From contig NIVC01000277.1 in assembly GCA_002269645.1 (NCBI GenBank), positions 62,001-126,000 on the forward strand: 64,000 bases of DNA, written 5' to 3'. Both the position numbers and the translations under genes were made by a program. The stretch's first letter is position 1. Every line of letters starts with the position of its first letter. The notes below the pieces were generated by a model. That model did not search any database, was not told where the DNA came from, and saw only the letters and a list, made by a program, of their open reading frames with translations. This document shows positions 1 through 64,000 of this stretch, piece after piece. This stretch comes from Macrostomum lignano. Its lineage: Eukaryota.

Positions 1-1572
1 TAGCTGCCGCACAACACCAGGCCAACCACAGTCGAGACGGGGATGAGAAGAGAAAGAGAACAAGCAGGACCAACATCAAGAAGAAGAAGAGACACCTTGC
101 AGAAATAATAAGAATGAGACTAAGAACTATTGAAAAGAATCCGGGACCGAGAGCACAGGAAGCACCTAAAAAACAAACAAAAACGAATAAAAACGAGCGC
201 AAACCAAAAAAAGACAAGTGAATGGAAGAAGAGGAGAAATGAAAGACGGAAAGAAAGAAGGACAAGAAGGAAGCAAAACGAGAAGAACCGCAGACAGAAG
301 AGACTGAAAGAGGAGACTCGAATCACAACATGGAACGTGCAGAGAGCTAACATCCTGGACAGACGCTTCGGAGAAATAACGAAGAAAATAATGACAGAGA
401 ACTGGCAAATCACTCTAATCTCAGAACTCAGAGCACCAGACGATGGAATAAGAAGCTACCACCAAAAAGGAAAGAATGTCCACCTGATTTACAGCAGGAA
501 AGCGGGAATTGTACTCAATGATGAATGGTACACCATCTGGAGAGACAGCGGAGCAAAGGTAACGAGGTGCGAGAGAGCGGTTATGCTTGAAATCTACGAG
601 TTATCAATCATCAGCATCTATAGTCCGGTCAGGGGCAGTCAACAATACGAAACAGAGCTGGCTGCACTCCGACATGAGATAGAACGGTACATCCATGCGG
701 ATAAGACACCAAGACCACTGATTATAGGAGGAGATTTCAATGCTCAGATTGGCAAAAACTCGGAAAGACCAACACCAAACAGAGGGAAATTTGGCTTGGA
801 GACAACAAATAAGCAGGGAGAAGACCTAGTGAACTGGTTGACATCCAACGACCTCGCATGGGTAAACTCGTTCTACCACCAAAAACGACGAGGGACATGG
901 CAGAACCCAAGTAACAGAAGATGGTACGAAATTGATGGATTCGCGACAAGAGCAGAGGACCGTAATAAAATCATAAAATCAATTAAAAATCACAACGGCT
1001 GTGCACTGTCCGACCACATCCCAAAGACATTAATAATCAGGAGCGTTGCCGACACAGGAAAAAGACCGAACGCAAAAAGACTGTACAGGAGAAGTAATCA
1101 AGGCATCAACTGGAAGAAGCTCTATGATGAAGAGAACGCAACGAAATTCAAAAAAGAGTTGGAAAGAAGAATGCAAACGTGGAAGGAGAACAAGGAGGAA
1201 AGAGAACAACCACCATGGACAGAAGTGCAAAGAATAATCGTGGAGAGTGCAAAGTCGATTTGCGGACCAGCGAACCGACAAACAAATCCGTGGATGTCAT
1301 CCCACGAAAACGACCTAAAGAGGTTGCACGAAGAATTGGCTGTAAGACTCCAACAGAGGAACAGGGCCAGGGAAACCCACGGCCCGAGAAGCGAGCAGAC
1401 GAAGAGAGCAGAAGAGGCGCTGAGAAAAACACGAAAAACCCAAAAAAACACGGTGCGTGAATGGGAAGAACAGTGGTGGGATCAACTGGCCGACGAATGT
1501 AGAAACGCAGCAGACAAAGGACAAATAGCGGTGGTATACGACAAACTCCGACTCCTAGACAAAAGAGGCACG
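1..1572 (+). mobile_element. RTE-like non-LTR retrotransposon, 5' part: basic N-terminal region plus APE endonuclease (ORF 130-1572; the element probably extends left of the window)
   Basis: The translation shows APE motifs ITTWNVQ, LISELR, SIYSP, IGGDFNAQIG, WYEID and SDH. The frame is cut at 1572 by an insertion and resumes in frame at 5274 (KRGT|AFNNSERGT). Confidence 0.92.
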
Positions 1573-4500
1573 CCCGCTGGAAAATGGTGCCTCAGCGCAA
1601 GCGTGATTTTGGCGTTTTTTAAGCAGAGAAGGCGAGTTTTGGGTGTGCAGAGCGTGCTTTGGGCTGGCTGAGTGTCAGTTAGGCGTAAAATTGGGGTGGT
1701 TGGTGGGGGGAGAGAAAAACGCCAAACCCGCTTAACCAGCTAATAAACGCCTGGGCAACTTAGGCAGCTAATTTTACGCGCAACCAGCTGGAAAGACGCC
1801 TAGGCAGCTAAGTTTACGGCCATGTAGGAAAGTACGCTTGGGCCGCCGAAATTACGCTCTGCCCGCCCAAATGACGCTTTGGCTGCTCTGACAGCCAATT
1901 TTACGCTCAACCTACTGAAGTGACGCTTAGACAGCTAAGCTTACGCCCAACCAGTTGGAATGACGCCTAGCCAGCTAAGTTTACGCCAACGGGATCATGC
2001 AAAGTACCGTCGCGCGCTGGTCGCCGCCGTCGCTGAATTCAACGGCCGCGCGGCCGCCGCGCGCGTGGCAGTGACATGAATAATTTCTCGACGTCATCCC
2101 GCCGCCCCGCACGGTCAGCAGTCGGCTGACGGCCAGCCGCAAGGATGCGGCTAATATCGCAGCCAGATACAAGGAGCTAGTAGGGGAGATCACGAGCGCG
2201 ATTGAAAATTTCATGGCTCCATATTCGGTGTCAATATTGTTACAGTATTAGCTTGCATGGTTGACTTTGCCAGGAAGCTGCACATTTACTAGCAACATGT
2301 TGCCGCTGTATTATCACTGCGGTAGATTATACCCTTTCTGACACCTTGCATTACGTTCTGAAACGCAACAATACAATTGAAAGTAATAATTAAAGTAGAC
2401 TTTTTGATGGAATACAGTAATTCTGTTGGCAAAAGACCGGAAGCAAATGTTTTATTTGGAATTTAACTGCCGTCGAAGGCCCACTTTAAAAGACCAATGA
2501 TGACTAATTATGAAATGTATTTCAATTGCGCAACTTGTTGAAAACATCTATTATAGGCATGAATGAACTGAGCGAGCACCCAACGTGTGTCTACAATTAA
2601 CGACAATTGCGTTATCTTGCTCGAGTGGAATAGGCACAGATTCAAATTGCATTGTATTTTTCGCTCAGATCATGCCCAAAGAAGAGTAGTGCTGCACTTC
2701 TGTGATCTGCACTTACATTTAACTGGCTGGCATAACAGGCCTCTGCCTAAACCAGAGCTCTCTAATACTAAAAGTATTTTAGTCAATACTTGGAATGACT
2801 GGACCAACTTTTGTGTTTAGTAGTCGTTTATTTGTTGCCTAATTGTTGTGGCTTTGTGCAATGTTAAAATAAGTATAGGAGATTAGTAAGAGTAATCTGT
2901 TAAATGTTTCTTCATCTTTCATTGTAGGCAGCTTTCTAGCTGTACACTTTTTTGGCTTGTACTTAATTAATTATATGACCTTTGTATCATTTGTGTGGCA
3001 AAATTCTTGATTTTTGCCTTTGGCATGTATATATAAATAAGAATTTGTTGCCAATTAAAGTATATGACTAGACCTATTTACAAGTCGCATCTGATAAGAT
3101 TTTTAGGCTGAGAAGGCCTAAGCTTGAGAGTTCATGTGTTTTGATTCATTATATTGATGTATTTAAACTGTCTTTAGACACATAATTTAGAGCTTTTTTT
3201 CTAGAAATCAATCAGTGTGAAATTGTGAAAATATGCATATATGATGTGATATGAATTTTGTATATAATATTTCATTTTTATTGGTTATTAATAGAAAGTC
3301 TACATTGCTTTTTTGTCATTTTAGGCACTATCAAGCTGAAAAAATGATTTCTTGCTAGCTACTATCATTCCTAGCTATCTTTTTTTAAAGATACAATCAT
3401 GTCAAAACAGCTGAAACAATTTCTTGCATCTCATTTTGAATATCATACGAAAAGGGAAAACAAGATCTTGAAATAAATAAGTGTAGATCTCAAGCTTTCA
3501 ATTCAAGATCTTAAGTCTAGGTTTCTTAATATGCCTAGGAGTAATTATTAATATGCATATTTAGGCGTAATAGGAAATTTTAATTAATATAATTTAATAT
3601 AAAGTCGTATAGTATAGTAATGATACCATACAAAAAATGGACTATTGCCTTTAATGTCTGTAATGTATAATGTGTAATGTGTTAATGTGTAATGTATTTT
3701 TACTTGCAATCACTTCCGTTATTCCGTGTATTTCATTACACTGTCAGGTTCCTGCCCTCACCGCCGTCGTCGTTCGGTCGGCACTAAGTGACTTCAAGCG
3801 GGACCCGGACGCTCACAATCGGAGCCGCCTGATCCGGAAGCTGCTGCAGGCCCTCTTCACCAAAGAGGAGCTGCAAATCAGCAGCTGGTCCGGCAAGACC
3901 CGCCGGCCCGGCGCTGCTAACAGCCCCGAGAAAATGATGCAGGCTCCGTCGGCTGCAAAGCTTGACGTCCTGGCGTCTTTCCTGTTGACGGAGGCCGGCA
4001 TTGCTGACTGCAACGACGAGGTCCGGGCCGTGTTTAAGAACATGGCCGACAACAGTCGGCGGGGCTCGCGCCCGAAGGCTGCTCGTCCTGCCCCTGGAGG
4101 TGGCGATACGCAAGCCGAAAAGCGCCCCCGCCATGCAGAGTCTGCTATCACACTGCAATCACGGCCGGCGAATGCGTCTAATCCTGAACCGGCGGCGAAT
4201 AGGGGATCTGCACCAGTGGTTAATGATGGCTCTGAACCGGCGGCGACTGCGTCTGCCTAAAAACGTATAATCTGTGTCAAAATAACATCACAAAAATGGT
4301 TACACGTTTTCGTCTTCATGCTGGTTTAAAAGCGCTCTTGCAAGCTAGCTTCAACTCATCCACTGTTTTTTCAGTTGCAAGTTACTAGTGATTCCCCACA
4401 AAATTTGTCCCGGCGAAAAGTTCATTATTGCTGCACCGGGATATCTGTTGAGTTTGACTCAACAGCGCCATGCTTTTATTGTTCTTTAGTACTTTGCATT

Positions 4501-5270
4501 GCATTACAAAAAAACAAAAAAATTACATTGTGGCTCTCATTACATTTCCAGCTCCACTGTTTTTGCTGCTCCAGCTCCACAGCATTTTATTATGTTCCAG
4601 TTCAAGATTTACGTTTACAACTTTCTTTGCTGTTTGTATTACTTTCTTGTTACAGCTACGACTTTTATGCAGCTTGTCTTTTTGCTCAGTCATTTGCCAG
4701 CGAATTAATGTTAATGTTAATGTTAAAAAATAATATTTAATTAAATACATACGTTCCTAGTTGTGTTATAAATTAAAAAACCAATTAAGGTAACTAGCTA
4801 AAAATTTTCAGCCATTATCTCTTACACTTTTGATTATTTTCTACGTACGGGACGCAGCTAGTACAGTGTATTCCCGAAGTACCGCGGCGTAAGCAATTAC
4901 CGGGCAAGGCGTATTTCAAGCGTAGCACTGGCGTATGCCAGGCTGGCAACATGCGTATCTCAAGCGTACCGCGGGCGTAAGCTTAGCGGGCAAGGCGTAT
5001 TTCAAGCGTACCGCGAGCGTTAACCCCACCCCAAACCCCAGCTGGTTGGGCGTGCGTGTGCGGTTTCTAGGCGTATTTTTGGCGGTTTCTGAAAATGTGC
5101 CTCAGTTTTACGCCTGTTTTACGCTTCTTTACGCACAACCTGCTATGTTTACGCCAAGTTTACGCGAAGCTCCCCCATCCTCCCCATAGCCGCGCACCCC
5201 CACCCACCCCTCCCCCGGAGTGTTTTTAAAGCGCATTTTAGGCGTATTTCGCGCTCCGTTTTCCAGCGGG
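1573..5270. mobile_element. Non-autonomous CMC/EnSpm(CACTA)-like DNA transposon, 3698 bp, inserted in the LINE
   Basis: It has a perfect 12-bp TIR (CCCGCTGGAAAA at 1573; TTTTCCAGCGGG ending at 5270) and a 3-bp TSD ACG (1570-1572, 5271-5273). Many TTACGC/GCGTAA subterminal motifs occur at both ends. Removing the element restores the LINE frame. No transposase ORF is visible. Confidence 0.85.
3748..4260 (+). CDS. BEN-domain-like coding exon inside the CMC-like element
   Basis: A splice acceptor (ctgtcAG, 3746-3747) precedes RLIRKLLQALFTKEELQISSWSGK...SAAKLDVLASFL...EVRAVFKNMADNSRR. This matches the BEN pattern LL..LF..EEL..S..G...LD...I....R. The upstream exon is uncertain (possibly about 2085-2225). 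Confidence 0.7.
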   Translation, partial: VPALTAVVVRSALSDFKRDPDAHNRSRLIRKLLQALFTKEELQISSWSGKTRRPGAANSPEKMMQAPSAAKLDVLASFLLTEAGIADCNDEVRAVFKNMADNSRRGSRPKAARPAPGGGDTQAEKRPRHAESAITLQSRPANASNPEPAANRGSAPVVNDGSEPAATASA

Positions 5271-5273
5271 ACG

Positions 5274-7550
5274 GCCTTCAACAATAGTGAAAGAGGCACG
5301 AATATCGACGAACAGGAATTCAAGGAACACCTAGAAAACATACAGAAAACAAGAATGGAGAACGAACCGGAGAAGATCGCAGAGCTCATTAGAAACATCA
5401 AAACCCCAGCGGGAAGTAAAACCATTAGCAAGGAAGAATACAGAGAACTCAGCGACACACCGAGTGACGCGGAGATCGAAAGAGCAATCAAAGAAATGAA
5501 GGACAAAAGCCCGGGAGAGGACGAAATACGCCTGCGCTACCTTAAGGAAGGGCCCGAAGAAGTTAGAGAAGCTGTCCGGGAAAGAATCCGATACCTATAC
5601 GAACACCGAGCGTGGCACTGGGAAGCCAGTGAGAAGGTAGGCCTTATCATACCACTCTTTAAGAAAGGGGACAGGACCGACCTTAACAATTACCGAGGAG
5701 TGTGCCTCCTGCCGATGCTAAGTCGCATATTGGCAAGAATCATCGCCTCAAGGTTACGGGACTGGGCAGAACGAGTCGGGGCGCTTGACGACAATCAGAA
5801 TGGCTTTAGAGCCAACCGATCAACGGCAGACAGCACCCAGATAATCATCCGTATACAAGAGGACATAATAGAATACCGCCAGGCGAAAAACGCCGTAGGA
5901 GACTGCAACCTAGAAGAAGACCAACTAGCATTTCTCCTGGACCTCCGGAAAGCATACCCCAGAGTCAGCAAGTGATTGACAAATTGAAGGACCTTCATGA
6001 ATACACAGAGTACAAAGTGAAAGGAAAGAAACAGTCCAGTGAATCGTGGTTGCCAGAAAGAGGACTACGCGAAGGATGCCCGACATCCCCAGTTCTATTT
6101 AATATCTTTCACCAAGCATGCATCAGGGAAGTTGAGGAGAAAAGAGCACAAACAGCAAAGGAGAAAAAGCAAATATGCGGAATCGAATGGACATACCTCC
6201 CAGGAAGCTCACTCCCACCTCAGCGAAGAAACCAACCAAACTCGGAGACCAAAACCGAACTCATCAGAACAACAGTTCTATTCGCAGACGACACCACTAT
6301 CCTAGGCAACCGCAAGGAACTCAGCGCGGGCCTAGAGTCGACGAAAGAAATAATGGCAGGATTCGAAGAACAAACGAACGACAAAAAAACAAGAGGAAAT
6401 TATATTCGGAACCAGAGAGGGAGGAAAAGTACGCATGCTAGGATCATGGACGGACACGAAGTATGACACGAGCCAGAGATTGCAAAAAGCGGCGAGAAGC
6501 TGGTCGACGATCCGTAGACGTTTTATCAAGTGCAGGTTGAAAAAGACCACGCAAGCGAAGGTCGTTGAAGCCTGTATTGAGAGCATCCTGCTATTCCACG
6601 CGAACATACGCCCATTCCTGAAGTCAGAAACGAAGCAACTACAAAGCTTCATGGACCGGATCTGGAACACTAAGGGAAATGGAGGCAAAAGGAATAAATA
6701 TGCAGGACATTCGCAATGAACTAGAAGTAACGACAATACAAACAAAGATTGAGAAGAGCCACCTGATCCGCATCGGACATGTGCTTCGCATGGAGGCGAA
6801 CCGCCTAACGAAAAAGATGGTTCTCGGATGGTACAAGGGTCTGGAAAAGATAAGGAAAACACGTAAGAGAAAAGGTAACACCATCGAATATTGGAAGCGA
6901 CTACTACGCCAAGCAGGGATCGAGCCCGAAAGGACAGAGAGACTAGCAACCGACCGCCAGAAATGGCGTAAAATTGTTCAAGAACGCATAAGCCACCTCA
7001 AGAGATGGGAACAACAACAAGGAAAGAAGGCAGAAGCAAGGAACATCGAAAGGAACGACAAACAGAAACAGGAGAAAACAAGAACACTCATATGTGAATA
7101 CACAGACTGCGGAAAGGAGTGCAAAAGCAAAGCAGGCCTGACCATTCACCAAAAGAGGATGCACCGCAAGATAGAAGAACCAGTAACGTTCAAGTGCGAA
7201 AAATGCGAGAAGCAGTTCAGGCAAGAGGCAACGTGGTTAAACCACGTAAAGGTCTGCGGAGGAGAGAGAGAAGTGGGACGAAACCGCGTAAAATGCGCGA
7301 ACTGTGCTCGAGAAATATCGAAATCAAACCTAGCGAGACACCGCAAAACCTGCGGTACAACGCGGGAAGAGACACGGTCCCCGGGAGGTGAGAGGAAGTA
7401 CCGAGCGAAAACTAAACAATGCGAAGGTTGTGGGCGCACGCTCGCCGCGACGAACATGGCACGCCACCTACGCACCTGCAAGGACTGCTGACGAGAGACC
7501 CCGAAGACTGCCCATGCCACACACGGCGACAAAAGGGAAGAAGAAGAAGA
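5274..7550 (+). mobile_element. RTE-like LINE, 3' part: reverse transcriptase plus C-terminal zinc-finger array, ending in a (GAA)n tail; disrupted by frameshifts and small deletions
   Basis: RT motifs are IIPLFKKGD...NYRGVCLL, QNGFR, DLRKAYPRV, GLREGCPTSPVLFN and LFADD. Frame breaks occur near 5973, 6390 and 6660. Four Cys/His motifs lie in 7090-7490, the stop is at 7491, and a GAAGAAGAAGAAGA tail ends at 7550. Confidence 0.92.
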
Positions 7551-9434
7551 CATTCCCATCGCGGAGCTGTTGCCAACCGCCTGACGTGAGCGGACCACGG
7601 CGCCCATTTGCAGAGCTCGGTGCGCATTATAACCGTAATTACGGTATATAACTGCAGCAGAGGTGCCGTGGGCGCGTGCAAATGCGTGCAGCTGCGCAGG
7701 CTCCATCGCCAGGACAACGCTGCTCAAGGTCCGACGCCAGTCTGTCGCCACATAATGTCTGCCGAGCAATCGCTCTCCTCCGGCGCTGATCATCCGGCTG
7801 AAGGCGCTCTCAGTGTAAACCCGGCCGAAGATGTCTAGAAACACCGTGGATACCTCGACCGCAGGAGCAGCGACTCCGCGCGCAGCCAGGCTTGGCCGGA
7901 TATAGCAGTCGTGCAGACGCAGCAGGGCGTCGCAAGACGTATCCGACAGCACCATGGTAGTCGGCTCGCCATTGTGCCCGGCCTTGTGCGGAACCTCTGT
8001 CAGCGGCATCACCAGGTGCGAGTGACCCTCCAGATCGGACTCCGTGGCGCTGATCGAGGTGTCCCGAAACAGCTGATCCATGTCGTCAGCTGCCCGGTGT
8101 CGCACTCTACGGTCCAGCAGATGCTGTCGCCGCAGATAGATCCACGGCAGGAGTCGCACTGGCTGTTCGACACTGCAGAAGAACAAGCACTCCTGCACGA
8201 TGCGGCGGACACAGGTCACCTTGGCGTTTAAGTTCTCATCGCCGGCGTCTGCGTGGTCGTCGTCGGCGGTGGCGGCTGCGGCGGTGCTCCAGTTGCCAGT
8301 CTCTGGCAGTCCCTGCCAGCTGTGCTCGAAGAGCATCTTAAAGAAGCGGTCGCGCCGGTCGAAGATGGCGCCGACCTCGCTCCGCTTAACGTAGCTGGCC
8401 ATGTAGGTCATCTGACGACCGTGATGGCCCAGCTTGTTCAGCTGTTCCTGCAGGGAGCGGATGGCGGCAAACTCGCCCTTGGCCTCGTTCAGCAATGAAA
8501 GCAAGCGTGAGACTGTTAGCTGCCTGGCAGCCAGCGAATCCTTACAGCAGTCGTCACCGCCGCCGTCATCATCTTTGCTGGCATTTTTTCCTCGCTCAAA
8601 ATTTCTGACTGGCGCAGCCCGATTGCGTCGAGCACCTGTTGGAAACAACGGTTGCCGCGCACATTCAGCCAGCCCTCCAAACACAGAAAAATCGACACCA
8701 TCTCTTGGCACTTGCGGCCGGCTGTTGAAGGTGCCAACTTTAACTCCTGGGCGACAACCTCAAGCCCGAAGACACTGGCGACGAGGTCGGGTCGCAGCAC
8801 TAAGTCGGCCAGAGTCAGCTGCTTTCGAAGCCAGAGCCGTTCCAGCGTGGCGCCAACAGAGCAGCAAATTTTCTGTCAGCGACAGCTGTGGCTCTGGTTG
8901 GCAGAGACGTGCAGTTTAACTGGTGCGGACCACCAGAGTGCTGTCAATCGACCAAGCATGGCATCGATGGACGGTCGGTCTGCTGCTACTCCAAGGGCCA
9001 CCTTTCTGGTGGGGTGCTCTTTCGGTGGTAAAGGTTCCAGCCTGAAATAGCGTCGGTGCTGTCCTGGTTGCAGCGTTTTTCCCTTTTTCCTTTGCTATCT
9101 CGCCTTCTTTCTGCGAGGAAGCAGCAGCAGCATAATCAGAGTGCCAACCTCAGGACTAGTCGGCTGCTGCAACTCGGGCGCCGCTATTTCCAGTGGTTCA
9201 GACGCAACCACGGCACTCAGGTCGGAAGCTCTGTCGTTCAACTGAATGCAATCAATAGTCGGCTGCTGCTGCGGCGACACAGTTATTAAAATGCTGCAGG
9301 CTGCTCGTCCTATTGAATCTGCAGCAACCATCAGACGATCGTAGATCGCCTAGTCGTCGTAATCTTCTGCTGATGCTCTTAACGCAGCAGACCCCATTGC
9401 CCCGTCGTCGCCATCCTCTGCTGATGCTCTTAAC

Positions 9435-11096
9435 CAAGGACTTCTCTATATAGCATCTGGACTGGAAGCTTCGCAATTTTTTTTCCGTCTCTACACCTCA
9501 CCGGGGCAAAAGAAGAAACGACCCAGAAGGAGGAAAGGATACAGGAAAAATTTAACTGTCAAGCTGGCTATAAACATGTCAAAGACACTGTACACAGAAA
9601 AGAAGCAAAGTTCAGAGGCATGCAGGGAAAAGCTCATGGGGTAAAGTTTTTTCCCCAACAATGAATCTTTAACATGTACGTTTATCTTGAAAACTAGTCT
9701 GCTATTCGGACTGAGTCATTACTGGAGGTGATGAGTGGGAGTCCCACTCCCAAGTTCTATATATACTGACGAGCTGGCTGTACTGTACAATAATGAAAAA
9801 GAAAATTTTGCCTTCAGTGCCTGCCTCATCAATTTCACAATACTGCTACAGTTGCTTCATGCACTGACAATTTTGTTCCAACAAAATGGTTAAGTCGTGC
9901 TCAGCACAGGGCTGCACTAATCGAGCCTCCTGGGACAAGGAACTGAGCTCTCATGGCTATCCAATGCACAATGCAGTCTTTATTGAACAATGGAAGCGAG
10001 CAAATCCAAGGCAGAATTTCGAGCCTACCAAGAGCTCAACCATTTGCTCTGCGCACTTCCACCCCCAAGACTTCGTGGAAAACTCTCTGGACACCAACGC
10101 GAGCCGCAAGAAGGGCCGGGACCAACTGTCGAGGCGGTATCTGAAGCCAGGGACGGTGCCGTCTATCTTCCCGAATCTCTCTTCTGCCAAGGCGGAACCG
10201 AGGTCAACTGCGGCAACATCAACTCAGCGCTTGGAGAGAGAAAATGCTGCATTGCAAGGCCAAATTGATGAGTTCCGAGATGCGGACTCAATCGTGGACG
10301 ACGACATTGATGAAGTGCAGCTAAAACTGAATCGAGAGGAAGGAAAACCGGCAGGATTTCATACCACCATGCTTGCTGACCAGCTGCATCTACACGCTGA
10401 ACATGGAGCCTTCATTTCATGTCTCCTGCTACATCTGCATGGCTAAGGACGACAGCATCACTATTGGAGTCAATGGAGTGTTGCTAAAGCCAACCCGACC
10501 CGACTCAGAGACTTACTTTCGGACGGGAAAGTATCGACTCTCAGTCGACTAGTCAACATAATGTCCAGAGTCAAGAACTGGGAGGTAGACAGTCCATCGG
10601 CCACTGGAAATTTGGAGCAGCTGAAACTCAGCAGGCAGCCGAGCTGCAGAAGGAGATATTCACAGCAGCTCATGATCTTCGCTTATGTTCTGTACCCCAC
10701 CAGCGCTTCGGCTTATAAGACAATACTGGAGCAGGACATCCTCTGTTTTCCATCTGATCGAACCCTTCGGTCTGCTTCAGCCAAATTTGCTTCAAAGAAT
10801 GGTCTAGACATCGAAAGCTACCTTCAGTTGAGAGCATCGAAGTTATCGAAATTTATCGAAATCGAATCGTAAATCGAAATTTTTAATAATCGAAATTATT
10901 AAAAAAAGAAATCTAAATCATTCAAAATAATTTTTTATTAGGCTCATGATTTATATAACAATATAAATGCATAATGGCCAGCTATCTAATATACGATGTA
11001 ACTAGGATCTAAGCTATTTTGGGAAGGGCTTTTGCCCCTCTAAGGTATATGCGGGTGGGGAGCTTCTAGTCCAGATGCTATATAGAGAAGTCTCTG
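9435..11096 (+). mobile_element. Internally deleted P-superfamily (THAP) DNA transposon, 1662 bp
   Basis: The TIR is CAAGGACTTCTCTATATAGCATCTGGACTGGAAGCT versus the right-end reverse complement CAGAGACTTCTCTATATAGCATCTGGACTAGAAGCT. The 7-bp TSD TCTTAAC is at 9428-9434 and 11097-11103. It carries a THAP ORF plus RYSQQLMIFAYVLY..SASAY...PSDRTL. The catalytic domain is absent. Confidence 0.9.
9886..10446 (+). pseudogene. THAP domain plus coiled coil of the P transposase N-terminus (186-aa ORF ended by a frameshift; remnants continue to about 10860)
   Basis: It shows the C2CH THAP signature CSAQGC...W...P....ICSAHF...F...LKPGTVPSIF. Confidence 0.88.
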
Positions 11097-12164
11097 TCTT
11101 AACGCAGCAGACCCCATTGCCCCGTCGTCGCCATCCTATGCTGATGCTCTTAACGCAGCAGACCCCATTGCTCCGTCGTCGCCATCCTCTGCTGATGCTC
11201 TTAACGCAGCAGACCCCATTGCCCCGTCGTCACCATCCTCTGCTGATGATGTCACCGCAGCAGACAGATGGTCGGTTGTCACTGGCCGATGGACAGATGA
11301 TGGGCATCGATGAGCTCGCAGTCGGCGGCGTGACTGTCCGCAGGCGGAAAAAACGCCTATCACTTCTAGACGATGACTGGCCTTGGTGCTGCGGCTGCAT
11401 TTGATTGCTAGCCAGATCATGTTTTGCCGCTGTTTGGTAGTTGCGGCCGCCCATTCGTTCTCTGTTGGCCGCATCCGCTCCGGCATATCACTTAGTGAAT
11501 AACTTTGAACGATATATTTCTCGTGCCGGTTTTTGTAGTGCCTCTGGATTTTTACCGGGCACGCACTCACAGCACGATGGGCAGACGGAGCTTCTTCTTC
11601 TAGAGGGCATCTTTCTATAATAATTATTACAAATCAAAGGATACGCAGTACAGTGTTGGAAAAAATGCCCGCTCTTAATCCAGCATATATATATATGTAG
11701 AGATATGTAGAGATATGTAGAGATAGGAGTTTCATATTCAAACCATCCTCCAATAACCCGCCTCCTCATATTTTATTGATGGCAAGCTTATTGGCTTTCA
11801 GTTCAGTCAATTAATCACTATTAAACGATTGACTTAATAACTATTGGTTAAATCAGCTGCGTGTCTGGGCTTGGCTGGCTGGCTGGCTGGCTTGTACTCT
11901 TTTGACTGAGTAATTTGATGCTTTTTACCATAGACTAAAGTTTACGGTCTCGCCCTCACTAGTGGAATTTTCCGTAGTTTCTTTTAACCATAGGCTGCTG
12001 CAGACCTGTCCGCTTGGGTTTATAAAACTCAGTCAGTCCCTTCCCTCCCTCAAACTGCAAGCATCATCGGCGCCCCAGCCTAGTCTACAGTTTCTACAGC
12101 TTTTCGAGTAAGTTACATTCATATCTGCTGCTCTGTGCATTATTCTATTACGAAAACAATCAGC

Positions 12165-12321
12165 TTTCACTACAGGGCCCTTACGGTGCTGCAGTTACAG
12201 GTGGAGCAGCAGCCTCTCTCTCTGATATAATATATACCCCTTTGTAATTAATTTAAACTCGAATGAATGCAGTTTACACTACAGGGCCCTTACGGTGCTG
12301 CAGTCACAGGTGGAGCAGCAG

Positions 12322-12401
<80 letters not shown>

Positions 12402-12430
12402 AATATATACCCCTTTTTAATTAATTTGAA
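12165..12430. repeat. Tandem duplication of about 105 bp whose second copy has an expanded (CT)n tract (12323-12396)
   Basis: cactacagggcccttacggtgctgcag...gcagcagcc(tc)n tgatataatatatacccc occurs twice, with about 5 versus about 37 CT units. Confidence 0.9.
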
Positions 12431-13384
12431 CATGCAGCTTTTCTAACATTTTTTACTCGCACTTAATTGCTGCTATGCCTCTAATCAGTATACATATAGT
12501 ATTGGAGCGAAACAATAAACGTGTCAATAATCAGACTGTTGTCAATCAATCAATCCATCGCTTTACACCAAAAGCATGGAACCTGTACTGTACGTATACA
12601 TACACTGCTGCTCTGATTCGCTGCAATATCAACACAGAGAGTGAATTCGTGTGTTCGTACGATTATAGCGCAAAAACCATAGACTCGTTCTTATCAGCTA
12701 AGCGAATTACATAAACTGATGCTGCTAATCTAAAAATAGCCACAACTGGCTAGCTTATAATTGGTGGAATTTCGTGTTTCATTTCTTGCTATTAAAAAGG
12801 CCGGATGAAAATGTTTGATTTCTGAAAAAAAGCTCGATTCATTATAAACGCTGTTGCTTTCGGTTGCTGCTGCGCTTGGAAATATAAAACTGAATAATAA
12901 GTGTTTTTTCGCGCCTCTGCAGCTTTTGATATGGCTCAAATGAGCCTAGGGAAACCAGATAAGGACCGGATAATTAGGAAAGTAGTGTTACACACTCATG
13001 TATTAGCAAAAATCAACTTCTAATCAACGGGCATACAAAACAAAATATCTTCCTTAATCTACACAAATGCACCGGTAATTACCATGAACTTCTGGATTTG
13101 CCCACGTATTAGAGTGGAAGAAATATACCAGGGACATACAAAAGCAGCGAAATGTCCATTTCAACCAACTCTCTGTCAGGCCCAGCACGTCTGCAGCCAG
13201 CCTGCTATCAACATTGGCAATGGCAAAAATATCCTTTGCAATATGTAACAATTTATCCTTAATATTCTATTGGAGATAGACCAAAAGCTAGTAATTTCTT
13301 TTGCAAAATCTAAACGCAAAATTTACATTGTATCATATCTTCTCTAAGGTACTAAGTCATAAAGTAACAAGGTAAGCTATCAGT

Positions 13385-15165
13385 TTCTTAGAATACAAAT
13401 GTAGAAGAGATTCTTAGAATGCACTGTAGAAGAGATTCTTAGAATACAAGGTAGAAGAGATTCTTAGAATTCACTGTAAAAGAGATTCTTAGAATACACT
13501 GTAGAAGAGATTCTTAGAATACACTTAAAAAGAGATTCTTCGAATACAAGGTAAAAAAGTTTCTTAGAATACAACGTAGAAGTTTCTTAGAATACTCTGT
13601 AGAAAATATTCTTAGGATACGAAGTAAAATATTTATGATGCAATCTTTATTACATTGAGAATTCTAGAGTTTTTCTCTAGCACTCTTACAATACAGTCAA
13701 TTTGAAAGAGCTGATTGAACCTTGCAAAAAGCATGTTTTCGAATACTTAATCCCCTTAGCATCGAGCCATTTCTTAGCGAAGACACAGGTACCGTCGCGG
13801 AAAAATTTCTTATGGAATGGTGCAAGTTTGAAGAAAATCGGTAAACCGTTTTTCCGAATTCTTAGAATACTGTGGCAGGGGGATGCCACGGTTTGATAAT
13901 AACATTAACTGAAATTTACGTAACATCCTCGGGATTTTTTTTCTGTCGTCATTCCTTCCCCCGGTGTGAGTTCTCCCTCTCCCGTCCCTGGCCCTGTTTG
14001 TCCCGTTGTTGTTTCTGCGTTTTCTCCCCATTTGTTCCAGTGTTTTTCTGTCTGGTCCATCCCCGGTGTCCCTTCCTTGTCCCCTTTTTCCTTCCGCTGC
14101 CCTTCTCAACGTACTATTTAAAATTTGTGTTCCGCGCGTTATTTTGCATGCTCTGCTTCCTCTGCTCTGCTCTACTATTACTTTGCCCTGCTCTCTTGCT
14201 CTCTTAGTTTTAACAGCCAGGTGTTTAATAGTTATTTTGCGTGAATAGTATAGTCGCCTAGTTACAGTTTTATTTTAGTAGCTTGTGCCTCCGGCACCCG
14301 TGGAAAACCTCGTCAATTAATCAGTTATTCAGCCTGCAAATTTAACGATAATAATAAACCGAAGCAAACCCCAACTTAATTATTTTTATTAATATTTCCG
14401 TTGACACTAAGCCATAGTCTCTCTTGAGTCATTGCCCGTGGGGCGTAAAATAACCAAGTTCTCATCTCAAGGAAAGCTCTGAGACTTATCCGTTCCGTAA
14501 TACGTAAATTACGGTGGTGGCAGCAACTACCCTATTGAAAACAACGAGCTCAGCAAACGACACAATTGTTTACGGTGTCAACAATCTCCGGTGTTTCATC
14601 GCTTTGAACGACCCGGGCCGCTACAAGACCGCTCGACTACGAATACGACTACCCTCCCCCCGGAATTGAGGAACCCGGCAGCCGGAGTAAAAGGAGAAGA
14701 ACTTCGTTGTGATTCGTCTGCGCGATTTTCCGGAATTAATTCGTGCGAACTCAACGCCGTTCGCTTTTTGAAGAAAACCCAGCATTTCAAACCCACCAAC
14801 TTCCAAACAAATTTTATTTTTCAAACTTCTCCACCCCCACCTCAATACAAAGTAGAAGATATTCTTAGAATACAAAGTAGATATTCTTAGAATACAAAGT
14901 GGAATATATTATTAGAATACAAAGTAGAAGATATTCTTAGAAAAAAAATAGAATACATTCTTACCATAAACAGTAGAAGAGATTCTTAGAATAGAAAGTA
15001 GAAGAGATTCTTAGAATAGATAGTAGAAGACATTCCTAGATTACAAAGTAGAAGAGATTCTTAGAATGCAAAGTAGAAGAGATTCTTAGAATGCAAAGTA
15101 GAAGAGATTCTTAAAATGTAAAGTAGAAGAGATTCTTAAAATAGAAAGTAGAAGACACTCCTAGA
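13385..15165. repeat. Two arrays of a 25-bp satellite (AAAGTAGAAGAGATTCTTAGAATAC) at about 13385-13630 and about 14845-15165, flanking a Helitron-like fragment and a GC-richer unclassified insert
   Basis: Direct reading of the repeated units. Segment 13690-13870 resembles 17130-17320. Confidence 0.85.
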
Positions 15166-15856
15166 AGTGAAGGGAAGGGAAGGGAGAATTACATGTAGAT
15201 GCTTGCTATTAGGGTACCAAAACTGCAATCAAGTTATCAGTCCATCTATATCTTAAATAGCCCATATCCGAAACTTTACGCTCCAAATTTGACTTACGCA
15301 CCCAATTTAACGGTACATTCATATTCACGCCAATGCCAATGCAGCAGGAATTTTAGCATGTAGGGCCAGGGTAGCAATTCTTTTTCCATGCTAAAATTTA
15401 CTTGTGATGGCTTTTCAACACGTGCTCCAATAACTCACTGATTTCTTGAACGGCCAGAGAAATCATCGCATGACATTCTGCTTGTTTCATCCGCCTGCGT
15501 ACTCGATTCGCGTTGACTCGAGTTGGCTCTCACCAGACGGCACCAGTCTGTATAGCTTCTGTAGAAAGGTAAAGTTAATGTGAACAAAAATTTACAGGTC
15601 TGCATAAAACAATTGTACATTCCTGACCGAGTAATACACAATGAACTGTACTCAGAGATGACAAAATAAGAGGTGACAAAATACATTTGCGACGATAGAA
15701 TGGGTCACAAATAATAGAACAGATCAGAGATCACAAAAATAGATGATTACTAGCAATCTTCGCCCCCCGATGGGGGACATATGGATAGAATCTTTGTTCT
15801 TTACAAGTAACAAATAGACAGCGCAAAAAAAGCTTTCATAAAAAAAACAATAGACA

Positions 15857-16780
15857 TCTAAATATACTAAATCTCTAAGGTTTGTTTGTATGTTTGTCCA
15901 TCTATATACTAAAAATTCTCTCTAAAAACAAAACATCCCAAGACAGCAAACATCCTCAGACAGCATCGATCCCCAAATAGCAAGCATCCCCCAGACTGCA
16001 AGCATCCCCGAGATAGCAAGCATCCCCCAGATGGCAAGCATCCCCCAGATAGCAAGCAAACCCCAGATAGCAAGCAACCCCAGATAGCAAGCAACCCCAG
16101 ATAGCAAGCTTCCCCCAGATAGCAAGCATCCCCCAGATAGCAAACATAACCTGGATAAAAAGAGACCTTATAGATATCTAGCAACCCCCTCTCAGATAGC
16201 AAGTACCCTCCACCCCCCAAGAGCAAGCATCTGCCAATAGCAGGTAACCCCAGTAGCAAGCATCCCTCAGATAGCGAGTATCCCTCAGAAAGCAAGCATC
16301 CCCCTGATAGCAAGTATCCATCCTTAAATAGCAAGCATCCACCAGAGAACAAGTAGCTAGTGCAACAATTTCCTTAGCTTTATAGTGGCTCCATTTTGTT
16401 TGGCATGACACTTCTTTTTATGTTTGAAACGGTGGCTTTTTATGTTTGAAATGGTGGCTCTTCTATTTTTGACATGGTAGCTCTTTAATGTTGACATCTT
16501 GGCTCTTCTGTTTGACATGGTAGCTCTTTTATGTTTGACATAGTGGCTCCCTTTTGTGTGAAATGGTGTCTCTTTTGTGTTTAAGGTTTGACATGAAGTC
16601 ACGTATATGTTTGACATGGTGGCTCTTTATTGTTTTACATGGCGGCTGTTTAATGTTTTACACGGTGGTTCTTTAGTGTTAGACATGGAGTCACGTATAT
16701 GTCTGACATGGTGGCTCTTTAATGTTCGACATGGTGGCTCTTTTATTTTTGACATTGCGCTCCTTTTATGTTTAGCAGTT
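15857..16780 (+). repeat. Helitron-type 5' ends (15857, 15901) followed by an 18-bp minisatellite (about 15930-16350) and a roughly 23-bp minisatellite (about 16400-16780)
   Basis: A|TCTAAATATACTAAATCTCTAAGGTTTG and A|TCTATATACTAAAA are followed by the units CATCCCCCAGATAGCAAG and ATGTTTGACATGGTGGCTCTTTT. Confidence 0.75.
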
Positions 16781-16929
16781 TCGTGTTTTTAAGGTGTTTT
16801 AATAAAAAAATTGCACTAATAAGATTCGAACCCAGGTCGCTACATTAGCAGTCCAGTCTGTTCGCATCTAGGCTATCTGTTTTCAATTGGAGAACATGAT
16901 TTGTGGCCCTTATAATTCAATACTTACAG

Positions 16930-17345
16930 CAAGTCGGTTAGAGTAAAAAGTTATGACATAATCAATTTCTCAGCCAGCCAGTATCAGTCTCAATTTAATT
17001 AGCAATACGGTTACGCAATTTCAATCAAGAATTGTGTGCATTTCTTCGGCACTGTTTTCACCTTGTTGTGATGCAATCTATTTCAGAATCAGAATTCAAC
17101 GAGTCAGTTTTTTCTCTAGCATTTTTATAATGCATTTCAAGTCGAAAATTTTGCTTGACCTTTGCAAAAAAGCATGTTTTTCGAATATTTAATCCTTTTA
17201 ACCTTAAGCAATTTCTTAGCCAAGATGCATGTACCATCCCAGGAAAATTTCTGATCGAATGGTACAAGTTTGAAGAAGATCGGTTAAGCCATTTTTTCTG
17301 AAATCTATCGCATACCCACAGACAACTCATTTTTAGTATATTGGA
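16930..17345 (-). mobile_element. Non-autonomous Helitron-like segment whose 5' TC (17345) abuts the 3' CTAG of the next element
   Basis: The minus strand begins TCCAATATACTAAAAATGAGTTGTCTG. The body is similar to 24940-25190 and 13690-13870. The left limit is approximate. Confidence 0.6.
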
Positions 17346-17894
17346 CTAGCCATTTAGCCCCCCGCGGGGGAGCCCGAAAGTGACACCAATTGGTTTTTAT
17401 TTGACACAAGAGTAACCTTACTATAATTATCCAAAATGTTGATTTCCATTAATAAAAAATTACCTTTTCTCATTTTGGCAAAAATAAATTGCTATGAATC
17501 AGAACTTTCATCAGCCAAAAAAGTTTCCTTCATCAGCCCAAAACCCTTTCTCAATCAGCAAATAGAGCTTATCCGTTCAAGCACAAACTCTTAGTGCATA
17601 TCGTCGCTGGCCGGGGCATATTCTTATCCGCAGCAAATATGCAAATCATTGACGGCCTTAGACCCTCTCTCTTAATTAGCCTAAATCAAAGAATGAAACC
17701 TTGAATAAATGCACTGTATTTCCTATTAGCAGAAATCAGCATCACTTGTGTGTACAATTTCATTATCTGAATTACATGAGCTACTTCAGACGTACTACCT
17801 AACTACCTGACAATCGCCCAACAACCATGAGTCCATGAGCCTTGGCATCTTAGCAATTCCTCCTTACTTAGAATTACTTGAACATACTTAGAAC

Positions 17895-18225
17895 ATACTT
17901 GAATCCATGTACATTAAAGACCAAAAACCTAATCTGAATATTCAGCTCTCCCATAGTGGTGCGGGCCATTTGCTCAAGGTATTCTAAGTAAAGGCACAAG
18001 TCTGAACAATGTACTTGCAATCTATGCTTAACATTTTTGGAAAATTCTGCCCATGACATGCCCTTTGGACTGTACAGTAACATTTGTTCACTTATAAAGT
18101 TGTTGTGTGAGTTAAAAATACACCAGACCCTGAAGATGGCCATTGTTGGTCCGAAACGCGTCGGTAGAAAGAATTAATTATAATCTATGTTGATTTTAAC
18201 TTTTGTATTTCAAAGCATATAACTA
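17895..18225 (+). mobile_element. 5'-truncated Penelope-like element 3' fragment (GIY-YIG C-terminal tail plus pseudo-LTR)
   Basis: 17895-17987 encodes ILESMYIKDQKPNLNIQLSHSGAGHLLKVF*, the typical PLE endonuclease tail (LE...I....P.LN.Q). A hammerhead motif follows. Confidence 0.75.
18127..18165 (+). ncRNA. Minimal type-I hammerhead ribozyme
   Basis: ACC-CUGAAGA-U-GGCCA(UUGU)UGGUC-C-GAAA-CGC-GUC-GGU gives stem I ACC/GGU, core CUGANGA...GAAA, a palindromic stem III ACGCGU and a GUC cleavage triplet (18160-18162). Confidence 0.8.
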
Positions 18226-21200
18226 ATTCGCCCAAGAGCATTTAATCTTAGAAATTCCTTAATGAATCATTTATGATTGACACGACGATGGCTCTATAAT
18301 TGAACTCAAACCCTAACCCTTAACCTGCAGCCGAGTCACAGTATTTCAGCAACTCCTTCTCAGCCCAAGAATTTCAAAAATTCCCCAATGAGCTTTTGAA
18401 ATCTTAGCAATTTCCCCATGAGCATGAAAATTAAGCGACTAACCTTTTGATATCTTGGCACTTTTACATGAGTCTTATGGTTGAAAACTAACTCTGCCAA
18501 GTCACAGCATTTTAGCAATTCCCACTGTAAGCCACAACATTTCAACAAATACCCAATGAACCTTGACATTTCGTGAATTTCAGCTATTCGCTTTAGGAGC
18601 CTTTGAAATCTCAGCCATTCCCCTGTGAACCTTAGCATCTCAGCAATACACAAGAGTCACAGCCTAAAGCATTACACGGATCCCCCGTGAGCTTTGAATT
18701 CTCAGCTATTCCCCAATGAGCCTTGATATCTCAGCAACTCCTATTTGAGCCACAAAATTTCGGCAATATGAGTAGGTGCTGTAATCACAACAATCCCCCT
18801 GAGCATTGAGCCACATTATAATTTGGATATCCCCCCATGAGCCTTGACAACTTAGCAATTTCCCAATGAGTATTTAATGTTAGACAGGCCTATTAATTTA
18901 TATGGTTTACGTCTTACTCTTACCCTAACAATGTCGGCAATTCCCCCAAGAGCAACAGCATTCTAGAAATTATCTCCATGAGCCTTGACAGCAAATAATT
19001 TTAATGAGCCTTGATACCTCAGCAATTTCTCAAATGAACTTTGAAATCAAAGCAATTCTGCCCAGAATCACATCAGTATAGGAATTTCCCTCTGAGCCTT
19101 GACAAGACATCTCCGAATTTCTCCCATGGGCCTTGATCTGGCCCAGGGCCCAGTAAGCCTTGAAATCTCAATAATTCCTCAGTAAGCCTTGACATCTCAG
19201 AAATTCCCTCATTAAGATCGAAATCGCAGCAATCGAACTCAAGCTTTAAAATCAAAGCAATTCTCCCCAGAATTACATCATTATAGCAATTACCGCTGAG
19301 CCTTGAGATCTTAGAAATTCTTCCATGAGTCTTGATATCACAGAAATTTTCCATACCAGCCCTGACATCTTAGAAATTCACATTGAGTATTTTATTCTCG
19401 ACAGACCGCTTCTTTTATGGTTGACATGGTGATTCTTTTGTCGCTTTTTCTTGTGTTGAGTTTTCTTATGTTTAAAGTAGCATTTATTAAAATCTTACTT
19501 TTCAATTATTTACTCAGAAAAACAAAGAAAAACAGGTAAACACTTTAGCAATGGTTTACCATCACTTTAGCAATGGTTTACCATCACTTTAGCAATGGTT
19601 TACCATCACTTTAGCAATGGTTTACCAGCAGTTTAGCAATGGTTCACCAGCAGTTTAGCAATGGTTCACCAGCAGTTTAGCAATGGTTCACCAGCAGTTT
19701 AGCAATGGTTCACCGGCAGTTTAGCAATGGTTCACCAGCAGTTTAGCAATGGTTCACCGACACTGTTCCGCAAAATCTGCATAGGATACAATCATTATTG
19801 TCACAGGTCACAAAGATAAATTCGCTGCTTCAATGCAGGCTCTAACTGCTGACATCAAAGCATTCTGCTTAGCTTCTGCCGGATACTGCCTGCCTACTGC
19901 GGCTGTTTTGCCTATAGACATGTGGTCGAAATAATCTAGTTTAGCAACTTCAGCCGTTTGAAGTTAACCCCCAGAAATAGGCATTTATCCCTACAACAAC
20001 CTGAAATTATCCCTGCATCTAATCCCGCAAAAAGACTGCAGTTATTTCTTAGCAGCCGGCATTTATCATCCACTTTGCATTCTACAACTTTTACTAAAAT
20101 TAAGCATGTATACCCTCGGCTCATAGAATTGTCCTCTTAGCAAAAAATATTTCACTTAGCAACCCGCAGTAATCCCCTCAACAATTTGTACTTGATCTTT
20201 CACAGTTAATATCCACTCAAAACTCAAAACTCAGTTTTTTGTTACCCTCAGAAGTCTGCCATTATCCCCCTATTAGTCGGCAGTTTTCCCTCTCAGCAGT
20301 CTGCAGCTATACGCTCATACGTCTGGAGGAACTACCTCAGCAGTTTGCAGTTGTTTCCCCTTTGCAATCTGCAATGATCCCTTCGACAGTCTGCAGTTCC
20401 CCTCAGCAGTCTGCAGTCATTCCATTTGCAGTCTAAAACTGTTCAATTAACAGTTTTCATTAATCCTCTCAGCAGCCTGCAGTTCTCCTCTCAGTCGCCA
20501 CCTCAGCTCCTCAGAAAACTGCAATTTGCTAAGCATTTTACGGCTCACTAATAAAGTTTCGATACATATCGGCAGTCTTGCAAAACTCAGCATTTAGCAA
20601 TAACTTCAGCAGTTTTTTCAGAATGGTCTGCAGTTTAGCAATTTCATAATTTCATGGAACTATGCCATATACCCATTGATGGGATCAGTACGCTCGTAAA
20701 ACATGTACTCGAAGCAGTTTTTACAAATCAAAATTTCTTAGCGACTTGTGCCAAATAGCAAAAATAGTTCATTAAGTGTGCCTTGTTAATTGAGCATAAT
20801 AGTTCCAATTAGTCGAAGCACAAGCTAAAATGAAATAATTAGTTCAATTTTAATTGTCCGCTGCTAGGCAGACTCTGAACCTGGGACCTTACGCCTATCC
20901 TAAACCTTGTCCTGGTGCCTACAGTGCGGCTACTCCGCCTATTGATCGGAGGGCGACAAAATCAGCCATACATGCTTTGGCACTGCAGTCAAATACACAG
21001 CAGTGATAGGCTGCTTAGTGCACGGGTTGCATGCAGGCAGAGTCAAGTAAGCCTTGACATCTCAGCATTTCCCCAGTAAGCCTTAACATCTTAGCATTCC
21101 CCAGTAAGCCTAATCTTAGCAATTCCCCAGTAAGCCTAATCTTAGCAATTCCCCCAGTAAGCTCTGAGATCTCAGCAATTCCCTCAGTAAGCCTTGACAT

Positions 21201-21330
21201 CTCAGCAATTCGCCCAGTAAGCTCTGAGATCTCAGCAATTCCCCCAGTAAGCCTTGACATCTCAGTCGATCTTCTTCTATCTAATCTATCTAGCTATCTT
21301 CTAGTCTTCTTCTATCTTCTATCTTCTAAA

Positions 21331-24300
21331 TCTAAATATACTAAATCTCTAAGGTTTGTATGCTTGTCCATAACGCTCTAGAGAGAACAATTCTTTCACC
21401 GATTTTGATCGCGTTTCGCCAAAAGATTTGTAATCAGCCTGGGATTGTATGGTTAGAATTTCTTGTATCTGCTTCAATCGAAATCAGCCAGCGAAATTAG
21501 CCAGTGCATTTTAAAAGTATTGAAATAAAATAATGCTCAGTGGCTGCGTGTGTACATTCTTCTGACCTTGGCTGAACGGCTCTGCCGGCACCAAACCTGT
21601 TCATACTGAGCAGCCTATCACTGCTGTGTATTTAACCGCAATGTCAAAGCATATATGGCTGATTTTTTCGCCCTCCCATCAGTAGGCGGAATAGCCGCAG
21701 TGTAGGCACTAGGATAGGTTTAGGCTAGGCGTAAGGTCCAAGTCCGCCTCGCCGGCTGATAATTAAAATTAAATAAATTAGTTCATTTATACCTAGCGCC
21801 TCAACTAATAGAATCATTTTTTATTAATTAGTAAGCCACACTCAATGAATTATATTTGCTATTTAGCACAATATTTTTGCTATTCAGCACAAGTTGCTAA
21901 ACAAATTTGATTTTGTCAATTTGAATTTGATTTGATTTCAGCCAGTGCATTTTAAAATTTGATTTGTAAAAAACTGATTCGTGTATTACTGCTTCCGAAT
22001 TGCAGACGATGCTGCTAAATAGCTAAACAGCTGAAGGTACTGCTAAATGCTGAGCTGCGCAAAAGACTACCGATATGTATCGAAAATTGATTAGTGAGCC
22101 CTACTAAATGCTGAGCAAACTTTCAGAATACTGAAAGAATCATTGCTGAGAAGACTCATTCATGCAGACTGCAAAGGGAAAAATTGAAAAAAAACTGCTG
22201 AGGTATTCTTCCAGACTTGAGTGTATAGCAGAGCAAGTTGTTGAGGGGATACGAGTAACTGCCGACTGCTGAGTGAATTATTGTAGCTTGCCGATGCTAA
22301 TGAAAGTTGTAGACAGTAGTACCTGCAGGCTGCTAAGAGTATGACTGCAGTCTGTTTGCGGGATTAGAAGGGATAGCTAATTTCAGGTTGTTGTGGGGAT
22401 AACTGCCGATTTCTGGGGGGGGGGTTAACTTCAAAGCGCGAAGTTACTAAACTTCTAGAATAGTAGGGCTTTTAGTAGAAGGTCGGCAGTTCGAGTCTAC
22501 ATTGAAGCAGCGAATTTATCTTTGTGACAATAATCATTGTTTCCTATGGGAATTCATGCAAATTTTTAACATTTTATTTTATATATACTTTCGCTGAGGC
22601 TACGCTAAGCTTCAAGAGCAGTGCTTATCTGCTGTAAGTGCTAATTTGCAAAGGGTATTGCTAATCTGGGTGAGCAGCGCTAATCGGGGAGAGCAGTGCT
22701 AATCTGTCGACGCATATAATAAAATAATAAATATGTAAGGAGATTAAATTTACCCTGCAAGTTGCAAAAACATTTTAAATGGTTTCGATTATGCAGAAGC
22801 AATATGGCAATTTGCAAAGATTAGTGGCCATCTGCTCACTGATTGTGCAAAAAAGTGCTGGTGAACCATTGCTAAACTGCTGGTGAAGCATTGCTAAACT
22901 GCATTGCTAAACTGCTGGTTAACCATTGCTAAACTGCAGAAAGCTATAGTGAAATATTGTATTTTTTAATATAAAATTCTTTTAAAGAGAAGAAAACGCA
23001 AAGGCAAGAAAAAACGAACAAAAATCATCATATCAATCATAAAAAAGCGCCCTGTCGAAAGTAAAAGTCTCATCGGGAATTGCTTACTGTTAAGACTGCT
23101 AAGACTATTTCTACGAGCATAATGCTCGTATGGCAAATTGCTGTGATATATCAATACTCATGGAAGGATTTATAAGATATCAAGACAAAGGGGAATTGCT
23201 ATAATTATGTCATTCTGGGGAGAATTGCTTTGATTTCAAGTTTCATTTGTGAAATTGCTGAAATAAATTGTTGAAATGCAAGTGCCAAGATATCAAAAGG
23301 TTAGTCACTCAATTTTCATGCTCATGGAAAAATTGCTAACATTTCCAAAGCTCATTGGGGAATTGCTAAAATTCGACTACAGGTTAAGGGTTATGGTTTT
23401 GGTTAAATTATAGAGCGATCGTCGTGACAACCATCAATGATCCATCGAGGAATTGCTAAGATTAACCCTATCGAACCCGATGGTACGCATAGCATACCAT
23501 GGCTCACAGCTTTGCCCGCTTACTATCATAGACAACTTTTTTTAAACCTGCAGAAATCTTAAGACGCAAGAACACAGACTTACAAGTGACGAATGGTACG
23601 CCATGCATGCCATGATTAGAGATGCAATTACTTCGTGGCTTTCGAAAGTTTTTTATTAAAGCTTTTAATGGTTAAGTACTATAGAAATAAACTAATTTAT
23701 CGAACAATTTCTCAATAATTTCTTGCAATAAAAACTGGAACACTGGAACAGAAAAGTATAAAACACGAGAAAGGTTTTTTGAAGGAGGTATCGAGGAAAA
23801 AACTGATATTTGAAGTTTTTAAGCATTTGTTTCTTGTGTTTCGACCCCATACGAGCTACCTGGAACTCGCAAGCACCTGTAATTTTTTCAGATAACTAAA
23901 TTGTCTGATTTCGTTCATTGCTAGTAAAAATTTACAACTTTTTACAATATCTAATCCACATCTGACATTAGAACGAGAATAATAAACAACGATACATACT
24001 CAAGTTTCGTACATTGCACAGGATAAGTTGCGCAAACTTGTGTAAGCTCTAAACGCTGGCTGAGGAGTCACACGAACCAGGGACTGCACTTAAACGTGCC
24101 ACTGCTCGAAACAGTCTCCAATGCACAGTCCCGGCTGATTCACACAACCCTTGCAGACGGTCACTGTGCGCTTTGATCAAACGATTATAAACGCCGTAAA
24201 ATAATAAGCCGCTCGTAAAGAAAGAAAGATAGGCAAAGCGAAAAATTCCCGCCTAGCCGGCACTTAAGGGCGTGCTGCCAAAATTTTTGCGGCCACAAAA

Positions 24301-24800
24301 TATTCTATGGTACGCTATGCGTACCATCCGTCACTTGCATGAGTGAGACCCAAATGCATCAGTGTGGAAGAGGTTTTAAAGGCTCTTGGGGCGAATAACT
24401 TGAATGCTTTGGCTCTACGGGGAAACATGCCAAGACTCACTTATGGGTATGTTTGGGGGTTTAGGGTCAGTTTTGGTTCAATCATAGATTAACCGCTGTC
24501 AACAATCAATTAAAGACTTGCTAAGATATCAAAGCTCATGGGGGAATAGCTGAGTTATTAAGGCTTATAAGGGGATGGCTAAATTCTTGGGAGAGGGGAG
24601 TTGGGTTGTTGGGATGTCAAGGCTAATTACTGCGCTAGGAGAATTGCTGCAATGTCGAGGCTTAATGGGGGAATTGCTAAGATCTCAGATCTTACTGGGG
24701 GAATTGCTAAGATTAGGCTTACTGGGGAATGCTAAGATGTTAAGGCTTACTGGGGAAATGCTGAGATGTCAAGGCTTACTGGGGGAATTGCTGAGATTAA
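21331..24800 (+). mobile_element. Composite non-autonomous Helitron-like element, copy B (3'-truncated)
   Basis: It starts A|TCTAAATATACTAAATCTCTAAGG after a (TCTA/TCTTC)n tract. It is colinear with 56260-59560 and inverted relative to copy A. Confidence 0.75.
23466..24375. mobile_element. TTAA-inserted, piggyBac-like non-autonomous element (910 bp) in Helitron copy B
   Basis: TTAA occurs at 23462-23465 and 24376-24379. The empty site GCTAAGATTAAATGCTCTTGG is seen in copy C (about 58835), with a near-identical reverse match in copy A (about 18235-18255). The left end is CCC. The subterminal IR is GATGGTACGCATAGCATACCAT / ATGGTACGCTATGCGTACCATC. The right tip is degenerate. Confidence 0.75.
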
Positions 24801-24809
24801 ATAAATTTT

Positions 24810-26640
24810 AACTGTCTTCTTTCCAGATAATTACAAATCTTTTGGCAAAAACGCAATTAAAATTGGACAATTGGTTCGATCTCTAGAGCGCTACACGAAT
24901 ACACGAATACTAACACAAAGTCTGTTCGAGTGAAAGTCACACGAAGCAGCTATGACATAATTAAATACGCAGGCAGTCAGTATCAGTCTAAATTAAAGTT
25001 AGCAATATGGTTACGCAATTTCTGTCTTTTAACTTGGCACAGTGTTTTCAAATTGTTGTGATGCAATCTTTATCAGAATCAGAATTCAGCCAGCCAGTTT
25101 TTTCTCTAGCATTCGTATAGTGCACTTCAAGTCGAAAGAGCTGCTTGACCTTTGCAAAAAACATGTTTTTCGAATATTTAATCCCTTTAGCATTGAAGCA
25201 GATACAAGAAATTCTAACCATACAATCCCAGGCTGATTACAAATCTTTTGGCGAAACGCGATCAAAATCGGTGAAGAATTGTTCTCTCTAGAGCGTTATG
25301 GACAAGCATACAAACCTTAGAGAAATACAAACCTTAGAGATTTAGTATATTTAGACTAGCTAATTAGAGCTGGCTGCCAGCAGCCAGAATAATTTTTTAT
25401 TGCCCCCCTTTAAGTGGGGCCGAGTGAGTTTTCTTATCAGTTGGCTCTGGCGCAATCAATTAAAATTGACTGTGAAGTTTCTCGCTGATAAAATTTGCAT
25501 TGAAAAAGGCCATTTAAAACAGTTTTTCGAATATTTAATCCCTTTAGCATTGAAGCAGATACAAGAAATTTTAACTGTCTTCTTTCCAGACAATTTTGAA
25601 TCTTTTGGCGAAAACGCGATGAAAATCGGTGAAGAATTGCAATCTCTAGAGCGTTATGGACATTCATTCATTCAAACATACAAACCTTAGAGATTTAGTA
25701 TATTTAGATTTAGTATATTTAGATATTTAGACTAGAGCGTTATGGACATTCATTCAAGCATACAAACCTTAGAGATTTAGTATATTTAGATAGCTAATTA
25801 GAGCTGGCTGCCAGCAGCCAGAATAATTTTTTATTGCCCCCCTTTAAGTGGGGCCCAGTGAGTTTTCTTATCAGTTCGCTCTGGCGCAATCAATTAAAAT
25901 TGGCAGTGAAGTTTCTCGCTGATAAAATTTGCATTGAAAAAGGCCATTTAAAACAGTTTTTCGAATATTTAATCCCTTTAGCATTAAAGCAGATACAAGA
26001 AATTTTAACTGTCTTCTTTCCAGACATTCATTCATTCAAGCATACAAACCTTAGAGATTTAGTATATTTATTATATTTTGAATCTTTTAGCGAAAACGCG
26101 ATGAAAATCGGTGAAGAATTGCAATCTCTAGAGCGTTATGGACAAACATACAAACAAACCTTAGAGATTTAGTATATTTAGATTTAAGATAGAAGATTAT
26201 TAGAGATTTAGTATATTTAGAAAGAATAGTATATTTAGATTAGAAGATTAGATAGATTAGAAGATAGATTTAGAAGATTTAGATATATTAGATAGATAGA
26301 TTTAGATAGAAGATAGATTAGAAGAAGATTAGAAGATTTAGATAGATGGATAGATAGATAGATAGATAGAAGATAGATTAGATAGAAGATAGAAGAAGAT
26401 TAGATTTAGATAGAAGATTAGAAGATAGAAGATAGATTAGATAGATTAGATAGAAGATAGATAGAAGATTAGAAGATTGGATCGATGGATGGATTGGAGG
26501 ATTGGATGGATTGGATGGATGGATTACAAGCAAACAAGCATACAAACCTTAGAGATTTAGTATATTTATATATTTATAGGAGATTAGAGAAGATAGAGAA
26601 GAGAAGAGAAGATTAGAGATTAGAAGATTAGAAGATGGTT
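24810..26640 (-). mobile_element. Head-to-tail array of short non-autonomous Helitrons (25356-25708, 25791-26182), 5'-end fragments and an AGAT/AGAAGAT-type microsatellite (26183-26640)
   Basis: Each copy has 5' TCTAAATATACT and a 3' hairpin CTGGCTGC-TG-GCAGCCAG followed by CTA(G). It is the same family as 55489-55845. Confidence 0.88.
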
Positions 26641-26854
26641 CACACAATGGGTCAAAAAAGAAAAAATGAATCTGAAAATATCCTTCCTTTATTTCCCATT
26701 AACAGTACACTTTTGGTTTATATGCACTTTTAAGTCCCCGTTGTCACTGCCATGGTACAACCTGGTAATCACCATCACCACATCTAGTTTCACTACATAT
26801 ATCGCTTGAGCAAAACATGCAAACATGTGTACGCCATAAACTCACGCATAATGC

Positions 26855-29800
26855 CTAGTTTCCTGTGAGCACTTTAGGGTAAACAACGTTCCTAGTCTTG
26901 GTTCCGAAGATTCGCACACGGACATAGGCCGCGTTCTTCGCTCGTGACAGAGCCGTGTACAGCTGGCCATGAGTGAAGCAACCGACTGCCAGGTCTACGC
27001 CAACTGTGTCCAGAGACTGTCCCTGCGACTTGTGGATCATCAGACAGAAACGGCTTCACAGGGAACTGCATCCGCTTAAAACTGACCGACAGGTCCGCAT
27101 TGCTTGGAATCAGCGGGATTCGCGGCAGAAGAATCTCGTCTCCCGTGAACTGGCCGGCGGCAATCTTGCATCGAAGCACGTTATCGCCCATTGCGAGTAT
27201 GATCAGCCGCGTACCATTGCACATCCGTGGCGGGTTGATATTCCTGAGAAGCACCACCGGTATACCCACTTTCAGCCTCAGCAATTGAATCGGAAAGTTC
27301 GGGGCATCCAGCTAGTTGAGCAACTCAGGCGGGAAGTGCGTAGCGGCATCCTCATCGGCCACACTGTCTATCGAGCGGTACTCCCGCAGGCTGCCGGGAA
27401 ACATGCCCAGACACGTCTCATTGATGGCATCGACAGAGTCGTTGTAAGGCGCCAGGATCGCTCGGCTTGCAAAGTAGCCGTCCCTTTCCACTGGCTCTTC
27501 AAACGATGGGTAACAAAATTGATTGGATCAGTGAGTGGCCCCTCCGCGGAAATCACAATCTCGGCTGGGAGGGACACTTTCTCCTCGACATCCTACTTCA
27601 TTGTTCCGATCCGTGAGGAGTTAAACAGTCAGTCAAAGGCTAGACAGAGTTTTAGGCTAGAAATTCTGAATAAAGCACAATAAAAGCATTTCGCAGCTCT
27701 TCCACAAAAACCCGTTTAAATTTAACATCCTATATTATTAAGTCAACAGAAACCAAACTTACCTGCTTGAGTAGCTCGATGTACTTCAAATACGTTGCAG
27801 AATCGGAGCTGCTCAACAATCCTGCATGCAATACCGGCCTTGAGGCAGGCCGTACTCTGGCAGGCTTTTGCCGACGACGGAGGTCAGCATGCTCTGCAGC
27901 TCGCGCAGCGCCAGGTCAGTAATCTCCTCAGTGATCAAGTCTCGGTGGTGAAACCACAGGTCCTCGCACATATCCTCGGCAAAACTGCACCATAGGTCGT
28001 TGCCATCATCAGGCTCGCCCCATATGAGAATGACAGCCAGAAGGTGTCTCAGGGCTCTTGGCATTCTTGACTGAACGGCCTCAGCTAGGCACCGCCGCCA
28101 GTGATCATCTCGTTGCCGCAGGCCGAGGGCCATGCAAGCAGCCTTGGCGCTCGGGTGCACAACGCCGTCAACAGTCTGCAGCACCTAAAAGCTGGTTGGT
28201 CCCCTAACCTGCAAAAGGAGCATGCGAACATAAAATAAATCACCTGTTCTTGGGTTCACCGTGTACGTGCGTTCAACGTTTGTGTTCCGCACTACACCCG
28301 GGTGGCCGTCGACTTTCGCGTCTCGCTTCGCTCGCCGCCACACTCTTTCACTGGCGTGCCACACGAAGTCGGACGGCACCTCCGTGTAGAGCAAGGACCG
28401 AGCAAACTCGTCAGTACGGCACAGCTTGAAAAATGCCGTCAACGTAGAGTCCCTCGGCGTCCTCGCTCTAGCACTTGCGGTCTGCTCGTTGAAATATACG
28501 AGCTGCTCCTCCGACTTGTGAACGCAGAGCCGGATGACCGCCGGAAATCTGTCATGCACCTGATCAAAGGTGGGAGAGAAATTAATCGCTTTTAAGTTGT
28601 TGCTGACTACTAAAAATCACAGCTTTGCAATATTTAAAATTTAAAATAACATCAAAGCCCAAAATGGTATTCACGGCTTCCATTGGGCCAATGTAGCGCG
28701 CAGACAGATACTCCTTGATTTTATCACGCGGCCTCTCCATCGTTTGCCGCTGCCATCTGTGCCGGCTGCTGGCTACCCACTGGCTGCTCTCTTGGATCAG
28801 TTGAATTCTTATTGGCATCGACTTTGAACGTCGCCATGTGGCCGCCCTTTAGCAAGTACTTATCACGTACTTGACCGACTTCACAGTGGCACAAACTTCA
28901 ACGTTCATGTGGCACGCAAACTGGAGCAACAGTTCAGGGCTATAAGGCACAACCCACCTGTGTTTTAAGGAAAAAAACATTGTCAGACGTTTCCAACACA
29001 AAATACAAGAGGCACCTAATACTCATGACTCGCCTGTTGTCCATGCGAATGCTGCGGCCTTTACAGTTTGTACACTGTAAATCCACCCATCTCAGGCGAC
29101 AGTCTGCGGTACAGTGGGTAGCCAGTATCGCTGGTCAGCGTCACTTGCTGGTACTCCTTCGGAAAGCCCTTGCTGCATTCGACATTCTCCATACACGGGT
29201 ACGCTGGATTGTCCTTGCCGCAGGGGCCATGGATCATGTGAGTCTTCACCAGCTCATACAGCACAGGCTGCTGCTGTGGGTCCGGAATCTCGGCAGACAC
29301 GATGTCATCGTATCGGTCCGGAGTCACCCGCTGGCCGCTCGCGAGCCACAGCAGAAAGTGCACATGGGGGAGACCTGGATTATCAAGAAAAGTATCAGGA
29401 CATCTTTCAGTCCAATTATCCAATTTGTATCGAATTTTCATCACACAAACCCACCTATATTTAGTATCTTTATAACGATATAGCGATATAAATTTCATAA
29501 AACTTAACACTCATACTTGCACTCACCATGATTTTGGTACTCTAGCGAGCAGACGTGCGCGGCCTCTTTTCCCAAAGCGCTTCGTTAGCTGGACCAGCAG
29601 AGCTTTCTTCATTTCAAGACTCGGCTAACAATGTCCGGTCGGTGTTCAGCGCGCTGTCCAGGCAGCAGCTGGGCGCTGATCTCATGCCAATTCGGATTGC
29701 ATGTTGCCCTGACAAACAGGTCCGGCTTACCGAACTTGTGAACATAGGTCATAGCGTCCTGAAGCCTCTCCATCAGGTACCTTGGCCCGCCAACAAAGCT

Positions 29801-30460
29801 TGAGGACAGAAGCACATGCGCGGGCTTGCCTACGTCACTCGGATCTCTGTCCGTAGACCTGCCATCAGCTGCAAACAGAGCGTCCCGCAGACCACTCACT
29901 CACTATACGTCTCGCTGCGCAGGTCTTGCTGATGGGTCCGCAAATACAGCAGCCTCTCTGCCTCAATCTTGGCATACATGTCCACCAGGTACTGCTGAAA
30001 TAATCGTCGGCCATAGTGCAGCACACTGAACTGGCCTGCTCGCACCATGATTTCGCTTGCATAGTACCTGGTACTTCATCGGCGTCAATTTCTTGTCATT
30101 ACTCATCCGCAACTCCGGGTGCCATCCGTCCTCGCCATTCGGGAACAGAAAACATACTCCAGCGGGTCATATGAGCGGTGCGTCTCCCTGATTCGCTGGG
30201 AACCGCCTCCACGCAGTTGAATCACGACGTCCTGACTGGTCGGTGCGTCCTCATTGTCTTCAACGATCAGAATACTGACCTCATTTGCCGTAGGCAAGTT
30301 GTAGCGCCTGATTTCGAATGATTTTCGAATTAGCTACTATATTGCAGATAAAAGACGAAGCGAAACCACAGTGAATTCTTAAAGCATGGCCGCTCAGCCA
30401 GGTGCTGGAACCGATTCCACAATTCTTTCCAGGCTTTGCGCATGTCAGAGGAAATGTACA
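26855..30460 (-). pseudogene. Helitron RepHel pseudogene, copy 1 (Rep plus PIF1-like helicase; helicase motif I-III region deleted)
   Basis: Motifs include RYNLPTANEV, SYDPLEY, FVGGPRY...FGKPDLF..TCNPNW, GLPHVHFL, HMIHGPCG, CSKGFPK, YLSARYIGPMEA, LLRNINP..CNGTRL and HKSQGQSL...HGQLYTALSR. There are many stops, frameshifts and AT-rich interruptions. Confidence 0.93.
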
Positions 30461-30673
30461 GCGCAAAACTGCATATTTTAGACATTATTATACTTGTACC
30501 TATGCTTCTATTGGCATATCGATTGAGGTAAGGAGGCAGTATTTTTATTGGAAATCAATACACTGCCGCCTTATATTTTGTGGCCATGATATCCTTGAAA
30601 TGATACACCATACTTGTTTAAATGCAGTTTAACAACTGTATTATCCTTTTTCGGAACATACAACTGGTGACAG

Positions 30674-33600
30674 CTAGTCATTAGAAAGCACCTCTGGGTA
30701 CAAAATTTTTCTCGTTCTGTTATCAGAAAGCCAGACGCGAACATTGGCTGCGTCTTTGGCCCGAGACAGCGCGGTATACAGCTGGCCGTGCGCCAAGCAG
30801 CCGTCAGTCAGTTCGATGCCCACGGTCTCCAGCGACTTGCCGTGCGACTTGTGGATCGTCAGGCAGAAGCTGGCCTTGACGGGAAACTGCAGGCGCTTGA
30901 AGCGAATTGGCAGACCCGCATTGTTGGGCACCAGCGGAATCCGAGGCAGCAGAACTTCATCGCCTGCGAACTGACCGGCCGCCACCTTGCATCGCAGGAC
31001 ATTGTGACCCCGCGCCAGGACAATCAGCCGCGTTCCGTTGCACAGCCGGGGCGGGTTGATGTTTCGCAGCAGCACCACCGGCATGCCCACCTTGAACTTC
31101 AGCAGGTGCCTCGGCAGGTTTGGGGCGTCCAACCCATTCAGCAGCTCCGGTGGGAAGTGGGTGGCCGAGTCCTCGTCAGCCACGCTATTAATGGACCGGT
31201 TCTAAAGATCATTGATCGCGTCCCACCGACTCGTTGTACGGCTACAGTATCTTTCGAGTCGCAAAAAAGGCATCCCTGACATCGGAAGCTTCAACCGAGG
31301 GGTACACGAACTCAATCAGATCTTTCAGCTGGGTGCCTGCCGGCAGCAGAATTTCTTGAGGAAGAGACACATTGCCCTCTGAATCCTACTCAATCGTGCC
31401 AGAACCGACCTAGAGAAGTTCATAATACGTGGCCTCCAATTTTACAATATTCTTAATATACTTACCCACCACACCACCTTACTCAATGCAGGTTAATTAT
31501 ATCGCAGAAGTCACATAAGCGCTGGAAGGAATATTTATTAAATTGTTAGAAATCAATTCGCAGTCTTTCTTAATATACTTTGTCAAGAGTTGACAAAACG
31601 ACGATAACGGTTAATAATAATTAGATTACGCAACTGGCAAGCAGATCTCAACTTGAAGAAGAAAAAAAAGAAAGACACCGAACACGGGACCACGGAGAAA
31701 GACTCCTAACCCCTGGCCTAAACCAGAACCTACGCTCGAACGAGAGCCCTGCCGAACCGACCGTTCAACGGAGTACCGACTAAATTCTATCGGCACTGCC
31801 CTTCAGTGTGACACTGAGGCCCTCGGGGTCGAGACCGCGTACTTGATCAGATCCGACGGTCTCTATCTAAACCGCGCTTGATAGCGACGACGTCGGACAA
31901 GGATGCCGAATCGTTACGCTACAAGACTGAAGCGGTCGGGCGGGGAACAAAGTATGGACCGGGGGTGACGAACTCAAACGCCTCAAAGCGCGAACCAAAG
32001 GGAAACACGTCACCGGCCGGGAAGCTGGAACACAATCAAAACCGGGGACGGAGCAGGAAAGAGAAGGCGAGATCTGATTGCCAAACACACTTTCATATAT
32101 AGTCAGAGTCACAACTCCTCAAAACCCCCCTGAAGCCAGGTGGTGGTCGTCTGGCCGGCCGCTTGCTAAGCCGACTTGCACTGTGCCCGCGGCGCCGGGT
32201 AGAATTGAAACTTGCCGCGTGCCAGGGTCCAGGCCGGTTCCGATTGGCTGACCGCGCAAAGCTGGGGTTCGCAGAAAACTCAACCCTCCGCTGAGTCACA
32301 AATGGCGTCTGACTTCTAGCCTGTTTACGCAAAATTGATTCTAACTAACAAGGAAAAAGTACACCAAAAACGTATGACTAAACTAAAGCAAAATAACAAT
32401 TCAATAACAATAATGCAAAACCTAACTAATAGAATACAAGGCTATCGCAAAAGATGCTCACACTACAGCATAGACAAGTCTGCTGTGGCCGATAAATAAA
32501 ACTAAATCCACTAATAAGCACTAATAAGACTACACGAGGGGATACGAAAGCTAATTCTACTGACAAAGCCTGAAGAATGTTACGCTTACAGGTAGTTCGA
32601 TACTCGCAAACGCTCATACTGAAGAATCATTGCATCATTGAAAGAATATGCAATCGCATATTCTTGGTCAGGCGGTGCCTTTGGATCGACTTCCACAACT
32701 CGGATCGGCAGACACAGGCTGCAACGTTGTTCGCCCTGGTGCCATTCTTCACTACCGGAAGCAACTGGCGGAAATCCCCAGCGCACAACAGCACCACTCC
32801 TCCGAAAGGACAATTTTGCTTCTGAACGTCTCGCAGGGTTCTGTCCACGGACTCAAAGTCCTGCCGGTTGGTCATCTAGATCTCGTCCTAGACAGTGAGG
32901 CAAGTGCTCCGAAGCATGGCCGCCTTTTGCGACTGCGCGCCAACACTGCAGATGTCGTTATCCGAGCGCACCAGGCGAACCGGGATGCGAAATCTGGCGG
33001 CAAAAGTTTTTTATGTGAGCCAGATTTTTTAATGCCTGATGCAATGATTGCGTGCAATTTCATTCAAACAGCACTAAAAAACTTTTGGCACTTATAAAAG
33101 ACGCACGTCTAAAAAGCAATTTGCTAAAATTCACAAAGAAACTCACGCTGAGTGCGCAGTCTGTCCACCAGGCAGCAGGGTGGCTGCGATGCCGGATGCC
33201 GCGACAGCAATGGTGGTCTGACCTCTACTGCGAACAAAGGCCAGCAGCACCTCCAACAGAAAGGTCTCGGCAATCTCAGCCTGCTCTGCCGCGTCGAACT
33301 GCACCGGGCCAACTTGGGGCGCAGCGGAGGCGGCAGGCAGCCTGTACTCTGGCAAGCTGCAGCCGCCAATGGAGCTTAGCATGCTTTGCAACTCGCGTAA
33401 CGCCCTGTCGGCCACCTCGGCGCTCAGGTCTGGGCGGCGATAGAAAAAATCCACGCACAGATCATTCTTGAAGCGCTGGCACAGCTTCTCACCGTCCTCT
33501 GGCTCTCCCCAAATGAGGATGACAACAAGCAGGTGCCCGAAGGGCTCTTGGCATCCGAGACTGCACAGCCTCAGCCATGCACCTTTCCCAGTGATCGTCT
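30674..33600 (-). pseudogene. Helitron RepHel pseudogene, copy 2 (helicase half; Walker A deleted)
   Basis: Motifs include AVAASGIAATLLPGGQTAHS, V*DEI*M, PFGGVVLLCAGDFRQLLPVV, RLTKNMR, CNGTRL and HKSHGKSL...HGQLYTALSR, with the stop at 30674. Confidence 0.92.
31581..32590 (-). mobile_element. Possible solo LTR inserted in RepHel copy 2
   Basis: A non-coding 1-kb insert reads TGTAAG...TTGACA on the minus strand and has an internal TATATA. No matching TSD was found. Confidence 0.35.
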
Positions 33601-33619
33601 CGCTGCAACAGACCGAGTG

Positions 33620-35115
33620 CCATGCATGCAGCCCTGGCTGTGGGGTGTAGCACGCCGTTCATCCTGCTCTACAACATGAAAGTTCTTCTTTGAAAGTTTA
33701 GAGCAGAGCATCCGTTCATGACCATCAGTCTCGCCACATTTTACCGACATAGACCAGCATATGTTGTTCATCCAAAGCTGTCAGACCGGCATCAGTGCCT
33801 GTGTCCAAAGTGCGAGAACCTTGACCTATTAGTTGAGGGTCTCTACTCGTTAGGGCTTGTCAGAGCTAACGACAAGCACGCTCTGCTCCTAGAAGTTATT
33901 TGCTCAGAAGAATCAGCCGCCTGTCTCCGCCACCAGTGCCTAAAATGCCGCTACAAATCTCCAGTCGTCATGGAAGTCGCTGCTGGTCTGCCGGGGGTCA
34001 CCTACTGCAAGTGGGAACCAAAAGAGGATTCAAGCGGCATGGAGATTGTGCACCTGAAAGTCAAGTGCGAGGTGGCCATCTGTGAGCTTCATAAACTGCT
34101 TCGAGATTACAGCACCCACTTTATGCGGTTGCGGCACCAGTAACGAGCCATTCGTGAGCTGAGATCCAGTCTTGGGCCGCACCATTTGGCCCTCCACATT
34201 GACTTCAGTGAAGCGTATGGTGCAAAGTATTTCAGGGAAACCCAGTCAGCGCATTTCGGAGACCGCGGTCAGGTAACGATACATCAGGGCGTCGCCTACG
34301 TGGAAGACAATGCACCGCAGTCGTTTGCCTCCCTGTCGGACGACAAAAGCAAAAAGGCTGAAGCCATCGCTGCGCATCTAGAGCCAGTGTTGGATCACTT
34401 CCAGACTCTCCTTCACAACTCTATTGAGCGAGTTTCCATCATTTCGGACTCGCCAAGTAGCCAATATCGCAATCGGAGGACGCTCTATATCATCGACCGT
34501 CTATTACGCCTGAGAAACATCTTTCGGTGGCAGTGGCTGTACACGGAATCTGGACACGGCAAAGGTGCAGCTGACGGCGTCGGTGCTGCCATCAAGCGGC
34601 GCTGCGATCGGCTAGTGTCCACCGGCGAAATCAGGCAGATTGTGACGGCAGAGGATGTGCAGATGGCCATGGAGACTCCACAAAGATTGGACATCATCCC
34701 GTTTCGAGTAACGACTGAAGCAATCGCCAAGTACTCCAATGTGCTGAATATGGTGCGGCTACAGACGATGCCGGGCATCGCTAGCGCACACCATGTCTGC
34801 CGGTTGAGCACAGGTGTGCTGTATCGCGAATTGGCATGCTCCTGCAAGGAAGCTGCTGCAAACTACTTGTGCCACGAAGCGAAGTCTTGGCTAATTTTTG
34901 ATGCACCAACGCGTACTGAGAGTCGGCAATTAACTATGTGTGAAGCGACACTGGCTGATGATAAAGGCCAATGCCGGAGGATTGCTACTGCTGGCAAGGG
35001 CCGATGTCAGGGTCGAGGTCACAGACATAATGGTGCAACAAGCCAGCGCTCCGGCAACCTTCGCGGCCAGATAGGCTTTCAGTGCAACCCAACCGTCGTC
35101 ATTTCTTTTCAATAG
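33620..35115 (+). pseudogene. Sola2-like DDE transposase pseudogene (5'-truncated; in-frame stops at 33691 and 34141)
   Basis: Motifs are ISLATFYRHRP, CLCPKCEN, HIDFSEAY, QVTIH, ISDSPSSQYRN and ESGHGKGAADGVGAAIKR, as recalled for Sola2 transposases. Confidence 0.75.
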
Positions 35116-35318
35116 TACTCGTAAGTTACAGTTACCATTATTTCTCTTTTATGAACCGGTTTTTATTGCTTTAGTATCAAGGACGACTAAAGTAACTAGT
35201 AAAGTAAAGTAGTCCTTGTTTAGTATTTTCTTGATGTTGCCTCTGTTACTGAATTCAAGCTGACCAAATCGCAATGCCTCCCCAACTATGGTCGCGGGCA
35301 CTGATTGTTAGTAATTAC

Positions 35319-38300
35319 TGTTGTGTATTGCAAAGGCATGCGATGCGTAGGGGTAGTTCGGGGACAGCGTTTCTAGAAACTTCCACCGCGGACTTGTTTA
35401 CGCATAGTTCCAGAAGTTTCCTTCCCCGGTCTTTCTAGAACTTTCCTTCCCCGCGTGCATAAATATACGAGCCGCCCTCCTATTGGCCAAGCCCTCTTTT
35501 GGTGCCACTGAGCGCCCGGATAATTATCTATCTTGTTGCTGCGTTCGTTAATTCAACAACAGAACATTGGCGACGAGGATGGCGGCTAGCATCCCCGCAC
35601 CCACGCCCTTCCTGGCGAACTGCGGATCACCGACAGTACCATGGAGCCGATGGATTGAGGCCTTTGAATTTTATTACGAGGCGGCCCAATTCAAGGAGCC
35701 CAAAGGGAAGGAAGAGGCGAAACCGCTGAAGAGGAGCCTTCTGCTCCATCTGCTTGGATTCGAAGGTCAGCGGGTTGCTCGAGCACGCCAAGCAATCAAG
35801 GAGAACGACACGTTCGCAGCAACTAAGGCGGAGCTCGAGAAGATCTTCGGCGAGAAGCCCAACGTGATGGTAGCCAGATATCGCTTCCGCCAGCGCCAGC
35901 AGCTACCCGGCGAGGACGTCAAGACCTTCGTGGCAGCCCTGAGGGAGCTGACGGAGCTGTGCAACTACGGCGCAATACAGGACGATCTCATCAGAGACCA
36001 GCTGGCTGAGAAGACCAGTAACCCCAGAATCCGAGAGAGGCTGCTGACGGAGAAGGTGGAGGACCTCAACCTGGCGAAAGCACTCAGCATCGCGGTCTCC
36101 ATCGAGGAAGCCTCCAAAGAAGCCAAGGCGATGGCGCCATCAACCTCGAGCACGGCAGCCGTCCAATCGATCCGACAGCCGAGGGGCCAGAAGGTCGCTG
36201 CAAAGGGGAGGCACCGCCCAGCACCAGCTGGCAGGACGGCCAAACCCGGCGGCGCCTGCACGCGCTGTGGGCGAGACCACGGACCGACGACCCACTGTCC
36301 GGCCAAGGGCAAGACATGCGAGGCCTGTGGCAAGAAGAACCACTTCCGGAGTTGCTGTCGCAGCCAGCAGGCTGCTGTCAATGCCGCGGACGAGGTGATC
36401 ACAGTCTACGCAGTGCCGGGTGGCGACAGGGAGGTCCGGGCGACGCTGGAACTCGGACCGGACAGGACCGCTGTCAGCCTGATGGTGGACTGCGGCGCAA
36501 GGGTGTCGCTGCTGTCCCGACAGACCGCCGATCGGATCTCAGGTGCAGTCACCTCTCCCACTACGACGAAGCTGCGTGCCTACGGCGGACTGCCAATCCA
36601 GCTAAGTGGTGTCACCGAGCTGGAGGTGCGCTACGGCGACAAGGCGATGCAGCACCGGTTCTTCGTTGCGCCAGGCGGCGACAACATCGTCGGTAGAGAC
36701 CTGATGGAGAAGCTGGGCTTCCGAGTCGACCTTAGCGGGCAGCCGCCCGGAATCGCGGAGGTCAGCGACTTGACGGCGGACTTGCAGGCGCGGTACCCAA
36801 CGACCTTCAGCGGTGCGATAGGATGCTGCGCCGGCGCTGTACACCAGCCCAGGGTCGACCCAGCAGTGCGACCCGTCCAGCAGCCACTCCACCGCCTGCC
36901 CCTCATGCGACAGGAGCAGGTCGGTGCCGAACTCGACAAGATGGAGAAGGACGGCATCATCGAGCGAGTCAACGCTAGCGAGTGGGTCTCCAATCTAGTG
37001 GTGACGGCGAAGAAGGATGGCAGCATCCGAATCTGCGTCGACGTTCGCGAGCCGAACAAGGCACTGATCGTCGACAAGCACCCGATGCCACAGCTGGACG
37101 AGATTGCCTCGAAGATCAAGAAAGGCCGCGGCCGAGTGTTCAGCAAGATTGATCTGAAGTCGGGCTACATGCAGATGCAGCTGCATGAATCGAGCCGCAA
37201 TCTGACAGCCTTCATCACGCACAAGGGGCTCTTCCGCTATCGTCGAGTTCCCTTCGGCCTGGCATCGACACCAGCTGCTTTCCAGCGCATGCTCGACGAT
37301 CAGGCCGCCGACCTCGGAGTGGAGCACATCCTGGATGACTTCATCGTGTACGGGCGCAGCGAGGAGGAGCATGATCGACGACTGGAGAAGTTGCTCCAGC
37401 GCCTCGAGGACAAGGGCATGACGGTGAACAAGCAGAAGTGCGCCTTCAAGCAGAAAGAGGTCGAATTTTTCGGATTCGTGATCTCCGAGGCCGGCATCCG
37501 GCCAACGGAGTCAGCCACAGCGGCCATCAGGGACATCCGGCAGCCCGGAGATCAGAAGGCGTTGAAGTCATTTCTAGGCGCTGCTAACTTCCTGATGCGC
37601 TTCGTGCCGCACTACGCCGACATCACAGAGCCGCTTCGAAGGCTCCTGAAGGCCGACTCCAACTTCGACTGGACGCCGGAGTGCCAACGGGCGTTCGAAG
37701 CAGTGAAGGACGCCATCAGCAAGGCACCGACGCTCGCCCACTTCGACCCGAAGGCCGACACTATTGTGACCACGGATGCCAGCGCCAAGGCCATCGGAGC
37801 CCAGCTGTCGCAGATCCAGGACGGCGTCGAGCGACCGGTCGCCTTCGCCGCCCGAGCGCTGACGACGACGGAACAGCGCTACGCCGCGAACGAGCGCGAG
37901 GCACTGGCTAGCTTCTGGGCGATGGAGAAGTGGCATTTCTACCTCTACGGTCGCCACTTCGAGCTGCGCACAGATCATCAGGCGCTGCAGCAGCTACTTC
38001 TCGGACCGACCGGCACGGGACACCGGCCACTGCGGATCCATAGGTGGTGCGACCGGCTGCTGCAGTACGACTTCCATGTGCGCTACCTGCCAGGAAACAG
38101 CAACTACATGGCCGATCTGCTGTCCCGGTGGAGCAGCGGATCGGAGCTGAACCTGATCCACCTGCCCGACACTCCAGGCCCGAGAGTCAAGGCGGTCACA
38201 CTGGAAGCACTTACCGCAGGGACCTCGGCTGACGAGACACTGGGGACAGCCATCAGGAGCGTCATCAGCGGCCGGAGGCCAGCTGACATCGACGACGTTG

Positions 38301-39842
38301 AGCTGCGGGCTCTCTGGAAGGTGCGCGAACAGCTCAGCGTCTGGAACAACGGCAAATGCCTCGCCTTCCAGGAGAGAGCAGTCATCCCGGAGTCTCTCCG
38401 CGGCCATCTTCTCGAGCAGGCTCACGAAGGGCACCAGGGCATCGTGCGCACCAAGCAGGCGCTCCGCGACTCAGTCTGGTGGCCCGCCATGGACAAGGCG
38501 GTCGAGACCTTCGTGCGACACTGCGTAGCGTGCGAGACAGCCGAGAAGAACTTTAAGGTCAGTCCGGCCCCGCTCAAGACCATACGCTGGCCAGATTCAC
38601 CATGGGCAGAGATCGCCGTGGACATCGTCGGAGAACTGCAGGCGGCGCCGGCCTCTAGCAGGTACCTCATCGTCGTGACGGACCTGCACAGCAAGTGGCC
38701 GGAGGTCATCCCGACGGCCAGCATCACCACGGAGACCATCTGCCGTGCGATGCGCAGCCTGTTCGCAAGGTGGGGGCTGTGCGAGAAGGTGCTGACGGAC
38801 AACGGCCCGCAGTTTGGCAGCGAGTTCTCGGACTTCTTGGCCGAGCAGGGCATCCGGCACGTCAAGACCAGCCTCTACCATCCGCAGACCAACGGCCAGA
38901 CGGAGCGTCTCAATCGGTCGCTGCTCGCCAGCATCAGAGCGGCCATGGCGGAGAACAGGCCGTTTCAAGACGCCGTGACCAACTTCTTGTCTGCCTACCG
39001 GAGCTCCAAGCACAGCCTGACGGGCAAGTCACCGGCCGAGCTCATGCTGGGTCGGAAGTGGCGCACCGCGATCACCATGCTGTCTCCCGGAGGGGAATGA
39101 CAACGACCGAGGCGACGCCTCAGGCACTGCGGCAGCAAATCGAGGCGCGGCAGCAGCGGATCAAGGCCTACACCGATGCCAGACGAAGGGCCCGCCCCGA
39201 GACGTTCCACCCCGGCGATTGGGTGAGAATCCGACGGCCCACCAAGAAGGGCAAGCTGGGTACCCGCCTCTCACGGCCACTACAAGTGCTCCGTCAGGCG
39301 GGACACCACGCGGTCGAGCTCAGCGACGGCACCAGATGGAACCAGCAGCGGCTGATCCGAACGCCGCACCCGGCGCAGCCGAGAGAGCGGTTCGACCCAC
39401 TGGTGGACTCGGCGCCAACGACCGGAGCCGGCACGGCGGCACCGGCGGCACCGGCGGCGGAGCCTCCGGCAAGAACAGCAGCGCCCCGCCGATCTGAGCG
39501 AGCCAGGCACCCGCCGATACGCTTCATGAACTGCCGCTGGGACTGATTAAAGTGAAGCTTGGGGACTGTTGGACTCCTTGAAGGAGGGGAAGAATGTTGT
39601 GTATTGCAAAGGCATGCGATGCGTAGGGGTAGTTCGGGGACAGCGTTTCTAGAAACTTCCACCGCGGACTTGTTTACGCATAGTTCCAGAAGTTTCCTTC
39701 CCCGGTCTTTCTAGAACTTTCCTTCCCCGCGTGCATAAATATACGAGCCGCCCTCCTATTGGCCAAGCCCTCTTTTGGTGCCACTGAGCGCCCGGATAAT
39801 TATCTATCTTGTTGCTGCGTTCGTTAATTCAACAACAGAACA
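35319..39842 (+). mobile_element. Full-length Gypsy (Mag-like) LTR retrotransposon, 4524 bp
   Basis: The 248-bp TG...CA LTRs at 35319-35566 and 39595-39842 appear identical by eye. The 5-bp TSD ATTAC is at 35314-35318 and 39843-39847. The PBS TGGCGACGAG is at 35568 and the PPT GAAGGAGGGGAAGAA at 39580-39594. Confidence 0.97.
35579..39546 (+). CDS. Gag-Pol polyprotein (Gag with two Zn knuckles, protease, RT, RNase H, integrase); single frameshift near 39080-39100
   Basis: Motifs include CTRCG..H....C and CEACGKKNH....C, MVDCGA (PR), KIDLKSGY, VPFG and ILDD (RT), TDASAKAIGA...E..D H (RH), H..H.G...C..C and DIVG...TDNGPQF...NGQTER (IN). The ORF is open 35579-39100 and the tail continues in another frame to 39546. 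Confidence 0.95.
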
Positions 39843-39886
39843 ATTACTACTTATGCTTGTAATTATATTATAATACGAGTACGTAA

Positions 39887-39892
<6 letters not shown>

Positions 39893-39921
<29 letters not shown>

Positions 39922-39937
39922 TGTATGTATGTATGTA
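39893..39937. repeat. (TATG)n microsatellite
   Basis: Direct reading. Confidence 0.9.
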
Positions 39938-41449
39938 TTATATTATAAACATGTAGTCATTTTTTGTTGCTTCCAATTTTCAATCAATATTGGTGCTTTA
40001 TATCGAGCATGTTGATATACTACAATGCTAAAATTCAATGTGAGTTACAGATTATGAATAAGTAAATTTATTTCTTTGAAATTTCCTTCTTAATATTAAA
40101 TTGTACAATAAAATGCTTTAAAGTGCAGTTAAAATTTTCAAGTAAAATGCTATAGTATAGTGCATCAAATATTAGTATTTTTGGACAAACAAAATGCATT
40201 TTAGGAATAAAAGGCCTTTAAAATTTAAAGATATATGAATGGAACGGATATTTCCCCTTTCATTCTCAATATTGTAAATAAATCCGTTTGTAATATCAAA
40301 TATTATACGTATAAATGAAAATATAAAGTTTGATCATTTGATGTGTATACTTGAAAATTAATATTTAGAATGTCCTTTTGCAGCAATGATTAACTTTATA
40401 TTTAAATAAGCCTAACATTTCGGTTTCAGTAAAGCTTACGATGCAGTTCAAGAATTGATTATTGGTATTACGCTCGTACAGCTTTCAAATCCGAAGGGAA
40501 GTTGTAGAGTCCAAGGGAAGCTCCAGAAAAAATAATTTGATAAGAAATAAGAATGTTTTTGAAAAGCTCATGGGCCAATAGCTAAAATTATTGCTGTACG
40601 TGTAGCCGTAGCTGTAGGTGAATATTGTAGCCGAGCAAATTAATAAATAGAAATTTTAATACGTGCTCCCTTTGGGAAGTCAAAATCATTCGGTGTAATT
40701 AATTGTGAACATGTTAACAAATACACATTAAAGTGTATTGTAAAAAGAGTTTATTAGGTGCTAACTTGCTTTTATTGTATTGTATATATAAATTTACTAA
40801 AAAAAGATATTTCATTTATTAGATTTAGGTTATATAATTCGGAATCGTGATTTTTACGGTGCAAATAAACAAATATCGCTAATGAATGCTTTTTTCAGTG
40901 TTTCCTCTGCTTTTATCTGTTTTTTTTGCAATGTAGAAACACTACTCTTTTTATTGAAACTGCAAGTTTACTGATTTGCTCTGCAAAAAATATTTTCATT
41001 ACAGTGTCCCAAGTTTTGAGAACGACCCTTAAGTTATACCTTGGTGAAACGTAGTCGTGTGGTGTCTGGCGTTGTTGTCATCCAATTCCTAATATACTTG
41101 TACAATCGTTAAATATACTAATCATCGGCTATTTCGTTACAATAAGTTTCTATTTCTCCTCCATCAAATCGAAATTCGGCAACATTGTTTTATCATTCTA
41201 ATATTTGGCTCTGAGCTCAGCTAGCCAACAATAGCAGCCCCAGCTCGTCTACGCGAACTCGCTCCGTCAGAACGCTACACTATTATATATGTTTCATTAA
41301 ATAATAGTATAGCTAGAATTATTTAAATATTTAAATAAAAATATTTAACTAGCCTTGGTTAAGTACAACTAGTTATATGGTTAGTGTAAATCTATACTAC
41401 TAACAATAAAAAATTTTATTTAAATATTGTTTTTAAAACCTTCCTAATT

Positions 41450-42370
41450 ACTTGCCTCCTTGTATTAGGCCTATTTTATTGCCCTTCATATTTTCCTATC
41501 TTTTTGTTGTTCTATCATATTATTTATTTGCTCTAACTTTGCTTTCTCATTTCCTTGCTATCCTACTTTCTCCTATTGCCTTACCCTCATTGCCACTATC
41601 TATTTTGTTGCTATTACCCACCTTGGTATCCCACCTTGCTATACCATGTTCTACCCTTATTATTCCTTTCTACTACTATCCCACCCTCCTTGCTATCCTA
41701 GCCTATTTTCCTACCTTTTTTGTATTGCTATTATCTACTTTCTTTTCTATACCTCTGCTATTACTACCTACCCTCCTTGCAGTACACTCCTTGCTATTAT
41801 TTACCTTCCCTACTGTTCCATCTCCCTTTTTATTCCACCTTCCCTACTGTCCTGCCCCATAAAGTTCTACCCTCCATGCAATACCCTACATACTATCCCT
41901 CCTCTACCCTGCTGTTCTACCCTCTCTATTGTCCTACCCTCCATCCCTCCCTGCTGTCCTACCCTACTGCGCCACCCTCCTTCCTAAATCTTGATGCTCC
42001 AACCTCCCTGTTGCCCCACTATCCCTCCTTGCTGCTCCACCTTCCCTGTCAATCCCTTCTATCCCACTCTCCTTGCTGTCCTACCCTCTTTACAGCTCCA
42101 CCCTCCCTGCTGTCCTACCCTCCATACAGCTCCACCTTCTCTGCTGTACAGCTTCACCCTCCCTGCTGCAACCTTCGCTACTGTCAAACCCTCGCTGCTG
42201 TCCTACCCTCCATACAGCTCCACCCTCCCTGCTGTCCTACCCTCCATACAGCTCCACCCTCCCTGCTGTCCTACCCTCCATACAGCTCCACCCTCCCTGC
42301 TGTCCTACCCTCCATACAGCTCCACCCTCCCTGCTGTCCTACCCTCCATACAGCTCCACCCTCCCTGCTG
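41450..42370. repeat. Pyrimidine-rich low-complexity tract ending in a 34-bp minisatellite (about 42090-42370)
   Basis: The unit is CAGCTCCACCCTCCCTGCTGTCCTACCCTCCATA. Confidence 0.9.
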
Positions 42371-42680
42371 CAACAGTAGTAGATAGAAATATAGTATATG
42401 GCCATACATCCTCCTTCGTCGGAACATTCACTCTGCCACTCTCTCGCTTGCTTCGCTCCTCGTTCGGGACATCGTTCATTTGATGTCCATATACTATATT
42501 TCTATCCACTACTTAGAATCATTTTTAAAGAAAATACATTTTCCTTCTCTGAAGTTCTAGACCCCCCTAAAGACACTTTTTGAAAATATTGTGTTTTTTA
42601 GTGTGCGTCAGTGAGTCATGAGTCAGTGGCTCAAACCAAAGGGTACCTATATTTTATTGTATACTCAGTGTTAGTATTTT

Positions 42681-43338
42681 AAGTGACTTCAATTTTGGCA
42701 GCCCATAGAAAAAGCATACGCATGCCAACAACATGTCTATGGTCAACTGTGGTAGAATCCGTCAAAGCGTGCATTCAACTTTGGCAAAAGTGAGCGAATT
42801 TTGGCAACTCAACCGAACAAGATGCTGAACGCGCGTATATCGCTGCAGGATCGAAAACGGCTGGTGCGCAGCTACCAAGAAGGAAGAGACTAGAGACGAC
42901 TGGCGAAGGACCTCGACATAAAGAGAACCACGGCCGACACAATTATCCACAGGTTTGTCACTGAAGATCGCGTTGCGCTGAAGCAACGAGGAGGAGCCGT
43001 GAGGCCAAAATTTACACCACCAATGTTAAATGCTGTGACTCGGTTTGTTGAAGAGAAGCCCACTATAACGTTGAGGGAGATGAAGGAGAAGATGGAAGCC
43101 AAACTTCCAGGCGCACCTGGCGTGTCGGTGCAGGCAATTAGCCGTCGCCTGGACTGTACTCTGTACATCACGCTAGTCCGTTTATTACCGTTTTCCGATC
43201 AGTTTATTGTGTTGCCAAAATTCGCCCACTTTTGCCAAAGTTGAATGCACGCTTTAACCGATTCTACTACAGTTGACCATAGACATGTTGCTGGCAGGCG
43301 TATGCTTTTTCTATGGGCTGCCAAAATTGAAGTCACTT
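42681..43338 (+). mobile_element. IS630/Tc1-type deletion derivative with 128-bp TIRs and a transposase N-terminal HTH remnant
   Basis: The inverted repeats are 42681-42808 and 43211-43338. From 42822 it reads MLNARISLQDRKRLVRSYQEGRD*RRLAKDLDIKRTTADTIIHRF...RGG...FVEEKPTITLREM. The DDE domain is missing and the TA TSD is not evident. Confidence 0.75.
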
Positions 43339-43391
43339 TTGCCAGAATCGAGCTTGAAAAGGTATATATATCAGATGTTCTCACATTTTAG

Positions 43392-44896
43392 GAAAGTTTT
43401 CAAAGGAACGCCTCGTGCATCTAAGCCATAAATACAAGGCATTTTCATCGGCAGAGAAAGCTATCATAGCATCTGATATTAATGCCACTCCTCAAGGCGG
43501 AGTTAGGCATGTTTTCCGCGACCTTGATAGGATGGTAAGGTACCAGTATTCTTTATTTCATTATGCAGCTGTGTGCTACCAAAGATCTCACCTTAATGAT
43601 TATTCATCCAAAATCTCTATTTATGGGTTTCTGTAATGTTAGTATTGATAGTTGTATTTGCGCGTTACAACTAGAAAATTTATTTACATCAAATTTTTAT
43701 GCTTTACTTTCTGTTTCGAAACGTACTCTGAAGGTTACCAGTATGTTCCTCTACCTTTAAAAATACTTTTTTAGGCTCGAGGCATGTTTGACGACTACGA
43801 CGTCCTTCTGATCGTTAGGTCTAAAAAATCGGGTACGATCTCGACCTGTGCGTCACCAGCCGTTCTGCCTCTCGTCATGGAGGGTGATATTGTGCAAGTC
43901 ATGTGAGCAAATTAAAAAAATAATAACGCTTTCGAAGTCCCTTTTTAAATATTTTATTGCAATGATTATCTTAAGTGTTCTCTGCAATTCTTCAGAAATT
44001 CAGCATTCAATCAATATGCCCTAGTGCCAACCGAAACCCGACGATCAAGGTTATGCGTAAAGAATTGCGCGCTGCTGCTCGAACGGCTTACAGTAAGTGC
44101 TTTATATTCGAACCTAACGAATTTTGATTATTAAAAATATTTCATATATAAAACATACAGGCATGATTCATTCAGTATCGATTCACAGTATTCAGAATTG
44201 AACAATACATTTTCAGGTAATGCAAGTATGGCAGCAAAAATGACTTACGACAACCTAGGTGGACAGTTCGTTCCTCCCCTTAAGAACCCTGCTACCTTAA
44301 AAGGAGCGGAGTTAAAGGCAGCTTTCGACGCACGACAGCAGCTACGCTTCATACCTCAAACTCAAGTTCCTACCGATGCTCATAATCTTGGCAGTTTGGC
44401 GGCATCGCCGCCTGAACGTGGCGGTCTGGCCGCTTCGCAGCCTGGACGTGGCGGTCTGGTCGCTTCGCAGCCTGGACGTGGCGGTTTGGCCGCTTCGCAG
44501 CCTGGACGTGGCGGTCTGGCCGCTTCGCAGCCTGGACGTGGCGGTCTGGCCGCTTCGCAGCCTGGACGTGGCGGTCTGGCCGCTTCGCAGCCTGGACGTG
44601 GCGGTCTGGCCGCTTCGCAGCCTGGACGTGGCGGTCTGGCCGCTTCGCAGCCTGGACGTGGCGGTCTGGCCGCTTCGCAGCCTGGACGTGGCGGTCTGGC
44701 CGATTTGCAGCCTGGACGTGGCGGTCTGGCCGCTTCGCAGCCTGGACGTGGCGGTCTGGCCGCTTCGCAGCCTGGACGTGGCGGTCTGGCCGCTTCGCAG
44801 CCTGGACGTGGCGGTCTGCATGTAGACGTACCCTGCATGCAATCCGTTACTTGGTTCTCTGACTTTGATGAGGATATTATCATTGAGTGTGAATAA
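43392..44896 (+). CDS. Unknown spliced gene (exons 43392-43534, 43775-43902, 44004-44092, 44217-44896; 5' exons not found) with a MADS/SRF-like stretch and a 10-aa repeat
   Basis: Four GT-AG junctions are phase-compatible and give one stop-free frame: ...VFRDLDRM|ARGMFDDYDVLLIVRSKKSGTISTCASPAVLPLV...|IQSICPS...RKELRAAARTAY|SNASMAAKMTYDNL.... Confidence 0.55.
44400..44820 (+). repeat. 30-bp coding tandem repeat (QPGRGGLAAS), about 14 copies
   Basis: The unit CAGCCTGGACGTGGCGGTCTGGCCGCTTCG is nearly invariant. Confidence 0.97.
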
Positions 44897-45195
44897 ACAA
44901 ATTAGGCTCGTAGAAGAATATCATGTCATAATATTTCGCTGTTAATTTGAAATCAATGTATTGAGTGCTATATAATTCTTTCGATCCTTTTTATCGCATA
45001 AAATCAGCGCCTACGAGTATGCAGGAAAAAGACTAATAAATGAGTGCGGAGCGCCTATCGAGAGCCCACGGTCGTTAGACGCGGGGCCGTTGGTACAGTG
45101 AAATCTTGCGAAATCTTAAGTCGCTGTACTGTGTTTTTTTGTGAGTATTAGCCTTTTGCCCTCAAAATTTTGGAAAACACTTTATTATATCGGGG

Positions 45196-45365
45196 TAAGA
45201 ATCGTGAGATTCTGGGGGCTAAGAATCGTGAGATTCTGGGGGCTAAGAATCGTGAGATTCTGGGGGCTAAGAATCGTGAGATTCTGGGGGCTAAGAATCG
45301 TGAGATTCTGGGGGCTAAGAATTGTGAGATTTTGAGGATAAGAACTGTGAGATTTTGAGGATAAG
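45196..45365. repeat. 24-bp minisatellite, about 7 copies
   Basis: The unit is AAGAATCGTGAGATTCTGGGGGCT. Confidence 0.92.
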
Positions 45366-45849
45366 AATCATGCTCAAAACAATTTTTTTATTTCAAAGTA
45401 GCTGCTATTTTTGCGAGCTAAGAGTCGGTACAACACTGCTTCATCATCATCCATTCTCCCTTAATACATGTACTCTACGAAACATGCTAAAGTCAATGAA
45501 GGTGCTGATTTCCTTTATGAAGGTGCATTCCAAAGCATATCAAATAACTTTTTTAGCCTCCAGAATGGTCTCTAGGAAAATGTGTACATTCTGACTGAAG
45601 CCAAGTATAGAAGCATGCATATTTTAAAGTAGAAAGAGAAATTTTAATATTTATTTGCAGAGTTCCTTTAAAAACATATGCTTACAAAATTACAAAACAA
45701 GATTATTGGAGGGGCTGTTCGTTGCTGGAGGGGCGCAATTAGCAGGCCGCGCCCTGATACTGCCAACCTCGTCATGGTCAAAGATGATCGACGAGGTACG
45801 CCCGCAAGCCGACTCTAACACATCAAAAACCAAAGTTTGCGCCCCTTAA

Positions 45850-48234
45850 CCCCAAGACTGCGGATGGCCTGCTCTGCAGGTCATGGTCTCATATCTATGG
45901 TCTGCGGCTCAATTTGCTGCTGATATGTTAAAACATTTCTAACGAGTCTTAGTTTGCGGCTGTGGCCTGCAGAGCAGGCCATGAAAAAGTCGGTTGTTTT
46001 AAGTAACTTTTTTGTTCCTTTTAACATCTGATTTTTTCTATACTATGGCGCAACAGGGATACTAAACGAGTTATGAAGTGTGAATATATTTTCTCAACAG
46101 TCATTGGAACTGTGAATAAAAGTTCAAAGACATAGTGAAAAATTTACGAAAACAAGTAATACGAACAAGTTTAAAATGATAAGCGAGTAATTCAACAACG
46201 ACCAACAAACATCGATAACACCAAGTACGAGTAGCAGTCATAGGCATAACAGCAAGTGAGTCACAATTTAACAAATAGTTATAATTAATTTTGATTTTGA
46301 ATCTCCAAAGCAGGGCACAGCGCAAAGACCTGGATTTCCCTGGCAGTGATTGCAACAATAGACAGTTTTCTTGACTCGGCCACTCTTGTAACACTGTCTG
46401 CAACGCTTGGCTGGCCGAGCCTGGGCACCTGTTGGCCGGAGGCGCTTCAGGAGATGCTGCTGCCTATTGGGTCCTGTGCCAGGCTGTGCTTGAATTTGCC
46501 GGCTCCGTGCAGGTCCAGTAGTCTGGATGAAGCCCTTGATGGTTAATTCCAGGAACTTCAGGAAGTCGTACGAGCCGCCACGGGACTGGAACACAACCCA
46601 ACCGTTTCTGACAAGGACCAAGAAAAAGTGGGCCCCTAGCTTGGCAAACCACTTTTGTGTCCTTCTGTTTGGGCTGTATGGCTGTAGGCCAGAATCCAGT
46701 TTATCAACACCGCCCATAAAGCTATTGTACGATGTTGCTGTTAGAGGCTTGAGTTCTACAACTTCATCATTTCCTTGAATGATGCGGTGAACATGTTGAA
46801 TGGCGGCGGCATTTTTGGTGTCAATAAAATACACTGTCTTTGTACCAGATGCCTTTCTGACGACGTACTTCACAGCAAGTACACTGCCGCTTCGCATGAA
46901 GGCACAGCCTGGAGCGGGCACGGCCAGATCTCTCAGTTCAACGGGGACACCGCGGTTTGCACGCACTGTGCAGGTCAGCAGTGTGCCGTGACGCAGCAGG
47001 TAGTCTGCTAGGCGATGCGATCCGAACCAGCTGTCGCAAACGACATGGTAGCCAAGGTCCAGTACATATCGGCATGTCTCAACCAGCACCTTCTCGCTCA
47101 ACGAAAGTCCTTCACATCCCAGATCTTGACCAAACTTATCATTCTCGGCTCTGCTCGAATGCACAAGAAAGTTGCAAACATAACCTGTTTTTGCCTCACA
47201 CAAGCAATAAATTTTAATGCCATACCGCGCTTTCTTAGCTGGAATATATTGGCGGAACAGTACTCTTCCTCTGAACAGCACCAGTTCTTCGTCTACGCTT
47301 AGCTCCTTCTCTGGCATGTACACGTTCCGGCAGATCCGCGACACACAGTTGATGAAGGGCCTGGCCTTAGCCAGAGGATCAGCGGCGTCAAAGTTGGAGC
47401 AGTCATAGAAGCGTAGTAGACTGCTGATCTGCTGAAACCTGTCTCTTGGCAGACATGCTTGCTGCTGGAAGAATGGCGGAGAATAGAACTCGCTTTTAGA
47501 CCAATAGTGGGTCACTTCCGGTTTTTTTACTACTCCCATATAAAGTGACATTGCGACGAACTTTGTAATCTCATTTACAGTGACATCCTTCCAGCTGGAA
47601 AATCGCGATGGTAGCTGTTCATCCTGAAGATCTTCGAACTCGCGCCACGCTCGAGCATTCGTCCAGTCGCACAGCTTCTGTAGCAATTCGGGTGTCAGAA
47701 ACCTTCGGCTGAAAGCTACTGGATCTTCATCAGCGTTCTCGGGTTGCGGCAAATCCGGATTGACACCTGGCATGCCAAGGAACTCCGGGTCCTGGTTCGG
47801 CTTCTGATCTTGGCCAGGGTGGCATGCATGCCAAACATTGGTTGCACCCTGGGCAGCGGCTAAGCCTTCATGTACCTCTTGCATTTCCATGCCTCTTTGT
47901 TCGGTTTCGTCCTCATCATCAGTGAAAAAACTGTCGTCTCCTTCTTCAAACTCGGGATCAGTATCAGTATCAAAATGCTCCGCTTGAGCCATAATGACGA
48001 TAAATAGTGTTAAAAAAATTGAAAAGGACGTTAATAGAAACTGCTCTAGCTTAAAAACTGAGCCACAAGCTGTACAAATACAATCCAAAAGTTTCAAAGA
48101 CTAAATACTCAGTAGGAGCTGATACCGCAAACTAAAGACATGTCAGCCAAAGATTAAAAAATGTTCATGGCCTGCAGGGCAGGCCAAGCCGCAAACTGTG
48201 TCTATGGCATGAACTCATCAACGCAGTCTAGGGG
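45850..48234 (-). mobile_element. piggyBac DNA transposon, 2385 bp
   Basis: The TTAA TSD is at 45846-45849 and 48235-48238. The 13-bp TIR is CCCCAAGACTGCG / CCCCTAGACTGCG. An internal IR AGTTTGCGGCT..GGCCTGC...GCAGGCCATGAA is present at both ends. Confidence 0.96.
46268..47992 (-). CDS. piggyBac transposase, 574 aa from the Met at 47992
   Basis: Motifs are SVDEELVLFRGR, YIPAKKARYGIK, VCDSWFGS and YNSFMGGVDKLD. The C-terminal Cys-rich domain CRQC...CNHC...LC...CF lacks the usual final His. Confidence 0.93.
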   Translation of the reverse strand: MAQAEHFDTDTDPEFEEGDDSFFTDDEDETEQRGMEMQEVHEGLAAAQGATNVWHACHPGQDQKPNQDPEFLGMPGVNPDLPQPENADEDPVAFSRRFLTPELLQKLCDWTNARAWREFEDLQDEQLPSRFSSWKDVTVNEITKFVAMSLYMGVVKKPEVTHYWSKSEFYSPPFFQQQACLPRDRFQQISSLLRFYDCSNFDAADPLAKARPFINCVSRICRNVYMPEKELSVDEELVLFRGRVLFRQYIPAKKARYGIKIYCLCEAKTGYVCNFLVHSSRAENDKFGQDLGCEGLSLSEKVLVETCRYVLDLGYHVVCDSWFGSHRLADYLLRHGTLLTCTVRANRGVPVELRDLAVPAPGCAFMRSGSVLAVKYVVRKASGTKTVYFIDTKNAAAIQHVHRIIQGNDEVVELKPLTATSYNSFMGGVDKLDSGLQPYSPNRRTQKWFAKLGAHFFLVLVRNGWVVFQSRGGSYDFLKFLELTIKGFIQTTGPARSRQIQAQPGTGPNRQQHLLKRLRPTGAQARPAKRCRQCYKSGRVKKTVYCCNHCQGNPGLCAVPCFGDSKSKLIITIC

Positions 48235-48961
48235 TTAAACTAGATTTTTTGCCCCCAAACGCCTTTTGCGCCCCTAAGCTTGATTTTCTGCCCCTAGCTA
48301 CACGCATTTTTTGCGCCCCCTACATGTAGCTTAAAAAGCGCTCCTTATACTCGTGTTGGCGCCCCAAACTTGGACCCCCCCCCCAAAATGAAACTCTAGA
48401 TCCGTCACTGCCTCCATTCCATAGCCTTAAGTTGACATGATCGAGATCCCCATTTTATCCCCTTTATCCCCTGTGACCTCAAGGAAGGGACTCGGATGGG
48501 ATGTCTCGGCGATTCTAGTCGCCCAGGCCGACAAGTTATCGATTGCAGTCGGTTTGGTCCGAAGTTGAACTTCGGGCTCCATTCTGGCATGGTGCTTAAG
48601 TTGACATCCCCTTTGTATCCCCCAGCCTATACTCTAGGTGCACTTGTCGAATTTACACCTGATCAACCTGCTGCCAGTAAAGATTATGCAAGTAAACCGG
48701 CTGTCCTTGCAGCTTATAACTAATCAAAACTATACGCGAGCCGCTGAGCAGTGTGGCCCTGAACGTCTGTACATTAAAATCACCATCAATCTAGTATTGG
48801 AGTCTGCAAGGCTCTGATGCTGGAGTTTCCTAGCTTTATACTCCACAACTGGAGTTATGCTAAAATGTACTTCTTTCCGAGCCATACTGTACCCCAAAAC
48901 GATGGATTTTGCGCATAAAATTTTACTCGATATTAGGTAAAGAAATTCTGCAACAGCTGTA

Positions 48962-49851
48962 CGAGAGGTGATCAAAAAGTTTGCAACCTCTTGTCATAAC
49001 TTTTCACTATGGAATCGGCAAAAGCCAAAAACTTATACATATGTGGCTATATCTGTATGCTATATTTATATGCATTTTTGACTTCAAATGTTCCTCAGTC
49101 AAATTTAACAGCCATATATTTTCCATGTGTTTTCAGCAGCTGATGGAACCATTAAAAGACAGTGTTCGCTTCTTATATCTGGATGTCATCACAGGAGACG
49201 AATGTTGGATCTCCTTCTTTACCATGAATTGGATAAGCAGTCCAACATGGTCTAGCTGGCAGAAGATGAGCCAAGGCCTGAGGTGCTGAAGACTTGATTC
49301 TGCAGTTGGAGGTGGATGTTCACCATTTTTTCAACTCTTGAGGGTGTTGTCGTATCAGTGAACATTCTTCCAGCGGGTGCCACAGTGACTGCCAGGTACT
49401 ACACAGACACTGTTCTGCCAGGCGTGCTGCAAGAGCGGCAGGAACGTGCGCGAATCAGGCATGGACCTCGACTCCTGCTGCACCATGACAATGCGGCATC
49501 GCACAGAGCGGCCTCAACCATGGCGTACCTGGAGCAGCAGGGGGTCCAGCTGCTGCACCATCCACCCTGACTCTCTCCAGACCTAGCACCCCTGTGACTG
49601 TTGGCTGTTCCCGAGGATCAAATCCGTCATTTCTGGGAGGCCATTTTCACGCATACAAGACCTTACCCAAGTGGTGCATTCAGCTACATAGGGTATACCA
49701 ACTTCGGAGTACCATGACTGCTTTCAGACATGGTGCACACGCATGCGACGGTGCATGGTGGTGGAAAGTACTTTGAGGGAATGTGACACTGATTAGACGG
49801 CTTTGGCTGCTGTAGCACTGAGTTGTGAGATCACTTTTTGATCACCCCTCG
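48962..49851 (+). mobile_element. Degenerate mariner (DD34D-type) element, 890 bp, N-terminal half deleted
   Basis: The TIR is CGAGAGGTGATCAAAAAGT / reverse complement CGAGGGGTGATCAAAAAGT, with TA on both sides (48960-48961, 49852-49853). Motifs are ITGDECW, HHDNAASH and HPP*LSPDLAP. Confidence 0.9.
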
Positions 49852-50971
49852 TACTTTACCGCTTGTCAAAATATTGAGTGAATTTCCAAGTGCTCTTCAA
49901 ATCAGCGTAAATACGCTCGTATATACGGTATTTAGTCCAGTCCACGGGGCCGCTCGACTAGTCAGCTCAATCCACTCCACGGCTGTGTGGATCCACTTGA
50001 CTAGTCGGGTAATTTTTCTGTAGTGAACTATCCGACTAGTCGAGAGCCGTTAGGTGCACACTGCACAGTACATGTATTGTACTGTACGATTACGTAGCAC
50101 ATGCTCGTCGCTCACACAGAAGTGCATATAAAAGATCTTCCCGGACTTTCGCATCGTCAGCTGGCATTGTGCACTCACCCTTGCCTTTGAGATTGGACTT
50201 GATCTAGGGCGCAAATTACATGTACACCCCAAATTAATGTGGCTAGCCGCGGATCCGCTATACGAGCGTACGAGCCCCCCCCCCCATTTACCGCCATGAT
50301 GACTGTATGGGCTCGGTTCGTGGGCTCACTTTAAGTTATACTTAAAGGTTTTTATAGTAACATATTGTAATGATCATTGAACATGACTGCGGCCGACTAC
50401 ACACATTTTATGCTTCTACAATCTACACTCACTCTTACGAAATTGGCACAAAAGCTACGAGCGCACAAGTGCAAATGTAAACTATAGAATTCAAATAAAA
50501 AAATATTGAAGCCGGTCACATTGTCATAATTGACACAACTAAGCCACAGAAACTCGCCATCGAAATTGATGTCTGGGAATTTATTTCGTTAGCATTGTAC
50601 ATGCACATAATAAGCATAATTATAATTATTACACAATGCACGATACGTTAATCTAAAATGTTATTACGAGCCGTATTATACAACAAACTTCATTTCAAGT
50701 CACGTCGACTACGCTTTAAATACTATTATATTTCAGCAGTAATATTCAAATTCAAATTAAAACGTAAAATCCAGCACTTTCTGTATATGCTGTACGAGTA
50801 CACACAAACATTTCTGCGACGGGCAAGGTCGAGCAGAACTTTTTGCTTGCTTCTTCGATAGGTTTTTGCTTTGGATAAAGTTCTTACTTTAAGACCAGCC
50901 AAATGTAAATTCAACATCGCATTTAATATAAACGCGATAGACCTGATTTGAATTAAACAGAGCGACTCAGT

Positions 50972-53900
50972 TCAGTCGTCACCGCCATAGTCTGATTCCG
51001 AAGACGAAGTCGTACACTCGGAAGCACTGAGGTATTCGCAGTCGGGTGCGAGAATCGACTGTGGCGGATTGCAGAGCACTTGCTGCTCGGCACCAATGCG
51101 CTGAACTTCTTCAGCCAAACGGACGGACAAAACGAAAACGTCAATAACAGCAAGCTGGACCGACACAGGAAACGGTCGGGCAAAGTAACAGTCGAGGCGA
51201 TCGTAGACGGAAGACGATGCGTCCTCGAGGAGATTCAACGGATATTGGCTGCCGTTGGACAAAAGCAGTCGCTTCACTTCGCGGTTAATTTCGTCCACCT
51301 TCCTGGTTAGCAGCCGACTTCGGTGGGAGCCTGAGCATTTGTAAGCAACGATAAGGCTACTTGTTTTTGTCTGGCAGTGGTTATGAAAAAACTTTTTGTC
51401 CAATCCGTCTGAATACTCTACCAGGGAAGGTCGTATACAAAAGAGAAATGCGGTATATACCCATACTTTTTATACTTTTGACTATCCTATGGCAACTAAA
51501 CTTTTAGACAATGAAGTTGATAAAGCATTACTATACCAATGCAACGGTTCAGTTCGTTCAAAGTCTGCCTCTTCTCTACTGCCAGCCGACGTGTCTTCTG
51601 AAGCCAATCGTCACTTCACGATCGGCATCTTCACGAAGCCACTGCTCGCCCAGTTGCAGTAACTGCTGAGTTGTAAAGCCTGAGGAGTCAAACCAATGAG
51701 TTAATTGCTATTTGTAACACTAGACAAGTGAAAACGAGTGAGTGAAGTGAAAGAGTTTACTTACCCGGCTGAGGCACCAGCTGATTAGCCTGGCTGGCAC
51801 GTTGAACGATGAGCTCCTCCTTTTTGGAGAGAAGCTTTCGTCTGGCCTGTAGACAGGAGTCTGAAATAGAGAATGTGGAAGGGCAGTAACTATCAAGTTC
51901 AACAGTGAAATGATATATGATATCAGTAGTATCAGTAAATAAAATCAGTACCTAACTGTGAGCACTAAAAATAAAATTAACGATTATAATACTATTATTG
52001 TCTATTCACTTACCGGGATTCAGGCGCAGATGGTACAGTCCAATTATATGTGCGATGAGTCGAGTCCGCCTGTCGATGCGCATTTATTTAAGAATGCGCC
52101 CAAATGGTCTCAGAAGTGAAAAAATCCGCTCGCAGATTTCACCGTCGGTGATGCCCGTTCCAGACGTAACGCGGATGGAGTTGTTCAACTGATATGAAAA
52201 CGAAATTTCAACGAAGTGGTCTCTAACGTATTGCTACATGGTATTTGTATACACAATTGCAGTAAGCACGAAGATAATAATTTACACATAGTTATCATGC
52301 AATAAGTGCTTGTGGCAGGCCAACTGTCCCCTATAAAATAAATAGTAGGAGTACCAAGGGGGATTCAACCTGGAATGTTAAGGCTAGGCTGTTTTTTCTG
52401 CGCCACGACTGAGCAACGCAGACACACGAAATTCAATAACAGAACTTTCTGTTGCGCACCTTATAAAAAACTATGTCGCCACCTTCCAGGCTGTTGACAT
52501 ATTTCATGATTCTGACAAGGTCGAAAGGGCTTGATATAACCAGTGTTAAACATTTAAAGGAAATTCCATGCATGGCTGATACTATTTACCCGACATTTTG
52601 ACTCATGTCCGTAGGCATGAAAAATGGGCACCGCTAGTTTAGCCTTCACTTGGTTGCCCAGCTTGCACGCGACGTCGTAGACAAAGGTAATAGACTCTTC
52701 TGAAACTCCAATACGCTGAACCGCCGATTGGAGAAGAGTCTTTGGGTAGATCAGACTGAAATGCGACAGGGATGGTATTGAGACGGTGTATCAAAATATC
52801 TCAAGTCTTAAACAAGAGCCTCTCTGTTTGTCTGTTAAAGTTTCAGTTAATTTTTTACACTTACCGCTCCCCAGGAGTGCGAACGTCAGAGCACGCCCAA
52901 ATGAAGCCGTGGCGGCAGGCAATAATGAAGAAGCCGTTGATGTCCAGCTTCTTGGAGCTTCTACACGCTCGGGAGAGCTCGCCTGCCGTCCAGTTAGAAC
53001 AAGCTCCAGGGGTGGGCGCGATCTGCGATGAGATATCGACGTTTGAAAATGGAAATGGCAGGCCTCCGCTGCTAGGCTCCGTAATCAAACCCGAAGCAAC
53101 GGAGGCTCTTCGCCTCCAGCCCATTAGAGCGTCTCCGTGTAAGATGGGACCCTGTTAAAATATTTTTATAGTAAAGCACAAACGTTTAGGAAAGAAAACA
53201 TGCATACATGTATCGGGTATATATTTACAAGCAATGCTCAATCACTTACCAAATCTCCACTGCCAGTGGTGCAAAGAGCGCACGTGGTGGGAAATTTTGC
53301 GACTGTAGAAATGAATTCTCGAAATTTTCCCATCGTATTGTAGCGAAGAAGGTCATGGTAGAGATCCCTCTGTGTAGGCGTAATTATGATGGAAAAATAA
53401 TAATTTATGTCAACGATTGCCGCTAACCCCAAACCTAACTCTCAAAGCAACCGATCAAGCAAATATATTATAGATGTCTGCGCAACCGTTTGTATTTTCT
53501 TAAAGACACATATAGCTCGAAGTATAAACACAGACAGTAATATAAGCTTACCTCGCAACGCTGGCTGAGAAACAACAGTCTGTTTTGGATGACACAGCAA
53601 GCTTTCTGGAGGGAAGTTATTCCGTTCACCATTATGGAGTCTATGTTGTAGAGCAGCTCGAATGAGGCAAACGTAGCGCCTAAAGCAGAGACAGGAAAAA
53701 ATGACTTCGACATCAGATACAGTCGGACGTGTAGGTCACTGCATGCATTGACGTGCGCTGAATGATAGCCTGCAAATGAACAGAAATAATGTAAGGACAC
53801 CCTCCAGTAAATTATTCTTGAGTAGTCCTATGACAAGAGGTCATGGAAACATTTCTCATAATGGTATAGTCCCTTATAGTCGGGGAAAGCCACAAAATAG

Positions 53901-54450
53901 ACTTTTACAAAAGGACACAAAACACTTTACTACCGATGGTTACAAGTAAGAGGTTAACAGTTAATCCCCAATGTTTAGGAAATGCTTCCAACAGAAAGAG
54001 TAAAAAATGCCTACCTCCATATGAATCAATGAGCTGCACATTGATATCTCGTGACTCTGGTGAACAGCCACACTTTAGGTGGACATCACGAGGAAAAAAG
54101 GCGTGATTCTAAAAGCCGATAGCCAATATTTAATTTCAGATACTAATAGAAAATATGACACAAGGAGCACCGCATCCCAAAAAATATTACACTCGCCTCT
54201 GAGACAGTGTGCACGAGACCCATGTGGCGAATTTCAACACAGATGGCGCAGAAAAACGACGCGCATTGTGCACAGTGGATCGTAGAAGTCTTTGAGCATC
54301 CAGCACAAGGGCCACTACGTACCGCTTGTCCTCCCAAACTTGGGACTCTGGCTCAAAATTTTCATCCACAGAGTCATAAGAAGTTGCCTCAGCAGGCTTG
54401 GCTTCAGATGAACCCGCAACAGAATGTTTCGGAGCATGCGCGTGAGAAGC
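50972..54450 (-). pseudogene. Multi-exon KDZ/Zisupton-type transposase pseudogene with N-terminal Zn-finger and CxC domains
   Basis: Exons 53552-53769, 53250-53369, 52865-53151, 52590-52755, 52014-52188 and 51765-51860, plus the exon starting at 51679, splice in phase. They give FFPVS...FASFELL, CALC...HGDA, LDINGFFIIACRHG...D...GER, YDVAC, AVPIFHAYGH...C and GTGITDGEICERIFSLL. An in-frame TAA lies near 52070. Exon about 54190-54450 has C..C...C..C...C..C....H....H. Confidence 0.88.
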
Positions 54451-54544
54451 AGTTTTAAAGCTTAACTTAGCTTAGCTTGCGTTTTGCGACCATTTATTCG
54501 GACGCAAAGATTTTTTTGATTGCGACCCTGAAAAATTAAATACG

Positions 54545-54848
54545 AGATGGGTAGAGCCACTGTGGGATAAACCAAGCTACTGATGGCTACTCAGGGAAAC
54601 GCTGGTCCACGGTCGGATGGGCTTGGCTATTAAGAATGGGCTGGGCTACTGAGGGATAAGCTGGGCTACAAAGAAATGGTTACTTTGGGATAGGCTGGGC
54701 TATTGTGAGGGGCAGGACTACTGTAGTATATGCTGAGCTATTGTGAGAGGCTGGGCTACTGTAGAATATGCTGAGCTATTGTCAGAGGCTAGGCTACTGT
54801 AGAATATGCTGAGCTATTGTGAGAGGCTGGGCTACTGTAGAAGAATAT
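54545..54848. repeat. Degenerate GGCTACT/GCTATT tandem repeat (about 38-bp unit); a related tract is at 61800-61960
   Basis: GGGCTACTGTAGAATATGCTGAGCTATTGTGAGAGGCT is repeated. Confidence 0.75.
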
Positions 54849-55488
54849 GCTCCACCACAGACCATATAGAATATAGACCAGTAAAGTGAAGAAAAAAGTG
54901 GGCCATTTCCCCCATAAGAAACTGGTCCCTCTCATCCACCCCAGCTCGATCGATATGTGGTACAGGGCGGGCCTCTTTTCCATTGTGCTCCTATTGGACA
55001 CATGCAATTAAGATACATTTTTTCTTATTTTTCACATAAAACGCCACGAATATCAAATACATAAAAAGTAATTAAATTTAAGTTGCTAACCCCGAAATGT
55101 TCTTCAAAGTCCAAGCTCTCACAGATAAAGAAAAATTGATGTGCGCAGAAGCTTCTGTCTCCTTCCTGCCTTTCTTAATAAGTGCGACATGTCTTTCCCA
55201 ATTTTCTTTATGCGAATTCTGATGTAAAAAATCATAACTTTCATCAAATGCAGCTTGTGTGACTCAATACCTCTGCTAACAGCTGCTGAATGCAAATCTA
55301 ATTCAGAGAATAGCGCGCTGGACATTCTTAAAGTCTCATGAACAGCGATTGAGCTTGAAAAACAGCTATCAAAGCTGGAGCGGCGAATAATCGTTTCGGC
55401 GTTCATCAGAATACGAAGCCACATCTAGAGTCGGGAAAATAAGTCAACCAAGTCCTTCTTCTATCTTCTATCTATCTTCTTCTTCTAA

Positions 55489-55845
55489 TCTAAATATACT
55501 AAATCTCTAATATTTGTTTGTTTGTTTGTATGCTTGAATGTCCATAACGCTCTAGAGACTGCAATTCTTCACCAATTTTGATCGCGTTTTCACCAAAAGA
55601 TTCAAAATTGTCTGGAAAGAAGACAGTTAAAATTTCTTGTATCTGCTTTAATGCTAAAGGGATTAAATATTCGAAAAACTGTTTTAAATGGCCTTTTTCA
55701 ATGCAAATTTTATCAGCGAGAAACTTCACTGCCAATTTTAATTGATTGCGCCAGAGCGAACTGATAAGAAAACTCACTGGGCCCCACTTAAAGGGGGGCA
55801 ATAAAAAATTATTCTGGCTGCTGGCAGCCAGCTCTAATTAGCTAG
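55489..55845 (+). mobile_element. Complete short non-autonomous Helitron, 357 bp
   Basis: It runs A|TC...CTAG|T, with an 8-bp-stem hairpin at 55814-55831 ending 10 nt before the CTAG. Confidence 0.92.
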
Positions 55846-55936
55846 TAATTACTCTATTTAAATTGCGCAACCATACCAGGGGTCAAAAAATAAAATTATT
55901 CTGAAGGCTAGCAGCGAGCTCTTTAAGCGTCAAAGA

Positions 55937-58900
55937 TCTATTTTTCGTAACGCTTTACAGACTGCAATTCTTGACCAATTTTGATCGCGTTTTCGCCAAA
56001 AGTTTTGTAATTATCTGGAAAGAGGACAGCTAAAATTTCTTTAATCTGCTTCAATGCTCAAGGTATTAAATATTCGAAAAACAAGTTTATCTAAATGCTT
56101 TTAATGGAAGGCCAAGCAGCGTTGAATTCTTGACTGGCTGAATTCCAATGCTAAATGATTGCGCCACAACTGCGTACTGCATATTCTCGCTATAAACTGA
56201 CTCTGAGCTTTTCAGCAGGAGGCAGTGTGCCAAGCATTGCGCAGGCACTCTGGAGGGAGAGAGAAATCAGCCAGTGCATTTTAAAAGTATTGAAATTGAG
56301 AGATTTACTTAACTGTGCAATGGCTCTGCCAGCACCAAAACTGTGCACACTGCTATGTATTTGACTGCAGTGCCGAAGCATATATGTCTGATTTTTGCGC
56401 CCTTCCATCAGTAGGCGGAATAGCCGCAGTGTAGGCACTAGGACTAGGTTTAGGCTAGGCGTAAGGTCCAAGGTTCGAGTCCGCCTCCCCGGTGGATAAT
56501 TAAAATAAGTAAATTCATTCATTTGTAGCTTGTGACTCGACTAAATTTAACATATTTTTACTAATTTTAATTGCAAATTTTTTTATTAATTAGCAAATAA
56601 TTTTTTGCTACTTGGCACAAGCCACTTATCAAATTTGATTTAAAAAAACTGCTTCGTGTATTACTGATCCCATCAACGAGTACTGCCTCGCACCATGAAA
56701 GTATGGAATTGCTATTAAACTGCAGACCATGCTGTTAAAATTGCTTTTTAAGGTATTGCTAAATTTTGAGCTTTTTAAGAATGCCGATATGTACTGAAAA
56801 TTGTTTAGTGAGCCGTAAAATGCTGAGCACATTTTTAGATTATTGGAAGATTGGAAGATTATTGGAAAGGAGAACAGAAGATGCTGAGGGGAACTGCAGA
56901 TTGTCAAAGGGATCATTAATGCAGACTGCAAAGGGAAAAATGGAACAAACTGCTGAGGTAGTTCCTCCACACTTTTGAGTGCATAACAGCAAACTGTTGA
57001 GGGGATTACTATCTACAGAGTTTAAAGTGGATAATAGCTGTGAATAATTAAGTGCAAGTTGTTGAGTGGATAACTGCGGACTGCTGAGTGAATTATTGTA
57101 GTTTGCTGATGTTAATGAAAGTTGTAGACGGCACAGTGGATATCTGCAGGCTGCTAAGAGTATGACTGCAGTCTGTTTGTGGGATTAGAAGTGATAGCTA
57201 ATTTCAGGATGTTGTGGAGATAACTGCCGATTTCTGGGGGGGGGTAACTTCAAACTGCCGAAGTTACTAAACTTCTTGAATTTAGTTTAAATCTTGAATC
57301 TTGAATTAGAAGTTTTAGTAACTGCCGAAGTTACTAAACTTCTTGAATAGTATAAGGCTTTCAGCAGAAGGTCGGCAGTTCGAGTCTGTAGTGAAGCAGC
57401 GAATTTATCTTTGTGACAATAATCATTGTTTCCTATGAGGATTCATGCAAATTGTTAGCATTTTCATTTTGTAGATACTTTTGCTGGGGCTACGCTAAGC
57501 TTTAAGAGCAGCGCTAATCGGGGAGAGCAGTGCTAATCGGATGTATAAAATAAAATAATAAATATGTAGGGGGTTAAAAATCAACTTTAACCTGCAAGTT
57601 GACAAAGCATTTCATATGGTTTCGATTATCCAGAAGCAATATGGCAATAAGCAAAGATTAGTGGCCATCTGCTCACTGATTGTGCAAAACAGTGCTGGTG
57701 AATCATTGCTAAACTGCTGGTGAAGCATTGTTAAACTGCTGGTGAAGCATTGCTAAACTGCTGGTGAACCAGTGCTGAAATGCTGGTGAACCATTGCTAA
57801 ACTGCTGGTGAAGCATTGTTAAACTACTGGTGAAGCATTACTGAAATGCTGGTGAACCATAGCTAATGCAAACTGCTGGTGAAGCATTGCTAAACTGCTG
57901 GTGAACCATTGTTGAAATGCTGGTAAAGCATTGCTGAATGCTGGTGAACCATTGCTGAAATGCTGGTGAAGCATTGCTAAACTGCTGGAGAACAATTGCT
58001 GAAATGCTGGTGAACCATTGCTGAAATGCTGGTGAACCATTGCTAAAACTGCTGGTGAAGCATTGCTAAACTGCTGGTGAACCATTGTTGAAATGCTGGT
58101 GAACCATTGTTGAAATGCTGGTGAACCATAGCTAATGCAAACTGCTGGTGAAGCATTGCTAAACTGCTGGTGAACCATTGCTGAAATGCTTGTGAACCAT
58201 TTCTGAAATGCTGGTGAAGCTTTGCTAAACTGCTGGTGAACCATTGCTAAACTTCTGGTGAACAATTGCTAAACTGCTGGTGAACCATTGCTAAAATGCT
58301 GGTAAACCATTGCTAAACTGCAGAAAGCTATGGTAAAATATTGTAATTTTTTATTAAAAACTTTTAAAGAGAAAAAAACGCAACGCAAGAAAAAGCGAAC
58401 AAGAATCATCATATCAATCATAAATGAAGCGCCCTGTCGAACGTAAAAGTCTCATCGGGAATTGCTTAGACTGTTAAGACTGCTAAGACTATTGCTACGA
58501 GCATAATGCTGGTATGGGAAATTGCTGTGATATCAAGACTCTCGGTAGAATTTATAAGATCTCAAGGCTCAGAGGGAATTGCTATAATTATGTCATTCTG
58601 GGGAGAATTGCTTTGATTTCAAGTTTCATTTGTGAAATTGCTGAAATAAATTGTTGAAATGCAAGTGCCAAGATATCAAAAGGTTAGTCACTCAATTTTC
58701 AGGCTCATGGGGAAATTGCTAACATTTCCAAAGCTCATTGGGGAATTGCTGAAATTCTACTACAAGGGTTATGGTTTTGGTTCAATTATAGAGCGATCGT
58801 CGTGACAATCATTAATGATCCATCGAGGAGTTGCTAAGATTAAATGCTCTTGGGGGGGAACTTAAATGCTTTGGCTCTACTACGGGGAATTGCTGACAGG

Positions 58901-60123
58901 TCAAGGCTTTCGGTGAAATTCTGATTACAAAGCTTATTTATGAGGAAGTTACTTTAATGCTGAGGCTCAAGGCTTATGGTGGAAATTGCCAACACGCCAA
59001 GACTCACTTATGGGTTAGGGTGACCATTAATTAAAGACTTGTTTAGATATAATCAAAGTTCATTGTGGAATCGCTCTGTTGACAAAGCTCATAAAGAAAT
59101 TGCTGAGTTATCAAGGCTTATAAGGGTATTGCTGAATTCTTGGGAAAAGGGAGTTGGGTTGTTGGTATGTCAAGGCTTACTGCGCTGGGAGAATTGCGTG
59201 ATGTCAAGGCTCGAGTTTAATTGCTGTGATGTCGAGGCTTAATGGGATAACTGCTGAGATGTCAAGGCTTACTGGGGGAATTGCTGAGATGTCAAGGCTT
59301 ACCGGGGGGCAATTGCTGAGATCTCAGAGCTTATGGGGGGAATTTCTGAGATCTCAAGGCTTACTAAGGGAATTGCTGATATGTCAAGGCTTACTGGGGA
59401 AATGCTGAGATGTCAAGTCTTACTGAGAATTGCTAAGATTTCAATGCTTACTGGGGGAAAGCTGAGATTTCAAGGCTTACTGGAGCAATTGCTGAGATCT
59501 CAAGGCTTACTGGGGGAATTGCTGATATGCCAAGGCTTACTGGGGAATTGCTGAGATGTTAAGGCTTACAGGGGAATTGCTGATATGTAAAGGCTCATGG
59601 ACGATGGCTGAATTTTGGGGGGGGGGGGTTACTAGGTTATTGGGCGATTGTCAGATAGTCAGGTAGTACGGCTCAAGTAGCTCATGTAATTCAGATAATG
59701 AAAAAAACACAGAAGTGATGCTGATTTCTGCTAATAGGAAATACCAGCGCATTTATTAAATGTTTGATTCTTTGATTTAGGCTAATAAACAGAGAGGGTC
59801 TAAGGCCGTCAGGGATTTGCATTTTGAGCTCCTGCTGCGGATCAGAATATGCCCCGGCCAGTGACGATATTCACTAAGAGTTTGTGCTTGAACGGATAAG
59901 CACTATTTGCTGATTGAGAAAGGGTTTTGGGCTGATGAAGGAAACTTTTTGGCTAATGAAAGTTCTGATTCATGGCAACTTATTTTTTCAAACGTGAGAA
60001 AAGGTAATTTTTGATTAATGAAAATAAACATTTTGGATAATTATAGTAAGGTTGCTGTTGTGCCAAAATAAAAACCAATTGGTGTCATTTTCAAGGCTCC
60101 CCAGAGGGGGGCTAAATGGCTAG
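55937..60123 (+). mobile_element. Composite non-autonomous Helitron-like element, copy C (longest copy)
   Basis: Its 5' part shares sequence with the 357-bp Helitron. The 3' end is a GC hairpin followed by TAAATGGCTAG|T. It contains a 22-bp array (57705-58320, about 28 copies) and a 30-bp array (about 59230-59600). Confidence 0.75.
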
Positions 60124-61129
60124 TCTCTCTTCTAAACGTTCTTCATTGAGCATCAGGGAGAAAAAAATGTGAGGGCTAATTTTTCCTTCGCTTGATAGCA
60201 GGGCGGATCTACACGGCACCGAAGGCAGTTTCCAGTAGTTCTTCAGCCCTAAAGCCATCAAAACAAGTGCAGATGATGCTTCCTGTTCGCTTACATGTAC
60301 GTTCCCATCGCCCTTATCGACAAAGCCAAGGAACCTGCCCTCGAAATCGCTCCATTCAACCAGGACTCCAGGGACATCTCGTCTGCTACAATGTTGCTGT
60401 AGTCAAGGGCTTGGCCATTGGCTGAGCTGCGGCGACGTGATAGTCGTTGAAATGCTTGGACACAGAATCCTGGAAGGCACAGCAAACTTGAGATCCATTT
60501 TCGTAAAGACGATGGATGCGGAAGCTGGAAAAACTTTCTCACGTATTTGTATGCCTTAGGACTGTAATAGTGCAACGTGGAAGCAAATCGCCGAACTTCA
60601 GGAGGAAATTTTTATCCTCTTGTTTTTGGTTGGCACTAGACAGCTCAATAATGAATGCAGAAACTGCAGACGGGATGCTGCAGCTTTGTCCACAATATTC
60701 TTTGCCTGCAGCACTTTCACAATTTTAGTCAGTGACTTCGGACTTCGACCGCGCCTTTAGTCGCTGGTGCTTCTTGTTCAGCGCCCTGAGCACAGCAATA
60801 GTTGCCACACTTTCTGGCGCTTTTCTCTTTTCTTGATACACTAGAAGCTGGCTGCATGGATAATTTTGCAAGGAAATATTTATTTTGCCTCCTTGGGGTT
60901 TTAAAACTCCTTATAATAAGTAAATTTCAAGCACTGGCCCGCTTCAAAAACTTGCACTTGCCCATTTTTTGTCCCACATATCGATCGAAGTTGAGGCTTT
61001 GGGGGAAGGACCATTTTTTGTGTTGCTTTTTTGTCCCAAAACGCGCCTGGGCAGGCCCCCGAGATTTGCAGTCTATATTCTATATGGTCTGTGGCTCCAC
61101 CATCTCCTTGGGGAAGATGGATGCTATGG

Positions 61130-61800
61130 GGAGGGTAAGAGGGTACGGAGAGCGTAGGGACAGGGAGTTTATAGAGGTCATGGGGGAAAGCATAGGGAGG
61201 GTATGGAGGGCAAGGGGAGGGTATAGAGGGCAAGGGGAGGGTATAGAGGGCAAGGGGAGGGTATAGAGGGCAAGGGGAGGGTATGGGGGGCAAGGTGAGG
61301 GTATGGAGGGCAAGGGGAGGGTATAGAGGCCATAGGAAGGGTAGGCAGGGCATGGGGGAAGGTATGGATGGCAAAGGGAGGGTATGGAGGGCAAGGTGAG
61401 AGTATGAAAGGCAAGGGGAGGGTATGGAGGACAAGGGGAAGATATGGATGGCAAAGGGAGGGTATAGAGGGCAAGGGGAGGGTATGGAGGGCAAGGGGAG
61501 GGTACGGGGGCAAGAGAGAGTACAGAGGGTAAGGGGAGGGTATGGAGGGCAAAAGAGAAAGTGTAGAGAGCAGGGGAGGGTATGGAGAGCATAGGGACAG
61601 GGAGGGTATAGAGGCTATAGGGAGGGTAGGGAAGGCATAGGGAGGTTATGGAGGGCAAATTTAAGGTATGGAGAGTGTAGAGAGGGTACAAATGGCAAGG
61701 GGAGGGTATGGAGGGCAAGGGTAGGGTATGGAGGAGGGCAAAATGGAGATTATAGAGGGTAACTGGGTAATGAGAGGGTATAGAGGGCATAGGGAGGGTA
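61130..61800. repeat. Purine-rich 21-bp minisatellite
   Basis: The unit GGGCAAGGGGAGGGTATAGAG degenerates to the right. Confidence 0.9.
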
Positions 61801-63358
61801 TGCAGTGCTGAGCTACTATGGGATAGGCTAGGCTATTATGAGCTAGGCAGGGCTACTATGGGATCGACTAGGCTACTATAGAATATGCTAAGCTACTGGG
61901 GGATAAGCTAATCTTCTATGAGATGCTAGGCTACTGATACTGTGAGAAAGGTTAGGCTATTATGGGAAAGGCTAAATAAGCTCAATTAAAATCTAAATGA
62001 TAAGCTAGTCTACTAAAGTATAGTCAAATAAAAAAGTGTGTAAATGAAAATTATAAAATCTAAATAATAATTTATAAAACAGAATTTTCATTCAAACAAA
62101 CCATAAAATAATAGCAATAGTTGTATAAGCCCTAGCTACAGTAGAATAGATAGCTACAAAATAGATAATAGCCAAGTCCATACTAGTTCACACTATATTA
62201 ATAATAAATGCAGAGCTACTTTCAAAATTTTGGTCTATACTAGGCTTAGTGCCTATCTGCTATAAATACTAGATCTTTAATAGTACAAACAGTATCATTT
62301 ATTGTAATAATAGCAATTAGCTAGTCATTAGGCCTACTGCAAACAAGGTAGCTATTGAAAAATATATTATTGAATGGAACTTTTTTTTACTTAAAAGATT
62401 AAGTCCAATAGGTCTATAAAACTAAAAGCCATATAACTTATATAAGCAAAATGTATACAACTGCTGGGCCTATCTGTATTAAATCAGTAATCACATTCAT
62501 AATTGTTCGTCTTAGACCTTGGAAAGCAATGATAAATAATATAGCATGCGGCATTCTTACACGTGCGCGCGCGCTTAAATCGCTACTAAACAATTTTAAA
62601 TTGACGCGACAACGAAAGAGCTTTCAACTCCCGTCGGTCCCATTCAAATATATTAGAGTCCGATTAGAAGGGACAGAAAACACGCCGAGATGACATGCGA
62701 CATGTCGTTTGTTTGATGCAATCGTATAAACAGGGTGTACCTTTTTCAATGATCTAATCGGTGCCATACGGGTGGCGTGCGCTCGCTAGAGACAAACATA
62801 AGCCGTGAACCACGGTACTCCAAAAGAAAGCTTCTTCGACTTATACTTTTATTTCCGATGATAGCCTTGAGGCTGCAACCATTGTTTAAGAAGACATAAC
62901 AAATATTAAAACGAATATAAAATTAAAAAGACAGGTAGCATGACGACACTAATATTAAAACGAAACTGTTAATATGATACTACCATTAAAACAACGCTAC
63001 TGGTAAAACGACACTATTATTAAAACGACACTACCATTAAAACAACGCTTCTATTAAAACGACACTATTATACCTTTTCAACTTCGGTTTCGTCAAAAGT
63101 GAGTTCAAGTTCGTCAGCGTATGCAAAACTATATGGCGCTCAAGGGGAAGAGAATGAGTGTCTATGGTAAATTTTTAGAGAAAGTGACTTCGAATTCGTC
63201 TAAGTAAGTGAAATTCGTCAGTGCAAATACAGCCTGATCAGAAAAATTTCTGCTTTGTCCATGGTAAGAAAAGAAGTTGTTTATGGTAAATTTAAGTAAA
63301 AAGTGAGTAAATTTCGTCTGTGGAAAAGTAGCCCAATTTCCTGAAATCTTTATTTTGA

Positions 63359-64000
63359 TGTAACCGCCCTTGTCGCCTGTCCGCTCCTATTAAGAGACGA
63401 ACGCTTGGCTAGAGGGGGCAATGACCGTAGGCTGCCTATGACCGGGCAATGACCTGACGGACCTCCAGCACCAGACTGTCCCGCCCACACGATTAGTAGC
63501 TTTGGTAGCGCTTCGTGACCAGAGGGCCAAGGACCCACATGGACCCCACCTGTAGCCAAGGTGCAATAGTTGGTCACTCGGTCATCGTATGACCGAGTGG
63601 CTGCCACCACTCTATGTGACCTGGCGCACCTGGATCTTTCTACCAGACCTCTCGAGGCTAGAGCCCCGCCTGGATTGGTTACCAGGGGATTTAGGCTAAC
63701 AGGGGAGACGCATGCAGCCGAGTACAGGGACTCTGCTTGGGGCATGATCGGGAACTCTGGGCTCAATCCTGGAGGATTTCTCAGCAGGGGATCCTTTGTG
63801 GCTGTGAGCGAGGCTGACTTGCGACTTTGATTACTAAGAGTAGTATGAGGCGAACATGTACTGTCTACAGTTTAGATTGCTCAGGGCGAAGGGACGCGTC
63901 AGCATGGGGTTGCAACCTTCCTACTGCCATTCTGTGCCAAGACTCGCTAATCCCTCTACTGCACGCACACGCGGCCCCGCAGCACGCACTCACAGGCGGG
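63359..64000. other. GC-richer non-coding segment starting TGTAAC; possible LTR running off the window
   Basis: There is an abrupt composition shift at a TG start. No partner LTR or TSD is visible. Confidence 0.25.

Follow-up and report, generated by a model that had tools for sequence, protein, structure and literature searches.

Locus and reading frame

The DNA analysed is a stretch of 64,000 nucleotides from Macrostomum lignano (contig NIVC01000277.1, positions 62,001 to 126,000), hereafter the window. Near its left end, the minus strand carries the remnant of a gene resembling those of tyrosine recombinases. A LINE on the opposite strand adjoins and truncates it, the two being convergent and placed tail to tail (Table 1). 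The surrounding LINE, Ty3/Gypsy, piggyBac and THAP/P-element sequences are compatible with an animal genome, as had been supposed in an earlier reading made from the letters of the window only (the sequence-only reading).

Table 1 Coordinates of the recombinase-like gene and of neighbouring features in the window
Feature	Positions	Strand	Basis or remark
Tyrosine-recombinase-like ORF	8711 to 7146	minus	521 codons, ORF listing
Broken coding remnant of the tyrosine-recombinase-like gene	7554-8980	minus	tblastn of family members, translation, composition
Family-conserved helical N-terminal region	8211-8534	minus	alignments; model helices at pLDDT 83-93
Predicted catalytic (integrase-fold) domain	7575-8210	minus	alignment, AlphaFold secondary structure, Foldseek
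Codon of the candidate nucleophile Tyr359	7635-7637	minus	invariant in 6/6 relatives covering the position
Spurious 3' extension of the ORF, antisense LINE read-through	7146-7553	minus	family homology ends near 7575
LINE 3' half (RT domain, ORF2 C-terminal region, four C2H2/C2HC fingers, (GAA)n tail)	5220-7553	plus	Pfam RVT_1, zf-C2H2; sequence
LINE RT domain	5220-6466	plus	Pfam
LINE ORF2 tail with four zinc fingers	6679-7491	plus	Pfam
APE-type LINE endonuclease ORF	130-1671		
51-nt tandem array, 5' of the recombinase-like gene	9345-9434 and 11097-11265		
P-element-like non-autonomous insertion, 1.66 kb, splitting the 51-nt array	9435-11096		
THAP/P-element fragment	9886-10872		Pfam
Ty3/Gypsy retrotransposon	34186-39546	plus	pol at 35567-39100
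piggyBac transposase region	46268-48097		DDE_Tnp_1_7

Residues of the recombinase-like protein are numbered from position 8711, the start of the listed reading frame. We rejected this frame as a single protein: its last ~135 codons are antisense to the zinc-finger tail and the (GAA)n end of the LINE, and therefore lie outside the recombinase-like gene. The predicted catalytic domain carries, in the order known from phage integrases, Arg186 in a QPVR motif (codon 8154-8156), Lys243 in a PHK motif (codon 7983-7985), Arg326 in a TDWRR motif (codon 7734-7736; Arg327 follows) and Tyr359 in an NYG motif. Both positions that canonically hold a histidine are occupied by threonine in the window copy: Thr323 of the TDWRR motif at the His-II position, and Thr350 of a GTS motif at the His/Trp-III position. 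Both the order of the four residues and the two replacements agree with what had first been read from the sequence. Upstream of this domain, the helical region contains a coiled-coil-like helix and an HSW..LP..G.W motif; it is a possible core-binding-type domain.

The window copy is a dead pseudogene remnant, inert in a transposon graveyard. According to tblastn with family members, its coding homology reaches about 8980, upstream of 8711 and in a frame other than that of the ORF, which makes the remnant about 1.43 kb long. The damage consists of one frameshift and one in-frame stop. A start codon is not evident, and at the LINE junction the copy has lost both its stop codon and the C-terminal tail, which is poorly conserved. 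With these defects the copy cannot work. Its G+C content is 60%, versus 39% in the satellite-rich flank. No second copy was found within the window by tblastn, blastn or the family HMM. Searches of the window likewise found neither the missing 3' tail nor a target duplication of the LINE, and nothing in it matched the N-terminal ~500 residues of the long M. lignano protein described below. Scanned in full for Rfam families and tRNA genes, the window gave no match.

A small protein family

An exhaustive HMMER scan of 1.84 billion representative proteins retrieved eight relatives, with E-values from 1.5e-13 to 7.5e-5 and 27-36% identity. Neither the single protein nor two alignments brought up anything new in word-indexed protein searches. 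The relatives come from UniRef entries of M. lignano itself, from four short contigs of one JGI metagenome (3300040801), from one Logan SRA contig (SRR31628394) and from one ENA metagenome contig (ERZ28573525); the metagenome and SRA contigs are eukaryote-like. In UniRef, the M. lignano relatives are mislabelled "Ras-GEF domain-containing". They amount to about seven near-identical entries, and their cluster includes a protein of 1084 residues with N-terminal C2H2-like fingers.

Across the relatives, the proposed catalytic positions are constant or nearly so. Arg-I is kept in 6/7 (the remaining one has Cys), the lysine in 6/6, the Arg-Arg pair of Arg-II in 7/7, the Thr-Ser pair at the His-III position in 6/6 and the tyrosine in 6/6. 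The His-II position is variable, being Thr, Met, Tyr or Ser. The 220-residue domain alignment contains eight invariant columns, and five of them are R159/R160, T183, S184 and Y192. With eight homologues at hand and the proposed catalytic residues among so few invariant columns, the motif pattern is more than chance. Lack of conservation of these residues among relatives had been named beforehand as one possible ground for refuting the assignment, and they proved invariant or nearly so.

These matches show that the gene is real and comes from a small unannotated protein family. So far, the family has been seen only in M. lignano and in a few eukaryote-like metagenome and SRA contigs. A search of the published papers brought up no description of the family.

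Sequence comparison with known recombinases

Neither the window protein nor its relatives matched any entry of Pfam, NCBIfam or PHROGs at E-values up to 1-10. In particular, no family member matched the Pfam families Phage_integrase, DUF3504 or DUF3435. Searches of PDB sequences with the single protein and with two profiles returned nothing relevant, and neither did hhalign of the family against XerD alone.

The family was also compared by hhalign with group profiles for DIRS, for Crypton F/I/A/S and for the bacterial recombinases, which we built from the alignment published with PMC3212892 (Additional file 4). The best value, P 0.015 with the bacterial set, is not significant. The register of this alignment is nonetheless the expected one, with Thr aligned to His-II, Arg to Arg-II, Thr to His-III and Tyr to Tyr. 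The known groups detect one another by the same procedure at P 1e-3 to 1e-18. No sequence method ties the family to recombinases.

The sequence-only reading would have been abandoned had the protein nested inside a described Crypton group. No nesting in any described Crypton or DIRS group was found: all P values against these groups are at least 0.15, and DUF3504 and DUF3435 are absent. Against the Cryptons, hhalign gave P 0.21 (F), 0.46 (I), 0.94 (A) and 0.58 (S); among themselves, the Crypton groups reach P 8e-4 to 8e-12. All four groups (F, S, A and I; Kojima and Jurka 2011, PMC3212892) keep an R-H-R-Y tetrad, which the family does not share. It does resemble Cryptons in being eukaryotic, in having a recombinase as apparently the sole enzyme with no RT, and in its few, often decayed copies. 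The DNA-binding region added in some Cryptons may have a parallel in the C2H2-like fingers of the long M. lignano protein.

Elements of the DIRS/Ngaro/PAT type, the commonest recombinase-bearing elements of animals (PMC3212892), had to be considered, the more so as an RT lies 1 kb away. The window gene could then be a fragment of such a retrotransposon that lost its RT part. The DIRS profile, made of 15 sequences, argues otherwise: it detects every other known group at P 1e-9 to 1e-18 but reaches only P 0.15 with the family (this comparison covered DIRS and PAT). DIRS-like elements (DIRS, Ngaro, PAT) share with the family the presence of recombinases in animal genomes. The family differs from them by its lack of catalytic histidines and of RT/RNase H: none accompanies the window gene on its strand, and none occurs in the relatives, the 1084-residue M. 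lignano protein included. We consider this origin most improbable. The nearby RT, the only one beside the gene, was rejected as a DIRS component: it is part of an APE-type LINE that lies on the other strand and converges on the gene. The claim that neither a DIRS-like RT/RNase H nor a capsid gene adjoins the recombinase-like gene is borne out.

By these profile comparisons, the family lies outside CryptonF, S, A and I, the DIRS-like elements, the DUF3504 proteins and the DUF3435 Captains. From the Starship 'Captain' recombinases it is set apart by the missing DUF3435 domain (no Pfam match).

Predicted fold

The positive evidence comes from structure prediction, which had been proposed for the translation of the window gene. 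A single-sequence AlphaFold model was useless (pLDDT 38). The model computed from an alignment of nine sequences reached a pLDDT of 67.9 and a pTM of 0.67. In it, Arg186 begins a short helix that follows a long one, Lys243 sits in the loop of a β-hairpin, Arg326 begins a helix, Thr350 lies in a loop and Tyr359 belongs to the last helix. The modelled positions of all five residues match those of integrases.

Compared by Foldseek with 350,542 PDB chains, the model found tyrosine recombinases in 21 of its 22 best matches: XerA (E 0.023), XerH, XerD, Tn1549 Int, Cre/Tre, IntI and lambda Int are among them. The match to the MRSA integrase 3nkh has a probability of 0.99 and a TM-score of 0.51. Of the named BFVD matches in ranks 1-39, nearly every one is an integrase or a recombinase; the best E-value is 0.0068. 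The TM-scores are about 0.25-0.5. As none of the matches, in PDB or BFVD, passes an E-value of 1e-3, the result is an enrichment in rank and not one strong match, and confidence in the integrase fold is modest for the same reason. On the strength of the model, we nevertheless hold it quite likely that the protein family has this fold.

The spacing of the motifs is close to canonical. From Arg-II to the third position and from there to the tyrosine there are 24 and 9 residues in the window protein. Lambda Int has 22 and 9 at these places, and both XerD and Cre have 23 and 9 (reference sequences fetched by accession). The distance from Arg-I to Arg-II is longer, 140 residues versus 99-119 in known recombinases, owing to a longer insert between box I and the hairpin.

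It may be objected that the protein is no recombinase at all: an unrelated helical family whose R/K/R/Y pattern is a coincidence, seen through an unreliable AlphaFold model. All sequence-profile tests failed, the Foldseek E-values all exceed 1e-3, and an alignment of nine sequences is shallow. Against this objection, two independent structure libraries place recombinases nearly throughout their top ranks. Moreover, the catalytic positions, canonically spaced, are where the invariant columns fall, and the model puts the lysine on the β-hairpin loop and the tyrosine in the last helix. We hold the objection to be rather improbable.

The family probably belongs to the tyrosine recombinase superfamily, even though it shows no sequence-profile similarity to it and lacks the canonical histidines. 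It resembles XerA, XerD, XerH, Cre, lambda Int and Tn1549 Int in the predicted two-domain fold and in the common order of Arg, Lys (on the β-hairpin), Arg and Tyr. It differs from these recombinases by its eukaryotic host, by the change of His-II to Thr, Met, Tyr or Ser and by the invariant Thr in place of His/Trp-III. The first description of the protein as very divergent but tyrosine recombinase-like is upheld by the motif order, by the conservation among relatives and by the predicted fold.

Probable nature of the unit

No other enzyme is encoded on the same strand beside the recombinase-like gene, either in the window or in six related loci (L001-L006; the related loci are 0.6-2.4 kb long), and Pfam shows no further catalytic domain in the M. 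lignano protein of 1084 residues. Damage is frequent among the relatives, with a single frameshift in L001, a single in-frame stop in L003 and an internal deletion in L004. Exact stretches of 27-36 nt are common to L004 (1064-1151) and L005 (1-607), both from the same JGI sample, and their arrangement suggests that L004 arose from an L005-like copy by internal deletion. Several lineages of the family, with only 37-58% mutual identity, occur together in one metagenome sample. The flanks of the related loci have no shared termini, and neither element ends nor target duplications nor an empty site came to light. Copy decay, diverged paralogues, the G+C content and the lack of an RT would fit a low-copy, decaying Crypton-like element with the recombinase as its sole enzyme.

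The sequence-only reading had found the motifs more virus-like than Crypton-like. This is not supported. Locus scans of IMG/VR, metagenome contigs and prokaryote genomes found no related loci, and tblastn against 50,697 phage genomes had no match. Viral hallmark genes (capsid, packaging ATPase, polymerase) are absent near the gene, in the window and in the six loci alike. The BFVD matches do include proteins of Tetraselmis virus 1, Feldmannia virus FirrV-1-B4 and Pyramimonas orientalis virus, as well as Qinghai Lake virophage, nudivirus Vlf-1 and hytrosavirus proteins, and the remnant forms a G+C-rich island. Both observations could be expected if the remnant went back to an integrated DNA virus, or Polinton-like virus, that had the recombinase as its integrase. 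However, the recombinases of algal giant viruses, virophages and nudiviruses score no better than phage integrases. The resemblance to recombinases of eukaryotic DNA viruses (nudivirus/baculovirus Vlf-1, phaeovirus, algal giant virus, virophage) is a weak structural match at the level of phage integrases; sequence relation, viral gene context and relatives on viral contigs are all wanting. A viral origin appears very unlikely.

A further candidate is a host gene: the window copy would be a pseudogene of a domesticated family, anciently derived from a recombinase in the manner of DUF3504 genes, whose products bind DNA or protein and do not recombine. The DUF3504 proteins (KCTD1, ZMYM2-4, QRICH1, WOC) are indeed comparable, being of animals, recombinase-derived, degenerate in their active site and fused to zinc fingers. 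Likewise, both canonical histidines are lost here, the M. lignano form is long and contains zinc fingers and other regions, and the family is very rare in databases. The hidden polyploidy of M. lignano (PMC10468722) could explain its several copies, which need not mean transposition, and this weakens the copy-number argument for an element. Four observations speak against domestication. DUF3504 genes have lost the tyrosine and the second arginine (PMC3212892), whereas the family, which has no Pfam DUF3504 match, has lost the histidines only and keeps R, K, R and Y invariant or nearly so (Arg-I in 6/7). Several of its copies are independently broken or deleted. Diverged paralogues occur in one sample, and the window copy, with its foreign-looking G+C content, sits in a nest of transposable elements. 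We regard a host gene as unlikely.

On balance, we favour with some reserve the reading of 7554-8980 as the remnant of a very divergent tyrosine recombinase-like family, probably of a Crypton-like DNA element, whose catalysis and mobility we infer.

Proposed mechanism and implications

Cre, Xer and lambda Int act as multimers on DNA, through a 3'-phosphotyrosyl intermediate, and exchange strands with no need for external energy. An intact member of the family is predicted to combine a helical region at its N terminus with a catalytic domain of integrase fold. By analogy, it would bind to DNA in multimeric form. Arg186 and Arg326 would hold the scissile phosphate, and Lys243, on its β-hairpin loop, would protonate the leaving group. 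Attack by Tyr359 would then create a 3'-phosphotyrosyl link and lead to conservative strand exchange, again with no external energy. Since the second canonical histidine is replaced by an invariant Thr-Ser pair, catalysis, if retained, would use a non-canonical pocket. The replacement of both histidines may imply a modified proton transfer, or else a reduced or lost catalysis. The most likely role of the protein would be that of the sole enzyme of a Crypton-like element, responsible for its excision and integration by site-specific recombination.

The mobile lineages of eukaryotes that rely on tyrosine recombinases are few: DIRS-like elements, Cryptons, the fungal Starships and some DNA viruses. 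More tentatively, the family may represent the recombinase of an unrecognised superfamily of animal elements, apart from Crypton, DIRS-like elements and Starships, with an invariant threonine for His/Trp and, in at least some members, N-terminal zinc fingers that could direct the choice of target; at present this is a doubtful proposal. If true, a further animal family unseen by profile libraries would broaden the known range of eukaryotic recombinase elements. Its active site, with Arg-Lys-Arg-Tyr kept and both histidines exchanged, would also be a natural test of how far an integrase active site is replaceable. For annotation, the gain would be a model for sequences now called "hypothetical" or mislabelled. 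The consequence for the window itself is small, its copy being inert.

Neighbouring elements

A distance of 3.5 kb, with tandem repeats and a weak BEN-like ORF (3670-4260) in it, separates the LINE endonuclease ORF (130-1671) from the RT that begins at 5220. The gap at 1671-5220 is either an insertion into one LINE or the space between two separate LINE fragments. By tblastn, one zinc finger of the LINE bears a faint, non-significant resemblance (E 3) to the finger at the N terminus of the long M. lignano protein.

On the other side of the recombinase-like gene, the P-element-like insertion has imperfect terminal inverted repeats, with TCTTAAC at both sides. It contains a THAP ORF (9886-10446) and a weak P-transposase HTH (10561-10872). 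Satellite arrays with periods of 25, 18, 23 and 22 nt follow at 13385-16773 and 19544-19758; they lie in a stretch of 39% G+C whose GC skew is strongly negative. Towards the right end, positions 58000-62000 show a strong positive GC skew of up to 0.34, and overlapping ORFs with no Pfam match occupy both strands at 60802-61790.

The pol ORF of the Ty3/Gypsy element is uninterrupted (1177 residues: protease, RT, RNase H and integrase) and lies in a block of 60-63% G+C. The piggyBac ORF, at 46271-47992 on the minus strand, is apparently intact, with 574 residues from its ATG and a DDE_Tnp_1_7 match at E 5e-60.
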